Below are positions 1 through 41,036 of a stretch of DNA of 41,036 bases, piece after piece. This DNA is from a virus. The notes beneath the pieces were generated by a model, which did no database searches, was not told the origin of the DNA, and worked only from the letters and a program-made list of their open reading frames with translations. Within the stretch, counting starts at the first letter, position 1. The number at the start of each line of letters is the position of its first letter. The stretch lies in the IMG/VR virus record IMGVR_UViG_3300029612_000018. The stretch is one strand, 5' to 3'. Made by a program: the position numbers and the translations under genes.

Positions 1-99
1 GCCGAAAAAAGCGAAGATGAGAAAACCGCAACAGCGGAAGAAGAATACAGCTACGATTATGCTAAACGCAAGACACTTGTAAACACAAAGCGTGCAGCG
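1..99. repeat. 99-bp terminal direct repeat, identical to 40938..41036; probably an assembly overlap of a circular or circularly permuted genome
   Basis: Read directly: bases 1-99 (GCCGAAAAAAGCGAAGATGAG...AAAGCGTGCAGCG) recur exactly at 40938-41036. The terS reading frame is continuous across the junction. Confidence 0.95.
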
Positions 100-255
100 G
101 AAATCTCTAAGAGTCTGCTCAATGTTCGTAACATACTCGCAGATTATACGACGGAACAGGACGAAGAGAACGCTCTCGGCATTATCGAAATCCCGATGCA
201 GGAAGTAATGCGACCACCCGAAGATGACGAGCAGGACGGTGAAAGCCTTGAGTAA
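1..255 (+). CDS. terS: terminase small subunit, C-terminal part; the ORF starts at 40563 and wraps across the junction, about 209 aa in total
   Basis: Frame 1 is open from base 1 to TAA at 253-255 and continues the ORF from 40563. It overlaps the terL start at 224 and lies immediately upstream of terL. Confidence 0.8.
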   Translation, partial: AEKSEDEKTATAEEEYSYDYAKRKTLVNTKRAAEISKSLLNVRNILADYTTEQDEENALGIIEIPMQEVMRPPEDDEQDGESLE

Positions 256-1678
256 GAAAGTCATATGGACTCCTCAGCCAAAACAGAAAATAGCGTTGAG
301 CCGTGGCGAAGATGAAATGTTATACGGCGGTGCGGCAGGCGGAGGCAAGACCGATTATCTTGTAGTTGAGGCGGCTCGACAGGTGAATATACCCGAATAC
401 AGAGGGTTGATACTCCGTAGGGCTGTTCCTGACCTTGCACGAATTATTGACCAAACGAGGGCAATTTATCCGTCGATAGATAGGGGCGCAAGGTACAACG
501 CAACAACGAGAGTGTGGACCTTTTCAAGCGACGCACAAATTAAGCTCGGCTCTTTATTTCGCACGAATGAAAAGTACAAGTATCAAGGCCAGCAATACGA
601 TTTTATCGGCTTTGACGAATTAACGCAGTTTACATTTGACGAGTACAGTTATTTAAAATCCCGAAATCGTGGTAACTGCAAGGCGACGAAGGTGTATATG
701 CGGTCAACTGCCAACCCCGGCGGAGTAGGCCACGGCTGGGTGAAACAGTATTTTGTGACTGCCGGAACTCCGGGCGAAACTATATGGCTCAGCGACAAAG
801 TAATTATGCCTGACGGCACGACCAAAAATTATTGGAGCAGTAAAGTCTTTATTACGGCAAGCGTTTTTGACAACAATGCCTTAATGAACAATGACCCCGA
901 TTATGTCAAGCGACTGGCACAATTGCCCGAAGCGGAGCGTAATGCCTTACTCTATGGCTCGTGGGATAGTTTTGAAGGACAGGTTTTTACCGAATGGATA
1001 GATAACCGAGAGCATTACAAGGACAGACGGTGGACTCATGTTATTGAGCCGTTCAAAATTCCGCAAAGTTGGCGAATAATACGCTCGTATGACTGGGGAT
1101 ATACAAGACCGTTTTCAGTCGGGTGGACTGCCGTTGACCAAGACGGCAGATTTTACCGCATAAGGGAGCTGTACGGCTGCAAGAAAAATCAGCCGAACAC
1201 AGGTGTACGCTGGCCAATCGAAAAAGTGGCACAGGAAATTCTTGCAATTGAAAATAATGACCCTCAAATTAAGGGCAGACAGATATACGGTGTGGCGGAT
1301 CCGGCTATCTTTGCAGAACAGGGCAGCGGAAAAAGTCAAGCTGCAACACACGCACAGTTGGGTGTGTTCTGGAATAAGGGCGACAATGCGAGAATTGCCG
1401 GAAAAATGCAGTTTCATTCACGGCTCGCGTTTGATGAGGAAGGCTATCCGATGTTTCAGTGTTTCAACACTTGCACTAACTTCATCAGAACAATTCCGAA
1501 CCTTGTTTACTCGCAGATAGACACCGAAGATATTGACACCGAGGGTGAAGATCATATTTATGACGAACAGCGATACGGCTTTATGACCTCGATAATTACA
1601 CCAAAAGAAGTTGTACTGAGAAATGCAAGGGCATTTGATCCGCTGAATTTAAGTCAGACACGATATTACAACAGATAG
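224..1678 (+). CDS. terL: terminase large subunit
   Basis: 484-aa ORF with a Walker A-like GGAAGGGKT near the N-terminus and a C-terminal nuclease-like region. It lies next to the portal gene. Confidence 0.93.
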   Translation: MTSRTVKALSKKVIWTPQPKQKIALSRGEDEMLYGGAAGGGKTDYLVVEAARQVNIPEYRGLILRRAVPDLARIIDQTRAIYPSIDRGARYNATTRVWTFSSDAQIKLGSLFRTNEKYKYQGQQYDFIGFDELTQFTFDEYSYLKSRNRGNCKATKVYMRSTANPGGVGHGWVKQYFVTAGTPGETIWLSDKVIMPDGTTKNYWSSKVFITASVFDNNALMNNDPDYVKRLAQLPEAERNALLYGSWDSFEGQVFTEWIDNREHYKDRRWTHVIEPFKIPQSWRIIRSYDWGYTRPFSVGWTAVDQDGRFYRIRELYGCKKNQPNTGVRWPIEKVAQEILAIENNDPQIKGRQIYGVADPAIFAEQGSGKSQAATHAQLGVFWNKGDNARIAGKMQFHSRLAFDEEGYPMFQCFNTCTNFIRTIPNLVYSQIDTEDIDTEGEDHIYDEQRYGFMTSIITPKEVVLRNARAFDPLNLSQTRYYNR

Positions 1679-1690
1679 GAGATTACCAAA

Positions 1691-3646
1691 ATGAGTGAAG
1701 TAAAACGAGATGAAAACGGAATGATTATGCCGATAAAAACTACATATCCAGCTCTGGCCTCGGAGAAATCAAAGCTGAGCAATGTTTACGGCAAAGGCGA
1801 TAAGACGACTGATGAAGAGCCGAAATCAGCCGAACAGGCAGAAAAAGAGAACGAGAGCAGCGGCAATCCTATCGGACTTGACGAAATACACGAGGCCATG
1901 CAGACCTTCCGCAAATATCAGAACAGCAAAAAGCAGTATGATGAAAGGTTTAAGCAGGCTTTCAAAGAATATAATCTGCTCTATACAGAGGCTACTGCAC
2001 CGCAGATTAAAACTGACGATAACGGCAGGCCTCGAAAGGTGCTTGTACCGCACCGCAAAGGCGCACAGGCACTTAATGTCATAATGAACAAGCACGCTGA
2101 CGCAATGGATAATTATCCCGAAATTATATGTTTGCCGAGAGCACAGGACGACGAACAGGCGGCTAAAACACTCAACAGCGTAATACCGTGCATACACAAA
2201 CGCAATGGATTTATAAGGACCTACTCTGATGAACAGCTTGACAAGTTTGTAGGCGGTTGCGGTTGTTACGCAGTATTGTGGGACAAGACCGCAGAAAACG
2301 GACTGGGTGACATTGCTATCAGCCGTGTTGACATTTTGAATCTCTTTTGGGAGCCTCATATTGAAAACATACAGGACAGCGCCAATGTATTCTTTGCCCG
2401 ATATTTTGACGAAGAAGGAATCAGAAAGGTATATCCCGAGCTTGAAAGCGTTTCGACTGCATCGCTTGGACTTGTGGAACACGAAACCTACGACAACAGC
2501 AATAAGTCCAATGATAAAGTCATCTTACTTGACTGGTATTACAAGAAGAACGGCGAACTGCACCTCTGTAAGTTTGTTGGTGAACACATTCTCTACTCAT
2601 CTGAAAATGAGGGTAAGCCGATTTACAACCACGGAAAATATCCGTTTGTACTTGAACCGATGTTCAGGCTGCGAGATACTCCCGTGGGTTTCGGCTTTAT
2701 GGATGTAGTCAGAGCACCACAGAATCAGCTTGACGAACTTAAACACGATATGCTTGTGAATATCAAAGTCAATTCACAGCCGAGAATTTACTCAAATACA
2801 GCTGTCGGAGTGAACAATGACGATATGACCGACCTTGACAAGACTGTAATTGAGGTCAACGGACAGTTGCAGGGTAACATTGCTCCCGTCGAATCAAAGG
2901 AGCTTGCCTCAGGTGCATGGAGCTTGTACGACAGATTGTCGAATGAAATCAAAGAAACTTCTGCTACGAATGACGCAAGTAATGGAGCGAGTGCGGCAGG
3001 TGTTACAAGCGGTTCGGCAATTGCGGCATTGCAGGAAGCAGGCGGAAAGGTAAGCCGTGACTCAAACAAGCTGGCACAGGAAGCAATGACGGAGCTTGCA
3101 CAACTTGAAATTGAACTGATGAGGCAGTTTTATAATCTGCCGAGAATTTTTAGAATTACAGGCGAAAACAATCAGACAACCTATGAGGAGTTTGACAATA
3201 CAGACCTTCGGAAACAGCCGTTGACATATACGGACACAGACGGTCAGACGGTAAACTATACAGATGAGGACGGCAACATACTTGAACGACTGCCAATATT
3301 TGATATTGACGTGAAGGCGCAAAAGGCAAGTCCGTTTGCGACTGCCGCACAGAACGAAATGATGATGAATCTGTTTCAAATGGGTGCGTTCAATCCGCAG
3401 GCGGCAGACGCTACGCTTGTAATGCTTGACGGCATGACCTTTGAGGGCAAAGAAAAACTGATTGAAAAAATCAAGCAGAATCAGACCTTGTCGCAGGCGG
3501 TGCAGGAGCTTTCAAATAAAGTGCAGATGCTGGAAGCAATGAACGCAAGCAGAACAGCGGCAGATGTGCAGAATGCTATGCCGAGCGAAAACGCACAGAA
3601 CGCACAGCAGACACCGCCACAGACAGAAAGCAGGGCGGCAATGTGA
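1691..3646 (+). CDS. portal protein
   Basis: 651-aa ORF directly after terL, with RBS AGGAGA upstream. Size, acidic C-terminus and position are typical of a portal; I recognised no specific motif beyond context. Confidence 0.75.
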   Translation: MSEVKRDENGMIMPIKTTYPALASEKSKLSNVYGKGDKTTDEEPKSAEQAEKENESSGNPIGLDEIHEAMQTFRKYQNSKKQYDERFKQAFKEYNLLYTEATAPQIKTDDNGRPRKVLVPHRKGAQALNVIMNKHADAMDNYPEIICLPRAQDDEQAAKTLNSVIPCIHKRNGFIRTYSDEQLDKFVGGCGCYAVLWDKTAENGLGDIAISRVDILNLFWEPHIENIQDSANVFFARYFDEEGIRKVYPELESVSTASLGLVEHETYDNSNKSNDKVILLDWYYKKNGELHLCKFVGEHILYSSENEGKPIYNHGKYPFVLEPMFRLRDTPVGFGFMDVVRAPQNQLDELKHDMLVNIKVNSQPRIYSNTAVGVNNDDMTDLDKTVIEVNGQLQGNIAPVESKELASGAWSLYDRLSNEIKETSATNDASNGASAAGVTSGSAIAALQEAGGKVSRDSNKLAQEAMTELAQLEIELMRQFYNLPRIFRITGENNQTTYEEFDNTDLRKQPLTYTDTDGQTVNYTDEDGNILERLPIFDIDVKAQKASPFATAAQNEMMMNLFQMGAFNPQAADATLVMLDGMTFEGKEKLIEKIKQNQTLSQAVQELSNKVQMLEAMNASRTAADVQNAMPSENAQNAQQTPPQTESRAAM

Positions 3647-3963
3647 TTGAAATAACATTGATTGACAGCGGAAATCTGATATATTTTGAAAGCAAAGGAC
3701 ACGGCTCACATGATGTGTGTGTTGCCGTGAGTGCTTTATGTTCTACATTTTTGCAGTACGTGCGTGAAATGCAGGACGAAAACAATGTGACGATAGTCAA
3801 TGAAACCTATGAAAACGGTCACACGGAATCAGAGTTTTATATTGTCAGCTCAGATGCCGAAGTACGCAATGGCATAAAAGCACTATGGACGGGATTTGAA
3901 CTTTATGCCAAAAATTTCCCCGATGAAATAGATTTAAACTATGATGACGGCAAACCGAAATAA
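3643..3963 (+). CDS. Prp-like (YsxB/DUF464-type) cysteine protease
   Basis: 106 aa, GTG start overlapping the portal stop. The motif KGHGSHDVCVAVSAL resembles the His/Cys dyad region of ribosomal-processing protease Prp (GH..x..D.VC.A.SA). It sits between the portal and scaffold genes. Confidence 0.65.
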   Translation: MIEITLIDSGNLIYFESKGHGSHDVCVAVSALCSTFLQYVREMQDENNVTIVNETYENGHTESEFYIVSSDAEVRNGIKALWTGFELYAKNFPDEIDLNYDDGKPK

Positions 3964-3981
3964 AGTTTAAAATCAACAAGA

Positions 3982-4018
3982 GTTTTAACTTTTTTTGAAA
4001 AATTAAGGTTGATATAAT
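3982..4018 (+). promoter_or_regulatory. candidate late promoter, copy 2 of 3
   Basis: GTTTTAACTTTTTTTG at 3982-3997, then TATAAT at 4013-4018, exactly 22 nt after TTAACT. The same architecture occurs at 22275 and 40490. Confidence 0.6.
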
Positions 4019-4058
4019 TAAAATATAAGGTCGCAGTAGTGGAACTGCATTAAGACCT

Positions 4059-4104
4059 GACACCTCGGAAAGACGAGAGAGAGACACCTCGGAAAGACGA
4101 GAGA
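4059..4104 (+). repeat. tandem direct repeat (2 x 22 nt, period 24) in the scaffold 5' leader
   Basis: GACACCTCGGAAAGACGAGAGA at 4059-4080 and again at 4083-4104. Each copy can form a small CTCG/CGAG hairpin. The RBS GGAGG follows at 4106-4110. Confidence 0.9.
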
Positions 4105-4115
4105 CGGAGGTTCTT

Positions 4116-5159
4116 ATGAACGACAAATTTTTAAAGCTTATCATAAATCTGCATGACGGCGACTCAGCAGGCGCAGCTGACGGCGGAGACGGAAACGGTG
4201 AGCACGGTGAAGCCACAAGCACCGACAACAACAACATAAGCCGTGAAACGAGAGAGAGAGCTGAGAGAATCGGCATAGGTGACGACCTTATCGACGATTA
4301 TAATAAGGCTTTCGGCAACGGCAATCAGAATCAGAACAACACAGAAGGCGAAAACAACAGCACAGACACAGACGCAGACGGCGAAGAAAACTCAGAAGAA
4401 GAGTTTGAAAAGCTGATTAAGGGCAAGTACAAGAATGTGTATCAGAACAGGGTGCAGTCTTTGGTGAAGGACAGACTGTCAACCAAAGACAGGCAGATTT
4501 CCGATATGCAAAAGAAAGAAAATACCGGCAATCAGATTTTTGCCCTTATTGCAAACAAGTACAATGTACAGCCTGATGACCTTGACGGTCTCCTCAAAGC
4601 CGTAACAGAGGATAAGGATTTGTTCGCAGAAAAGGCTCTTGCCGCCGGAGTGACGACAGAAGAGGCACGCAACGACTTTTTCAATCAGCAGAAAACAAAT
4701 GCACAGGAAGAAGAACTTGAAACCCTCCGCAGAGAAAAAGCCGCAAGAGAGCTTGACACACATTTGAGAACAATTGCAGCGGAAACGATGAAAGAATTTC
4801 CAAACTTCAACCTTGAAGAGGAATTTCAGAATCCCGCATTTCGCACAGCACTTGACTTTGTTGCTCAACAGAGGAATGAGCAGAACGAAAAGACAGGTCG
4901 TAATGATGAAATTTATGATTTGACGACTGCCTACAAAATGGCGCATTTTGATGAGTTGCAGAAAGACCTTGTAAAGCGTTCAAGCTCTGCCGCAATCAGT
5001 GCGGCGGCACAGTCAATTCAGAGTGGCGCAAGGAGACCAACCGAAAATGCGGTCAAGAAAAGCGGTACAACCACGCAGAGAAAGAGCGTGGAAGATATGT
5101 CTGACGCTGAATTTGATGCCTTTTATGAGAAAGTAAGACGAGGCGAGGCACACCTCTAA
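4116..5159 (+). CDS. scaffolding protein
   Basis: 347 aa, very acidic with a coiled-coil-like composition, immediately upstream of the capsid gene. The N-terminal leader KFLKLIINLH is shared with the capsid protein. Confidence 0.7.
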   Translation: MNDKFLKLIINLHDGDSAGAADGGDGNGEHGEATSTDNNNISRETRERAERIGIGDDLIDDYNKAFGNGNQNQNNTEGENNSTDTDADGEENSEEEFEKLIKGKYKNVYQNRVQSLVKDRLSTKDRQISDMQKKENTGNQIFALIANKYNVQPDDLDGLLKAVTEDKDLFAEKALAAGVTTEEARNDFFNQQKTNAQEEELETLRREKAARELDTHLRTIAAETMKEFPNFNLEEEFQNPAFRTALDFVAQQRNEQNEKTGRNDEIYDLTTAYKMAHFDELQKDLVKRSSSAAISAAAQSIQSGARRPTENAVKKSGTTTQRKSVEDMSDAEFDAFYEKVRRGEAHL

Positions 5160-5185
5160 TGCCTTGCCGAAAGGAAGGTACGACA

Positions 5186-6274
5186 ATGAAAAGCAAGATT
5201 ATTAAGCTTATTATCAATATCCACGGTAATACGGTTGACGCAGGCGGTGTAAACAAGTCAAACGGCTATGTTTACAATGCTTACGGCAATACGACATCAA
5301 CATCGGGCAATGACTGGACACCCGAAAAAGCTACATATTATCACAAAGTGTTCCTCAAAAACTTGACAGCAAAATGCGTTCACGGTCAGTTTGGTGAGCA
5401 TGACACAATTCCGAAACAGTCGGGCAACATCTACAACAAGAGAGGTATTTCACCATACCCGACTGTTACAACACCGTTGCAGGAAGGCATTACTCCTGTT
5501 GGTAACAAGATGAGCTTCTACTACGTTGAGATTGCAGTCAATCAGTACGGCGCATATACACCGATTACCGACTGGGCAAGTTTCTGTAGCCGTGATGATG
5601 TTATGACCAAGGACAGTGAGGAGCTTGCTTCACAGGCTGGCCGCTCAATTGAAGAGATTGACCGTGAGGCTCTTAATGCCGGAACAAGCGTTATCTATGC
5701 ACCGGCTGTAGGCTCTGACGGTACGGTTACAGAGGTTGCAAGCCGTGCGGCGATTACGCCCAACAGTAAGCTCACTATTGACACCATTTTCAGAGCGCTG
5801 AACTATCTCGAATGTCAGAACGCTGAGCCTATCGGCGAAAACTATGTCGCTGTTGTACACCCGAATGTTAAGTACGACATTATCAGCAACAAGGATTTTA
5901 TCAGCGTAGTTAAGTATGCTCACGCGGAAAAAATCTTCAAGGGCGAAATCGGTACAATCGGTAATGTCAAGTTTGTGCAGTCGAACTTTGCAAAGGTGTT
6001 TAAGGGCGCAGGTGCAAGCAAGATTGATGTTTACTCAACTCTTGTGTTCGGTAAGGACGCATATGTTACTGTTGAGATTATGGGTGAAGGCACTCAGACA
6101 ATCGTTAAGGGCTTCGGTTCAGGCGGTACAGCTGATCCTCTTAATCAGCGCGCAACACAGGGTTGGAAAACAACTCACGGTGTCGGCATTATCGGTCAGA
6201 CAAGAATGGTGAGAATTGAAACAGCTTCAACACTCAACACCGTAGCACAGACAGCTTCTCCGGCTGTAGCATAA
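5186..6274 (+). CDS. major capsid protein (HK97-fold type)
   Basis: Start chosen at ATG 5186 (MKSKIIKLIINIH) behind RBS AAGGAAGG, rather than the ORF-track ATG at 5159. Sequence blocks such as YVAVVHPNVKYDI and GNVKFVQSN look like phage major capsid families. Position is after the scaffold gene. Confidence 0.85.
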   Translation: MKSKIIKLIINIHGNTVDAGGVNKSNGYVYNAYGNTTSTSGNDWTPEKATYYHKVFLKNLTAKCVHGQFGEHDTIPKQSGNIYNKRGISPYPTVTTPLQEGITPVGNKMSFYYVEIAVNQYGAYTPITDWASFCSRDDVMTKDSEELASQAGRSIEEIDREALNAGTSVIYAPAVGSDGTVTEVASRAAITPNSKLTIDTIFRALNYLECQNAEPIGENYVAVVHPNVKYDIISNKDFISVVKYAHAEKIFKGEIGTIGNVKFVQSNFAKVFKGAGASKIDVYSTLVFGKDAYVTVEIMGEGTQTIVKGFGSGGTADPLNQRATQGWKTTHGVGIIGQTRMVRIETASTLNTVAQTASPAVA

Positions 6275-6290
6275 TCGGGAGGTATAACCT

Positions 6291-6749
6291 ATGGCAACAA
6301 CAAAGAAAGCCGCAGAGACGGCAGAAAATACAGAAGTATCGGCAGCGGAAACTACTGCCGATACCGTAACAATTGAAAAATCTCAGCTTGATAAGCTCCT
6401 TGGAATGTATGACGAGCTTCAGGAGATCAAGAAGAGTATGCCGATTGACCGCAAGGCGGAAAAAATCAAGCAGGACAAGGAACTTGCAAAGCTGATCGAA
6501 AAGGCAAACAAGGAAAGTGAAGAACTTGTTGAGTACATTGCTCCGACCGGTTCGATGAAGTCAAACAAGAATATTGAGGTCAATATCAACGGTGTGCAGT
6601 ACACTGTTCCGAGAGGTGTTAAAACGAACATTCCCCGCAAGGTTGCGGAGATTATTGACAACTCAATTAAGCAGGCTGAATTCGCGCAGGGCGTGCAGGA
6701 TAAGGCTGCCGAGATCGCTCAGCAGGCAATTGCCGAGGGCAGAATCTAA
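6291..6749 (+). CDS. hypothetical head-associated protein
   Basis: 152-aa ORF with RBS GGGAGGT, between the capsid gene and a terminator. No motif recognised. Confidence 0.6.
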   Translation: MATTKKAAETAENTEVSAAETTADTVTIEKSQLDKLLGMYDELQEIKKSMPIDRKAEKIKQDKELAKLIEKANKESEELVEYIAPTGSMKSNKNIEVNINGVQYTVPRGVKTNIPRKVAEIIDNSIKQAEFAQGVQDKAAEIAQQAIAEGRI

Positions 6750-6793
6750 TTCAATAACAAGGAATAAATTGTACTCCTTACACAAAATTCGCA

Positions 6794-6832
6794 GAAGGGC
6801 GGGGGCGGTAGCTTCCGCCTTTTTGCGTTTTT
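6794..6832 (+). terminator. rho-independent terminator or attenuator after the capsid operon
   Basis: GGCGG(TAGCTT)CCGCC stem-loop at 6804-6819, followed by TTTTTGCGTTTTTG. Confidence 0.75.
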
Positions 6833-6861
6833 GCGTACACAGATATTAGAGAGGTGATTAT

Positions 6862-7245
6862 ATGACACTTGACAAGGTAATTGAAAGAGTGAGGAATCTT
6901 AAAAGCGGATATGATGTGTCCGATGAGGACATTATAAGTTATATTAATGAGGTAGAAATGGAAATCATCAGCAATGTAATAAGTAATCGCGAAGGCGATA
7001 ATTACATAGTTGGAACATACGGAAACTATCTGATTGACACGGACCGTGACTTTGAACTGCTTGCCCCTGCTCCATACGACAGAATGTATGAGGTTTATTG
7101 TGCGGCACAGATTGACAGGGACTACGAAGAGGCTGAAAGATATTCCGTTGATATGAGTGTATATAATCAGCTGAGGCAGGATTTTGGAGTGTTTTGGTTC
7201 CGAACACACCCACAAAAGAAAAGGTATAACTTTCACATTGGTTAA
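6862..7245 (+). CDS. head-tail connector/adaptor (gp6-like), tentative
   Basis: 127 aa with RBS GAGAGGTG. Size, position after the capsid module and the N-terminal pattern (VIERVRNL...DVSDEDIISYINEVE) are typical of head-tail adaptors. Confidence 0.5.
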   Translation: MTLDKVIERVRNLKSGYDVSDEDIISYINEVEMEIISNVISNREGDNYIVGTYGNYLIDTDRDFELLAPAPYDRMYEVYCAAQIDRDYEEAERYSVDMSVYNQLRQDFGVFWFRTHPQKKRYNFHIG

Positions 7246-7256
7246 GAGGTGACAAT

Positions 7257-9278
7257 ATGCTACCCGAATTAAGAATACCGAGGAGAGACACAACGAGTAT
7301 CAGCGTGTTCAGAGGACTTAACCGAAGTCCGAACACAGGCTTTTCAAGGGTTTCAAGCTCATCAAGCAGTATTTACACAGAGTTCAAAGATTTTAAAAAT
7401 ATGACTTCTGATAAATACCCACAGCTTGCACCGAGAGCAAACCGCTCCCGAATTACTTCCGATAGCCAAATCAAAATCATCTCAAATCTTTTGTCGGCTA
7501 ACTCAGGTTTGATTTATATTGACTCAGACAAAAATCTGCATATCGGGGCAGAGGTCACAAAGATTGATGAGATTGATGCGGCAAAACAGCACCATATTGT
7601 TTTATACGGCAACAAGGTTGTAGTATTCCCCGAGAAATTCTCGGTTAATATGAGCAACAAAAAGGTGACTATGATTGATTGCCGGAACAAAGATTTGAGC
7701 ACACGAGTAGAAACAAAGAGTAATCTGCAACTTGATGCCTTGACATTTGATTATGCATATTTGTTATGTTCAATTACACGTTCATATTATGACGCAAGTG
7801 CGAACAAGAATTATCGACCGAGCGTAACTTTATATACCAACAACGATTTAACCGACGCCAAATATCAGTTGACAAGTAATAAAGACATGGTTGATATATT
7901 CAGCTTAAATGATATTAGGATAGGCACGGTAATTGAGAGTTATAACAACTTTTACTCTGTTATCGGAATTGAAAAGAAGGACAGTACATTTAAAAAGAAT
8001 AGGCTTTTGAATTTCAAAAAGTTATCTCAAAAGTTTAATTATACGACAATAAGAGCCAAAAACATTGGATTGCATATTGAAGTTGGAGATTTTGTTAAAA
8101 TCAGCGGATTAACTGACTCTCTTGTCAGCACAGATGCCGAAAGCTACGTTGATAAGACTTATATGGAAAACCTTAACGAAAAAACTTTCAAGGTTTATTA
8201 CGTTTCCAAAAATGAGCTTGTAATCAAGTGCGAATTGGAATCAAGCGTGCCGTACACAGGTACAGTCACAGTTGAAAGAATCTCTCCCAATTTTGATGAG
8301 GGAAAAATTGTTGAAATGCAAAACCGCTTGTGGTGTTGCTCCTCAGACAAAAACGAAATTTATTGTTGTAAACAAGGCGATGAGCGCAACTGGCAGGCAT
8401 ACAGTGACGGAATCAGTACAGACAGCTGGGCTATGACCTGCGGTAAAGAAGGAAAGTTTACAGGGATTGCAACACGAGGCGACAGCGTTATTTTCTTCAA
8501 AGAAAACTACGCATTAAAAATCTACGGAACAAAGCCGAGCAATTTTACCCTTGCAGAATACAATGTGCCGGGTGTCGCAATCGGAAGCGAAAAGAGCCTA
8601 ATAAGCATTAACTCAACCTTATTTTATCTTGGCCATAACGGTGTATATGCTTATCAGAGCGGTAGCTTGCCGGCACTCATAAGCGAAGAATCTTTGTGGG
8701 GACATACTTATAAGAACGCAGTCGGCGGCAGACACGGAAATAAATACTACATATCTGCCGAAAGAGATGACGGAGAGCAGGAACTTCTTGTGTACGATAC
8801 CGACAAAGGCTTGTGGCACAAGGAAGACGACGCAAAGATGATTGACTGCACCACATACAACGGTGTTCTGTATTGGCTTGACGATACCAAAGAAAACATT
8901 ATGTGTCCTGATAAAGCGGACAATCTTCTTGTTGACAATACGAAATATGAGTATCAACAGGAAGAGTGCTTTGAGTGGTCTGCTGAAACAGGCGACCTTT
9001 ACGACGGCGAATTTAATGTGAAAAATATCGGAAAAATTCGAATCGGCATTAAAGCCGAAAAAGGAGCAAAGGTCAGCTTGTTTGTGCAGTATAAGGACAA
9101 CGGCGAATGGCGAAAAGTATCGGAAATGCTGTACAGCGAGAAAAAGCCGAGAGTATTCGCCGTAGCTTTACGCAGAGCTGAATATCTGCGCCTTAAACTT
9201 GTAGGAACAGGACAGGTCGAAATATACGGAATTGACATTGAGCACAGTAGAGGAAGTGATAAGCGTGGCAACATTTAA
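7257..9278 (+). CDS. virion structural protein, candidate tail hub or nozzle
   Basis: 673-aa ORF following the connector. The C-terminal half has repeated beta-strand-like blocks (GVYAYQSG, KYYISAE, LLVYDTDKGLWHKED, GVLYWLDD) suggesting a propeller-like fold. The call rests on context only. Confidence 0.45.
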   Translation: MLPELRIPRRDTTSISVFRGLNRSPNTGFSRVSSSSSSIYTEFKDFKNMTSDKYPQLAPRANRSRITSDSQIKIISNLLSANSGLIYIDSDKNLHIGAEVTKIDEIDAAKQHHIVLYGNKVVVFPEKFSVNMSNKKVTMIDCRNKDLSTRVETKSNLQLDALTFDYAYLLCSITRSYYDASANKNYRPSVTLYTNNDLTDAKYQLTSNKDMVDIFSLNDIRIGTVIESYNNFYSVIGIEKKDSTFKKNRLLNFKKLSQKFNYTTIRAKNIGLHIEVGDFVKISGLTDSLVSTDAESYVDKTYMENLNEKTFKVYYVSKNELVIKCELESSVPYTGTVTVERISPNFDEGKIVEMQNRLWCCSSDKNEIYCCKQGDERNWQAYSDGISTDSWAMTCGKEGKFTGIATRGDSVIFFKENYALKIYGTKPSNFTLAEYNVPGVAIGSEKSLISINSTLFYLGHNGVYAYQSGSLPALISEESLWGHTYKNAVGGRHGNKYYISAERDDGEQELLVYDTDKGLWHKEDDAKMIDCTTYNGVLYWLDDTKENIMCPDKADNLLVDNTKYEYQQEECFEWSAETGDLYDGEFNVKNIGKIRIGIKAEKGAKVSLFVQYKDNGEWRKVSEMLYSEKKPRVFAVALRRAEYLRLKLVGTGQVEIYGIDIEHSRGSDKRGNI

Positions 9279-9441
9279 ACTTGATCCGCCCCCTTCAACA
9301 AATGACATGGGAGAAATGCGGAACTATCTAAACGATATGTACGAACAGCTGGCTTTCGTGCTCAGTAATATTGACAGCGACAATATAACAGATGATTTTC
9401 TATCCGCAATCGGACAGTCACAAAAAGGAAGTGAAAAATAA
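9232..9441 (+). CDS. small virion-module protein, start uncertain
   Basis: ORF-track frame. Possible starts are TTG 9232, GTG 9256 or 9265, and ATG 9306. It overlaps the end of the 673-aa gene. Confidence 0.4.
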   Translation: MTLSTVEEVISVATFKLDPPPSTNDMGEMRNYLNDMYEQLAFVLSNIDSDNITDDFLSAIGQSQKGSEK

Positions 9442-10250
9442 TGGCTTATACATACAAGGTTTACGGCACAGGCGATGTTGACAATGCGGTTAATAACTAT
9501 AACCGTGTTGCCTCATCAGCTCCGACATACGCTGACAGTTACGACACAAGACAGGCTCGTCAGCAGGCTGACAACTACGCTAATTCCTACACGGATAAAA
9601 TCAATAAGGGATATACGAGCAAGTACAAGGGAGCGATTGACGAGCTTGCCAATCAGTACCAAAAGAATAAATTTGACTGGACTCCCGAAAATTCTTCTGA
9701 ATATCAAAAGGCGAAAGAAAAATATACCCGTGAGGGTAAGGTTGCACAGGAAAATGTACAAGGAAGTTATGCAGCTAACACAGGCGGTTACAGTAACACT
9801 TATGCACAGGCGGCAGGACAAAAGGCATTCGGCGAGTATATGGACGAGCTTGCAAACAAGGTACCAACACTAAAAAATGAAGCCTACAAGAGTTATCAGC
9901 AACAGCAGGAAGATACACTAAACAGAATCGGCGTATTGCAGAACCTTGATAACACGCAATATCAGCGTTACAGGGACAGCGTAACGGATGATTACGACTT
10001 TATGACCTATTACGAAAACAAGTACGGCACAAGCAAAGGCCTTGATATGAGTAATTTTCAAAATGAACTGGCTAACTGGCAGACACAAATGTCAGCGGCA
10101 CAGAGTAATCTTTCAGATATCAGAAGTCTTGCCGAGGCACAGTATGAACACAATACATTGAGTGCCGACACAAGGTCAAGCATTGACAGCCAGCGCAGAC
10201 AGTCGGACGCTTATTACAATTATCTGAACAGTCAGGTAAAAATAAAGTGA
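9441..10250 (+). CDS. Q/N/Y-rich virion protein, paralog A (candidate internal or ejection protein)
   Basis: 269 aa, ATG overlapping the upstream TAA. It shares ordered motifs with the next ORF (ADNY..SY..K, GGY..TYA, T.Y.R.RD.V.DY). Confidence 0.6.
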   Translation: MAYTYKVYGTGDVDNAVNNYNRVASSAPTYADSYDTRQARQQADNYANSYTDKINKGYTSKYKGAIDELANQYQKNKFDWTPENSSEYQKAKEKYTREGKVAQENVQGSYAANTGGYSNTYAQAAGQKAFGEYMDELANKVPTLKNEAYKSYQQQQEDTLNRIGVLQNLDNTQYQRYRDSVTDDYDFMTYYENKYGTSKGLDMSNFQNELANWQTQMSAAQSNLSDIRSLAEAQYEHNTLSADTRSSIDSQRRQSDAYYNYLNSQVKIK

Positions 10251-10251
10251 G

Positions 10252-11475
10252 GTGAGAAAATTGAGTGTGAACAGTGAAGAAAAAATTTATAATGACCTGA
10301 TGAATGAAGTACCAAGTCAGACGGTGAGCGGTGACACTAAGCAGAGTGCCGCCGCTCTTGCGGGTGCAGAATCGACAGCGACAGGACAGGCTGACAACTA
10401 TAAAAGCACTTACAGCGGTAAGTTAGATGACGCCATAAGTAACTATCTGACAGGCAGAGGATTTGAATATGATCCGACGCAAGACAAGGCATATCAGCAG
10501 TACCGCAAGGAATTTGCACAGAATGCCGCTATGGCACGAGATACGAGCCGTAACACAGCTAATCAGCTTTCAGGCGGTTACAATCCTACCTATGCCGATA
10601 CTGTCGCAGACGAGGTCTACAATGACCGTATGGGGAATATAAGCGATGCGGAAAGCACATTTAAGGGGCTTGCACAACAGGACTATCAGGCAAAGCAGGA
10701 GAAAAACGCAAATGTGCTTAACCTTTACAATACGCTTGAGGGTACGGATTACAGCCGTAATCGTGACACGGTAGGAGACTACAAGAACTATCTTAATCTT
10801 CTTGCAAGCAGGTACTCAACCGACAGACAGGCAGACACAAACCTTGACAGTGCTAACAATGATGTTTACTCAGCAAAACTTAACGGAGCAGTAAATAATC
10901 TCTCATCAGCAAGAGCAGCAGACAGTCAGCGTTATTTGTATGACACGGTAAGTGCCAATCAGCTTGCACAAAATGCACAGGCTGAAAGAGAAAACGCTCA
11001 GAAGATTGAATACGATAAAAATAAATCTGCTTATGACGCTTATGTTAAGGCTCAGACAGAGTTGGCAAAAGAACAGAAAGCTGCACAGGAGAAAGAGGAT
11101 AACCGCAGATACAGAGCGGCATATGATAAGTTCGTAGATGCATATGACCTTAAAAATGCTAAGTATGAATACAAGGTCGGTCAGCTTGCACAGGGCTATT
11201 ATAACGGCTACATCACGCTCGACGAAATGGATTATATTGCAGAAAAGCTCAATGTCAGCACAGCTGACCTGACAAGCACGCTTGACAGGATGAGCAAAAA
11301 CGGCGGAACGCTTAATGATGACCACTACGGCGGTCCGAACTCAATGAGTATCGGTAAAAACACTGATTATTTTCAAACGTCAACTTCAAGAGTTACTACG
11401 GACGAAAACGGAAAAACAAAATATTTATCGGAAAAAGAGTGGAACGAACTACCGATAAATAAGAAGAAAAAGTGA
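10252..11475 (+). CDS. Q/N/Y-rich virion protein, paralog B (candidate internal or ejection protein)
   Basis: 407 aa. Start is GTG 10252 or TTG 10261 behind GAGGTGAG. It is a paralog of 9441..10250, and its C-terminal TDENGKT..EW motif recurs at the N-terminus of the giant ORF. Confidence 0.6.
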   Translation: MRKLSVNSEEKIYNDLMNEVPSQTVSGDTKQSAAALAGAESTATGQADNYKSTYSGKLDDAISNYLTGRGFEYDPTQDKAYQQYRKEFAQNAAMARDTSRNTANQLSGGYNPTYADTVADEVYNDRMGNISDAESTFKGLAQQDYQAKQEKNANVLNLYNTLEGTDYSRNRDTVGDYKNYLNLLASRYSTDRQADTNLDSANNDVYSAKLNGAVNNLSSARAADSQRYLYDTVSANQLAQNAQAERENAQKIEYDKNKSAYDAYVKAQTELAKEQKAAQEKEDNRRYRAAYDKFVDAYDLKNAKYEYKVGQLAQGYYNGYITLDEMDYIAEKLNVSTADLTSTLDRMSKNGGTLNDDHYGGPNSMSIGKNTDYFQTSTSRVTTDENGKTKYLSEKEWNELPINKKKK

Positions 11476-11486
11476 GGACTGTATAT

Positions 11487-14400
11487 ATGGCACAGCAAAG
11501 AAAAAGAACCGCAGGCGACGATTTAAGAGATTTTAAAGCAGGCAAAATCAGCGGAAACTTTTATCACAACGGTATTGACCGTTCGGATAATTATATTCAG
11601 CATACATCAGCACCGAGGTATATAACCGATGAAAACGGAAAAACGCAGGTGGCTTCATATAACGAATGGATTCAGCAGGAAGTATTTCAGCATCAACACG
11701 ATTTACCAAACGACACAAGTTCGACATCATCAAATAATAAAACAGCGACAAATGATATTTCTGTAAAAAGCAGTAACAATACTTCTTCAAGTGCAGGCTC
11801 GGATATTAAATCCTTTTTTAGTGGAAATTTGAATAATGCGAACAGCTCCGCAGAGGATTTGAAGGACGCAATTAAAAACCCGAACAAGTCTTTGAATGAT
11901 AGAGTTAAAGGACTTACATACATGTATAATGCTGCGGTTGCGACAGGTGACACCAAAACCGCCGAGAAAATGCAGAAAGAATATGATGAACTTGCCGACA
12001 GGGTTAATAAGCAGACGGAAATAAACCGACATAACGCTAAGGAATATGCGCGCAGTCAATCTTTAAAAGGTATGACCGAAGAAAGAAAAGCATTAGTTGA
12101 TGAACGCAACAAGTATGCACTTGATAACGGACTTGTAACCTCTACAGGTATTGATACAAGAAAAAAGGATAGGTATAAAGTTTATTCAGAGTACAATTCA
12201 AAAATTGATGAGCTTGACAAACAGATTGCAGAAAAGCAGAGAAACGGCGAGTATGATTTAAGTGATTCGCAGAAAGCTGTTCTTGCCGATATTGGCAACA
12301 AAGCAAACAAACTTACGGAAAGTTTTGAAAACAAATATAAAAACTCAACGCTTGAGCAGAGGCTTAATGCGAGATTGCACGCAACAACAAGTGAGCTTAA
12401 CTGGCTTAATAAGCATATGTATGACAATGCCACAAGCGAAGAACTTGAAAAATACAACCGGGAACTGAGCAAAGAATACGAAAATCTGTATGACAGAGGA
12501 ACAACAGGTACAGACGAAAACAAAGAAGCAAGACGCAGGAATATTGAAGATGAACAGGATAAAATTGATACATACATCAATAGAGCTAAACTCTCTGAAC
12601 AGAAGAAAAAAGAGTATGACGATATAGTTGATAAGAATGTTATACTCAAAACTGTAATGCAGAAGTACTATGCTTTACAACACTATGATGATACCAAGCA
12701 TATGCTTGCAAGTACAGGACACGATACTGACAGCATAAAAAATCAGGTGACTCTTGATGATTATAACTACATTAACAAGTTGTCCGACAAAGAGCGTACA
12801 CAGATTGAAAAGAATTTTAAGAATCTGAAAAAGGAAGGTTATGACACCGAATCATTATATAAATGGTATGAAAGAGAAAGAGATGAAGAAAAAGCAGCGG
12901 AAACTACAAGAATAAGTACAGAGTATGCTGATGAACATCCTATACTCGGTTCAATTGCAAGCGTAGGAGCAAGGCTCGGTGGTGCTGTTCCCGATGCCGC
13001 AAAATATATTTCAACCGACCTTGATAAAAAATATAACGGCGGTGACGGCTACATTAACCCCGAAGCAACCAATACCGCTATATCTGACGCTATGCGTGCG
13101 AAAGTATCAGAAAACATTAACAATGATTTCGGTTCATTCCTTTACAACACAGGAATGAGTATGGCTGACTTTGCCTCTTTGTTACCGCTTAATGCCGTTC
13201 CGGGCGGACAGGCTTTGTCACTCGGCATTATGGGCACAAGTGCCGGTGTCGGTTCGGCGAATGAAGTTATCAACAACGGCGGTACAATTGACAACGCAGT
13301 CAAGACAGGTATTGCGGCAGGCATTGCAGAAACCCTTTTTGAAAAGGTATCTTTGGAACAGCTTTCAGCATTTAAGGCAAGCGGAAAAAGCACATTTCGT
13401 GCGGCTGTCGGCAATGTGCTTAAAGGTGCATTTACTGAAGGCTCGGAAGAGGCTTTTACCGACCTTGCAAACAGATTGACTGATGACGCAATAAACAAGG
13501 ATTTATCTTCATACAACCTTTCAAAGAAAAATTATATGGAACAGGGAATGAGTGAGGCTGAGGCGGAGAATGCCGCAAGCTGGGACTTTTGGAAGAATGT
13601 CGGACTTGATTTTGCCGGCGGTGCAATATCGGGTGGTGTGCTTAACCTTGCTACCGCAGGAATTAATCTTGCAGGTGCAAAAATTGATATGGCCCAAAAT
13701 AAAGAGAGCAACGCACAAATCGGTAAAGCTGTTATGGCCGATGAAAACTTTGACCTTGATTTACTCATTAGGCAAGGACTTGCAACCGACAAAAACGATA
13801 GAGCATACAACTATGCACACAAAATGCAGAAACTCGTTGAAACCGATAACGAGGGAAAAATCAGTGCCGGAGATGTCGGCAACCTTATGTATCTTATCAA
13901 CAGAGAGGTTGGCAAAAATCCCGAACTTGTAAACAAAATTGCTCAGGTTAAAAAGCAGAACACACGAGAGCAGAGTAATCAGACTGTTAATGCTCAGAAC
14001 GAACAGAGCCCTACACAGCAGAACACGGCTCAGAACGGACAGCAGAACGCAGAACAGGCACAGGCAAGCACTGTAATCAATGCAACAAAAAAAGCCGATA
14101 CAGAGGATATCGGCAAAATGTACGGCGTATATGCTTTTGGCAAGAAGCATCCAAACGGCATTATCGCAACAGATACTTCAACGGGTAAGGTTGTCAAGGT
14201 TGCACTAAAGAGCCTTGAAAGCTCAGCAAAAATCAATCGCAGTGATGAAGAAAATACACTTGTGTTCAACACAAATGACGGTAAACAGGTTAATGCGGAC
14301 AGCATAACATTCTCTGACAGTCAGTTTGATACGATTGTTCACAGTGCAAACGAATTTGATACATACGGTGCAAGGAACTATATTTCAAACTTTGAAGAAT

Positions 14401-17400
14401 GGAGAGAAAGTCCGCAGGCTCAGAGAATGACTGATGACGAAATGCTTTATAAATATAACAAAGCATATTCAGCCGCATACAGCTTTGGTCGAGAGGGCGT
14501 TAAACTTGATTCACTCAGAGAAACTTCTGAATATACGATTCTTAAAAATATTCTCGGTGAACAGATTGTAAGTCAGGCATTGAGCACCGGCAGAAGAGAT
14601 GTTGACATTAACACTCAACACCATGCCAACAGACTGACCGAGTTAATCAACCGCAACGGCAGAGCCGACACAAGCGGTGTGAGCGTGTATGCAGACAGCG
14701 GAACAGATGTTTCACACATTCCGCAGGAGCTTATTAATACACTCGGCAACCTTGCAACAAAGACGGGCAGAAACATTATTATCTCAGACCGCCTTGCAGA
14801 CGGAGTGAACGGTGTTGCAAAAGACGGCAATATTATCCTCAGTTCAGAAATCAGCAGTCAGAAAATTCTTGCCACAGCTTTACATGAAGCCGGACATATG
14901 ATTAAGAAAACCAACCCGACCGAGTGGCGAACATTGAGTGACTTTGTAGCTGACTACCTTGTACGCAAAGGTGTTGACCTTAACAAGATGATTGACCGCA
15001 CAATTGAGAGATACGGCAACCGACTGCAGGCCGATGAACACGAAAACACAAGAGATGCCGCTCTGGAAGAAATTGTATGCGACACACTTATGAGCATTGC
15101 CTCAGATGAAAAGGCTCTCAATATTGCCCTCAGCACCAAGCAGAATAAATCAAAAATTGCAGCGGCAATTAAATCTTTGATTGAAAAAGTAAAGAATTGG
15201 CTCATCGACAAAAGCACAAACTACGGAGCTAAAGCATTTGCAAAAGACCTTGAAGCACTTGAAAACCTCGCTCAAAGATTTTCTGAGGCGGCAGACACCG
15301 CAAGAGAAAATATCACCGAGCAAGCAGAGGTTCAGAACGGTGAGAGGTTGGATGTTGAGAAATATTCAATAGGAAGTACCGACAACATAGTACAAGCGGA
15401 ATTTGAAAAGAAAGTTGATGAAATTGAAAAAAACACCTACAACAGTGATAATGTTGTAATTATGGGTATTACACCTAAAATCCTTCAAAAAATCGGATTA
15501 GCACCATTACCTCTTGCTATGACTAAAAATCATATTTATTCTGTCGCAGTATCAGATACAAGAGCAAAAAGTGAGGGGAGATATCATAAAAATACCAATT
15601 ATCACAATTTAGGGTTTGATACTGTAAAAGATATTTACAATAAAATTTCTGATCCGCTTATGGTAATAGCTCACCCTGATTTTGCGGTAAAGAAAAATAA
15701 GAGCAAAGACAGCACCCATAAAGTAGTTGTTTTAGTTGATTTATCAGTTGGCGGAAAACAGGTAATTGCACCGATAACTGTTGATTATGAGGGAATGTAC
15801 AATAACACACACATAGATGTTAATCTTGTTGCAACATATTTTGATAAGGATAATATCAACGATTATATAAAAGAAGCCATTGCTTTGGAAACAATGGGCA
15901 AAACAGGATTCTTTTATTTAGACAAAAAAAGAACCCAGAATATTTTTAAGAAGTCAGGGTACCAATTACCCAGCCGACTTAAAAATTCGGGTTCCAATAT
16001 TATTATACGTCCTATTGATGATATTGTCAATAAAAAAATCAATAATATTACTCAAAGCAAACAATTTATCAGATGGTTCGGTGATTGGCAGAATAGCCCT
16101 GCAAAAGCGAGTAAAGTGGTAGACAACAACGGTGAACCGCTTGTTTTGTACCACCAAACAGAAAAAGAGTTTACAACCTTTGATACAAAACAAAAAGGCT
16201 CGGGAGAATTTGACAGTGAAATGCCTACGGGTATATTTATGAAACCGACAAACAACGATATCGGAGTTGGCGGAAATATTCAAATGCCGTTGTATGCCTC
16301 TATTAAAAATCCCCTCATTGTCAACAACAGAAGCGAACTTGTTAAATTTTACGATAAGAATGTACAGGGATATACGAAAGCTAAAAGTGCGATAGACAGC
16401 GTTAATAAGGAATACAAGGCTAAATTCAACGAGGAGATGAAAAGAGAAAACGAGGAATATCAAAAGCTGTGGAATGCGAAAAAGAACGGTGAAATATCTG
16501 AAGAAGAGTACCAAAAATCCATATCAAGAGATGCACTTGATGAAATTATGGAAGAATGGGAAAATAAGGTTAATGAAGCAAGCCATAACGCTAAAGCCTT
16601 GATAGATGATTATTTCAAAAACAGCAATTATGACGGTGTTATCGTTAATAATGATGTCGGCAGTTTTGGAAGAAGCACAAAAACATTCATAGCATTTGAA
16701 AATACTCAGGTTAAATCTGCAACAGACAATATCGGAACATTTGACGGCAATAATCCTGATATTCGTTACAGTCTTGATGAAGATTATGATTTTACAGATG
16801 AAGATGAAAAAGCCGGTGCAATACACGATACGCTGAATTTTTCAATTGACGATGAATACGATGATTGGCTTGTGAATGACGACGGCAAAAGTGTTTTTGA
16901 CGCTGTAAAGGACGAAAAGAACCCCGACAGGCGGATCAGCATTTTATATCATTATGCCGGCAAAACCGCCGAACACGGAATGCGCGTGGGCAAGGATATA
17001 CGAATCGGTCAATCAGGAATGCACCGTCTTGTGTGTAATGTTTTGCAGGAATACGGAGTAAATCTTAACGGTAAGAACAAATCAAGAATTGAAGCGTTTA
17101 AGTCAGTTGTAAATGACTTTGAAAATTCCGTCAAAAATGATACGCAGAGTTTTAACGATGCAATTGAGAGCCTTGCGGAAGAATGCAAAGAATATCTGAA
17201 AAAATCTTCCTTGATTGACAAAAAGCATTCCGAGTGGGCAAAGGATTTAAGCGACAGTCTGAAAGAGGTTACCCTTGTTATTCCGAAAGGTGACATTGAT
17301 TTTATTAAAAGCGCCTACGGCAGTATTACAAACTTCCGTAAAGCACTTATGGGTAAAATCAACATCAGAACAGCAAAGGGATATGCTCTCATCGAAAGTG

Positions 17401-20400
17401 TAAACGAGGGCAGTATTGAAGATGTCGGAAATTCAATTTCAGAGATTATCGGAGATATTGCAGGGATTGATGAAACTTTTAACTGGAGAAGTGAAGAGGG
17501 ATATAAAACACTTGAAAGGTTTATTAACTATGACCTTGCAGAACATTTTGTTTCAATTGACGGAAAGAGTGTACAGTCAATTGACGAAATGGCAATTGAA
17601 ATGGCTTTTGATGTTGCTACGGAATATTTGAAACAACAGGCAAAAGAAGTTGTTCTTGACAATAATGCCAATAAAGAATTATTGCACAGTATTACCGAAA
17701 TATATAATCAGGCTAACGAGGAACACAAACTGCTCTTAAAAGAAAAGAATGCAAGATATGCAGAACAGATTTCAGAGCAGAAGAAAAATGCCGAAAAGCA
17801 GATTAAATCTTTGGTAAGAAAGAACAATAAGAAAACCGAGCAGTATATCAAAAATGATATTAAGCTGAGGAATAAAATCAAAAGCGATGCAAAGGAATAC
17901 AGAATTACTCTTCGTGCAACAAAAAAGACGGTTGCAGAAGAATACCGTGCTGAGCGTGATAAAACGAAGTATCGTCAGAAAATCAGTACAACGCTTGAAA
18001 GGCTTATTAACAGACACTTAAAGCCTAAGCCGAGCAATAATGTTCCTATTTCGGTTGTGAAACCTTTGTACAGACTTCTCTCCGAATTGACAGGCAATTA
18101 TTCGGGATTTTCCAAAGGTGTAAACGACATTACGGAAAAGACGGGATATAACAAAACCGTCAATCAAAAAGATGAAAGAGTAAACAAAGTAACATTGTCA
18201 GCAGAAACCGAGAAACTTATTTCGGCTTTAAACAGCGAAATTGCAAATACTGATGGAAAAATTACTTTACCACCGGCAATGAGAAACGCTTTGCTGGGAT
18301 ATAATGTGTTTGACAACAAAGGCAATATCAAACAGCATTTTACAGGGCTTCTTGAAGATGTAAGAAATATTTTTGAGAAAGCCGAGAAAAACGGAAAAAC
18401 CTCGTTAAAGGACTTTTCTCTTAGTGAGCTGAAAAGAATAAGCACAGCTTTCAGCGAAGTAAAGAAACTGCTTGACGCTGCAAATAAGATTGTCATTAAC
18501 GGCAAGGAGTATGACGCTTATCTTGTATCACGAAAAGGTGCTGAGGAACTCAAAAAAGTTACAGGCACACACAAGAAAGGTTCTAATACACAGGCAAGCA
18601 CTGCCAAGAGGACGCTTTTGGCATACCGCAAATATATGTCAGATCCGATACGCTTTGCACGAATGATTTCGGGTTATCACAATGACAGCGTGATTGTTCA
18701 GCTGATGGATATGCTGAATCAGGGACAGTCGGACGCAGAACAATTAAGCATTGACTGGACGAATAAGTATGAAGAACAAATGTCCCGTTTCTCATATAAA
18801 GCCAAAAAGGATTATGTCAGAGAGCAGGCAATGGAATTTGACGGCATAGACCCTAACACCAAAGAGGAACTTGTTGACAAGAAAACAGGCGAACAGGTTA
18901 AAGTTGGACTTACTGCCGATATGCTTGTTGAAATGCTCCTTGAATATGAGGATGAATACGGCAGGGCACATATGATGTACAGCGGTTATCAAGTGCCGAA
19001 TATCAAGTACATAAAACGGAAAAACCAACAGCTTATGTATTCAAAGGACAGCGGTTGTTATATTCTTCCCACAGAGTCGGATATTTCACGAATCAGGGAT
19101 TATGTCATGAACAATGAGATTGCAAAAACTGTTTATGAAATTTGCCGTGAGATGTACAATGAAGATATGCAGAATGCCGTCAACAAGGTGTCAAACGAAA
19201 AATACGGATATGAAATTGCAAAGGTAAAAAACTATTGTCCTATCACGATTGACGAAGATACGGTTTACGGAACATTTGCCGATGTGCTGATTAACAGAAG
19301 TATCAACAGCCGAGCATTCCTTCATGAAAGAGAAAATTTCAAGTACAACAGGCTGAAACTTAAAGGTGCAACGGCAAAGCTTACCTCTCAGATTAAAAGC
19401 GTGTCAAGCTGGTGCGGTCTTACGATGCCGATTGAAACATTTAACCGTGTGTTCAATATGCCACGCTACGACCACAAAAATGACAGCCTTGTTAAAGCTG
19501 TTCAGGAAGAAAACCTTAATTCTGCCGAAAATATCAGACAAAAAAATAACACCCATGCGGATGAAGAAGAAAAATCCAAGCTGAGCATTGACGAACACTT
19601 TACCGATAAGTACGATGAATGGGATAAAAAGGGCGGACGATTTTCGTTCAGAGTAGGAACAACATCAGAGGTTCTTCAAAGATTGGGTGTTGACGATAAA
19701 AATATTTGGTGGGATACTTCCAAAATACTTAAAATCAAAAACAAACACCCTGAAATGACAGATGATATTCTTAAACAAGTGCCTAATGTTTTGAAATCGC
19801 CTATTATTGTTATGGAGTCATATACAGTTAAAGGTAGATTAGTATTATTTGGTGATGTTTACGATGCAAAAAATAATCCCGTGTTGGTAGCTTTAGAGTT
19901 AAATCCTATAGGAGAGGGTGGAAAAAGCCTTGATATTATAAAAATAGCAAGTGCCTACGGCAAAGACAGTAATTTGCAACATATGATTGATAAAAGTAAT
20001 ATATTGTATGTTGAACCAAATGAAAAGAGAACCCATACTTGGCTAACGGGTAATGGGCTCCAATTGCCTCTGCCTAGTTCCAAGTATGGATTCTCTGACA
20101 ATATTAAATCACAGAATCAAGGTGATGTCAAGTACAGCGTTGAAAAAGAGGCGCACTCAACGCTCAGCATTGACGAGGTTCTTGATTTCATTGAAAGGGA
20201 AGAAAAGCAAAAGAAAAAGAAGGAAAGCACATCGACAACGGAATATTTCCCGAGTATGAAGGAAATAATGAAACAGCAATGGGGCAACGAAAGCGAAGAA
20301 TACATAAGTAAACTCATGGGCGATTTGCAGGGCTCGACAAAACAGGCTGATCCGGGCAGAATTGATATGCTGACAGGAAAATATATAAGAGCGGTACTGA

Positions 20401-22235
20401 CAGCAAATATCTCTTCGGCTATCAAACAGTTATCTTCTTATCCATTGGCAGCGGCAAGGGTAGGCTGGAAAGCAACCCTTGCAGGACTTAAACACATTCG
20501 TCCGGGAAAGCATACTCCGTTTTTAAACAGAGCGTTACCCGACAGCTACAAGCAAAGTATTCCGTATGATGAAATTGCTAAATATACTCCTATACTTGAA
20601 TACAGAAAACAGGGCAACAACAGCCGTGAAATGGCAGAAATCAGCAGATACAAAGGCTTGATTGACAGTTCGGGTTGGGTAGGACATACTCTTGACCGTT
20701 TAAACTGGATCGAAAAAAATGATGTGCTTATGGTAGAAATGAACTACTGGATTGCCTATGAGCATGTAAAGGGCAATATGGGAATATCTCCCGACAGTAA
20801 GGAATTTATGCCGAATGTTGCAAAAACGCTTGAGGACATTATTAACAATATGATGCCTAACAGTTCGGTAATGCAACAAGGACAGATTTTGAGAAGTAAA
20901 AATCCCGTGAACAGAATATTTACAATTTGCAAAAGTCAGGTTTTCTGTATGGTAAATGCCGCAATGGACGCAAGCGGTGAATACAACGCAAGGCTTAAAG
21001 ATTACAAACAGGCTGCAAGTGAATTTGAAAAGAAGCAGGCGAGAACGGAAGTTAAGATTGCAAAGAAACAGCTTGCAAGGACCTACTCCGCAATTATTGT
21101 CAGTACAGCTATGACCTGCGGAATTTTGATGCCGTTGATAGCCGCATTGTTCGGCAAGTGGGACAGATACCGTGACGAGGACGGCAATATTACTCCGTGG
21201 TCTGTCGGTTCAAGGCTGTTGAAGGATTTCGGTTCTGAATTAACGGGCATGTTCCTTTTCGGTGACACGGTGTACAATACCGTATTAGCACTCATTGATA
21301 AAAACGAAGAATTTTACGGATTATCTCTTCCGGGTGTTGACACGATTAATGACTTTATAACGGGAATCATAAACATTGCCCGTTCCGATACACCCGAAAA
21401 GCTGAGAAAAAATATTTCTTCACTTGTGGGAACACTCGGAATGCTGACAGGACTTCCAACAAAGAATTTGATGAACTTGTTTCAGGGAGCATGCAATCAC
21501 ATTGAAAACTTCACAAAATACGGCGGTACACCGACTGTTAATGACTACGGTGAAGTGTCTATGCAGATGTATGCTAATTACTGCTATGAGGCTCTTATTG
21601 ACGGCGACAAAAAGAAATTTGCAAAACTTTATTCAGAATGGCTGAAAGGAAAGACTTCCACAGGCAAGCAGGTTGATAAAAGCTATATTAACAGCAAACT
21701 GAAAACAGAGCTTGAAGATGATACGGAAATCATTGCCGCAGGAAATGCGTTCTTTAACGGCGATTTGACGGCATATGAAAATACGGTTGAAAAGTATTCT
21801 GACTTAGGCTTTGACAAAACAACCGTTGTAAAAGCCATTAATTCGATTGTCAGTGACCTTGAAGATGAACAAAAAAATGCAGAAGGACTTGATAAGTACG
21901 ACAATGAAGAAGAGAGTGACAGCAAACCCGAATTGTACAAGTATTCGGATGCATTTGACTTTTTGAAGAACGGCGATACTGAAAGCTATGAAAAGGTTGA
22001 AAAATACCTTATGGAGCATAAAGGTAAGACAAAGAATCAAATGAAAAAGCTGATGCAGAGTGCAAGCCGAACTGATCCTATATTTAAAAAGTATATTGAG
22101 GCAAGCAAAAGCAATGATGCAGATACAACGCACACATTGTACAGACAGTTACTGAATATCTACGGCTCTGAAAGCAAGTTTAAATCAGCTCTCAGAAAAT
22201 GTCAGGATAAAATCAAAAAGCAAAAAAGTAAATAA
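11487..22235 (+). CDS. giant multi-domain virion protein (polyvalent-protein type)
   Basis: Uninterrupted ORF of about 3,582 codons from ATG 11487 (the ORF track starts at GTG 11472). Recognised by eye: HEAGH zincin motif at 14883-14897; two MuF-C-terminal-like modules (~15380-15990 and ~19580-20075); a FIRWFGDW...VVDNNGEPLVLYHQT module (~16050-16770); a Gly/Ala-rich hydrophobic region (~12935-13690); a C-terminal TM helix (~21085-21165). Confidence 0.85.
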   Translation: MAQQRKRTAGDDLRDFKAGKISGNFYHNGIDRSDNYIQHTSAPRYITDENGKTQVASYNEWIQQEVFQHQHDLPNDTSSTSSNNKTATNDISVKSSNNTSSSAGSDIKSFFSGNLNNANSSAEDLKDAIKNPNKSLNDRVKGLTYMYNAAVATGDTKTAEKMQKEYDELADRVNKQTEINRHNAKEYARSQSLKGMTEERKALVDERNKYALDNGLVTSTGIDTRKKDRYKVYSEYNSKIDELDKQIAEKQRNGEYDLSDSQKAVLADIGNKANKLTESFENKYKNSTLEQRLNARLHATTSELNWLNKHMYDNATSEELEKYNRELSKEYENLYDRGTTGTDENKEARRRNIEDEQDKIDTYINRAKLSEQKKKEYDDIVDKNVILKTVMQKYYALQHYDDTKHMLASTGHDTDSIKNQVTLDDYNYINKLSDKERTQIEKNFKNLKKEGYDTESLYKWYERERDEEKAAETTRISTEYADEHPILGSIASVGARLGGAVPDAAKYISTDLDKKYNGGDGYINPEATNTAISDAMRAKVSENINNDFGSFLYNTGMSMADFASLLPLNAVPGGQALSLGIMGTSAGVGSANEVINNGGTIDNAVKTGIAAGIAETLFEKVSLEQLSAFKASGKSTFRAAVGNVLKGAFTEGSEEAFTDLANRLTDDAINKDLSSYNLSKKNYMEQGMSEAEAENAASWDFWKNVGLDFAGGAISGGVLNLATAGINLAGAKIDMAQNKESNAQIGKAVMADENFDLDLLIRQGLATDKNDRAYNYAHKMQKLVETDNEGKISAGDVGNLMYLINREVGKNPELVNKIAQVKKQNTREQSNQTVNAQNEQSPTQQNTAQNGQQNAEQAQASTVINATKKADTEDIGKMYGVYAFGKKHPNGIIATDTSTGKVVKVALKSLESSAKINRSDEENTLVFNTNDGKQVNADSITFSDSQFDTIVHSANEFDTYGARNYISNFEEWRESPQAQRMTDDEMLYKYNKAYSAAYSFGREGVKLDSLRETSEYTILKNILGEQIVSQALSTGRRDVDINTQHHANRLTELINRNGRADTSGVSVYADSGTDVSHIPQELINTLGNLATKTGRNIIISDRLADGVNGVAKDGNIILSSEISSQKILATALHEAGHMIKKTNPTEWRTLSDFVADYLVRKGVDLNKMIDRTIERYGNRLQADEHENTRDAALEEIVCDTLMSIASDEKALNIALSTKQNKSKIAAAIKSLIEKVKNWLIDKSTNYGAKAFAKDLEALENLAQRFSEAADTARENITEQAEVQNGERLDVEKYSIGSTDNIVQAEFEKKVDEIEKNTYNSDNVVIMGITPKILQKIGLAPLPLAMTKNHIYSVAVSDTRAKSEGRYHKNTNYHNLGFDTVKDIYNKISDPLMVIAHPDFAVKKNKSKDSTHKVVVLVDLSVGGKQVIAPITVDYEGMYNNTHIDVNLVATYFDKDNINDYIKEAIALETMGKTGFFYLDKKRTQNIFKKSGYQLPSRLKNSGSNIIIRPIDDIVNKKINNITQSKQFIRWFGDWQNSPAKASKVVDNNGEPLVLYHQTEKEFTTFDTKQKGSGEFDSEMPTGIFMKPTNNDIGVGGNIQMPLYASIKNPLIVNNRSELVKFYDKNVQGYTKAKSAIDSVNKEYKAKFNEEMKRENEEYQKLWNAKKNGEISEEEYQKSISRDALDEIMEEWENKVNEASHNAKALIDDYFKNSNYDGVIVNNDVGSFGRSTKTFIAFENTQVKSATDNIGTFDGNNPDIRYSLDEDYDFTDEDEKAGAIHDTLNFSIDDEYDDWLVNDDGKSVFDAVKDEKNPDRRISILYHYAGKTAEHGMRVGKDIRIGQSGMHRLVCNVLQEYGVNLNGKNKSRIEAFKSVVNDFENSVKNDTQSFNDAIESLAEECKEYLKKSSLIDKKHSEWAKDLSDSLKEVTLVIPKGDIDFIKSAYGSITNFRKALMGKINIRTAKGYALIESVNEGSIEDVGNSISEIIGDIAGIDETFNWRSEEGYKTLERFINYDLAEHFVSIDGKSVQSIDEMAIEMAFDVATEYLKQQAKEVVLDNNANKELLHSITEIYNQANEEHKLLLKEKNARYAEQISEQKKNAEKQIKSLVRKNNKKTEQYIKNDIKLRNKIKSDAKEYRITLRATKKTVAEEYRAERDKTKYRQKISTTLERLINRHLKPKPSNNVPISVVKPLYRLLSELTGNYSGFSKGVNDITEKTGYNKTVNQKDERVNKVTLSAETEKLISALNSEIANTDGKITLPPAMRNALLGYNVFDNKGNIKQHFTGLLEDVRNIFEKAEKNGKTSLKDFSLSELKRISTAFSEVKKLLDAANKIVINGKEYDAYLVSRKGAEELKKVTGTHKKGSNTQASTAKRTLLAYRKYMSDPIRFARMISGYHNDSVIVQLMDMLNQGQSDAEQLSIDWTNKYEEQMSRFSYKAKKDYVREQAMEFDGIDPNTKEELVDKKTGEQVKVGLTADMLVEMLLEYEDEYGRAHMMYSGYQVPNIKYIKRKNQQLMYSKDSGCYILPTESDISRIRDYVMNNEIAKTVYEICREMYNEDMQNAVNKVSNEKYGYEIAKVKNYCPITIDEDTVYGTFADVLINRSINSRAFLHERENFKYNRLKLKGATAKLTSQIKSVSSWCGLTMPIETFNRVFNMPRYDHKNDSLVKAVQEENLNSAENIRQKNNTHADEEEKSKLSIDEHFTDKYDEWDKKGGRFSFRVGTTSEVLQRLGVDDKNIWWDTSKILKIKNKHPEMTDDILKQVPNVLKSPIIVMESYTVKGRLVLFGDVYDAKNNPVLVALELNPIGEGGKSLDIIKIASAYGKDSNLQHMIDKSNILYVEPNEKRTHTWLTGNGLQLPLPSSKYGFSDNIKSQNQGDVKYSVEKEAHSTLSIDEVLDFIEREEKQKKKKESTSTTEYFPSMKEIMKQQWGNESEEYISKLMGDLQGSTKQADPGRIDMLTGKYIRAVLTANISSAIKQLSSYPLAAARVGWKATLAGLKHIRPGKHTPFLNRALPDSYKQSIPYDEIAKYTPILEYRKQGNNSREMAEISRYKGLIDSSGWVGHTLDRLNWIEKNDVLMVEMNYWIAYEHVKGNMGISPDSKEFMPNVAKTLEDIINNMMPNSSVMQQGQILRSKNPVNRIFTICKSQVFCMVNAAMDASGEYNARLKDYKQAASEFEKKQARTEVKIAKKQLARTYSAIIVSTAMTCGILMPLIAALFGKWDRYRDEDGNITPWSVGSRLLKDFGSELTGMFLFGDTVYNTVLALIDKNEEFYGLSLPGVDTINDFITGIINIARSDTPEKLRKNISSLVGTLGMLTGLPTKNLMNLFQGACNHIENFTKYGGTPTVNDYGEVSMQMYANYCYEALIDGDKKKFAKLYSEWLKGKTSTGKQVDKSYINSKLKTELEDDTEIIAAGNAFFNGDLTAYENTVEKYSDLGFDKTTVVKAINSIVSDLEDEQKNAEGLDKYDNEEESDSKPELYKYSDAFDFLKNGDTESYEKVEKYLMEHKGKTKNQMKKLMQSASRTDPIFKKYIEASKSNDADTTHTLYRQLLNIYGSESKFKSALRKCQDKIKKQKSK

Positions 22236-22243
22236 ACAAATTG

Positions 22244-22272
22244 AGGGCAGCGGAAACGCTGTCCTTTTTTGT
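22244..22272 (+). terminator. rho-independent terminator after the giant ORF
   Basis: GGGCAGCG(GAAA)CGCTGTCC stem followed by TTTTTTG. Confidence 0.8.
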
Positions 22273-22274
22273 GG

Positions 22275-22311
22275 GTTTTAACTTTTTTGAGTTCGCAGAA
22301 AACTATATAAT
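22275..22311 (+). promoter_or_regulatory. candidate late promoter, copy 3 of 3
   Basis: GTTTTAACTTTTTTG at 22275-22289, then TATAAT at 22306-22311, 22 nt after TTAACT. Confidence 0.6.
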
Positions 22312-22336
22312 GTAATTAACGATAGGGGGCGGCATT

Positions 22337-24742
22337 ATGAATACGCTGAAATTTGAAGTATATAAAAATACCCTGAAACGCAGAGACGGATTTAATCCGG
22401 TTCTCGGTGAAAAGAAATACACTAAAATCAAATGCTATTTTATGGAATCCGACTGGGACAACTGCGCTCTTGTTACGGCAAATTTTATGAGCGAAAAAGA
22501 TAATATCGTTAAAAGTACAGTGAGCCTTACAACTGATGACAAAACCGCAGTGTTTGACATACCGTCAGAGCTTGAGGGGGATAAAGTCTATTTCAGCCTG
22601 ACCGGAAGTTATGCAGATAGCAATGGCAATACAGTAACACTCAATACCAACCTTGTCGGAATTAACAGGCAGAAAGGTATGTTGCCGAGTGCTTCAACTG
22701 GCATAAGCCTTTTCGAGAAAATTATAGTGGCTGTAAACAGTATGGCATCAAGACTGAAAGATACGCTGAATCAATTCATGAACACATATCCGAATGTTGA
22801 TGCAAGTAATTTGACTTGGCTCAACGTCAGATCGTTAGGAGTAGATAACACAGGCGCTGACACTACTCTTGGTATGCTTGTATTTTATCCGCTTGACAAC
22901 AGAACTTTATATTTTCCGAAGGGAACATATAAATGCAACGGGTTAGCCCTCGAAAATGTTGAAAATCTGACAATTATATGTGATAATGCTGAATTTATTT
23001 ATTGCAATAAAGCTACTGACAACACAGACTCAGCAGGCACAAGTGTACAAAGTACATTTTTCAAATTTACCGGTTGTAAGAATCTGACCGTTATTGACGG
23101 TAACTTTGACGGCAAAAATAAAGTGTCACAGATTATTACTTTGATTAATTGCCCAAATGCAAACATAGACAATGTTAATATATCTAATGCAGGCAATGCT
23201 TTATCGGCAACAGCGGCAGGTATTAATTTTTTGAGAAACTGCTCACACTTTAATGTCAGAAATGCCAAAATATCAGGCATTAAAGCCGGAACTGTCGGCC
23301 CAGACGGATACATTCATTCATTTGGCATTGGCGTGACAAGCGCAGGAAACGGGTACAGTCAACACGGTAACATTGTTAATGTGCGAATTAATGATATTGA
23401 CGGATATAATTCCGGAGATGTTAAGCCGGACGGTGACGGTATCTACTTGATCGAAAGGCCGACCGATGATTTCAGCGGTGACGGCTATATTAATATTTCA
23501 AGGTGCGAAATAAAGGGATGTGCCAAAAGAGGAATTAAGGTTTCAACAAGGCATGTCAATATCTCAGACTGCTATATTGATGTTGACAGCTGGGGCTCGG
23601 CAATTGAGGCGCAGTACGGTAAGTTGACATTGAGGGATTCAATTATCAAGAACAGATATGCAAGCTGTCTGACTCTCGACTGGGACAACGGCACTAACTA
23701 CATTGACAATTGTAAACTCTACGGTGCAGGAAAAGACGAAAGCTCAAAGTACGGCAATTACAAGGGCAATGGTATTGTGCTTAATCAGAGGTTGTCGTCA
23801 AGAGACGAACCGTACAGTGATGAGCCGTGCAATATCAGCATTAACAACTGCTTCGTTGACGGTGTATTCTCTCCGATTATTTCGGGATATGACAATAACA
23901 TCAAGTACAAGTACGGAAACATTGTTGTTGATAACCTTAAAATTGGTCACTACAGAGATGCATCGGCAATCAAGCTCAATTCTACTATGATGACAGATGT
24001 CAATCGGCTTGTACTTTCGGATATTATGTATCAGTACGGAACAACAGAAGCAGAAGTGCTGAACGCAAACAATGAGTATTATGCTCTTAGTAATACGGCA
24101 GGAACTACAATTAATCTCGGCACACTGTCATCATATGTTAATCCTAAGCGATTGGTATATGACACAAATCTTACCGATGATTACAATGAAATCTTTAAGT
24201 TTTATAACCTTAACAATGCAGACTTTGGCGGTGAGACAGCAAAGGTGACAGATGTGCTTGAAGATTCACCGAACAGTGCAGATATTGCCGACGGAACCTA
24301 TACAAGTGTAACCAATACTAATTTAAGTGTGTCAGTCGCTGACGGTACAATGAATGTAGCTTGTTCAACGGCATACGCTTCTGCATCATATGTCTATATT
24401 CCAATTTCAAGCATTACTCTTGACGGAAATGTATTTGACTTTGTTGTTTCTGATATAAGCAAGACAACAGCAGATGTTACTTTAACGCTTGCCAATGCCA
24501 AGAAGGCTACAATTGCCGGATTAACTGAATTTGCGCTAAACAAAACAGTAAAATCAACCATTGTAGGTAATGTCAGCGGTACGGCATCGTTTGTCCGCAT
24601 TAAGCTCAATGCAAACAAAACGGCAAGCCTCTCGTGCAAGGTCAACTTTAAAAATCGCCAAAAGGTTTTAAAAGGACAGGTGGAAGCAAGATTGAAAATT
24701 CTTGAAGAGAAAATAAAAACATTGGAAGGTGCAAACGCGTGA
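22337..24742 (+). CDS. tail spike / receptor-binding protein with a right-handed beta-helix (pectate-lyase-like) core
   Basis: 801 aa with RBS AGGGGG. The block LNVRSLGVDNTGADTT...LYFPKGTYKCNG and the repetitive N/I/G-rich turns are typical of pectate_lyase_3-like depolymerase tail spikes. C-terminal coiled coil present. Confidence 0.75.
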   Translation: MNTLKFEVYKNTLKRRDGFNPVLGEKKYTKIKCYFMESDWDNCALVTANFMSEKDNIVKSTVSLTTDDKTAVFDIPSELEGDKVYFSLTGSYADSNGNTVTLNTNLVGINRQKGMLPSASTGISLFEKIIVAVNSMASRLKDTLNQFMNTYPNVDASNLTWLNVRSLGVDNTGADTTLGMLVFYPLDNRTLYFPKGTYKCNGLALENVENLTIICDNAEFIYCNKATDNTDSAGTSVQSTFFKFTGCKNLTVIDGNFDGKNKVSQIITLINCPNANIDNVNISNAGNALSATAAGINFLRNCSHFNVRNAKISGIKAGTVGPDGYIHSFGIGVTSAGNGYSQHGNIVNVRINDIDGYNSGDVKPDGDGIYLIERPTDDFSGDGYINISRCEIKGCAKRGIKVSTRHVNISDCYIDVDSWGSAIEAQYGKLTLRDSIIKNRYASCLTLDWDNGTNYIDNCKLYGAGKDESSKYGNYKGNGIVLNQRLSSRDEPYSDEPCNISINNCFVDGVFSPIISGYDNNIKYKYGNIVVDNLKIGHYRDASAIKLNSTMMTDVNRLVLSDIMYQYGTTEAEVLNANNEYYALSNTAGTTINLGTLSSYVNPKRLVYDTNLTDDYNEIFKFYNLNNADFGGETAKVTDVLEDSPNSADIADGTYTSVTNTNLSVSVADGTMNVACSTAYASASYVYIPISSITLDGNVFDFVVSDISKTTADVTLTLANAKKATIAGLTEFALNKTVKSTIVGNVSGTASFVRIKLNANKTASLSCKVNFKNRQKVLKGQVEARLKILEEKIKTLEGANA

Positions 24743-25056
24743 TAGATTGGATTATACAATATTGGCTACAAGCTCTATTCGGTATAATACTTGCAGCAAT
24801 TGTTGCGATAGTAAAAACGCAGTGGAGCAAAATTAAGGCTATTGGCAAAGGCACACAGTCATTGCTTAGGGCGGAGCTTATCCGGTCGGGCGAAAAATAT
24901 ATCGAAAGAGGCTGGATTGAAATTTATGCAAAAGATGCATATGATAAGTGCTATCAGTCATATCATCATCTTGGGCAAAACGGCACAATGGACGATATGC
25001 ATGAGAAGGTCATGAACTTACAAACGAACCCTATTGATAAAGGTGACAATAAATGA
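24739..25056 (+). CDS. membrane protein of the lysis region (one N-terminal TM helix)
   Basis: 105 aa, GTG start overlapping the tail-spike TGA, with RBS GGAAGGTG. Hydrophobic helix WLQALFGIILAAIVAIV. Function not recognised. Confidence 0.55.
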   Translation: MIDWIIQYWLQALFGIILAAIVAIVKTQWSKIKAIGKGTQSLLRAELIRSGEKYIERGWIEIYAKDAYDKCYQSYHHLGQNGTMDDMHEKVMNLQTNPIDKGDNK

Positions 25057-25313
25057 TTACAATTGATTTTGCACTCTCACATAGTTTTATTCGTATTGTT
25101 AAACGTACCCTTGTAACAAGCCAAAGCCAAAACTATGTTCAAGCACGTTTTGACTTGCGTTCGGATGACTGGACGGCGACTATTACAGCAATTTTTAAAG
25201 CTGACAATGACAATAATGCTTACTCAATGTTGATTGACAAGAACAACACTTGCATAATCCCGTGGGAAGTTTTAAGAAACACAATGTACTTTTACGGACG
25301 GCGAACAGATTAA
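25053..25313 (+). CDS. short protein resembling the N-terminal domain of the tail spike; possibly a gene remnant
   Basis: 86 aa. The pattern NYVQARFDLRSDDW...AIF...IIPWEVL parallels KYTKIKCYFMESDW...ANF...DIPSEL in the 22337 protein. The ORF ends abruptly. Confidence 0.45.
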   Translation: MITIDFALSHSFIRIVKRTLVTSQSQNYVQARFDLRSDDWTATITAIFKADNDNNAYSMLIDKNNTCIIPWEVLRNTMYFYGRRTD

Positions 25314-25354
25314 CTTTTCGCTGATTTACAGGATATAACAAGGAGAATTTAAAA

Positions 25355-25615
25355 ATGGAACTTAAAGAAAAAATCACACTTGATATGCTCACAAAGGACA
25401 GCGTATCGGTACTCAGACAGCAGTTTTTGACCTTTAACGGTGAAGAAATGCAGGTCGGCGTAAACATCCGCAACGCATACATGAACGACGAATCCGGCAG
25501 AGAACAGTTGAGAAAGGTTCTCTCTGACGAATACTATAACGCTGTCATGGCAGTTTGGGGTGATAATCCAACCATTGACGAGCCGATAGAAAGCGAGGTC
25601 GAATTATCGCATTGA
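25355..25615 (+). CDS. hypothetical protein
   Basis: 86-aa ORF with RBS AAGGAG at good spacing. Confidence 0.6.
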   Translation: MELKEKITLDMLTKDSVSVLRQQFLTFNGEEMQVGVNIRNAYMNDESGREQLRKVLSDEYYNAVMAVWGDNPTIDEPIESEVELSH

Positions 25616-25703
25616 ACAGCACAACGCGGTTGTGGACGAAGAAATTAAGGTTGCCAATCATCGGATTGAGGACATTGAAAAGAACAACGAAAGGATGATA
25701 ACA

Positions 25704-25916
25704 ATGAAAAAAATCTTTACAAAACAGTGGGCAAAGGCGACAGCCGTCAGAGCAATTAAAACAGTCGCACAGACGGCTATTGCAACAATCGGTGTATCTG
25801 CCGTTATGACAGATGTAAACTGGGTTGCAGTAGGCTCTGCAAGCCTTTTGGCAGGTGTGCTTTCTGTGCTGACAAGCATTGCAGGCCTGCCCGAAGTAAG
25901 TGAAAGCGGGGAATAG
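25704..25916 (+). CDS. holin
   Basis: 70 aa from ATG 25704 (RBS GAAAGGA). Two TM helices and the pattern RAIKTVAQTAIA...SVLTSIAGLPE are typical of Firmicutes phage holins. The in-frame upstream GTG at 25632 is a possible long form. Confidence 0.65.
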   Translation: MKKIFTKQWAKATAVRAIKTVAQTAIATIGVSAVMTDVNWVAVGSASLLAGVLSVLTSIAGLPEVSESGE

Positions 25917-25918
25917 TT

Positions 25919-26662
25919 ATGAAAAATACCGTTACAAAACGACAGATTGACGAATTACTCGAAAAATCAGAAATTAAGGTCGAAACAGTTTACGGTAAGG
26001 TAACCGTTGTAAGTTGCAAACTGCCAAACGGATTTGTCTTAACTGAATCAAGCGGAGCAGTTTCCCCTGCAAACTATGATGAAAAAATCGGTACAGAAAT
26101 CTGTATGGAAAGAATTGAAAACAAATTGTGGGAACTTGAAGGATATGTCCTTGCAAAACAGCTTTACGAAAGAGAGGAAACAGTAATGGAACCTTATATC
26201 GGAGTTAAAAAAATTGAAACCGAGCCGATGACAAGAGGCGATTATAATACATACAGAGGCTGGCAGATACCTACGGACGAAAATCCGGATGATGAAGGTT
26301 ATCATGTTAAGCACGCTGACGGTCACGAGTCGTGGTCGCCCAAAGAAGATTTTGAAAACACATTTCTTGAAAAGGGAAAGAACCTTCTGAACGATACGGC
26401 GTTACTTATGAAGAGTACGGATTTCAAGGAAAGGTTTAAAGCAGAATATGAACAGTTGCTTATAAGAATAACCGGTTTACAGAGAATGCTTGAATCATAC
26501 AAAGCAGGAAAACTTCCGTTCAAGCCAAACTGTTCGTATGAATTACTCTACGAACAGTTTGTACATATGAAAGGATATCTTAATACCCTTGAATTAAGAG
26601 CAACAATCGAAAAAATAAGTCTTGAAAAGGAGAACAAAAATGAACAGAGTAACTGCTGTTGA
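25919..26662 (+). CDS. Gp49-like domain protein, function unknown
   Basis: 247 aa. The N-terminal block KVTVVSCKLPNGFVLTESSGAVSPANYDEKIGTEICMERIENKLWELEGY resembles the phage Gp49/Gp66 N-terminal domain. A second block reads EGYHVKHADGHESWSPKEDFE. Confidence 0.55.
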   Translation: MKNTVTKRQIDELLEKSEIKVETVYGKVTVVSCKLPNGFVLTESSGAVSPANYDEKIGTEICMERIENKLWELEGYVLAKQLYEREETVMEPYIGVKKIETEPMTRGDYNTYRGWQIPTDENPDDEGYHVKHADGHESWSPKEDFENTFLEKGKNLLNDTALLMKSTDFKERFKAEYEQLLIRITGLQRMLESYKAGKLPFKPNCSYELLYEQFVHMKGYLNTLELRATIEKISLEKENKNEQSNCC

Positions 26663-27632
26663 TGTAAGTTTCTGCCAGACAAATGTTGATTATAAAAAGG
26701 TCAAGGCTGACGGTATAGACACGGTTATTATTCGTGCCGGCTTTGGCCGTGAAACTTACCAAAAGGACGCAGAGTTTGAAAAACATTACAAGAACGCAAA
26801 AGCCGCAGGTCTGAAAGTCGGTGTATATTGGTTTTCGTATGCGTACAGCGTTGCCGAGGCGAAAAAGGAAGCAAGTGCTTGCCTTCATTGCTTGAACGGC
26901 AGAAGACTTGATTTACCCGTGTTTTATGATTTGGAACTTGGTTCTCAGACCAAACTCGGTAAAGATACCTTAACAGCAATGGCAGTAGCATTTTCCGAGT
27001 GCATCAAAGTTCATGGCTATTCGGCCGGAGTGTACGCGAGCGCAAGCTGGTTTACAAGTTATCTCAACTACGAGAAACTTAAAAAGCAATATGCAATTTG
27101 GCTTGCTCAATGGGAGACAAACTCTCCATGCCGTACTTGCGACATTTGGCAGTGTTCCGACAGCGGAAAGGTCAACGGGATTAATGGTAATGTTGATACC
27201 GACATTGTATTTAATCCCAACTATTGGGGCAGTTCAGCAACAACGAGTACACCACCGAAATACTCCGGAATTAAAGCTGTGCAGGCTTGGGTAGGCACAA
27301 CGGTTGACGGTATCTATGGCCCTGATACAAAGAAAAAATTGATAATGAAGCTCCAAGAAGAGCTCAATCGCCAGTTCGGCATGAACCTTGTTGTTGACGG
27401 TATTTACGGAGTAGGAACACATAATGCTATTGTTGTACTCTCATATGGTTGTAGAGGTAATCTTACCAAAGTTTTGCAGGGCTTGCTCATCTGTAAAGGG
27501 TATGACACAAACGGCTTTGACGGTATTTACGGTGTTGGCACAAATATCGCAGTTAAATCATATCAGCGGACTCACTGTTTGAATGATGACGGTATCGCAG
27601 GTGGCAACACTTTCAGAAGTTTGTGCGCTTAA
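26640..27632 (+). CDS. endolysin: GH25 muramidase plus peptidoglycan-binding repeats
   Basis: Start at ATG 26640 behind AAAGGAG. N-terminal GH25-like blocks (VDVSFCQ, DTVIIRAGFG, VGVYWFSYA, FYDLE). The C-terminal DGIYGxxT repeats are typical of PG_binding_1. Confidence 0.9.
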   Translation: MNRVTAVDVSFCQTNVDYKKVKADGIDTVIIRAGFGRETYQKDAEFEKHYKNAKAAGLKVGVYWFSYAYSVAEAKKEASACLHCLNGRRLDLPVFYDLELGSQTKLGKDTLTAMAVAFSECIKVHGYSAGVYASASWFTSYLNYEKLKKQYAIWLAQWETNSPCRTCDIWQCSDSGKVNGINGNVDTDIVFNPNYWGSSATTSTPPKYSGIKAVQAWVGTTVDGIYGPDTKKKLIMKLQEELNRQFGMNLVVDGIYGVGTHNAIVVLSYGCRGNLTKVLQGLLICKGYDTNGFDGIYGVGTNIAVKSYQRTHCLNDDGIAGGNTFRSLCA

Positions 27633-27635
27633 TCC

Positions 27636-27657
27636 AAATCCAACACGAAATCCAACA
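27636..27657 (+). repeat. 22-bp direct repeat, copy A (candidate integrase arm-type site)
   Basis: AAATCCAACACGAAATCCAACA, identical to 27853-27874. It contains iterated ATCCAACA units and flanks the tRNA-like core. Confidence 0.7.
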
Positions 27658-27695
27658 CATCGAAAATAAAAGTCAGTATTTATCACAATAATAAA

Positions 27696-27732
27696 GCGGA
27701 GAGAATGGGTTCGAATCCCCTTCTCTCCGCCA
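27696..27732 (+). other. tRNA-like acceptor/T-arm minihelix; probable attP core matching the 3' end of a tRNA gene
   Basis: GGAGAGA-ATGGG-TTCGAAT-CCCCT-TCTCTCC-G-CCA. This is a 7-bp acceptor-type stem, a 5-bp T-stem with one T.C mismatch, a canonical T-loop, a discriminator G and an encoded CCA. No D arm or anticodon arm is present. Confidence 0.6.
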
Positions 27733-27745
27733 TATATAAAACTGA

Positions 27746-27793
27746 GCAAACAAGCCGATGTTTAGTATTTATCGGCTGTTTGCCTGTTTTTTT
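27746..27793 (+). terminator. rho-independent terminator
   Basis: GCAAACAAGCCGAT...ATCGGCTGTTTGC stem with one bulged base, followed by CTGTTTTTTT. Confidence 0.75.
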
Positions 27794-27852
27794 AAAAACA
27801 TTTTTTGCGTTAAAACTTGATTTTTTGTGCTAAAAATTGATTTTTTGATTCA

Positions 27853-27874
27853 AAATCCAACACGAAATCCAACA
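27853..27874 (+). repeat. 22-bp direct repeat, copy B (candidate integrase arm-type site)
   Basis: Identical to 27636-27657. It lies 5 nt beyond the integrase stop codon. Confidence 0.7.
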
Positions 27875-27879
27875 TGAAA

Positions 27880-28917
27880 TTATGCTTTCTTTTGATTGTT
27901 CGTTTCTTTTGAAAAATTACTTTCAAAAATGTTGATGATTTTGTTATTCATTTCTTCTTGCTTATCTCTAAGAGTGTGTTGATAAATATTTTGCAGAACT
28001 GACACAGATTTCCAACCGCCGATTTGGGCAATATGTTTGTCAGGAATACCCATTGCGTGAAGTTCTGAGGCGAAGTAGTGCCTTAGTTTGTGGAATGATA
28101 TATGAGGTATGTCGTTTGTATCGACGAGCTTATTAAAGGCATTAGACAGTTTAGTTGGGGTACAACCGAAATATTTCCATTCTCGCACTTCTTTAATGAT
28201 ATGCGGGGGAAGAGGTACAAATCGGTTTCCGGCATTAGTCTTTGGCGGTTTAATAACAATGTTATTATCTTTGTCGTAGACAGCGGCTTTGTTCACGGTG
28301 ATACCTATATCTGTAATGTCGTCGGGAGTTAATGCGCAGATTTCAGAACGGCGAAGGCTGCCCGAACTTGCAAGCAAGATAGGCACACGGATAAAGTCAT
28401 TTGCATTATCAAGCAATGTATTGATTTCGGCAGTTGTCGGTATTGTGTACTTGGGTTCGACCTTTTGTGGAAGTCTTGTTGTGAGAGTTAATTGAGGTTT
28501 ATATGCTCCCAACACAGCGGACAACAGTCCGTGCGAATTTCGTACAGATTTAGGAGAATATGTGGCAGACATCTCATTAACTGCCACTTGGATATGCTCT
28601 TGTGTTATTACACTGAGCTTCATCGGCATAAGGCTCTTGAAGTCATTTCTTAAATTTTTCTCGTATCCGTCAATGGTTGACGGAGCAAGAACAGAAGATT
28701 TACTGTCAATATATCTTCGGTACGCTTGTGCAAGAGTCATATTAGTGTATGTCAGCTCTCTGTTCTCACGATCGTGCGTGAACTCCATTGCCATATACTC
28801 GGCTTCTTTTTTTGTTTGGGCTGTAAATGACTTGTAGTGCCATTTACCGTTTTCGTCTTTGTAGTCAGGTACTAAAACACGATAGTTGCCCGATTTCAGT
28901 TTTTTGGCTTTTGCCAT
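27880..28917 (-). CDS. int: tyrosine recombinase / phage integrase
   Basis: 345 aa. C-terminal catalytic signature (RRSEI..., HKLRHYFAS, GGWKS...YQH). The N-terminal KSGNYRVLV...GKWHYKSF block resembles an arm-binding domain. It is adjacent to the attP-like region. Confidence 0.9.
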   Translation of the reverse strand: MAKAKKLKSGNYRVLVPDYKDENGKWHYKSFTAQTKKEAEYMAMEFTHDRENRELTYTNMTLAQAYRRYIDSKSSVLAPSTIDGYEKNLRNDFKSLMPMKLSVITQEHIQVAVNEMSATYSPKSVRNSHGLLSAVLGAYKPQLTLTTRLPQKVEPKYTIPTTAEINTLLDNANDFIRVPILLASSGSLRRSEICALTPDDITDIGITVNKAAVYDKDNNIVIKPPKTNAGNRFVPLPPHIIKEVREWKYFGCTPTKLSNAFNKLVDTNDIPHISFHKLRHYFASELHAMGIPDKHIAQIGGWKSVSVLQNIYQHTLRDKQEEMNNKIINIFESNFSKETNNQKKA

Positions 28918-28927
28918 AATATCATCT

Positions 28928-28945
28928 CCTGTAATGTGGTATCGG
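28928..28945 (-). repeat. 18-mer CCGATACCACATTACAGG, copy 6 (minus strand, upstream of int)
   Basis: The plus strand reads CCTGTAATGTGGTATCGG. On the minus strand the 18-mer ends 10 nt before the int ATG and merges with its RBS (ACAGGAG). Confidence 0.9.
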
Positions 28946-28989
28946 CTCTTGTTCCACCAAGTAAAAATGCCGACACCCTTTCAAATTTT

Positions 28990-29022
28990 CCTCGTACTGT
29001 TCCAGCAGTACGGGGATTTTTT
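28990..29022. terminator. hairpin between the Mrr-like remnant and int; plus-strand terminator-like
   Basis: CCTCGTACTG(TTCCAG)CAGTACGGGG stem with one mismatch, followed by ATTTTTT on the plus strand. On the minus strand it directly follows the stop of the 29021 ORF but lacks a good T-run. Confidence 0.4.
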
Positions 29023-29443
29023 AATTACCAAACCATTTAAAGGCTCGTCTAAATCCTGCTTCTTCTGCTTCAGCCACCGTCATTGCGTAGAATTCCCCTT
29101 TCTTGCTAATTTTAGTAGAATCATATTGTTGGTCGAAAGGCAAATGATATATTTTTGTTTCACCATACATATCACGACCAATATTACATTTTATACATGG
29201 GTAATCATCAACTTCAATATTTTCTTTGAATTTTATACCTAAGTATTTTGCCATTTTCTTAGCCATAGGAGATAGTTGAATATTTGTTATTAAAACTCCC
29301 TTAACATTTTCTTTAGGGCAATTGTGCTCAATGCAATAGCTTGCCATAGTACCATATAGTTGAGTTATATGTTTTTCATGTATTTCTTTTTTTGAACTCC
29401 AATATTTACATTCTCTTGTAGACTTGACCACGGTTGCCGACAT
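29021..29443 (-). pseudogene. N-terminally truncated Mrr-like (restriction endonuclease fold) protein with a C-terminal sunset-type domain
   Basis: The ORF retains ECKYW...VKGVLITN...AKKMA (Mrr_cat-like from the E-x-K onward) and IKCNIGRDMYGETKIYHLPFDQQYDSTKI...AEAEEAGFRRA. The upstream catalytic Asp region is missing, and the 5' end overlaps the relE-like gene in another frame. Confidence 0.5.
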
Positions 29444-29657
29444 CAACAATTGTTATAAGAAGAATATCGTTATTGATTTCATAGATAACACGATAATTGC
29501 CGACACGCAGACGGTAAGCGTTGCTGTTTCCTGACAAGGCTTTTACATCACCGTCAGGAAGTTTTGAAACAGCTTTCAAAATCCGTTCTTGTTGATTACG
29601 GGGCTGAGATTTAATAAACTTCTGAGCCTTTTTGTTCAGTTCAATTTTATACTTCAT
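29406..29657 (-). CDS. RelE/ParE-family type II toxin
   Basis: 83 aa from ATG 29657. Pattern DVKALSG..NAYRLRVGNYRVIYEI...ILLITIVDVGNRGQVY. The start overlaps the upstream stop by ATGA. Confidence 0.8.
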   Translation of the reverse strand: MKYKIELNKKAQKFIKSQPRNQQERILKAVSKLPDGDVKALSGNSNAYRLRVGNYRVIYEINNDILLITIVDVGNRGQVYKRM

Positions 29658-29878
29658 CACAGATTTATCCCCAACTCATTGGCAAAATCTTCAAGGCTGA
29701 CATTTTCGCTTGAGTCAGACGGGTTATTCTTGTATTCGTCATAGAGTTTCTGGCAGTAAGCGTCATCTTCTGCGTCATCTACGATATGTCTTAAACTTTG
29801 CAACATAGTGAGCAGTTCTTCAAGCTGTTCTTCTGAAAAGTCGTTTATAAGGTTAATAATTTTTTCTTTTGCTGACAT
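29657..29878 (-). CDS. putative antitoxin
   Basis: 73 aa from ATG 29878 behind AAGGAGG. Small and acidic, translationally coupled to the toxin by a 4-nt overlap. No family recognised. Confidence 0.5.
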   Translation of the reverse strand: MSAKEKIINLINDFSEEQLEELLTMLQSLRHIVDDAEDDAYCQKLYDEYKNNPSDSSENVSLEDFANELGINL

Positions 29879-29944
29879 ACGGAATCCTCCTTGTTTTATA
29901 GTATTCAAAATTCAATATAAATAATATTTCCTACACGCTTGAAA

Positions 29945-30301
29945 TCAGGCGTGTTTTTCTTTTATGTCTGAAAAATCGGGAGTTGTGTATTTTGCGTTGC
30001 CGATTAAATCTTCTGAATATTCAAGCAATTTTTCTTTTCCGCTGTCATTCAGAAGGCGATAGTTGGAAATCAGTTTACTTTCAACTTGCGTGTAGCTTTG
30101 ACTGTTACTCAAGTCATATAAATCATCAAGAGTAAAACCCATACTATGTACTATAGCTTTTGTACTGGTCAGAAAAGGTTCTTTTGTTTGACCGGCAAAC
30201 AATTTATCAATTGTGCTTTTTGAAATTCCGGTTTCTTCTGAAATCTGTTTTGATGTTTTCCCAGAAATTTTTTTCATTTTTTTTAGCGATTCAAGCCACA
30301 T
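29945..30301 (-). CDS. CI-like repressor (XRE-family HTH)
   Basis: 118 aa from ATG 30301 behind GAGGTG. HTH block TSKQISEETGISKSTIDKLFAGQ. It is divergent from a cro-like gene across a promoter/operator region. Confidence 0.75.
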   Translation of the reverse strand: MWLESLKKMKKISGKTSKQISEETGISKSTIDKLFAGQTKEPFLTSTKAIVHSMGFTLDDLYDLSNSQSYTQVESKLISNYRLLNDSGKEKLLEYSEDLIGNAKYTTPDFSDIKEKHA

Positions 30302-30321
30302 TTTTTTCACCTCACAACTGA

Positions 30322-30350
30322 ATAATACCACCTTCAAATCTATAAGTCAA
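30322..30350 (-). promoter_or_regulatory. leftward promoter for the repressor operon
   Basis: On the minus strand: TTGACT (30350-30345), a 17-nt spacer, then TATTAT (30327-30322). Confidence 0.65.
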
Positions 30351-30391
30351 TAAAAAATTGCCGACTTCGGAAACATTTTTCAAAAAAGGTA

Positions 30392-30420
30392 TTGACAATT
30401 GCGGACGGATATATTATAAT
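30392..30420 (+). promoter_or_regulatory. rightward early promoter (PR-like)
   Basis: Perfect consensus: TTGACA (30392-30397), a 17-nt spacer, then TATAAT (30415-30420). ATTGC-containing operator-like sites lie at about 30357, 30398 and 30428. Confidence 0.8.
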
Positions 30421-30462
30421 GATAGAAATTGCTTATATCGGCAATTTAAGGAGGTGAAAGTA

Positions 30463-30666
30463 ATGAAAAATCTCAAAGCTGAAATGGCAAGAACTGGAGT
30501 TAGCAAGGAAGATATCATGAATCTCTTAGGTTGTTCTCTGAGAACTGTTGACAATAAGTTAGATGAGATAACTGATTTTACTATTCCTGAAGCATTTAAA
30601 ATCAGAGATACTTTCTTCCGTAACATGAGAATGGAATATCTTTTCTGTTCACAGAAAACCGCATAA
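30463..30666 (+). CDS. Cro-like small regulator
   Basis: 67 aa from ATG 30463 behind AAGGAGGTG. It is the first gene of the rightward operon, with an HTH-like segment SKEDIMNLLGCSLRTVDNKL. Confidence 0.6.
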   Translation: MKNLKAEMARTGVSKEDIMNLLGCSLRTVDNKLDEITDFTIPEAFKIRDTFFRNMRMEYLFCSQKTA

Positions 30667-30669
30667 GAA

Positions 30670-30687
30670 CCGATACCACATTACAGG
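30670..30687 (+). repeat. 18-mer CCGATACCACATTACAGG, copy 1
   Basis: Starts 4 nt after the cro-like stop. A conserved extension (AAAATAACTGCAAGGGGGTGAG) runs to the ATG at 30714, 26 nt after the 18-mer. Confidence 0.9.
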
Positions 30688-30713
30688 AAAATAACTGCAA
30701 GGGGGTGAGAAGA

Positions 30714-30869
30714 ATGATGAGTGATGATGACAGAGCAAAGGTTGTAAAGTGCCTTGTGAATTTTATTGAAAGAGTTACAAAAAAAGAACGACCTTCAAAG
30801 GCAGAAGTGGAAGTTCTGCCCGAGGTCGTAAGAGCTTTAAGAGAATTTATTACCGTTCAGAATTCTTAA
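30714..30869 (+). CDS. small hypothetical protein (51 aa)
   Basis: ATG behind the GGGGGTGAG RBS of repeat copy 1. Reads MMSDDDRAKVVKCLVNFIERV... It is below the ORF-track size cutoff and was read manually. Confidence 0.5.
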   Translation: MMSDDDRAKVVKCLVNFIERVTKKERPSKAEVEVLPEVVRALREFITVQNS

Positions 30870-31044
30870 CATCCAAATAAGAATTACCGAGGGTGTCGGC
30901 AATACCGTTGAATAGTGCAGAATAGAATTCAGCTACCTGCTTTCCACCCTTTTCGTCAATTGAAATGCTTAAGTTTGGAGCAATAGCCACTAAAACATCT
31001 TTAGCGACTTTATTTGCCAATTCATCAATTGAATAATTACGCAT
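30850..31044 (-). CDS. minus-strand small ORF (64 aa), function unknown
   Basis: ATG 31044 behind GAGGAGGTGAG. It is convergent with, and overlaps by 20 nt, the 30714 ORF. A TATAAT-containing stretch lies upstream. Confidence 0.55.
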   Translation of the reverse strand: MRNYSIDELANKVAKDVLVAIAPNLSISIDEKGGKQVAEFYSALFNGIADTLGNSYLDVKNSER

Positions 31045-31123
31045 AATAAACTCACCTCCTCTCTGATTATAAATAATATCACGAGTTGAGATGAAATACA
31101 AGTTAAGTAAACAGCGTAAAGAA

Positions 31124-31141
31124 CCGATACCACATTACAGG
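31124..31141 (+). repeat. 18-mer CCGATACCACATTACAGG, copy 2
   Basis: The 44-nt stretch GAACCGATACC...GGGGGTGAG is identical to copy 1. Confidence 0.9.
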
Positions 31142-31166
31142 AAAATAACTGCAAGGGGGTGAGGAA

Positions 31167-31370
31167 ATCAATTCTAAGAAACTCAAAGAGTTAATAAAAA
31201 ATGCAGGCTACACACAGGTAAGACTTGCAGAAGAACTTGACATATCACCCAACTCTCTTTCATCTAAAATAACGGGTAAGTCCGAATTTACTTTAAGAGA
31301 AGCAAAAAAAGTTTGTGAATGTCTTGATATAGCAGACCTGAGCAAAAGGGCAGAGTTGTTTTTGACATAA
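31167..31370 (+). CDS. XRE-family HTH protein lacking a canonical start codon (ATC at the position of the repeat-associated ATG)
   Basis: The frame encodes INSKKLKELIKNAGYTQVRLAEELDISPNSLSSKITGKSEFTLREAKKV... There is no ATG, GTG or TTG between the RBS and the HTH. ATC 31167 aligns with the ATG of copies 1 and 3. Confidence 0.5.
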   Translation: MNSKKLKELIKNAGYTQVRLAEELDISPNSLSSKITGKSEFTLREAKKVCECLDIADLSKRAELFLT

Positions 31371-31371
31371 A

Positions 31372-31666
31372 AAAACAAGCACCGACGGTCCTTTCATCGG
31401 TACTTGTTCCCAATTTTTTTACCTGTGTAAATTGCAGTCAGAAGTGAGTACAAAGGTTTCTCTCGCTTTTTTAACTGGTGAGGAACCAGTGAACTTTGTC
31501 TCAACATCTGACATCAGCAAAAGGACTACCGATTTCTTGATTTACTGCGTCACTTAAGCGGTTTGGCTCCGCTGTGATAGCCTTAGCATTCGCATTTAAC
31601 AGGAACCGGCAAAGTCAAAAGTTTGGTCAAAATAACCAACTCCTTCCTTTTGCCCAAAAATAGGCT
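31372..31666 (-). ncRNA. candidate ~295-nt minus-strand transcript, noncoding or micropeptide-coding
   Basis: It is bounded by a near-consensus minus-strand promoter (31673-31701) and the bidirectional terminator. No ORF above 32 codons. Internal hairpins include ACTGGT/ACCAGT and AGCGG/CCGCT. The only RBS-preceded ORF is 15 codons (TTG 31630). Confidence 0.45.
31374..31420. terminator. bidirectional rho-independent terminator
   Basis: AACAAGCACCGA(11-nt loop)TCGGTACTTGTT stem with one G.T pair. It is flanked by AAAAA on the left and CCCAATTTTTTT on the right, so each strand sees a T-run. Confidence 0.7.
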
Positions 31667-31672
31667 AATTTC

Positions 31673-31701
31673 ATTATACAAATATTTTTGTATAACGTCA
31701 A
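31673..31701 (-). promoter_or_regulatory. strong sigma-A-type promoter on the minus strand
   Basis: On the minus strand: TTGACG (31701-31696), a 17-nt spacer, then TATAAT (31678-31673). Confidence 0.65.
31674..31695. promoter_or_regulatory. perfect 9-bp inverted repeat (operator candidate) overlapping the promoter
   Basis: TTATACAAA-TATT-TTTGTATAA. It overlaps the spacer and -10 of the minus-strand promoter and carries TATAAC on the plus strand. Confidence 0.6.
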
Positions 31702-31712
31702 ATTATTTTAAA

Positions 31713-31730
31713 CCGATACCACATTACAGG
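31713..31730 (+). repeat. 18-mer CCGATACCACATTACAGG, copy 3
   Basis: Followed by GAAATAACTGCAAGGGGGTGAGAGGA and the ATG at 31757, 26 nt after the 18-mer. Confidence 0.9.
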
Positions 31731-31756
31731 GAAATAACTGCAAGGGGGTGAGAGGA

Positions 31757-32020
31757 ATGTTTAAGTTTAAAAAGCGTAAGCGTAAGGAGATATACAACAT
31801 TGCCAAGACAGCCACGTGGGATGTTTTGTGTTCGCCTGAGTTTAGCGAACAGGTCGGAGAAAAATATCCCGATGATATGTTACACAAAAACCGTATGAGC
31901 GTGTGGATTGGAAATTTTAACAGTTACCGGGACCAAAAAATGTTTATGAAACAGTTCAGAAAGTTTGCCACCGAACTTGAGCAGAAGAGAAACCGCCACC
32001 TTTTCTATATTTTTCACTAA
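31757..32020 (+). CDS. hypothetical early protein, paralog 1 of 2
   Basis: 87 aa from ATG 31757. KEIYNIAKTATWDVL...VGEKYP...IGNFNSYRDQKMFMKQFRKFATELE parallels the next ORF. Confidence 0.6.
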   Translation: MFKFKKRKRKEIYNIAKTATWDVLCSPEFSEQVGEKYPDDMLHKNRMSVWIGNFNSYRDQKMFMKQFRKFATELEQKRNRHLFYIFH

Positions 32021-32032
32021 CAGGAGAACAGT

Positions 32033-32398
32033 ATGAACTTAATTGAAAAGATTTCTAAGTTAAAAAAACACTTAGAAAATAAGCATTTTGTGCGCAGTTT
32101 TATGAAGGCAGCTATTATCAAGCGTGAAGAAGTTTACAAGATAACAGAAACCGCCACAAAGGATGTACTGGATTCACTTGACTGCACCGAAAGAATCGGA
32201 GAGAAAGTTCCCTATAAATTGTGGTTTGCCCCTTCCGCAAAATTATTGGTCGGAAATTTTGAGGACAAGACCGACGCTGTTATGTTTATGAAACATTTCG
32301 GAAAATTTATTGCTGAGTTTGAGAAGGAGAGAGGGGGCGGGATAGTTTGTATCTATAATCCCGATACAGACGGATTGCCGCCAAACGGAATAATGTAG
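32033..32398 (+). CDS. hypothetical early protein, paralog 2 of 2
   Basis: 121 aa with RBS AGGAGA. EEVYKITETATKDVL...IGEKVP...VGNFEDKTDAVMFMKHFGKFIAEFE. Confidence 0.6.
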   Translation: MNLIEKISKLKKHLENKHFVRSFMKAAIIKREEVYKITETATKDVLDSLDCTERIGEKVPYKLWFAPSAKLLVGNFEDKTDAVMFMKHFGKFIAEFEKERGGGIVCIYNPDTDGLPPNGIM

Positions 32399-32403
32399 CA
32401 GAC

Positions 32404-32763
32404 TTATCTAAAAAGGGCAATAAGGGAAATGATAAGTGAAGTGACAGAAGCAAAGTAAGGTAAATAATGCAGTATCCAGTTTTTTCTTCTGAACTTTGCA
32501 TATGCAATTCCTTTAGCAGACGGATAGAAGTATGTATATATTCTTTCTTCCTTAGAGTAAATCAAACCACATTCAAGAAGATAGTCCGTACATGTTTTTG
32601 CATAATCTCCATAGTATTTTATGTTATCGGAATCGGATCTCTTTTTCGGAGGCTTAAAAAAATCATCGTGCAGGCTTTCGAGCTTTAAAAGATTTGCTTT
32701 AGGATTTTCGCATATAAATCTGAATATATTTTCTGTCGGTTTGTCAAATTGATAAAATTCCAT
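32404..32763 (-). CDS. minus-strand ORF encoding a C-terminally membrane-anchored protein (119 aa)
   Basis: ATG 32763 behind AAAGGTGG. C-terminal hydrophobic helix WILHYLPYFASVTSLIISLIALF. It is opposite in orientation to the surrounding early genes. Confidence 0.55.
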   Translation of the reverse strand: MEFYQFDKPTENIFRFICENPKANLLKLESLHDDFFKPPKKRSDSDNIKYYGDYAKTCTDYLLECGLIYSKEERIYTYFYPSAKGIAYAKFRRKNWILHYLPYFASVTSLIISLIALFR

Positions 32764-32811
32764 AATTAAACCACCTTTCGTTTTGATTATAACATAACGG
32801 TCAAGACAGAA

Positions 32812-32829
32812 CCGATACCACATTACAGG
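32812..32829 (+). repeat. 18-mer CCGATACCACATTACAGG, copy 4
   Basis: Perfect 18-mer. The downstream leader diverges (AAAATAAAAGTAGGGAGAATCTAT) before the ATG at 32854. Confidence 0.9.
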
Positions 32830-32853
32830 AAAATAAAAGTAGGGAGAATCTAT

Positions 32854-33024
32854 ATGAATGAAATCAGAGTGAAGATTAAAGACCTCATCAAAGAGCTTCA
32901 GATGTTGGAAAGAGACGGCTACGAATGTGCTGACCTCACAATTGAAGAAGCCGAAGAAGGCATTCCGGCTCGCATTATGCTCAGCGACTACGGCTGTGTA
33001 TTTGAATGCAAAGGGGGAGAATGA
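32854..33024 (+). CDS. small acidic protein, tandem paralog 1 of 3 (56 aa)
   Basis: Read manually: MNEIRVKIKDLIKELQMLERDGYECADLTIEEAEEGIPARIMLSDYG... RBS AGGGAG. Confidence 0.55.
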   Translation: MNEIRVKIKDLIKELQMLERDGYECADLTIEEAEEGIPARIMLSDYGCVFECKGGE

Positions 33025-33026
33025 CT

Positions 33027-33206
33027 ATGCAAATAATTAAAGTTAAAATTGATACCTTAATCACTAAACTTGAAGAGATCAAGGCAAGCGGACACGAAAC
33101 GGTGCATTTGTCTATTGTTGAGGGTGTGCCAAAACACAAGATCCCAGCTCATGTTGACCTTGATGCAGACAAGGATTTTCGCTGTGTGCTTGAGGAGAGA
33201 AAGTGA
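33027..33206 (+). CDS. small protein, tandem paralog 2 of 3
   Basis: MQIIKVKIDTLITKLEEIKASGHETVHLSIVEGV... from ATG 33027 behind AAGGGGGAGA. The ORF track starts earlier, at 33006. Confidence 0.55.
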   Translation: MQIIKVKIDTLITKLEEIKASGHETVHLSIVEGVPKHKIPAHVDLDADKDFRCVLEERK

Positions 33207-33397
33207 ACCGAATTACAGTAAGGATTGATGACCTAATCGGTCAGCTTAACGAATTAAAACGAGATGGTGCTGAAAAAGTTTTGCTTGAAATTGAAGAAGG
33301 TGTTGCAGACCCCGAGGAGAATTGTCCGAACAGGATCAATCTGATGTCTGCGTATCACCCGAGTGATTTTTTTGCAGAAGTTTATGAAAGCGACTAG
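33203..33397 (+). CDS. small acidic protein, tandem paralog 3 of 3
   Basis: MNRITVRIDDLIGQLNELKRDGAEKVLLEIEEGV... GTG start overlapping the upstream TGA, with RBS GAGGAG. Confidence 0.55.
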   Translation: MNRITVRIDDLIGQLNELKRDGAEKVLLEIEEGVADPEENCPNRINLMSAYHPSDFFAEVYESD

Positions 33398-33403
33398 CAA
33401 AAG

Positions 33404-33421
33404 TCGATACCAGATTACAGG
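33404..33421 (+). repeat. degenerate 18-mer copy 5 (TCGATACCAGATTACAGG)
   Basis: 16 of 18 bases match. Followed by AATAAATAATGAAAGGGTGAGAAGA and the ATG at 33447, 25 nt after the 18-mer. Confidence 0.75.
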
Positions 33422-33446
33422 AATAAATAATGAAAGGGTGAGAAGA

Positions 33447-33698
33447 ATGCCAAGAAAATTAGCTAAGCCCGAGGACCAAATGAAAAGACAGTTGATTGCC
33501 AATATACAGTATGAGGCAGAAATCAGGAGTATTGACCGTGAAGGACAGGCTCTTGTGGCACATTGCTCTGAGGGCACCTACAGAAAAAGAATTAAAGATC
33601 CGGGTACTTTTACGGTGGAAGAATTATCAAGGCTTGCCAACAAATTTGGCATACCTATTCAAAACCTTTTCAAGGTGAGGGTGGTAGCTGATGAATGA
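33447..33698 (+). CDS. hypothetical protein with a possible HTH (83 aa)
   Basis: ATG 33447 behind AGGGTGAG. Segment FTVEELSRLANKFGIPIQNLF. Confidence 0.5.
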   Translation: MPRKLAKPEDQMKRQLIANIQYEAEIRSIDREGQALVAHCSEGTYRKRIKDPGTFTVEELSRLANKFGIPIQNLFKVRVVADE

Positions 33699-34404
33699 CA
33701 AAACACTTGACGAACTCAATGACATGGCCAAAAGGTGGATTGACGGAGAGATAAATCATCTTGAAGTTGTGTCTTTGAAATTGTTTGACCGTTTGTTGGT
33801 GCTGGAGCTTGCTAACGCATACAGTATGTGCAAGGTCGGTTTGTTATCAGAGAAGTACACTGCCGCATATAAATTAAAATTCTTTCAGGAGTATCGTGAA
33901 CTGAAGCTCAAGACAGAACATTTGCTGGTCCAACAGGAACAGCAGATTGACTCCGTGAGGAGTGCAAGTGTAACTCTTTCGGAAGTCTGCAAGGAATACG
34001 GTAAAGATGAGGTTGACCTCGTTAAACTGTGCGAGTTGCAGGCAAAGGCAATTGATGAGCTGACACATGAGAATGTACATATCAAGCTGTGGAACTCGGT
34101 CAGAGCATACAAAAAGCCGAAAGAATACGCGAGGCGGCATATGAATAAGATTATCGATGAGCTTATTGACAGGTTCGGCAGTAAAGTACCGTTTGAGCAG
34201 GTTGTTATGTCGTATCTCAACACTTGCCTTAAAGACAACCGCAGAGAGATGTGGGAACAATTGACAGGCGATGACTATCCTACGAAGGTAAGACAGCAGT
34301 TGCCGGTTAAAGACGGTAATGCAAAGGGCGAGCTTGAATCAATGAAGAAACATTACGGTGTGAGAACAGGGAAAAAAGTTGTAAAGGAGAGTGTCGAAAA
34401 ATGA
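33691..34404 (+). CDS. hypothetical protein
   Basis: 237-aa ORF with RBS AAGGTGAGGGTGG, overlapping the upstream stop. Confidence 0.6.
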   Translation: MNDKTLDELNDMAKRWIDGEINHLEVVSLKLFDRLLVLELANAYSMCKVGLLSEKYTAAYKLKFFQEYRELKLKTEHLLVQQEQQIDSVRSASVTLSEVCKEYGKDEVDLVKLCELQAKAIDELTHENVHIKLWNSVRAYKKPKEYARRHMNKIIDELIDRFGSKVPFEQVVMSYLNTCLKDNRREMWEQLTGDDYPTKVRQQLPVKDGNAKGELESMKKHYGVRTGKKVVKESVEK

Positions 34405-34688
34405 TTTTTGTATCAAGAAAGAAATACAAGCGTTGCAAGAGACAGCTTGAAGATGTGCAAGTAAGATTAGCTTCAACAAAAATTGAACTTATTGACGCAC
34501 ATAACGATGTCAGATATTTAAGAGACAGAATTGTTAGAGCTTTCAATGGCTTTAATGAACTTTGTGAAAAGAACAATTTGCCTTTGCCGTTTGATTTGAA
34601 ACTGATTGAAGAAAGTCTCGCAGATAAAGGGCATATCGAAATTGAAGAAACAGCAGAGGATTATATTTGTGCAAGCTATAAGGAGTAA
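34401..34688 (+). CDS. hypothetical coiled-coil protein
   Basis: 95-aa ORF with an ATGA overlap with the upstream gene. Confidence 0.55.
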   Translation: MIFVSRKKYKRCKRQLEDVQVRLASTKIELIDAHNDVRYLRDRIVRAFNGFNELCEKNNLPLPFDLKLIEESLADKGHIEIEETAEDYICASYKE

Positions 34689-34691
34689 AAA

Positions 34692-34928
34692 ATGATTTTC
34701 AGAAATTGGAAGAGCAAGGGAGAGTACAAAGCTAATTGTGCTAAGCAGGAACAAGACATCAACAGACTTAATGAAAGAATTGATGACTCAGAAAATGTTG
34801 AAGCTATCCAGCTCGGAATTATTGACCGACTCAAAGCGGAGAACAACGAACTCAGAGCCGAAATTGAGAGGCTCAAAACGGAAAATCTGACACAGGGCTT
34901 TGAGTGTGTCGGAGTATCGGCTATTTGA
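34692..34928 (+). CDS. hypothetical coiled-coil protein
   Basis: 78-aa ORF with RBS AAGGAG. Confidence 0.55.
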   Translation: MIFRNWKSKGEYKANCAKQEQDINRLNERIDDSENVEAIQLGIIDRLKAENNELRAEIERLKTENLTQGFECVGVSAI

Positions 34929-34949
34929 TTGTAAGGAGAATGGAAGTAA

Positions 34950-35171
34950 ATGAAAATGAGAGTCTATAAGTGTGATAGCTGTAACAAAGTTATCACAGAT
35001 CCGTACACAGTTAACATGAGGGAATTCTATTTAGGGTTTGATGCTGATTGACTTGGCCTTATCGGGATTGCAATTCCTTTTGAATGCAAGAGAAAAATAA
35101 AAATACATCTATGTGATGATTGTTTCAAAGGCTTGCATGTTATTGCCGAAAGAAAGAAGCGTGAAAAGTAA
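34950..35171 (+). pseudogene. zinc-ribbon-like small ORF interrupted by one in-frame TGA (35049-35051); pseudogene or read-through candidate
   Basis: MKMRVYKCDSCNKVITDPYTVNMREFYLGFDAD-TGA-LGLIGIAIPFECKRKIKIHLCDDCFKGLHVIAERKKREK. The two CxxC pairs lie on opposite sides of the stop. The frame ends at a TAATG overlap with the ParB-like gene. Confidence 0.5.
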
Positions 35172-36502
35172 TGGAAAGAAAACCGACATTGACTACGATT
35201 GCAATCGAAAAACTGCATCCACATCCTGACAACCCTCGTAAGGTTATCGGGGACATTGATGAGCTTGCTGACAGCATTAAGGCAAACGGCATTCTCCAAA
35301 ACCTCACGGTTGTGCCGATGAATGACGATTGGACGGAGTTTACTGTTATCATCGGACACAGAAGATTAGCAGCGGCAAAGCAGGCAGGATTAACTGAACT
35401 TCCGTGCGCTGTTGTCGAGATGACTGAAAAGGAACAGTTATCTACAATGTTGACTGAAAATATGCAGCGGTCAGATTTGACAGTTTATGAGCAGGCAAAA
35501 GGATTTCAGATGTTGATTGACCTCGGGGACAGCGTTGCCGAGGTGGTAGAGAAAACAGGCTTTAAAGAAAGCACCGTAAGAAGGAGACTCAAACTTGCAG
35601 AACTTGATGAAGAATCCTTCAAGGACAGCCAGCTCAGACAACCCACATTGGCAGACTACGAGCGTCTGAATCAGATTAAGGATATTGATGTAAGGAATGA
35701 ATTACTTAAATCAATCGGTACTAATAACTTTGATAATCGACTTTATTCAGCCGTGCAAAAGCAGAAAACAGATGAAGAAAAAGAAAAAATTGAAAAGCTC
35801 TGTCTTGAACATGGAATGATTAAAGCGCAGAAACATGACGAAATTCCAAGCAATTACGAATATACGGGATTTTTTGCGTTCAAAGATTTGATTGGTAAAG
35901 ACTTTGCGGACGGCAGGAAAAGATATTTTTATTTTGGTTACGGCTCAAACATCTACATTTACGCAGAAGCATTAGAAAAGCAGGAAAAGAACGATGCCGA
36001 AGAAGAAAAGCGAAAGCTTGAAGAGCAGAGATGGGACGAGCTTGTTGAACAGGCGGAAGAAATAGACGAACGCTGTGAGGCCCTCAGAAGAGACTTTATG
36101 CTTAATACGAATTTCAATGACAGCAACAAGAAGCAGGAGCTTGTGAAGTTTATTGTAGCCCAAGTGGCGGCAGGAGCCAGTAACAAAAAATATCGTTTTG
36201 AAGAAATTATCGAACACGACTTTGAAGATGATGAAAACATAGATAGCTACATCAACGAACATTGGAACAATGACAGCGGCAGAATGCTAATGGCGACGGC
36301 ATACGCTTTGAGCCAGAGGATTTACGGTTCGTTCGATTATATCAGTGTAAATTATTCGGACAAGACATTCAGCCGAAAAAACAACCCGGAATTAAACAAA
36401 TTTTATGCCTTACTCTGCAAACTCGGCTATGTGCTGAGTGATGAAGAAATTCAGCTCCGTGACGGCACACATCCGATTTTTACAACAGGTGAAGTAAAAT
36501 AA
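35171..36502 (+). CDS. ParB/Srx N-terminal (ParB-like nuclease) domain protein
   Basis: 443 aa. LHPHPDNPRK...IKANGILQNLTVVP...IIGHRRLAAAKQAGL...LTENMQRSDLTVYEQA are ParB N-domain signatures. Confidence 0.8.
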   Translation: MERKPTLTTIAIEKLHPHPDNPRKVIGDIDELADSIKANGILQNLTVVPMNDDWTEFTVIIGHRRLAAAKQAGLTELPCAVVEMTEKEQLSTMLTENMQRSDLTVYEQAKGFQMLIDLGDSVAEVVEKTGFKESTVRRRLKLAELDEESFKDSQLRQPTLADYERLNQIKDIDVRNELLKSIGTNNFDNRLYSAVQKQKTDEEKEKIEKLCLEHGMIKAQKHDEIPSNYEYTGFFAFKDLIGKDFADGRKRYFYFGYGSNIYIYAEALEKQEKNDAEEEKRKLEEQRWDELVEQAEEIDERCEALRRDFMLNTNFNDSNKKQELVKFIVAQVAAGASNKKYRFEEIIEHDFEDDENIDSYINEHWNNDSGRMLMATAYALSQRIYGSFDYISVNYSDKTFSRKNNPELNKFYALLCKLGYVLSDEEIQLRDGTHPIFTTGEVK

Positions 36503-36597
36503 ACTAAATAAGTTAATCACGCTCTGCACAGCGAGATTATATATATCTCATTTTATACCTATACCTACTTTTCTGAATATTACCATTTTACAAATAT

Positions 36598-36621
36598 CTC
36601 AGACAGGTGCAGCTGTCTGAG
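36598..36621 (+). other. perfect 9-bp stem hairpin in the intergenic region
   Basis: CTCAGACAG(GTGCAG)CTGTCTGAG. It is followed only by a weak T-run (CTGACTTTT). Confidence 0.5.
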
Positions 36622-36647
36622 CTGACTTTTAAACGAGGAGAATAGTC

Positions 36648-37046
36648 ATGAGAGAATATTTATTCAGAGGTAAGATGATAGCTAACGGTAAGTGGTCAGA
36701 GGGCAATTTGCTTGTTACTAAACAAGGTTGCTGTATAACACCCGATGCAACCGTTTTAGGCAGCTATGGTGCAGTAGATCCAGAAACAGTTGGGCAGTAC
36801 ACGGGTATGGTTGATAAGCACGGCACAAAAATTTTTGAAGGAGATATCATTGATTTTTCTGACCGTTCAGACGGTGACGGCTACGGAGTTGTTCGGTACG
36901 ATGCCGAAGAAACAATTTTCGAGTTTGAGTATGATAACTTCTGCGAGGATTTAGGGCGGCGTTATTGGCCTGAAAACGTTGAAGTTGTAGGCAATATCTA
37001 CGATAATCCCGAACTTTTAGGAGATGAAAATAATGGCAAAAAATGA
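36648..37046 (+). CDS. YopX-family protein
   Basis: 132 aa. FRGK...GKW..G...TVGQYTGMVDKHGTKIFEGDII...VVGNIYDNPELL is the YopX pattern. Confidence 0.85.
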   Translation: MREYLFRGKMIANGKWSEGNLLVTKQGCCITPDATVLGSYGAVDPETVGQYTGMVDKHGTKIFEGDIIDFSDRSDGDGYGVVRYDAEETIFEFEYDNFCEDLGRRYWPENVEVVGNIYDNPELLGDENNGKK

Positions 37047-37905
37047 GGAAGAGAATACAGGGTACATTACTCAATCTACTCGTCATTCTATGCTTGTATC
37101 ATTGAGCCGTGAAATCAATGTGATTTCAGACGAAAACGCAGTGTTATACGACACAATAATCGAATTGTGCAAAAAGTTCTTTCCTGAAAAAAACAATCAA
37201 AAATTTTGCGCTCAATGTAAGATTATGGAGAAAGGAGCTTATGCACCTAATCCTATTGATGATCCAACCACACCCTACATAGAATCTCACATACTGAGAT
37301 TAGAAATGCTTGCAACCGGAAATATGGAGCTAAAAGACCAAATTGTTAAAATGTGCCGGCTGTTACTTGAGGAGAAAGACAATGACAAAGGCAATGACAG
37401 AAGTAAAACTTTGTTTACAATATTTGACACTCCCGAAAATGCCCCGAAACTGTGGAACAGAAGAACATATTGCTATCAAGCCGAAAGAGCCGTACAGGAT
37501 ATGACTGCCGAAAAAGCAATTGAAGTGTTGAATAAAATCGGCGAAGAAACAAACATTGAAGATACACTAAAAAATTTGAGCAATTCCAATATATTTACCG
37601 CTCTTAAACTTGCCGTCCATGCTCTTGAAAAGCAAGTGGCAAAAAAACTTAAAGAAGTGATACGCACAAGTAGCAATAAAAAGAGCAGAGTAAAAGCGTT
37701 TGAACATAATTATAACCACCAGAATTGGCAAGATCAGGTGCCGATACCCGAGTACAAAGAATGGCAATGGACTGACTATCAATGCCCCATTTGCAACGCC
37801 CTCATCAAAGAGGGCAGACCTGAATTTTGCTGGCGCTGCGGACAGGCTTTTGACTGGTCAGATGAAACGGAGAGTGAAAATAATGAAAAAAGGGACAACA
37901 GTTGA
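37033..37905 (+). CDS. hypothetical protein with a C-terminal zinc ribbon
   Basis: About 290 aa from ATG 37033 (RBS AGGAG at 37019-37023; the ORF track starts at 37024). C-terminal CPICN...CWRCG. Confidence 0.6.
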   Translation: MAKNEEENTGYITQSTRHSMLVSLSREINVISDENAVLYDTIIELCKKFFPEKNNQKFCAQCKIMEKGAYAPNPIDDPTTPYIESHILRLEMLATGNMELKDQIVKMCRLLLEEKDNDKGNDRSKTLFTIFDTPENAPKLWNRRTYCYQAERAVQDMTAEKAIEVLNKIGEETNIEDTLKNLSNSNIFTALKLAVHALEKQVAKKLKEVIRTSSNKKSRVKAFEHNYNHQNWQDQVPIPEYKEWQWTDYQCPICNALIKEGRPEFCWRCGQAFDWSDETESENNEKRDNS

Positions 37906-38131
37906 AAGTGGATATGATGTCGAGGGACGCTGGCATTTGAAGCTCAGAAAAGCCAAAGGCAAGTTTACGCTCGACGAAATAATTGAAGCGGCGAAAGAAT
38001 GGGAAGAAGATTACTACGCCGTGATAATTAAAGCAATGAGCGACGAGACAGCACAGTATTACGATGATGACCTTGAGGGGGATTACGTGACGCTATATCG
38101 TGCCACGGATTTTATAAGTAAAGAGGTGTAA
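37883..38131 (+). CDS. hypothetical protein (82 aa)
   Basis: ATG 37883 behind GGAGAG, overlapping the upstream gene end. The ORF-track frame extends upstream to 37700 but has no RBS there. Confidence 0.5.
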   Translation: MKKGTTVESGYDVEGRWHLKLRKAKGKFTLDEIIEAAKEWEEDYYAVIIKAMSDETAQYYDDDLEGDYVTLYRATDFISKEV

Positions 38132-38136
38132 AAATA

Positions 38137-38289
38137 ATGTATCACGGCATCAAATATAAAGGCTTACGCTATAAGCTTTTTTCTTTCCGTTGGAAACGAA
38201 AAAATCGCAATTGGAAGGATTGCCCGAAGAAGCGCAAGGCAATGAAAAAGGATTGGGAAATGAAGGTGAAAAATAATGGTAAAAAATAG
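38137..38289 (+). CDS. small, very basic protein (50 aa)
   Basis: Read manually: MYHGIKYKGLRYKLFSFRWKRKNRNWKDCPKKRK... RBS AAGAGGTG. Confidence 0.4.
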   Translation: MYHGIKYKGLRYKLFSFRWKRKNRNWKDCPKKRKAMKKDWEMKVKNNGKK

Positions 38290-38449
38290 GAAGAAGGATA
38301 ACATTGACCTTATTTGCGAGGAGTTAACGAAATACAATGAACAACACGGAACATCGTACAGCTACGGCGAATATACAGCACTCGTCGGAATGGGAAAAAT
38401 CAAAAGTAAGCACCGAAACAAAAGAGACATTGACCTGCCGCTCTTGTAA
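38276..38449 (+). CDS. small hypothetical protein (57 aa)
   Basis: ATG 38276 behind AAGGTG. Reads MVKNRKKDNIDLICEELTKYNEQHGTSYSYGEYTALVGMGKI... It competes with the ORF-track frame 38337..38531. Confidence 0.4.
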   Translation: MVKNRKKDNIDLICEELTKYNEQHGTSYSYGEYTALVGMGKIKSKHRNKRDIDLPLL

Positions 38450-38537
38450 GGAATGCCGAGGGTACAAGTTTTGTGCAAGCAGAAGCAGGGATTATCCTTG
38501 CCTGTGTTTTACAGCTAAAAATGAAAGGTGACTACAT

Positions 38538-38912
38538 ATGAGAAGAGCAGATAAAGAATTTTTAAAAAGTCAGATAGAAAATTTAAAAGAATCCGCACAC
38601 GAGCGTTTTGCGACAGTACTTATGCAGATTGATTATCTTAATCTTAAATTATTCAGAGCTGAAAAAGGCTGCAAAAAGCTCAGGGAAGAAAACAGAAGAT
38701 TAAGAGCAGAAAATCAGATGCTCGAGGACAACATGGGGAATCTTTTGTGTACAAGAGAGGAAGAAATGAAGTACAACAGAGTGCTGAATGAAAACATCAC
38801 AAAGCTGGCTGAGGTCAACGCACTTATGGCAGGTAAGCTCTCGGTGTATGAGCCTATTAAGAAGGCTGAATCTCAGCCCGATGAGACGGCTGACACAGCG
38901 GCAGAAGAATAA
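38538..38912 (+). CDS. hypothetical coiled-coil protein
   Basis: 124-aa ORF with heptad-like, Leu/Glu/Arg-rich sequence. Confidence 0.55.
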   Translation: MRRADKEFLKSQIENLKESAHERFATVLMQIDYLNLKLFRAEKGCKKLREENRRLRAENQMLEDNMGNLLCTREEEMKYNRVLNENITKLAEVNALMAGKLSVYEPIKKAESQPDETADTAAEE

Positions 38913-38985
38913 TTAAGGCAACACCCTTGCTGCGTGCAAAATCCAATTTTAAAATCAAGAAATCAAACAATTTCCATATTCAAAA

Positions 38986-39024
38986 CTAAAATCAAAAAGC
39001 AATGACTTCTTTTTTTGATTTTAG
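38986..39024. other. AT-rich 13-bp perfect hairpin upstream of the Rep-like gene (terminator or origin element)
   Basis: CTAAAATCAAAAA(13-nt loop)TTTTTGATTTTAG. Confidence 0.5.
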
Positions 39025-39109
39025 CTGTTACAAGAAGAGCCGAGGTAACGGTTCGACATATTGCAATAAAATAAGAACACACAATTGCATAGTGGCAAGG
39101 TTTGCAAAA

Positions 39110-39142
39110 AGCAGTAGCTCAATGGTCAGATGGGCTACTGCT
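39110..39142. other. 9-bp stem, 15-nt loop hairpin upstream of the Rep-like gene (candidate nick-site hairpin)
   Basis: AGCAGTAGC(TCAATGGTCAGATGG)GCTACTGCT. Confidence 0.45.
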
Positions 39143-39288
39143 TAGTTATATCTTTCAGTATTAATATTCTAAAGCAGAATAATAATCAGTCATAATTGAG
39201 GGAGCTGAAATGCTCCTTTAATATCCTGCTCAAATGATTATTTAAGTCGGGAAAACAGGAAAAATATACTATAATAAAAGGTTATGCT

Positions 39289-40041
39289 ATGTACACATAT
39301 CGAAGAACAATCAAAAGCGGAGATATGATTGAGGTTGAATACTATCAATCAATCCGAAAAATCGGAAAAAACTACGGCGGAAGGAAATCAAATAATTCTT
39401 TAAGTCCTGCCAAGATGAGAAAAGCAAACAAGCTCCGTGCAGTCAAGCATATGCAGAGGCTTATAAATGCAAACTTTGGGAGCGGTGATTTTTTCTGTCG
39501 CTTTTCTGCGCCGTATGGAACATATGAAACAGAAGAAGAGTTTCGCAAAGAGGTAGGCAAGTGGCTTTACAGAATAAATTACCGCCTGAAAAAGCAGGGC
39601 AAGGGCCGATTAAAGTACATAGCGTTTATTGAATGCGGTAAGTCGGGCAAGAATTGGCATATCCACATTATCGTAAGCAAAGAGGACAGGGAACTGCTGT
39701 CTGAACAATGGCCATATGAAAACGGTCAGAACTTTACTCCGCTATATAAGAACGAGAATTTCAAGAAATTGGCTGAGTACATAACAAAAGATTTGACAGG
39801 TAAAGATGAGATTGATGCCGCACAAAAGCGAATGATGACAAGCCGAAATCTTAAAAAGCCTGAATCGGTTACAAGAAAGGCAAAAAGAAAAGAGATCAGA
39901 GCACTTGAACGTGGCGAAATGATTGAAGCGCCCGAAGGTCATTATCTCATTGAGGACGATTACTCAATGAACTACTCTGTCATAGGCGGTGCAAAATGGT
40001 ATTTTTGTTTTTTGCCGATTACGCAGAGGCGGAAATGGTAA
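39289..40041 (+). CDS. HUH-type rolling-circle replication initiator-like protein (pC194/pUB110 Rep_1-like motifs)
   Basis: 250 aa. Motif order is FFCRFSAPY, then LKYIAFIECGKSGKNWHIHIIV (the HUH motif), then LAEYITKD (catalytic Tyr-x-x-K-D type). Confidence 0.6.
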   Translation: MYTYRRTIKSGDMIEVEYYQSIRKIGKNYGGRKSNNSLSPAKMRKANKLRAVKHMQRLINANFGSGDFFCRFSAPYGTYETEEEFRKEVGKWLYRINYRLKKQGKGRLKYIAFIECGKSGKNWHIHIIVSKEDRELLSEQWPYENGQNFTPLYKNENFKKLAEYITKDLTGKDEIDAAQKRMMTSRNLKKPESVTRKAKRKEIRALERGEMIEAPEGHYLIEDDYSMNYSVIGGAKWYFCFLPITQRRKW

Positions 40042-40139
40042 ATAATGGTAAATTCAGACCGTGCGATGTACGGTCTTTTGGGGTTGCACAAAAATGAAGT
40101 ATGCAGCGGAATAGATACAAAATCAAAGGAGAGATAAAT

Positions 40140-40343
40140 TTGAAAGAAAACAAAGCCAAATGTCCGTTCTATTCTTACGATAGCCAAAGTAAGATTTGCT
40201 GTTTCGGGGCAGTTCTCAAAAGTAAGAGCACAACGCTGTTTTTTGATTCGCCGCAAGACAAGGAAAATCACTTCAACGATTTTTGCGGTAGCTATTGTTG
40301 GAGGAGCTGTCCGCTTGCTCAGACGATCAGCAAAGATTTGTAA
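40140..40343 (+). CDS. small Cys-rich protein upstream of terS
   Basis: About 67 aa from TTG 40140 behind AAAGGAGAG (the ORF track starts at ATG 40101). Cys pattern: CPFY...CC...C..YCW..CP. Confidence 0.5.
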   Translation: MKENKAKCPFYSYDSQSKICCFGAVLKSKSTTLFFDSPQDKENHFNDFCGSYCWRSCPLAQTISKDL

Positions 40344-40408
40344 AACATCAATCTTTTAAAAACATAATATGCAAAAATTTTAAATCAATTCAAAAATTTT
40401 ACTTCTGT

Positions 40409-40441
40409 CACGGTTTTGCCTTTCGGTGAAACCGTGTTTTT
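40409..40441 (+). terminator. rho-independent terminator at the end of the early region
   Basis: CACGGTTT...AAACCGTG stem followed by TTTTT. Confidence 0.7.
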
Positions 40442-40489
40442 GCATACCAATATTAGGCACGAAAAAAAGTGTACAAATTTGGTATTAAA

Positions 40490-40526
40490 GTTTTAACTTT
40501 TTTGCGTGAAAGAAAAAAGCTAAAAT
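40490..40526 (+). promoter_or_regulatory. candidate late promoter, copy 1 of 3 (upstream of terS)
   Basis: GTTTTAACTTTTTTG at 40490-40504, then TAAAAT at 40521-40526, 22 nt after TTAACT. Confidence 0.6.
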
Positions 40527-40562
40527 TAAGACACGAAACATGTACAAAAAGGCGGTGAGTTT

Positions 40563-41036
40563 ATGAGTCAAAAAAAAGACTTGAAAGGACAGCAGACAGA
40601 ATTAAATGAGCAAAAAGTGATTGACTGGGTGCAAATTAAAGCTGAATATATCAGCGGCACAATGTCTGCTTCAAAACTTGCCGAAAAGCACGGAGTGAGC
40701 GTGTATGCCATACGAAAAAGGTCGGGGAAAGAACGCTGGCAGGAGCTGAGGAAGCAGAATCAGAGTGAAACCGCAAACAAAATAGCCAAGAAAATCAACA
40801 CAGAGAAAGTGAAGAAAACCGTCAGAGAGATTGACAGGGTTGTGGCCGTTGCCTCAAAACTCATCACAAAGCTGAACAGAGCCGTTAATGAGCTTGACAA
40901 GGACGAGGAACTCATCAAGAAGAAAGTAACGGTTAAAGCCGAAAAAAGCGAAGATGAGAAAACCGCAACAGCGGAAGAAGAATACAGCTACGATTATGCT
41001 AAACGCAAGACACTTGTAAACACAAAGCGTGCAGCG
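40563..41036 (+). CDS. terS: terminase small subunit, N-terminal part (continues at base 100 after the 99-bp overlap)
   Basis: ATG behind AAAGGCGGTGAG. The HTH-like block ISGTMSASKLAEKHGVSVYAIRKRSGKERWQELR is typical of phage small terminases. The frame is open to the window end. Confidence 0.8.
   Translation, partial: MSQKKDLKGQQTELNEQKVIDWVQIKAEYISGTMSASKLAEKHGVSVYAIRKRSGKERWQELRKQNQSETANKIAKKINTEKVKKTVREIDRVVAVASKLITKLNRAVNELDKDEELIKKKVTVKAEKSEDEKTATAEEEYSYDYAKRKTLVNTKRAA
40938..41036. repeat. second copy of the 99-bp terminal repeat
   Basis: Identical to bases 1-99. Confidence 0.95.

Follow-up and report, generated by a model that had tools for sequence, protein, structure and literature searches.

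The early region of this phage poses the question of what role is played by an 18-nt sequence, CCGATACCACATTACAGG, that recurs just in front of its genes. The window (the whole stretch of DNA analysed, 41,036 nt) is a complete circular temperate phage genome of about 40.9 kb; the phage originates from human-gut metagenomes, its virion is probably podovirus-like and its host is probably Ruminococcus. A sequence-only reading had reported six copies, each upstream of and co-oriented with a gene. Pattern search and shuffling confirmed all six (five perfect, one with two mismatches): with up to three mismatches allowed, 0.01 matches are expected by chance, and six were reached in 0 of 100 shuffles. 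Weaker copies above chance were not found elsewhere in the 41 kb. All six are indeed co-oriented with a gene, and the reported distances to the start codon (24-26 nt, or 10 nt at int) were reproduced. The copies and their surroundings are the following.

30670..30687, plus strand: leader box copy 1, 3 nt after the cro stop codon and 26 nt before ATG 30714
30714 (ATG), plus strand: start of the 51-aa gene behind copy 1, with conserved leader 30668-30716 (49 nt)
30850-31044, minus strand: divergent ORF 5' of copy 2
31124..31141, plus strand: leader box copy 2, in conserved leader 31122-31170, 25 nt before ATC 31167
31167-31370, plus strand: HTH_3 gene (domain match) behind copy 2
31713..31730, plus strand: leader box copy 3, in conserved leader 31711-31759, 26 nt before ATG 31757
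32404-32763, minus strand: divergent ORF 5' of copy 4
32812..32829, plus strand: leader box copy 4, 24 nt before ATG 32854 of the first of three paralogs
33404..33421, plus strand: leader box copy 5, a stable variant with 16/18 matches (TCGATACCAGATTACAGG), 25 nt before ATG 33447
28928..28945 (28945-28928), minus strand: sole inverted copy, 10 nt before the int ATG at 28917

The leaders of copies 1-3, previously described as sharing about 44 nt into the RBS, have 49 nt in common at 90-100% identity, through the RBS to the start codon, while outside the box copies 4 and 5 show little similarity and the int copy has only the 18-mer in common with the cassette copies, its flanks being unrelated. 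The cassette contexts are as first described, with two refinements. The HTH_3 gene after copy 2 has no ATG, GTG or TTG start and must begin at ATC 31167, which is kept in 15 relatives; the "antisense unit" before copy 3 is the minus-strand RNA gene FuFi-1 (Rfam RF02986, 115.6 bits), whose divergent promoter adjoins this copy. Copy 4 overlaps the -35 region of the extended -10 promoter of the minus-strand ORF 32404-32763. Copy 5 begins 6 nt past the stop codon of the third paralog, and the 83-aa gene behind it opens the conserved replication-side block. For five of the six copies the Shine-Dalgarno sequence is a separate element, 13-14 nt downstream of the box; in the int leader the two overlap, the AGG of the box forming part of AGGAG.

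A search in relatives and metagenomes showed that the box is family-wide, being carried by about 55 related viral contigs and, in metagenomes, by about 50 loci, with 2-7 copies per genome, and that it precedes int and many cassette genes, from at least 12 mutually unrelated families. Among 185,579 species genomes, a single Ruminococcus MAG carried it, in two contigs of which one is a prophage fragment with the int leader block described below; the only other match was one due to chance. One family of temperate gut phages has conserved the 18-mer as an orientation-locked "leader box", placed in a short leader before the RBS of int and before that of each gene that opens an exchangeable early cassette. 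Because the genomes all come from a single close lineage (a 237-aa marker is at least 90% identical), co-occurrence counts are not independent. Conservation of the box is bipartite: CGATACCA is followed by position 10, which varies freely (C, G, A or T) in the cassette copies and varies also in the int copy, and then by ATTACA. These two parts make up the invariant portion; positions 11-16 are unchanged in 107 independent contexts while the flanks differ, and the GG of the box becomes TA in 30 of the 107 (28%).

Comparison of 136 distinct contexts, with 22 upstream and 40 downstream classes in 82 combinations, showed that homology ends 0-10 nt to the left of the box and at +5-10 or +25-35 to its right. 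The mosaic junctions fall exactly at the box: homology is lost either there or at the start codon, and one and the same upstream flank is followed by many different genes. The box is thus the sequence where cassettes are joined in differing combinations, and therefore the identical 44-49-nt leaders are substrates for homologous recombination. Shuffling of cassettes at the box, one of the possibilities raised by the sequence-only reading, is well supported by these comparative data; its likening to the PeSL cassettes of T4-type phages holds only by analogy. PeSL combine strong sigma-70-like promoters with terminator stem-loops (Arbiol et al., 2010, PMC2839356). Both are repeats bordering small, non-essential early genes within a hyperplastic region and serve as recombination sites for modular shuffling, but the box has neither a strong sigma-70-like promoter nor a stem-loop, and a PeSL identity was rejected.

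The same data would suit a box that is a portable translation-initiation leader without a regulatory role of its own, spread and homogenised by recombination: one cro end is joined to at least seven gene families, and the related L263 has no box there, its cro being followed directly by TAAGGAGGTG. We consider this unlikely, because a recombination hitch-hiker should give graded and not sharp-edged identity, whereas the int copy shares the 18-mer alone with the cassettes, and positions 11-16 stay invariant despite differing flanks. The sequence-only reading had preferred a regulatory role, an interpretation that is partly supported overall.

As had been noticed, the box does not look like a sigma-A -35/-10 pair; it is not a sigma-70 promoter, and copies 2, 4 and int have no promoter of this type before them. 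It might be a promoter for other machinery (a phage or virion-delivered polymerase, or an alternative sigma factor) with its start at the 3' edge of the box. Such a promoter would account for cassettes that restart after opposite-strand genes, and a start at ACAGG still leaves a Shine-Dalgarno sequence to int. The length and asymmetry of the box recall T7-type promoters, and its CCGATA resembles the -10 element of sigma-D/sigma-28; moreover, one product of the podovirus-like virion module, an ejected polyvalent protein of 3587 aa, has little annotation over most of its length. On the other hand, no sigma factor or phage RNA polymerase was found in any ORF, nor a polymerase or sigma domain in the 3587-aa protein, scanned as 600-aa pieces and also against PDB sequences. 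No conserved TAAA -35 lies at sigma-D spacing, GG at the putative +1/+2 is the pair replaced by TA, copies 1 and 5 are inside an uninterrupted operon right behind stop codons, and phages with the int copy only would need a whole machinery for one promoter. This explanation appears quite improbable. The earlier suggestion of an unidentified regulator or alternative promoter specificity is still a possible one but gained nothing in its favour: the searches revealed neither a sigma factor nor an RNA polymerase nor a DNA-binding protein that co-varies with the box.

In our view RNA is the most likely level at which the box acts, so that the earlier idea of an RNA-level 5'-UTR operator stands in this respect; its CsrA (ACA-GGA) argument fails. 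The GG of the supposed GGA core is changed in the contexts counted above, the motif lies in no hairpin, and the invariant sequence greatly exceeds a CsrA site in length. A conserved RNA fold at the box was likewise rejected, as the copies share none. A nut- or ops-like antiterminator loading site, or an RNA processing site, reused after opposite-strand genes and terminators, would fit an orientation-locked, transcribed box in an early operon interrupted by convergent genes and the FuFi-1 terminator; copy 1 lies directly behind cro, as lambda nutR does, and the leftward operon has one copy and the rightward several. However, no boxB-like hairpin and no N-, Q-, NusG- or RfaH-like proteins were detected, and in the int leader the box comes after the hairpin, not before it. 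We consider this explanation improbable.

The box may instead be an operator for a sequence-specific phage or host protein, acting on DNA (roadblock- or stoperator-like) or on the mRNA leader, where it would control translation in the way suggested for the SAS repeats of mycobacteriophages. Among the closest known systems is the Start-Associated Sequence (SAS, 5'-GGGATAGGAGCCC) of Cluster K mycobacteriophages, of 13 nt and in 11-19 copies with ESAS inverted repeats, whose function is unknown and for which "either RNA or protein" was proposed (Pope et al., 2011, PMC3203893, where Cluster A stoperators are also mentioned). Like SAS, the box is a short, asymmetric, multi-copy repeat restricted to the non-structural part of the genome, just 5' of and co-oriented with genes of different families, mostly in one orientation with a single opposite copy, and missing from host genomes. 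It differs in its unrelated sequence, in occurring in a Firmicutes gut phage with a host of an unrelated phylum, in its length of 18 nt, its 2-7 copies and its lack of ESAS inverted repeats, in the separate Shine-Dalgarno sequence downstream of five copies, and in an opposite copy that is gene-associated (int) within a promoter-to-terminator-like unit. Stoperators (the sites of L5 gp71) are asymmetric, lie in short intergenic spaces of both genome arms in one orientation to transcription, and are bound by the immunity repressor. The box resembles them in asymmetry, intergenic position, orientation and presence in both arms; unlike them, it is unchanged across cI alleles of 33-100% identity.

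An operator is also suggested by the bipartite conservation around position 10, by the overlap of copy 4 with a divergent promoter and by the divergent promoters that copies 2 and 3 abut. Against it, no candidate protein was found: Pfam and PHROGs revealed no other candidate for DNA or RNA binding among the early-region genes, and the box does not depend on which allele of cI, cro or int is present, being kept also with different cro alleles and with int alleles of 56-98% identity. A cI/cro operator was rejected (that region has other operators, of the AATTGC...GCAATT type), as was an Int arm site. The HTH-like 83-aa gene is present in L263 at 77% identity without the box, a contiguous asymmetric 18 nt is long for a single protein, and the int leader block moves among unrelated elements, which would part the site from its protein. 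A protein operator is a possible explanation, nearly as likely as the antisense RNA to which the int leader points.

The earlier reading placed the inverted copy correctly in front of int, but it overlooked the plus-strand promoter-to-terminator unit that encloses it.

27880..28917, minus strand: tyrosine integrase gene int (Phage_integrase, Phage_int_SAM_3), with the inverted box in its leader
28910..29022, plus strand: putative antisense RNA unit, about 100 nt
28910-28920, plus strand: extended -10-like TTTGCCATAAT, whose CAT is the complement of the int ATG
About 28926-28928, plus strand: predicted transcription start of the unit
28928-28945, plus strand: anti-box, CCTGTAATGTGGTATCGG, the plus-strand reading of the inverted copy, at the 5' end of the unit
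28948-28961, plus strand: small variable hairpin
28969-28977, plus strand: GCCGACACC, pairing with GGTATCGGC
28989-29016, plus strand: terminator hairpin, followed by T6 at 29017-29022

The sole inverted copy lies at the 5' end of a portable unit bounded by TTTGCCATAAT and a strong plus-strand terminator. In all 24 loci that span both regions there is exactly one inverted copy, at int, together with 1-6 plus-strand copies, and none at other minus-strand genes. From TTTGCCATAAT to the T-run, the block recurs in conserved form in 27 distinct IMG/VR versions and at 52 metagenome loci, with at least five unrelated classes of sequence past the T-run; the downstream CDS has one of four unrelated N-termini with only ATGGCAAA in common, and in L296 int is deleted after codon 11 with the block intact. 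The block travels as one piece between different phages and neighbour genes. It occurs without plus-strand copies in L240, L263, L290, L297, L249 and L296, while plus-strand copies without it were never seen in the loci examined. The terminator is oriented for the plus strand, as the T-run is on that side only and two U.G pairs of its stem are A.C mismatches on the int strand. No plus-strand ORF upstream that would need it was found; the late operon ends with its own terminator (27747-27797). For the predicted RNA (28924-29024) a fold of -30.3 kcal/mol (z = -4.3) was obtained, in which the first 13 nt, the complement of ACAUUACAGG, stay unpaired.

The best explanation, which we propose tentatively from these sequence features, is an antisense RNA encoded opposite the int leader, pairing with it in cis and with the cassette leaders in trans. 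The invariant positions 11-16, alongside the unpaired 5' end, favour it, and an unbroken, sharply bounded identity over 18 nt is what nucleic-acid pairing typically produces. The transitions seen in the box tend to be wobble-compatible (7 vs. 2 in the targets, 2 vs. 0 in the int copy), compared to 120 vs. 130 in a neighbouring control region (p of about 0.04-0.1, our own estimate from the counts). Several observations argue against it. The proposed promoter consists only of an imperfect extended -10 (CATAAT) and lacks a -35, and the int start and second codons place their own constraint on its bases. Position 10, variable and in the middle of the duplex, would better fit a spacer that separates two half-sites contacted by a protein. 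Genomes with the variant int copy CCGATACCAAATCACAGG (L105, L118 and L299) keep mostly consensus targets and so give no clear sign of compensatory co-variation, although copy 5 of L118 shares A10. The cassette box ends 13 nt 5' of the Shine-Dalgarno sequence and is not a classical occlusion site, the int-mRNA strand forms the stem GGTATCGGC/GCCGACACC at least equally well, and the plus-strand terminator could merely insulate the lysogeny genes from antisense read-through.

Antisense control has precedents in mobile elements: the c4 RNA of P1/P7 and the CI RNA of satellite P4 confer immunity, the P1/P4 RNA pairing with repeated boxes in its own operon, and IS10 RNA-OUT pairs with the ribosome-binding site of a recombinase mRNA. 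The putative unit would likewise provide a small element-encoded RNA acting in cis and in trans; it differs in having no sequence or structure relation to these RNAs and no Rfam match, and in targets that lie 5' of the Shine-Dalgarno sequence of many unrelated cassettes.

If this antisense reading is right, the box would act in RNA as the target of a transcript that starts from TTTGCCATAAT, overlapping the int start codon, and ends at the strong intrinsic terminator. This RNA would cover the int Shine-Dalgarno sequence in cis and would be 18/18 complementary in trans to the box of five early leaders (16-25 bp with flanks and variants). Pairing would couple the production of Int to the early accessory cassettes by one of two routes: the antisense RNA may silence int and the cassettes in the lysogen, or the multi-copy early transcript may titrate it when P_R fires, and so license Int.

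We searched the whole window for the box, the repeated 18-mer CCGATACCACATTACAGG, allowing up to three mismatches, and found exactly six sites, as compared to 0.01 matches expected by chance on the basis of dinucleotide-preserving shuffles. All six sites of the sequence-only reading were recovered by this motif search, at the same positions and on the same strands:

30670, 31124, 31713 and 32812, plus strand, perfect copies of the box (copies 1 to 4)
33404, plus strand, 16/18 match (copy 5)
28945-28928, minus strand, perfect inverted copy at the integrase gene int (27880..28917, minus strand)

A search with up to six mismatches added chance-level matches only, with no weaker copies elsewhere in the 41 kb, and the box is therefore confined to 28.9-33.4 kb. 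Copies 1-3 have 49 nt in common, running through the ribosome-binding site up to the start codon. Reading of the sequence bore out the claimed distances, the box ending 24-26 nt before the start codon in the five plus-strand genes and 10 nt before the int ATG (28917). A separate Shine-Dalgarno sequence lies 3' of the box in five of the six copies; the int copy is the only one that overlaps it, the final bases of the box belonging to the AGGAG Shine-Dalgarno sequence. The gene after copy 2 (31167-31370, plus strand), which encodes an HTH_3 protein, has no ATG, GTG or TTG start and is preceded by an in-frame TAA at 31146; since a canonical start codon is absent, it must begin at the ATC at 31167, a start that is kept in 15 relatives.

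Nucleotides 1-99 of the window are identical to 40938-41036, which indicates that the phage contig is complete and circular (or terminally redundant), with a length of about 40.9 kb. No DNA match to it was found among GenBank phages; its relatives come from human-gut metagenomes, and the box occurs in just one named genome, a Ruminococcus MAG. The virion and lysis genes encode a large terminase, a portal, a major head protein, an internal virion protein, a holin and an endolysin and, as no tail-tube or tape-measure matches were found among the genes of the window, the virion module looks podovirus-like. For integration there are a tyrosine integrase and an attP-like tRNA 3' end with flanking repeats. 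The lysogeny side comprises toxin genes (Mrr-like and ParE-type) together with cI and cro, which are divergent and have a perfect sigma-70 P_R; the early and replication side comprises small early genes in a mosaic block, a ParB-like protein, YopX and a G2P-type Rep. The main features are the following:

11472-22235, plus strand, 3587-aa polyvalent protein with two MuF_C domains and one ART-PolyVal domain
27634-27877, probable attP, with a tRNA 3'-end-like core (GGTTCGAATCC...CTCCGCCA) at about 27697-27736
27634-27660 and 27855-27877, direct repeats AAATCCAACACGAAATCCAACA on either side of this core
27747-27797, plus strand, terminator after attP, the late operon's own
29021-29908, minus strand, moron-like genes between int and cI (Mrr_cat-like nuclease fragment, ParE-family toxin, small upstream ORF)
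31373-31594, minus strand, FuFi-1 RNA (Rfam RF02986, 115.6 bits)
32854-33397, plus strand, three tandem acidic paralogs of 56-64 aa, with no family match
35171-36502, plus strand, 443-aa ParB_N/HTH_ParB protein of the replication block
39289-40041, plus strand, G2P/ORF2-type rolling-circle Rep-like protein of the replication block

The 3587-aa protein, which lies beside the internal virion protein in the virion module, has about 3000 aa with no detectable domain. ARAGORN called no complete tRNA at the attP-like core, and the AAATCCAACACGAAATCCAACA repeats are likely Int arm sites. The small ORF upstream of the ParE-family toxin is probably its antitoxin; in the relatives, the moron-like genes are present or absent independently of one another. 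We also observed a rolling-circle Rep-like and a ParB_N/HTH_ParB protein together in one replication block, in a dsDNA phage of 41 kb. The antisense unit that had been noticed before copy 3 does exist, and its identity could be refined to FuFi-1 RNA, with its own terminator and a strong minus-strand promoter (11/12 sigma-70 match, 31701-31673). It was found in only 13/50 related loci, so that FuFi-1 is itself a swappable cassette.

An exact 17-mer scan of IMG/VR gave 69 loci, about 6 of which are chance matches, and the 15-mer anchor TTGGCTTTTGCCATA was too unspecific. Box-independent sets were gathered via the downstream 237-aa gene and via the int-side terminator. The box was present in 107 distinct cassette contexts from loci collected in this way. 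Positions 4, 11-12 and 14-16 did not vary in these contexts and positions 2, 3, 5, 6, 9 and 13 hardly did, while positions 1, 7 and 8 showed C/T variation, position 10 was free (C 78, G 26, A 2, T 1) and positions 17-18 were either GG (77) or TA (30). An allele with three bases missing, CCGA---CCACATTACAGG, is recurrent. Every copy is followed by a Shine-Dalgarno sequence and a start codon, and the downstream genes belong to at least 12 unrelated families. Genomes contain 2-7 copies, and each int-spanning locus has exactly one inverted copy, located at int. Four box-less relatives (L114, L117, L119 and L120) have no equivalent repeat in its place, only one 3-nt-deleted box copy, and no replacement repeat was found in the more distant box-less relative L263. 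As a separate observation, at least the third of the tandem paralogs (par3) is detectable in every box-bearing locus covering its region and is absent from the box-less relatives L114-L120 and L263.

The search of relatives and metagenomes for what the box flanks thus found it family-wide, associated with starts and at mosaic junctions. One upstream flank is joined via the box to many different genes, and the converse is also true; the cro end alone is joined in this way to at least 7 gene families. In total, 136 distinct contexts comprise 22 upstream and 40 downstream classes in 82 combinations. Pairwise homology typically ends 0-10 nt before the box on the left side and, on the right side, either 5-10 nt past it or at +25-35, which corresponds to the start codon. 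Several divergent cro alleles end alike, with AAAACCGCATAAGAA followed by the box. In L263, cro is directly followed by TAAGGAGGTG...ATG, and the copy of the 83-aa gene (the gene after copy 5 in the window, ATG 33447, which opens the conserved replication-side block) has an ordinary leader. Taken with the mixing of flanks, this indicates that the box plus leader is an inserted, exchangeable joint. Recombination at the box is, judging from these sequence comparisons, the best-supported statement on its biology. It agrees with the earlier proposal of cassette shuffling, as close relatives differ by insertions, deletions and replacements whose borders coincide with the box. That the box is a recombination joint and nothing else is unlikely in our estimate. 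A shufflon-like inversion between inverted and direct copies was rejected, because the cro end adjoins int in none of the relatives. The comparison with T4-type PeSL elements that the sequence-only reading had drawn holds for the shuffling role at such borders and fails for the rest, since the two defining parts of PeSL, a strong sigma-70-like early promoter and a terminator stem-loop (PMC2839356), are both missing from the box.

The claim that the box is not a sigma-A -35/-10 pair was supported both by a consensus scan, in which no copy has a two-hexamer site except for a weak 9/12 match at copy 5, and by manual reading, which found no sigma-70 promoter compatible with all copies or with a leader for int. 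In fact, the int Shine-Dalgarno sequence directly follows the box, so any -10 element downstream of the box would remove the leader. A promoter of another specificity is less probable again than a pure joint. A sigma-D (sigma-28) promoter has a TAAA -35 element 15-16 nt upstream of GCCGATAT. CCGATAC fits the sigma-D -10 element at 6-7 of 8 positions, and TAAA was read at the required spacing in none of the six copies. The box resembles a T7-type promoter in length; its putative +1 GG is often TA, and no ORF contains an RNA_pol or other polymerase domain according to sequence searches. When every sizeable ORF was searched against Pfam, PHROGs and PDB sequences, the 3587-aa protein as 600-aa pieces, neither a phage RNA polymerase nor a sigma factor came up.

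The six copies have no common hairpin, and their folding z scores of -0.7 to +0.6 with respect to shuffles speak against a conserved RNA fold or stem-loop. A nut- or processing-type site, for which co-orientation with the downstream genes may be set beside this lack of a hairpin, is the least probable reading of all. The suggested likeness to a CsrA-type ACA-GGA site was not borne out, since GG is replaced by TA in 30/107 contexts and is therefore dispensable, a hairpin is absent and the Shine-Dalgarno sequence is overlapped at int only. Pairing with FuFi-1 was also discarded, because the duplex was matched by 90/300 shuffled boxes and FuFi-1 is missing from most of the related loci.

Among described phenomena, the SAS of Cluster K mycobacteriophages comes nearest, an asymmetric, multi-copy, start-associated sequence limited to non-structural genes, absent from the host and with a single copy in opposite orientation (PMC3203893). 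The box is likewise multi-copy, asymmetric, co-oriented with downstream genes, limited to the non-structural region and absent from the host genome. SAS is defined by the consensus GGGATAGGAGCCC with up to 2 deviations, includes the Shine-Dalgarno sequence and lies 3-7 bp from the start codon (PMC3203893). The box is not a member of this family, being unrelated in sequence and different in length and in position relative to the Shine-Dalgarno sequence, which is separate in the 5/6 copies that end 24-26 nt from the start codon. No match to the box was found in the literature. A protein operator, SAS- or stoperator-like, would account for such a pattern and is in our opinion only slightly less likely than the antisense RNA considered below. 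The box would hardly be a cI/cro operator or stoperator, because the same box accompanies cI alleles of 100, 76, 62, 45, 37 and 33% identity and stays constant across different cro alleles and int alleles of 56-98%; unlike Cluster A stoperators, which the phage immunity repressor recognises, it does not appear to co-vary with immunity type. The 83-aa HTH-like protein was excluded because L263 has a 77%-identical protein and no box, and an Int arm-type site because the attP core is flanked by the AAATCCAACACGAAATCCAACA repeats instead, which are unrelated to the box.

The region from the int ATG to the gene upstream of int was aligned in all relatives, and a block of about 100 nt, conserved as a unit, was found opposite the int leader. 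This int leader block (28910..29022, plus strand), a putative antisense unit, contains, in order:

28910-28920, plus strand, extended -10-like TTTGCCATAAT, in which CAT is the complement of the int ATG
spacer of 7-10 nt, plus strand
28928-28945, plus strand, anti-box (the int copy read on the plus strand)
3' of the anti-box, plus strand, small variable hairpin with one compensatory change (TTG/CAA to TCG/CGA)
3' of this hairpin, plus strand, GCCGAC(A/G)CC, pairing partner of the anti-box 3' half
AU-rich stretch, plus strand, up to the terminator hairpin
28989-29022, plus strand, terminator with a 12-bp hairpin followed by T6-7

Homology stops directly after the T-run, beyond which at least 5 unrelated sequences were found. 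The other edge is ATGGCAAA; there, the downstream coding sequence starts with any of several Int N-termini, and in L294 it encodes a 78-aa protein that is not an integrase. L296 has lost int after codon 11 and retains an intact block. The terminator is strand-specific, with a T-run solely on the plus side and two plus-strand U.G pairs whose counterparts on the int strand would be mismatched (A.C). Upstream, no plus-strand ORF requires it, and the late operon terminates on its own after attP. Folding of the predicted RNA (28924-29024) gave -30.3 kcal/mol (z = -4.3) and left its first 13 nt, the complement of ACAUUACAGG, unpaired; the RNA has no match among Rfam families. The block occurs without plus-strand copies in L240-type loci (L240, L263, L290 and L297), whose int copy is the variant CCGATACCA-ATTGCAGG, and in L249 and L296; plus-strand copies without the block were never seen among the loci examined.

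Further observations concern this region. AGGGTGTCGGCA (28966-28977, in the block) recurs inverted at 30889-30900 on the plus strand, in a hairpin between two convergent genes (30714-30869 and 30850-31044); chance alone would give about 0.3 matches of a 12-mer, and the recurrence may thus be coincidental. L263, a related prophage, has a 54-nt duplicate of the int 5' end (4457-4510 and 6059-6112) that precedes a second, shorter ORF without a leader block. Three loci with unrelated int families, caught by chance (L130, L150 and L164), have integrases starting with MAKAKKLPSGNW and, about 100-130 nt before the int gene, an A-run with a hairpin; this is a terminator oriented against int and suggests a common architecture. 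No dispersed inverted repeats of the int leader were found elsewhere in these loci, and the idea that such repeats are general among other int families was rejected.

The uninterrupted 18-nt identity with sharp edges, the lack of a protein that tracks with the box and its absence from host genomes fit nucleic-acid pairing, and so does the single inverted copy at the 5' end of a unit resembling promoter, seed and terminator. The box may therefore be the target of an antisense RNA encoded opposite the int leader, a reading that we put forward tentatively, as the leading candidate although less likely than not. Such an RNA would cover the int Shine-Dalgarno sequence in cis and would pair with the cassette leaders in trans. 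With flanks included, complementarity to copy 1 extends over 19 + 6 bp, interrupted by one mismatch; for long partners, the background energies from RNAduplex gave no information. Transitions in the box were wobble-compatible in 7 cases vs. 2 in the targets and in 2 vs. 0 in the int copy (one of them from a 0.9x-coverage contig), as compared to 120 vs. 130 in a neighbouring control region, a lean for which we estimate p at about 0.04-0.1. Several points count against this antisense reading. The candidate promoter amounts to an imperfect extended -10, and the int start codon places constraints on the same bases. Position 10, halfway along the duplex, is variable, and the box is 13 nt upstream of the cassette Shine-Dalgarno sequences. 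Genomes with a variant int copy (T13>C, C10>A) hold mostly consensus targets, the T13>C seed being G.U-compatible. Moreover, the internal stem would form at least as well on the int-mRNA strand, the terminator might simply serve as an insulator, and unrelated int families also have an A-run plus hairpin upstream, without dispersed leader copies.

A more specific form of the antisense reading, which we consider doubtful, is that of a portable RNA gene of about 100 nt that controls int in cis and, in this phage lineage, has gained a regulon through an 18-nt 'address tag'. Any early cassette with the tag in its leader would come under the same RNA, and the tag would be both a regulatory address and the recombination joint by which new cassettes join the regulon. 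Alternatively, the early transcript with its five tags might act as a sponge, freeing Int synthesis once the lytic promoter fires. If the RNA model is right, P1 c4 RNA, P4 CI RNA and IS10 RNA-OUT are the nearest mechanistic relatives. An RNA gene of the P1 c4 or P4 CI type would be a discrete unit with promoter, terminator and the complement of the repeated boxes, with a seed that co-varies with its targets; the putative unit here is portable and has a strong strand-specific terminator, and its candidate promoter is an imperfect extended -10.

In the early regions of phages, start-associated repeats of this kind have been on record since 2011 (SAS). The box stands out mainly because it offers a concrete, testable mechanism for start-associated elements in abundant, uncultured phages of the human gut. 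Natural comparators are provided by close relatives that have or lack it, by variant boxes and by the portable int leader block. If the antisense reading is true, it would show how integrase expression is coupled to early transcription in a temperate phage, and how one sequence both recombines accessory genes in and wires them into phage regulation. If it is false, cassette exchange in these phages would still be clearly marked by the box.

Follow-up and report, generated by a model that had tools for sequence, protein, structure and literature searches.

The lambda OOP, P22 sar and P1/P7 c4 RNAs are about 70–80 nt long and specific to each phage. The enterococcal pCF10 prgQ/Anti-Q system has a micro-ORF at its 5′ end, ahead of a structured RNA and a terminator, and RNA I and RNA II of pAD1 par are convergent RNAs with a common bidirectional terminator. 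Type I toxin mRNAs, such as hok (fbi 5′–3′ pairing, Shine–Dalgarno-sequestering hairpins) and fst, adopt compact folds.

The RNA family FuFi-1 was first described in 2017 by Weinberg et al., whose main text gives no function for it and does not mention a phage-switch context (PMC5737381). The original authors regarded its features as suggestive of a sophisticated biochemical function; they found it rare in 5′ UTRs and riboswitch function improbable (PMC5737381). A literature search returned no work on FuFi-1 later than this description.

The window, i.e., the whole 41,036-nt stretch of viral DNA analysed, contains at 31372-31701 a unit resembling published FuFi-1 in its full-length match, four-stem junction, junction nucleotides and 3′ Rho-independent terminator. 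It differs in carrying a 60-nt P4 extension and, together with its relatives, a conserved 5′ module that lies outside the Rfam model and has no Rfam match.

Identity and promoter of the RNA unit

An earlier note on this DNA had proposed a self-contained minus-strand unit here, and its outline holds: a promoter, a 9+9 palindrome and a terminator delimit a transcript of ~294 nt at 31666..31373. The Rfam scan suggested in that note gave a match above threshold, the covariance model FuFi-1 (RF02986) aligning to 31594..31373 on the minus strand only, with 115.6 bits against a gathering threshold of 59.6 (E = 1.3e-24; model positions 1-175 of 175). By this match, the element is a member of an already catalogued RNA family, so the object itself is not new. 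The following features define the unit and its surroundings:

31373-31594, minus strand: FuFi-1 core (P1/P1a, P2, P3, P4, linker, terminator), from the Rfam RF02986 match
31673-31678, minus strand: −10 hexamer TATAAT of the FuFi-1 promoter (promoter scan; homologues agree)
31696-31701, minus strand: −35 hexamer TTGACG of the FuFi-1 promoter, forming with the −10 hexamer 11/12 matches at a 17-nt spacer
31674-31695, no strand assigned: perfect 9+9 palindrome TTATACAAA-TATT-TTTGTATAA, putative operator over the spacer and −10
31167-31370, plus strand: small Cro-like HTH gene, convergent, ending 3 nt before the terminator (Pfam HTH_3, E = 1.3e-8)
30392-30420, plus strand: early lytic promoter TTGACA-17-TATAAT, 12/12 (promoter scan; cI/cro layout)

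In the model alignment the FuFi-1 stems form in the window copy, with few positions flagged as non-standard pairs, and the copy retains the conserved nucleotides AAGAA, CUGCAA and GGUAAA..AAA..UUGGGAA; its P1a loop has AGCCAAA in place of the consensus GAACCAAAAC. All 14 representative homologues scored with the model reached 88–147 bits. Other Rfam families gave only sub-threshold chance matches in the window, rli52 (25.9 bits, threshold 70) and UPD-PKib, and no tRNA or tmRNA genes were found.

The TTGACG-17-TATAAT promoter claimed at 31701-31673 is present, and its -10 position places the predicted transcription start at ~31666. Promoter-like sites are no commoner in the region than in shuffles (9 found, 9.0 expected), so the assignment rests on conservation and not on the match alone: in homologues of all lineages the −35/−10 pair stands at a fixed distance from the 5′ hairpin and 5′ end of the RNA. 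For every member examined, promoter, start site and termination are predictions. The same lack of enrichment would suit a functionless non-coding spacer in which promoter-like sites and hairpins have come together by chance. However, the Rfam E-value of 1e-24, the at least 120 homologous viral loci, two covarying tertiary pairings and a conserved genomic context speak against it, and we consider it practically ruled out by the family-level conservation of the unit. Promoter, palindrome and structure are all conserved in homologous phages, the opposite of the unconstrained drift that the earlier note had named as refutation. The view that the flagged unit is a genuine, independently transcribed structured RNA gene is thus supported, its expression being predicted.

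The palindrome reported to overlap the spacer and −10 was recovered exactly at 31674-31695. It occurs once in the window, where 0.06 matches would be expected by chance at up to three mismatches. Its arms ATACAAA/TTTGTAT reappear in the diverged relatives L160, L244 and L039, and other lineages have palindromes of their own at the FuFi-1 promoter, suggesting that a protein binds at this site. An identification as a cI or cro operator was rejected: the window has a single copy of the palindrome, and the sites that lie between cI and cro, AATTGCCGA/TCGGCAATT, are different in sequence.

The convergent HTH gene encodes a 67-aa protein. Megablast similarity of the window to L160 and L244 is confined to 31193-31704, the HTH gene, RNA and promoter being co-inherited as a block of ~510 bp, and the HTH proteins of L160, L244, L039 and the window share a similar N[ST]LS[SA]K helix. 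We infer from this co-inheritance, seen in four lineages only, that the HTH protein is a candidate repressor of the FuFi-1 promoter.

Fold, 5′ module and micro-ORF

The 294-nt RNA has a minimum free energy of −97.4 kcal/mol (z-score −5.4), matched by none of 200 shuffles, and the three internal hairpins noticed earlier (ACTGGT/ACCAGT, AGCGG/CCGCT and AGTTGGT with its partner) all occur in the minimum-free-energy fold. From 5′ to 3′, its elements are:

31652-31665, minus strand: 5′ terminal small hairpin GCCUA-UUUU-UGGGC (fold of the RNA)
31640-31649, minus strand: Shine–Dalgarno-like AAGGAAGGAG (family motif comparison)
31620-31641, minus strand: hairpin AGUUGGU-loop-ACCAAACU (minimum-free-energy fold)
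31583-31630, minus strand: 15-codon micro-ORF MTKLLTLPVPVKCEC with a TTG start (translation)
31599-31603, minus strand: P0 5′ strand CCUGU in ORF codons 10–12, part of a proposed long-range closing helix
31520-31526, minus strand: P3 loop GUCCUUU, a putative loop–loop (kissing) partner complementary to the terminator loop
31445-31504, minus strand: lineage-specific 60-nt P4 extension, including the hairpin ACUGG-UUCCUCA-CCAGU (insertion relative to the model)
31422-31426, minus strand: P0 3′ strand ACAGG, directly 5′ of the conserved GGUAAA linker, pairing with 31599-31603
31374-31408, no strand assigned: intrinsic terminator hairpin of 14 pairs, shared with the convergent HTH gene
31388-31394, minus strand: terminator loop AAAGGAC, partner of the P3 loop by complementarity

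The 5′ module, consisting of the small hairpin, a strong, well-spaced Shine–Dalgarno sequence and the micro-ORF, is present in 93 of the 119 FuFi-1 loci among the matches listed. Nearly all homologues have an equivalent GCC/GGC hairpin, and a purine-rich AAAGGAG motif is conserved 7–9 nt ahead of the start codon. In the minimum-free-energy fold of the window RNA, the start codon lies in the loop of the 31620-31641 hairpin and part of the Shine–Dalgarno sequence in its stem. The TTG ORF at 31630-31583 exists as described, translating to (M)TKLLTLPVPVKCEC and a stop, and hardly varies in its first 30 nt throughout the family. The plus strand has only TTG ORFs of up to 42 aa. The statement that the unit has no convincing ORF understates the case, since the micro-ORF and its Shine–Dalgarno sequence are conserved across many phages.

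These features would also be expected of a small-protein gene, in which the peptide (a micropeptide, toxin or signal) is the product and FuFi-1 its structured 3′ UTR. Start codons alternate between TTG (19), ATG (9) and GTG (6) in 34 unique leaders, one locus (L131) has exchanged a lost TTG for a new in-frame ATG one codon upstream, and the codon for Pro 8 is found in all four synonymous forms. However, synonymous versus non-synonymous counts (391/1345 in frame 0 against 501/986 and 383/1248) show no excess in the ORF frame, and single-base indels in L164 and L136 destroy the LPVP residues while keeping the nucleotide motif. A further locus carries CTG in place of these start codons, the peptide (15 aa in the window) varies from 12 to 36 aa in relatives with a variable C-terminus, no signal peptide or transmembrane-length segment appears in the peptides inspected, and the codons under the strongest constraint are those that overlap the P0 strand. 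Peptide-level selection was rejected on the frame comparison and the indel cases; as judged from these substitution patterns, the conservation of the micro-ORF is at the nucleotide and not the peptide level. We therefore regard a small-protein gene as very improbable, and the peptide itself is probably not the effector.

Related options raised in the earlier note fared no better. A type I toxin–antitoxin system is disfavoured by the same short, variable and indel-tolerant peptide with no frame-specific synonymous excess; opposing transcription is predicted from the early lytic operon only, with no small antisense unit identified. A type III system fits poorly as well, with no direct-repeat family within 31372-31701 and with small HTH or unknown proteins as the unit's neighbours. 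A secreted signalling peptide is contradicted by the absence of a signal sequence from the inspected peptides and by neighbours that are not receptor-like. Where an arbitrium/RRNPP system would have a TPR-type receptor, the neighbours are XRE/HTH proteins of ~60–260 aa with no TPR-family Pfam match.

Two long-range pairings are seen across the family. The proposed helix P0 has on average 4.2 anchored Watson–Crick pairs; permuted partners give 3.45 ± 0.10, and none of 1000 permutations was as high. It is kept by the compensatory variants CCUGU/ACAGG, CCUGCA/UGCAGG, CCCUUG/CAAGGG, CCUGAAAU/GUUUCAGG, CCCAAAAU/GUUUUGGG and CCGUUU/AAACGG; in the commonest lineages it is only 3–4 bp long. The P3 and terminator loops covary strongly, with ~30 distinct loop pairs across the family and 4.59 contiguous pairs against 2.75 ± 0.11 with permuted partners. 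The P4 extension is found also in L160 and L244, where its stem is (A)CCGG/CCGG(U) instead of ACUGG/CCAGU. A pairing of leader UUGGUU with P1a loop AACCAA was rejected: it does not covary, and L250 and L252 alter the loop with no compensation in the leader.

The hairpin with T-runs on both strands said to end the unit is present at 31374-31408 and aligns to the terminator of the Rfam model, although a simple terminator scan listed it on neither strand. On the minus strand UUUUUUU follows the stem immediately. The plus strand continues with CCCAATTTTTTT, its T-run beginning 5 nt after the stem, which makes termination in the plus direction plausible but weaker.

Position in the lysis–lysogeny switch

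The comparison set comprised ~120 viral (at least 120) and 19 bacterial FuFi-1 loci. The first collection scan used a 15-base signature, which was too unspecific (~13 true matches among 120) and gave way to a 19-base one; in the 596-Gb genome collection the latter needed a second motif as a filter. FuFi-1 relatives occur in metagenome-assembled genomes of Ruminococcus, Lachnospiraceae, Oscillospiraceae, Eubacterium and Acutalibacter, within a family range of Firmicutes/Fusobacteria. No relatives in cultured phages turned up when the window unit and two further FuFi-1 types were compared by BLAST with 50,697 phage records; the only match was a partial one to the 5′ module in an uncultured faecal phage.

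In ~100 related phages of gut bacteria, FuFi-1 occupies the same spot of the temperate-phage switch, sharing its strand with the cI-like repressor and integrase, and usually with a strong promoter of the other strand pointing at it. In the 94 distinct viral contexts compared, cI-like XRE repressors and Tyr/Ser recombinases lie downstream on the same strand wherever the downstream sequence sufficed. Stringent matches in Clostridia genomes agree: in 15 of the 19 a cI-like XRE gene lies downstream of the unit and on its strand, and many have a convergent cro-like gene and a recombinase as well. Small HTH regulators, cI-like repressors and recombinases are the recurrent neighbour clusters. As far as gene order can tell, the survey shows FuFi-1, in the viral and bacterial collections scanned, to be a phage element that keeps one place and one orientation within the lysis–lysogeny switch.

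The placement of the unit on the lysogeny strand against the early rightward operon, as the earlier note had it, is borne out, and the same layout recurs across unrelated phages. In the window, judging from promoter positions, transcripts predicted from the 30392-30420 promoter would meet the unit head-on ~950 nt downstream and overlap its RNA. Among 51 contexts, 86% have a promoter of at least 10/12 matches on the opposite strand, no more than 1.5 kb downstream and aimed at the unit, with a median distance of 123 nt from the terminator (worked examples: L124, L135 and L156). An outward-facing promoter upstream of the unit is found in only 6% of contexts, and expression of the genes past it therefore probably requires transcription across the unit.

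Transcription in the other direction has also to be considered. The unit could be a cis-acting conditional terminator like lambda P_RE, i.e., an establishment promoter followed by a FuFi-1 fold that would decide on read-through; transcripts passing the terminator would cover the HTH and cro genes in antisense and reach the cI-like repressor and integrase, the input being micro-ORF translation or a ligand. Where downstream sequence exists, the cI-like gene indeed lies 0.13–2 kb downstream on the same strand, and the micro-ORF overlaps P0 and ends in P1, so that its translation would remodel the fold. However, the terminator is long, with a complete U-tract and added stability from the kissing loop; inspection of homologue sequences found no antiterminator pairing conserved across the family; and in the loci we call type A the cI-like gene has its own strong promoter just upstream, so the unit is not needed to express it. 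The improbability of riboswitch function according to the original authors (PMC5737381) adds to this, and we consider the conditional terminator improbable. A candidate antiterminator, the P3 5′ arm pairing with the terminator 5′ arm, was rejected, as it holds in the window and L131 and not in type A. The location does not suit a riboswitch or leader attenuator, which would lie in the 5′ UTR of the gene it regulates: the next downstream feature in the window is the convergent HTH gene, and the downstream cI-like gene of type A has its own promoter.

Proposed role and comparison with known systems

Among the options of the earlier note, a regulatory antisense RNA and a second immunity element are the most plausible; the mechanism is an inference of ours. 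We tentatively propose that this FuFi-1 gene of the temperate gut-Clostridia phage switch is a lysogeny-strand countertranscript and terminator braking early lytic transcription, a reading we find credible though somewhat short of probable. A sigma-A-type promoter, its spacer and −10 covered by the putative palindromic operator, would drive the RNA from ~31666 in the lysogenic direction up to the strong intrinsic terminator that abuts the stop codon of the convergent Cro-like HTH gene. The product would be a compact RNA of ~294 nt, with the 5′ hairpin, the Shine–Dalgarno/start-codon hairpin heading the 15-codon ORF, P0 (ORF codons 10–12 with the 3′ linker), the four-stem junction and a terminator loop paired to P3. 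Set head-on within the early lytic transcription unit, it would be crossed in antisense by early lytic transcripts and favour lysogeny in three ways: through the reverse face of the terminator, through collision of converging polymerases, and through pairing of the lytic transcript with a stable, perfectly complementary countertranscript. The HTH protein, made from the lytic transcript, would in turn shut off the unit's promoter via the palindrome, which would make the proposed circuit bistable. P0 and P1 are incompatible with translation of the ORF, so ribosome loading probably controls how the RNA folds.

Several observations count against the brake: the imperfect plus-strand face of the terminator, the short P0, the link between HTH protein and palindrome through co-inheritance in four lineages only, and the cI-like gene's own promoter in type A loci. 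The RNA 5′ end stops ~90 nt short of the ribosome-binding site of the next lytic gene and does not overlap it, so an antisense effect would have to act via processing or attenuation. Furthermore, a plain countertranscript would not need such a conserved core; its conservation across phages with unrelated flanks points to a conserved partner, a host factor or ligand, which the brake model leaves unnamed.

An alternative is a trans-acting structured RNA that would bind a small molecule or a conserved host factor (the ribosome, RNA polymerase, an RNase or some other protein). Its position in the switch would then reflect only the timing of expression in lysogens and not action on the opposing transcript. 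The loop and junction nucleotides GAACCAAAAC, AUAGAA, CUGCAA and GGUAAACAAAUUUGG are invariant across phages with unrelated neighbours, and the terminator loop is built into the tertiary fold, as expected of a stable released RNA. No phage protein family is universally linked to FuFi-1 within ±4 kb; a trans partner would therefore be host-encoded. The 'sophisticated' motif features and the rarity in 5′ UTRs pointed out by the original authors (PMC5737381) would fit too. However, none of the mRNA strands of the window is significantly complementary to the RNA, and the constant orientation and position relative to the lytic promoter is left unexplained; we regard this explanation as possible but rather unlikely. 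Perfect complementarity of the RNA to other parts of the window extends to 13 nt at most, on a non-coding strand. The P4-extension loop UUCCUCACC matches the HTH gene's ribosome-binding site over 9 nt, no more than chance would give, and this match was discarded; RNAduplex target scans were too permissive to be informative.

Returning to the brake, we speculate, with considerable doubt, on a wider version of it: FuFi-1 and its 5′ ribosome-loading module may form the ribosome-gated countertranscript core of an RNA lysis–lysogeny device in many Clostridia phages, with the hypervariable, yet in every case complementary, P3 and terminator kissing loops as a specificity code comparable to the heteroimmunity of P1/P7 c4 or the incompatibility RNAs of plasmids. 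The phage-switch position gives an RNA that has been an orphan since 2017 a testable role in the decision between lysis and dormancy, and the functional unit exceeds the catalogued motif by a promoter with operator, a Shine–Dalgarno/micro-ORF module and a closing helix. Any Lachnospiraceae or Ruminococcus lysogen that can be cultivated would allow a test of the hypothesis; if true, it would add an RNA layer to the choice between dormancy and lysis in abundant temperate phages of the human gut.

With hok and fst mRNAs the unit shares a long-range 5′–3′ helix, a hairpin that holds the Shine–Dalgarno sequence and the start codon, a strong terminator stem and its location in a prophage. Unlike them, its ORF is too short and variable for a membrane toxin and lacks a coding-type substitution pattern, and no separate antitoxin RNA was found. 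The layout also resembles that of pCF10 and par; however, the pCF10 peptide is a functional pheromone inhibitor, whereas the FuFi-1 peptide sequence appears unconstrained. Coliphage 186, with its pR/pL transcriptional interference, shares the face-to-face promoters at a developmental switch, as far as described in PMC5001618, but there the converging transcripts overlap with no terminator between them, unlike at FuFi-1 loci. None of these three systems (186, pCF10 and par) has sequence or structural homology to FuFi-1.

Like the lambda OOP RNA and P_RE transcript, P22 sar and P1/P7 c4, FuFi-1 would be a short RNA of the lysogenic or immunity direction opposed to a predicted early lytic transcript. 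In contrast to OOP, sar and c4, FuFi-1 is a multi-stem RNA of 160–300 nt whose core is conserved across many unrelated phages, and it carries a ribosome-binding module, with no overlap with a target ribosome-binding site seen. Just beyond the cro-like gene, the FuFi-1 unit takes the place equivalent to that of tR1, P_RE and oop in lambda.

A FuFi-1 RNA gene with its own signals

Searched in full against Rfam, the window yields one match: FuFi-1 (RF02986) at 31594..31373 on the minus strand, which covers the complete model and scores 115.6 bits (threshold 59.6; E = 1.3e-24). The window copy possesses each FuFi-1 feature tested and represents a variant with stem P4 lengthened by 60 nt. The RNA is an already catalogued object, and its detection here is a rediscovery of an orphan RNA. 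FuFi-1 comes from the study of Weinberg et al. 2017 (PMC5737381); according to the main text of that paper, a riboswitch role is improbable, self-cleavage was not found, no function was assigned, and no link to phages is drawn. Our literature search found FuFi-1 mentioned in no other paper.

The earlier note had described an antisense transcription unit at 31372-31701, and inspection of the sequence recovers all of its elements:

31701-31673, minus strand: promoter TTGACG-17-TATAAT, 11 of 12 positions matched
31674-31695: exact 9+9 palindrome, operator-like
31630-31583, minus strand: TTG ORF, product (M)TKLLTLPVPVKCEC
31374-31408: terminal hairpin of 14 pairs

The palindrome occurs once in the window, where chance would provide 0.06 sites even with 3 mismatches permitted. 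The predicted 294-nt RNA folds at -97.4 kcal/mol (z-score -5.4; equalled by 0/200 shuffles), and its minimum fold contains all three internal hairpins that the note had listed. Because promoter-like sites in this region are no more frequent than in shuffled sequence, the promoter call rests on conservation in homologues. This RNA gene is structured and conserved, and it carries a promoter-like site, a palindrome resembling an operator, and a terminator of its own.

A search probe of 19 bases taken from the FuFi-1 3′ junction finds this signature in at least 120 IMG/VR viral contigs, and 19 stringent matches lie in metagenome-assembled genomes (MAGs) of Ruminococcus, Lachnospiraceae, Oscillospiraceae, Eubacterium and Acutalibacter. 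All 14 of 14 representatives tested are FuFi-1 (88–147 bits). Among the matches listed, the close relatives of the window, at 92–99% identity, are loci L224, L153, L132, L158, L218, L170, L179 and L167. In two diverged loci, L160 and L244 (L244 is from a Ruminococcus sp. MAG), likeness to the window is confined to 31193-31704, exactly the block of HTH gene, RNA and RNA promoter.

The 5′ module and long-range pairings

The unit exceeds the catalogued Rfam motif in extent. A conserved module precedes the Rfam model in 93 of 119 loci among the matches listed and comprises a promoter whose spacing to the 5′ end of the RNA is constant, a small GCC/GGC hairpin, and a Shine-Dalgarno sequence (AAAGGAG) leading into an ORF whose product begins M-T-[KQNE]-[LF]-L-x-[LM]-P-[VA]-P; searched against Rfam, the module matched no family. 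Several features argue for translation of this micro-ORF: the 34 unique leaders start with TTG (19), ATG (9) or GTG (6), L131 has lost the TTG and gained an in-frame ATG one codon upstream, and one proline codon occurs in all four synonymous forms. A peptide gene is nevertheless a very improbable explanation of the unit, as synonymous changes show no excess in the ORF frame (391 synonymous/1345 non-synonymous) relative to the other two (501/986 and 383/1248), and single-base indels in L164 and L136 abolish the LPVP residues while leaving the nucleotide motif intact. The start position reads CTG in one lineage. Judged by these patterns, constraint on the micro-ORF acts mainly on nucleotides.

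Two tertiary pairings covary across the family. In the first, the loops of P3 and the terminator are complementary (GUCCUUU/AAAGGAC in the window), with about 30 distinct sequence versions among the matches listed and a mean of 4.59 contiguous pairs versus 2.75 ± 0.11 with permuted partners. Among 29 near-identical RNAs of type A, a group of FuFi-1 loci that includes L008, L014 and L124, variation falls mostly in the loops of P3 and P4 and in the loop and upper stem of the terminator, and the P3 and terminator loops remain mutually complementary despite it; this variation could be a specificity code or just relaxed constraint on loop identity. The second pairing, P0, joins ORF codons 10–12 to the bases directly 5′ of the conserved GGUAAA linker. 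It reads CCUGU/ACAGG in the window, where it is present in the minimum-free-energy fold, and elsewhere CCUGCA/UGCAGG, CCCUUG/CAAGGG, CCUGAAAU/GUUUCAGG, CCCAAAAU/GUUUUGGG or CCGUUU/AAACGG. Anchored Watson-Crick pairs average 4.2 versus 3.45 ± 0.10 after permutation (0/1000 permutations reach 4.2), P0 being just 3–4 bp long in the commonest lineages. Translation of the ORF is incompatible with the closed fold, since the ORF covers the 5′ strand of P0 and its stop codon in the window lies 3 nt beyond the 5′ strand of P1.

In L029, L038, L134, L135, L246 and L271, some 170 nt of conserved sequence, missing from the window, separate the micro-ORF from the FuFi-1 core (for example, L135 about 1600-1750: GGTCGCAA..hairpin..AAACTGG..AAATGTAGCAACTGATACGGCG..CACCGTATC). 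This stretch has no Rfam match even at E <= 1 and probably forms a further RNA domain that is not yet catalogued.

Genomic neighbourhood

Neighbour proteins of 94 distinct viral contexts, drawn from the matches listed, were clustered and annotated with Pfam. Wherever the downstream sequence is long enough, a cI-like XRE repressor gene lies 0.13–2 kb downstream on the strand of the unit, with tyrosine or serine recombinases farther on. The other neighbour is either an upstream divergent small HTH gene or a small Cro-like HTH gene convergent on the terminator, the latter being the arrangement in the window. Bacterial MAGs repeat the order FuFi, convergent cro-like gene, cI-like gene and integrase, the same-strand downstream cI-like gene being found in 15 of 19 loci. 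Of 51 contexts, 86% have a strong opposite-strand promoter aimed at the unit (median 123 nt past the terminator; worked out in L124, L135 and L156), and only 6% have an outward-facing promoter on the far side. The earlier note held that the unit opposes the early rightward operon; in the window the facing promoter is a perfect TTGACA-17-TATAAT at 30392-30420, about 950 nt away. Within the phage switch the unit has a fixed place, lying on the lysogeny strand and head-on to the lytic promoter. With so few outward promoters, early lytic genes past the unit probably depend on transcription crossing it in antisense.

In L029-type loci (e.g., L156 10028-10056 and about 10440), the FuFi-1 promoter -35 region TTGACTGCGGCAG has an inverted copy just past the terminator, and type A loci show a similar arrangement, with GCGTTTACCAC and GTGGTAAACGC on either side of the unit. 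Such repeats resemble paired operators placed around the RNA gene and could permit the DNA to loop.

The early region of the window carries a direct repeat, AACCGATACCACATTACAGGAAAATAACTGCAAGGGGGTGAG, of 26–49 nt (30668-30716, 31122-31170, 31711-31759, 32810-32858 and 33405-33430; inverted copy 28927-28950). Successive early genes, and also the integrase gene, each have a copy directly in front of them, oriented without exception with transcription, which provides their ribosome-binding site. The copies enclose small cassettes whose order varies between relatives, the first three (51 aa+/64 aa-; HTH+/FuFi-1-; 87+121 aa+/139 aa-) each finishing with a convergent minus-strand unit; these repeats resemble junctions for module exchange or a common regulatory leader. 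The 64-aa gene (30850-31044, minus strand) is a second unit opposing the rightward early operon, within which it lies and where it converges with the 51-aa gene (30714-30869). Its ribosome-binding site, GAGGAGGTGAG, is strong, it has a terminator-like hairpin of its own at 30903-30883, and its product has no Pfam or PHROG match.

The HTH gene beside the RNA (31167-31370, plus strand) has no ATG, GTG or TTG start. Its frame opens I-N-S (ATC) 8 nt past the ribosome-binding site GGGGGTGAGG, and the L160 and L244 homologues likewise begin with I-N-S with no upstream Met, so the start may be a conserved non-canonical AUH codon. Between the cI-like repressor and the integrase, the lysogeny module holds a ParE-family toxin gene (29406-29660, minus strand) following an overlapping 83-aa ORF (29657-29908, minus strand), presumably the antitoxin. 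A 3587-aa ORF (11472-22235, plus strand) contains MuF_C and ART-PolyVal (ADP-ribosyltransferase) domains, which mark it as a phage 'polyvalent protein'.

Proposed function and known systems

We tentatively propose, with a likelihood approaching even, that the unit brakes early lytic transcription. It would do so through the reverse face of its terminator, through collision of converging polymerases, or through pairing of a stable countertranscript with the crossing early RNA. The adjacent HTH protein, a product of that early RNA, would in turn repress the promoter of the unit via the palindrome. This link is suggested by the co-inheritance of HTH gene, RNA and promoter as one block, and by the recurrence of the palindrome arms in four lineages whose HTH proteins carry a similar N[ST]LS[SA]K helix. 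The main weakness of the brake model is the FuFi-1 core, whose conservation suggests a conserved partner; from this comes the chief rival, in which an RNA or ribonucleoprotein would act in trans and which we consider rather unlikely. A P_RE-like conditional terminator feeding cI is more doubtful still, given that the terminator is stabilised and cI-like genes possess separate promoters of their own. The observation made in the earlier note is real, and its overall interpretation right only in part. The contextual and structural evidence makes FuFi-1 function directly testable.

Lambda OOP and P_RE, P22 sar and P1 c4 are immunity-region countertranscripts, and pCF10 prgQ/Anti-Q and pAD1 par are convergent-promoter switches; in its proposed function the unit is like each of them. 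The same likeness extends to the convergent-promoter switch of coliphage 186 (PMC5001618). The unit belongs to none of these families, and, set against the main text of the 2017 paper, its switch context, 5′ module, P0 and hypervariable kissing loops may be new.
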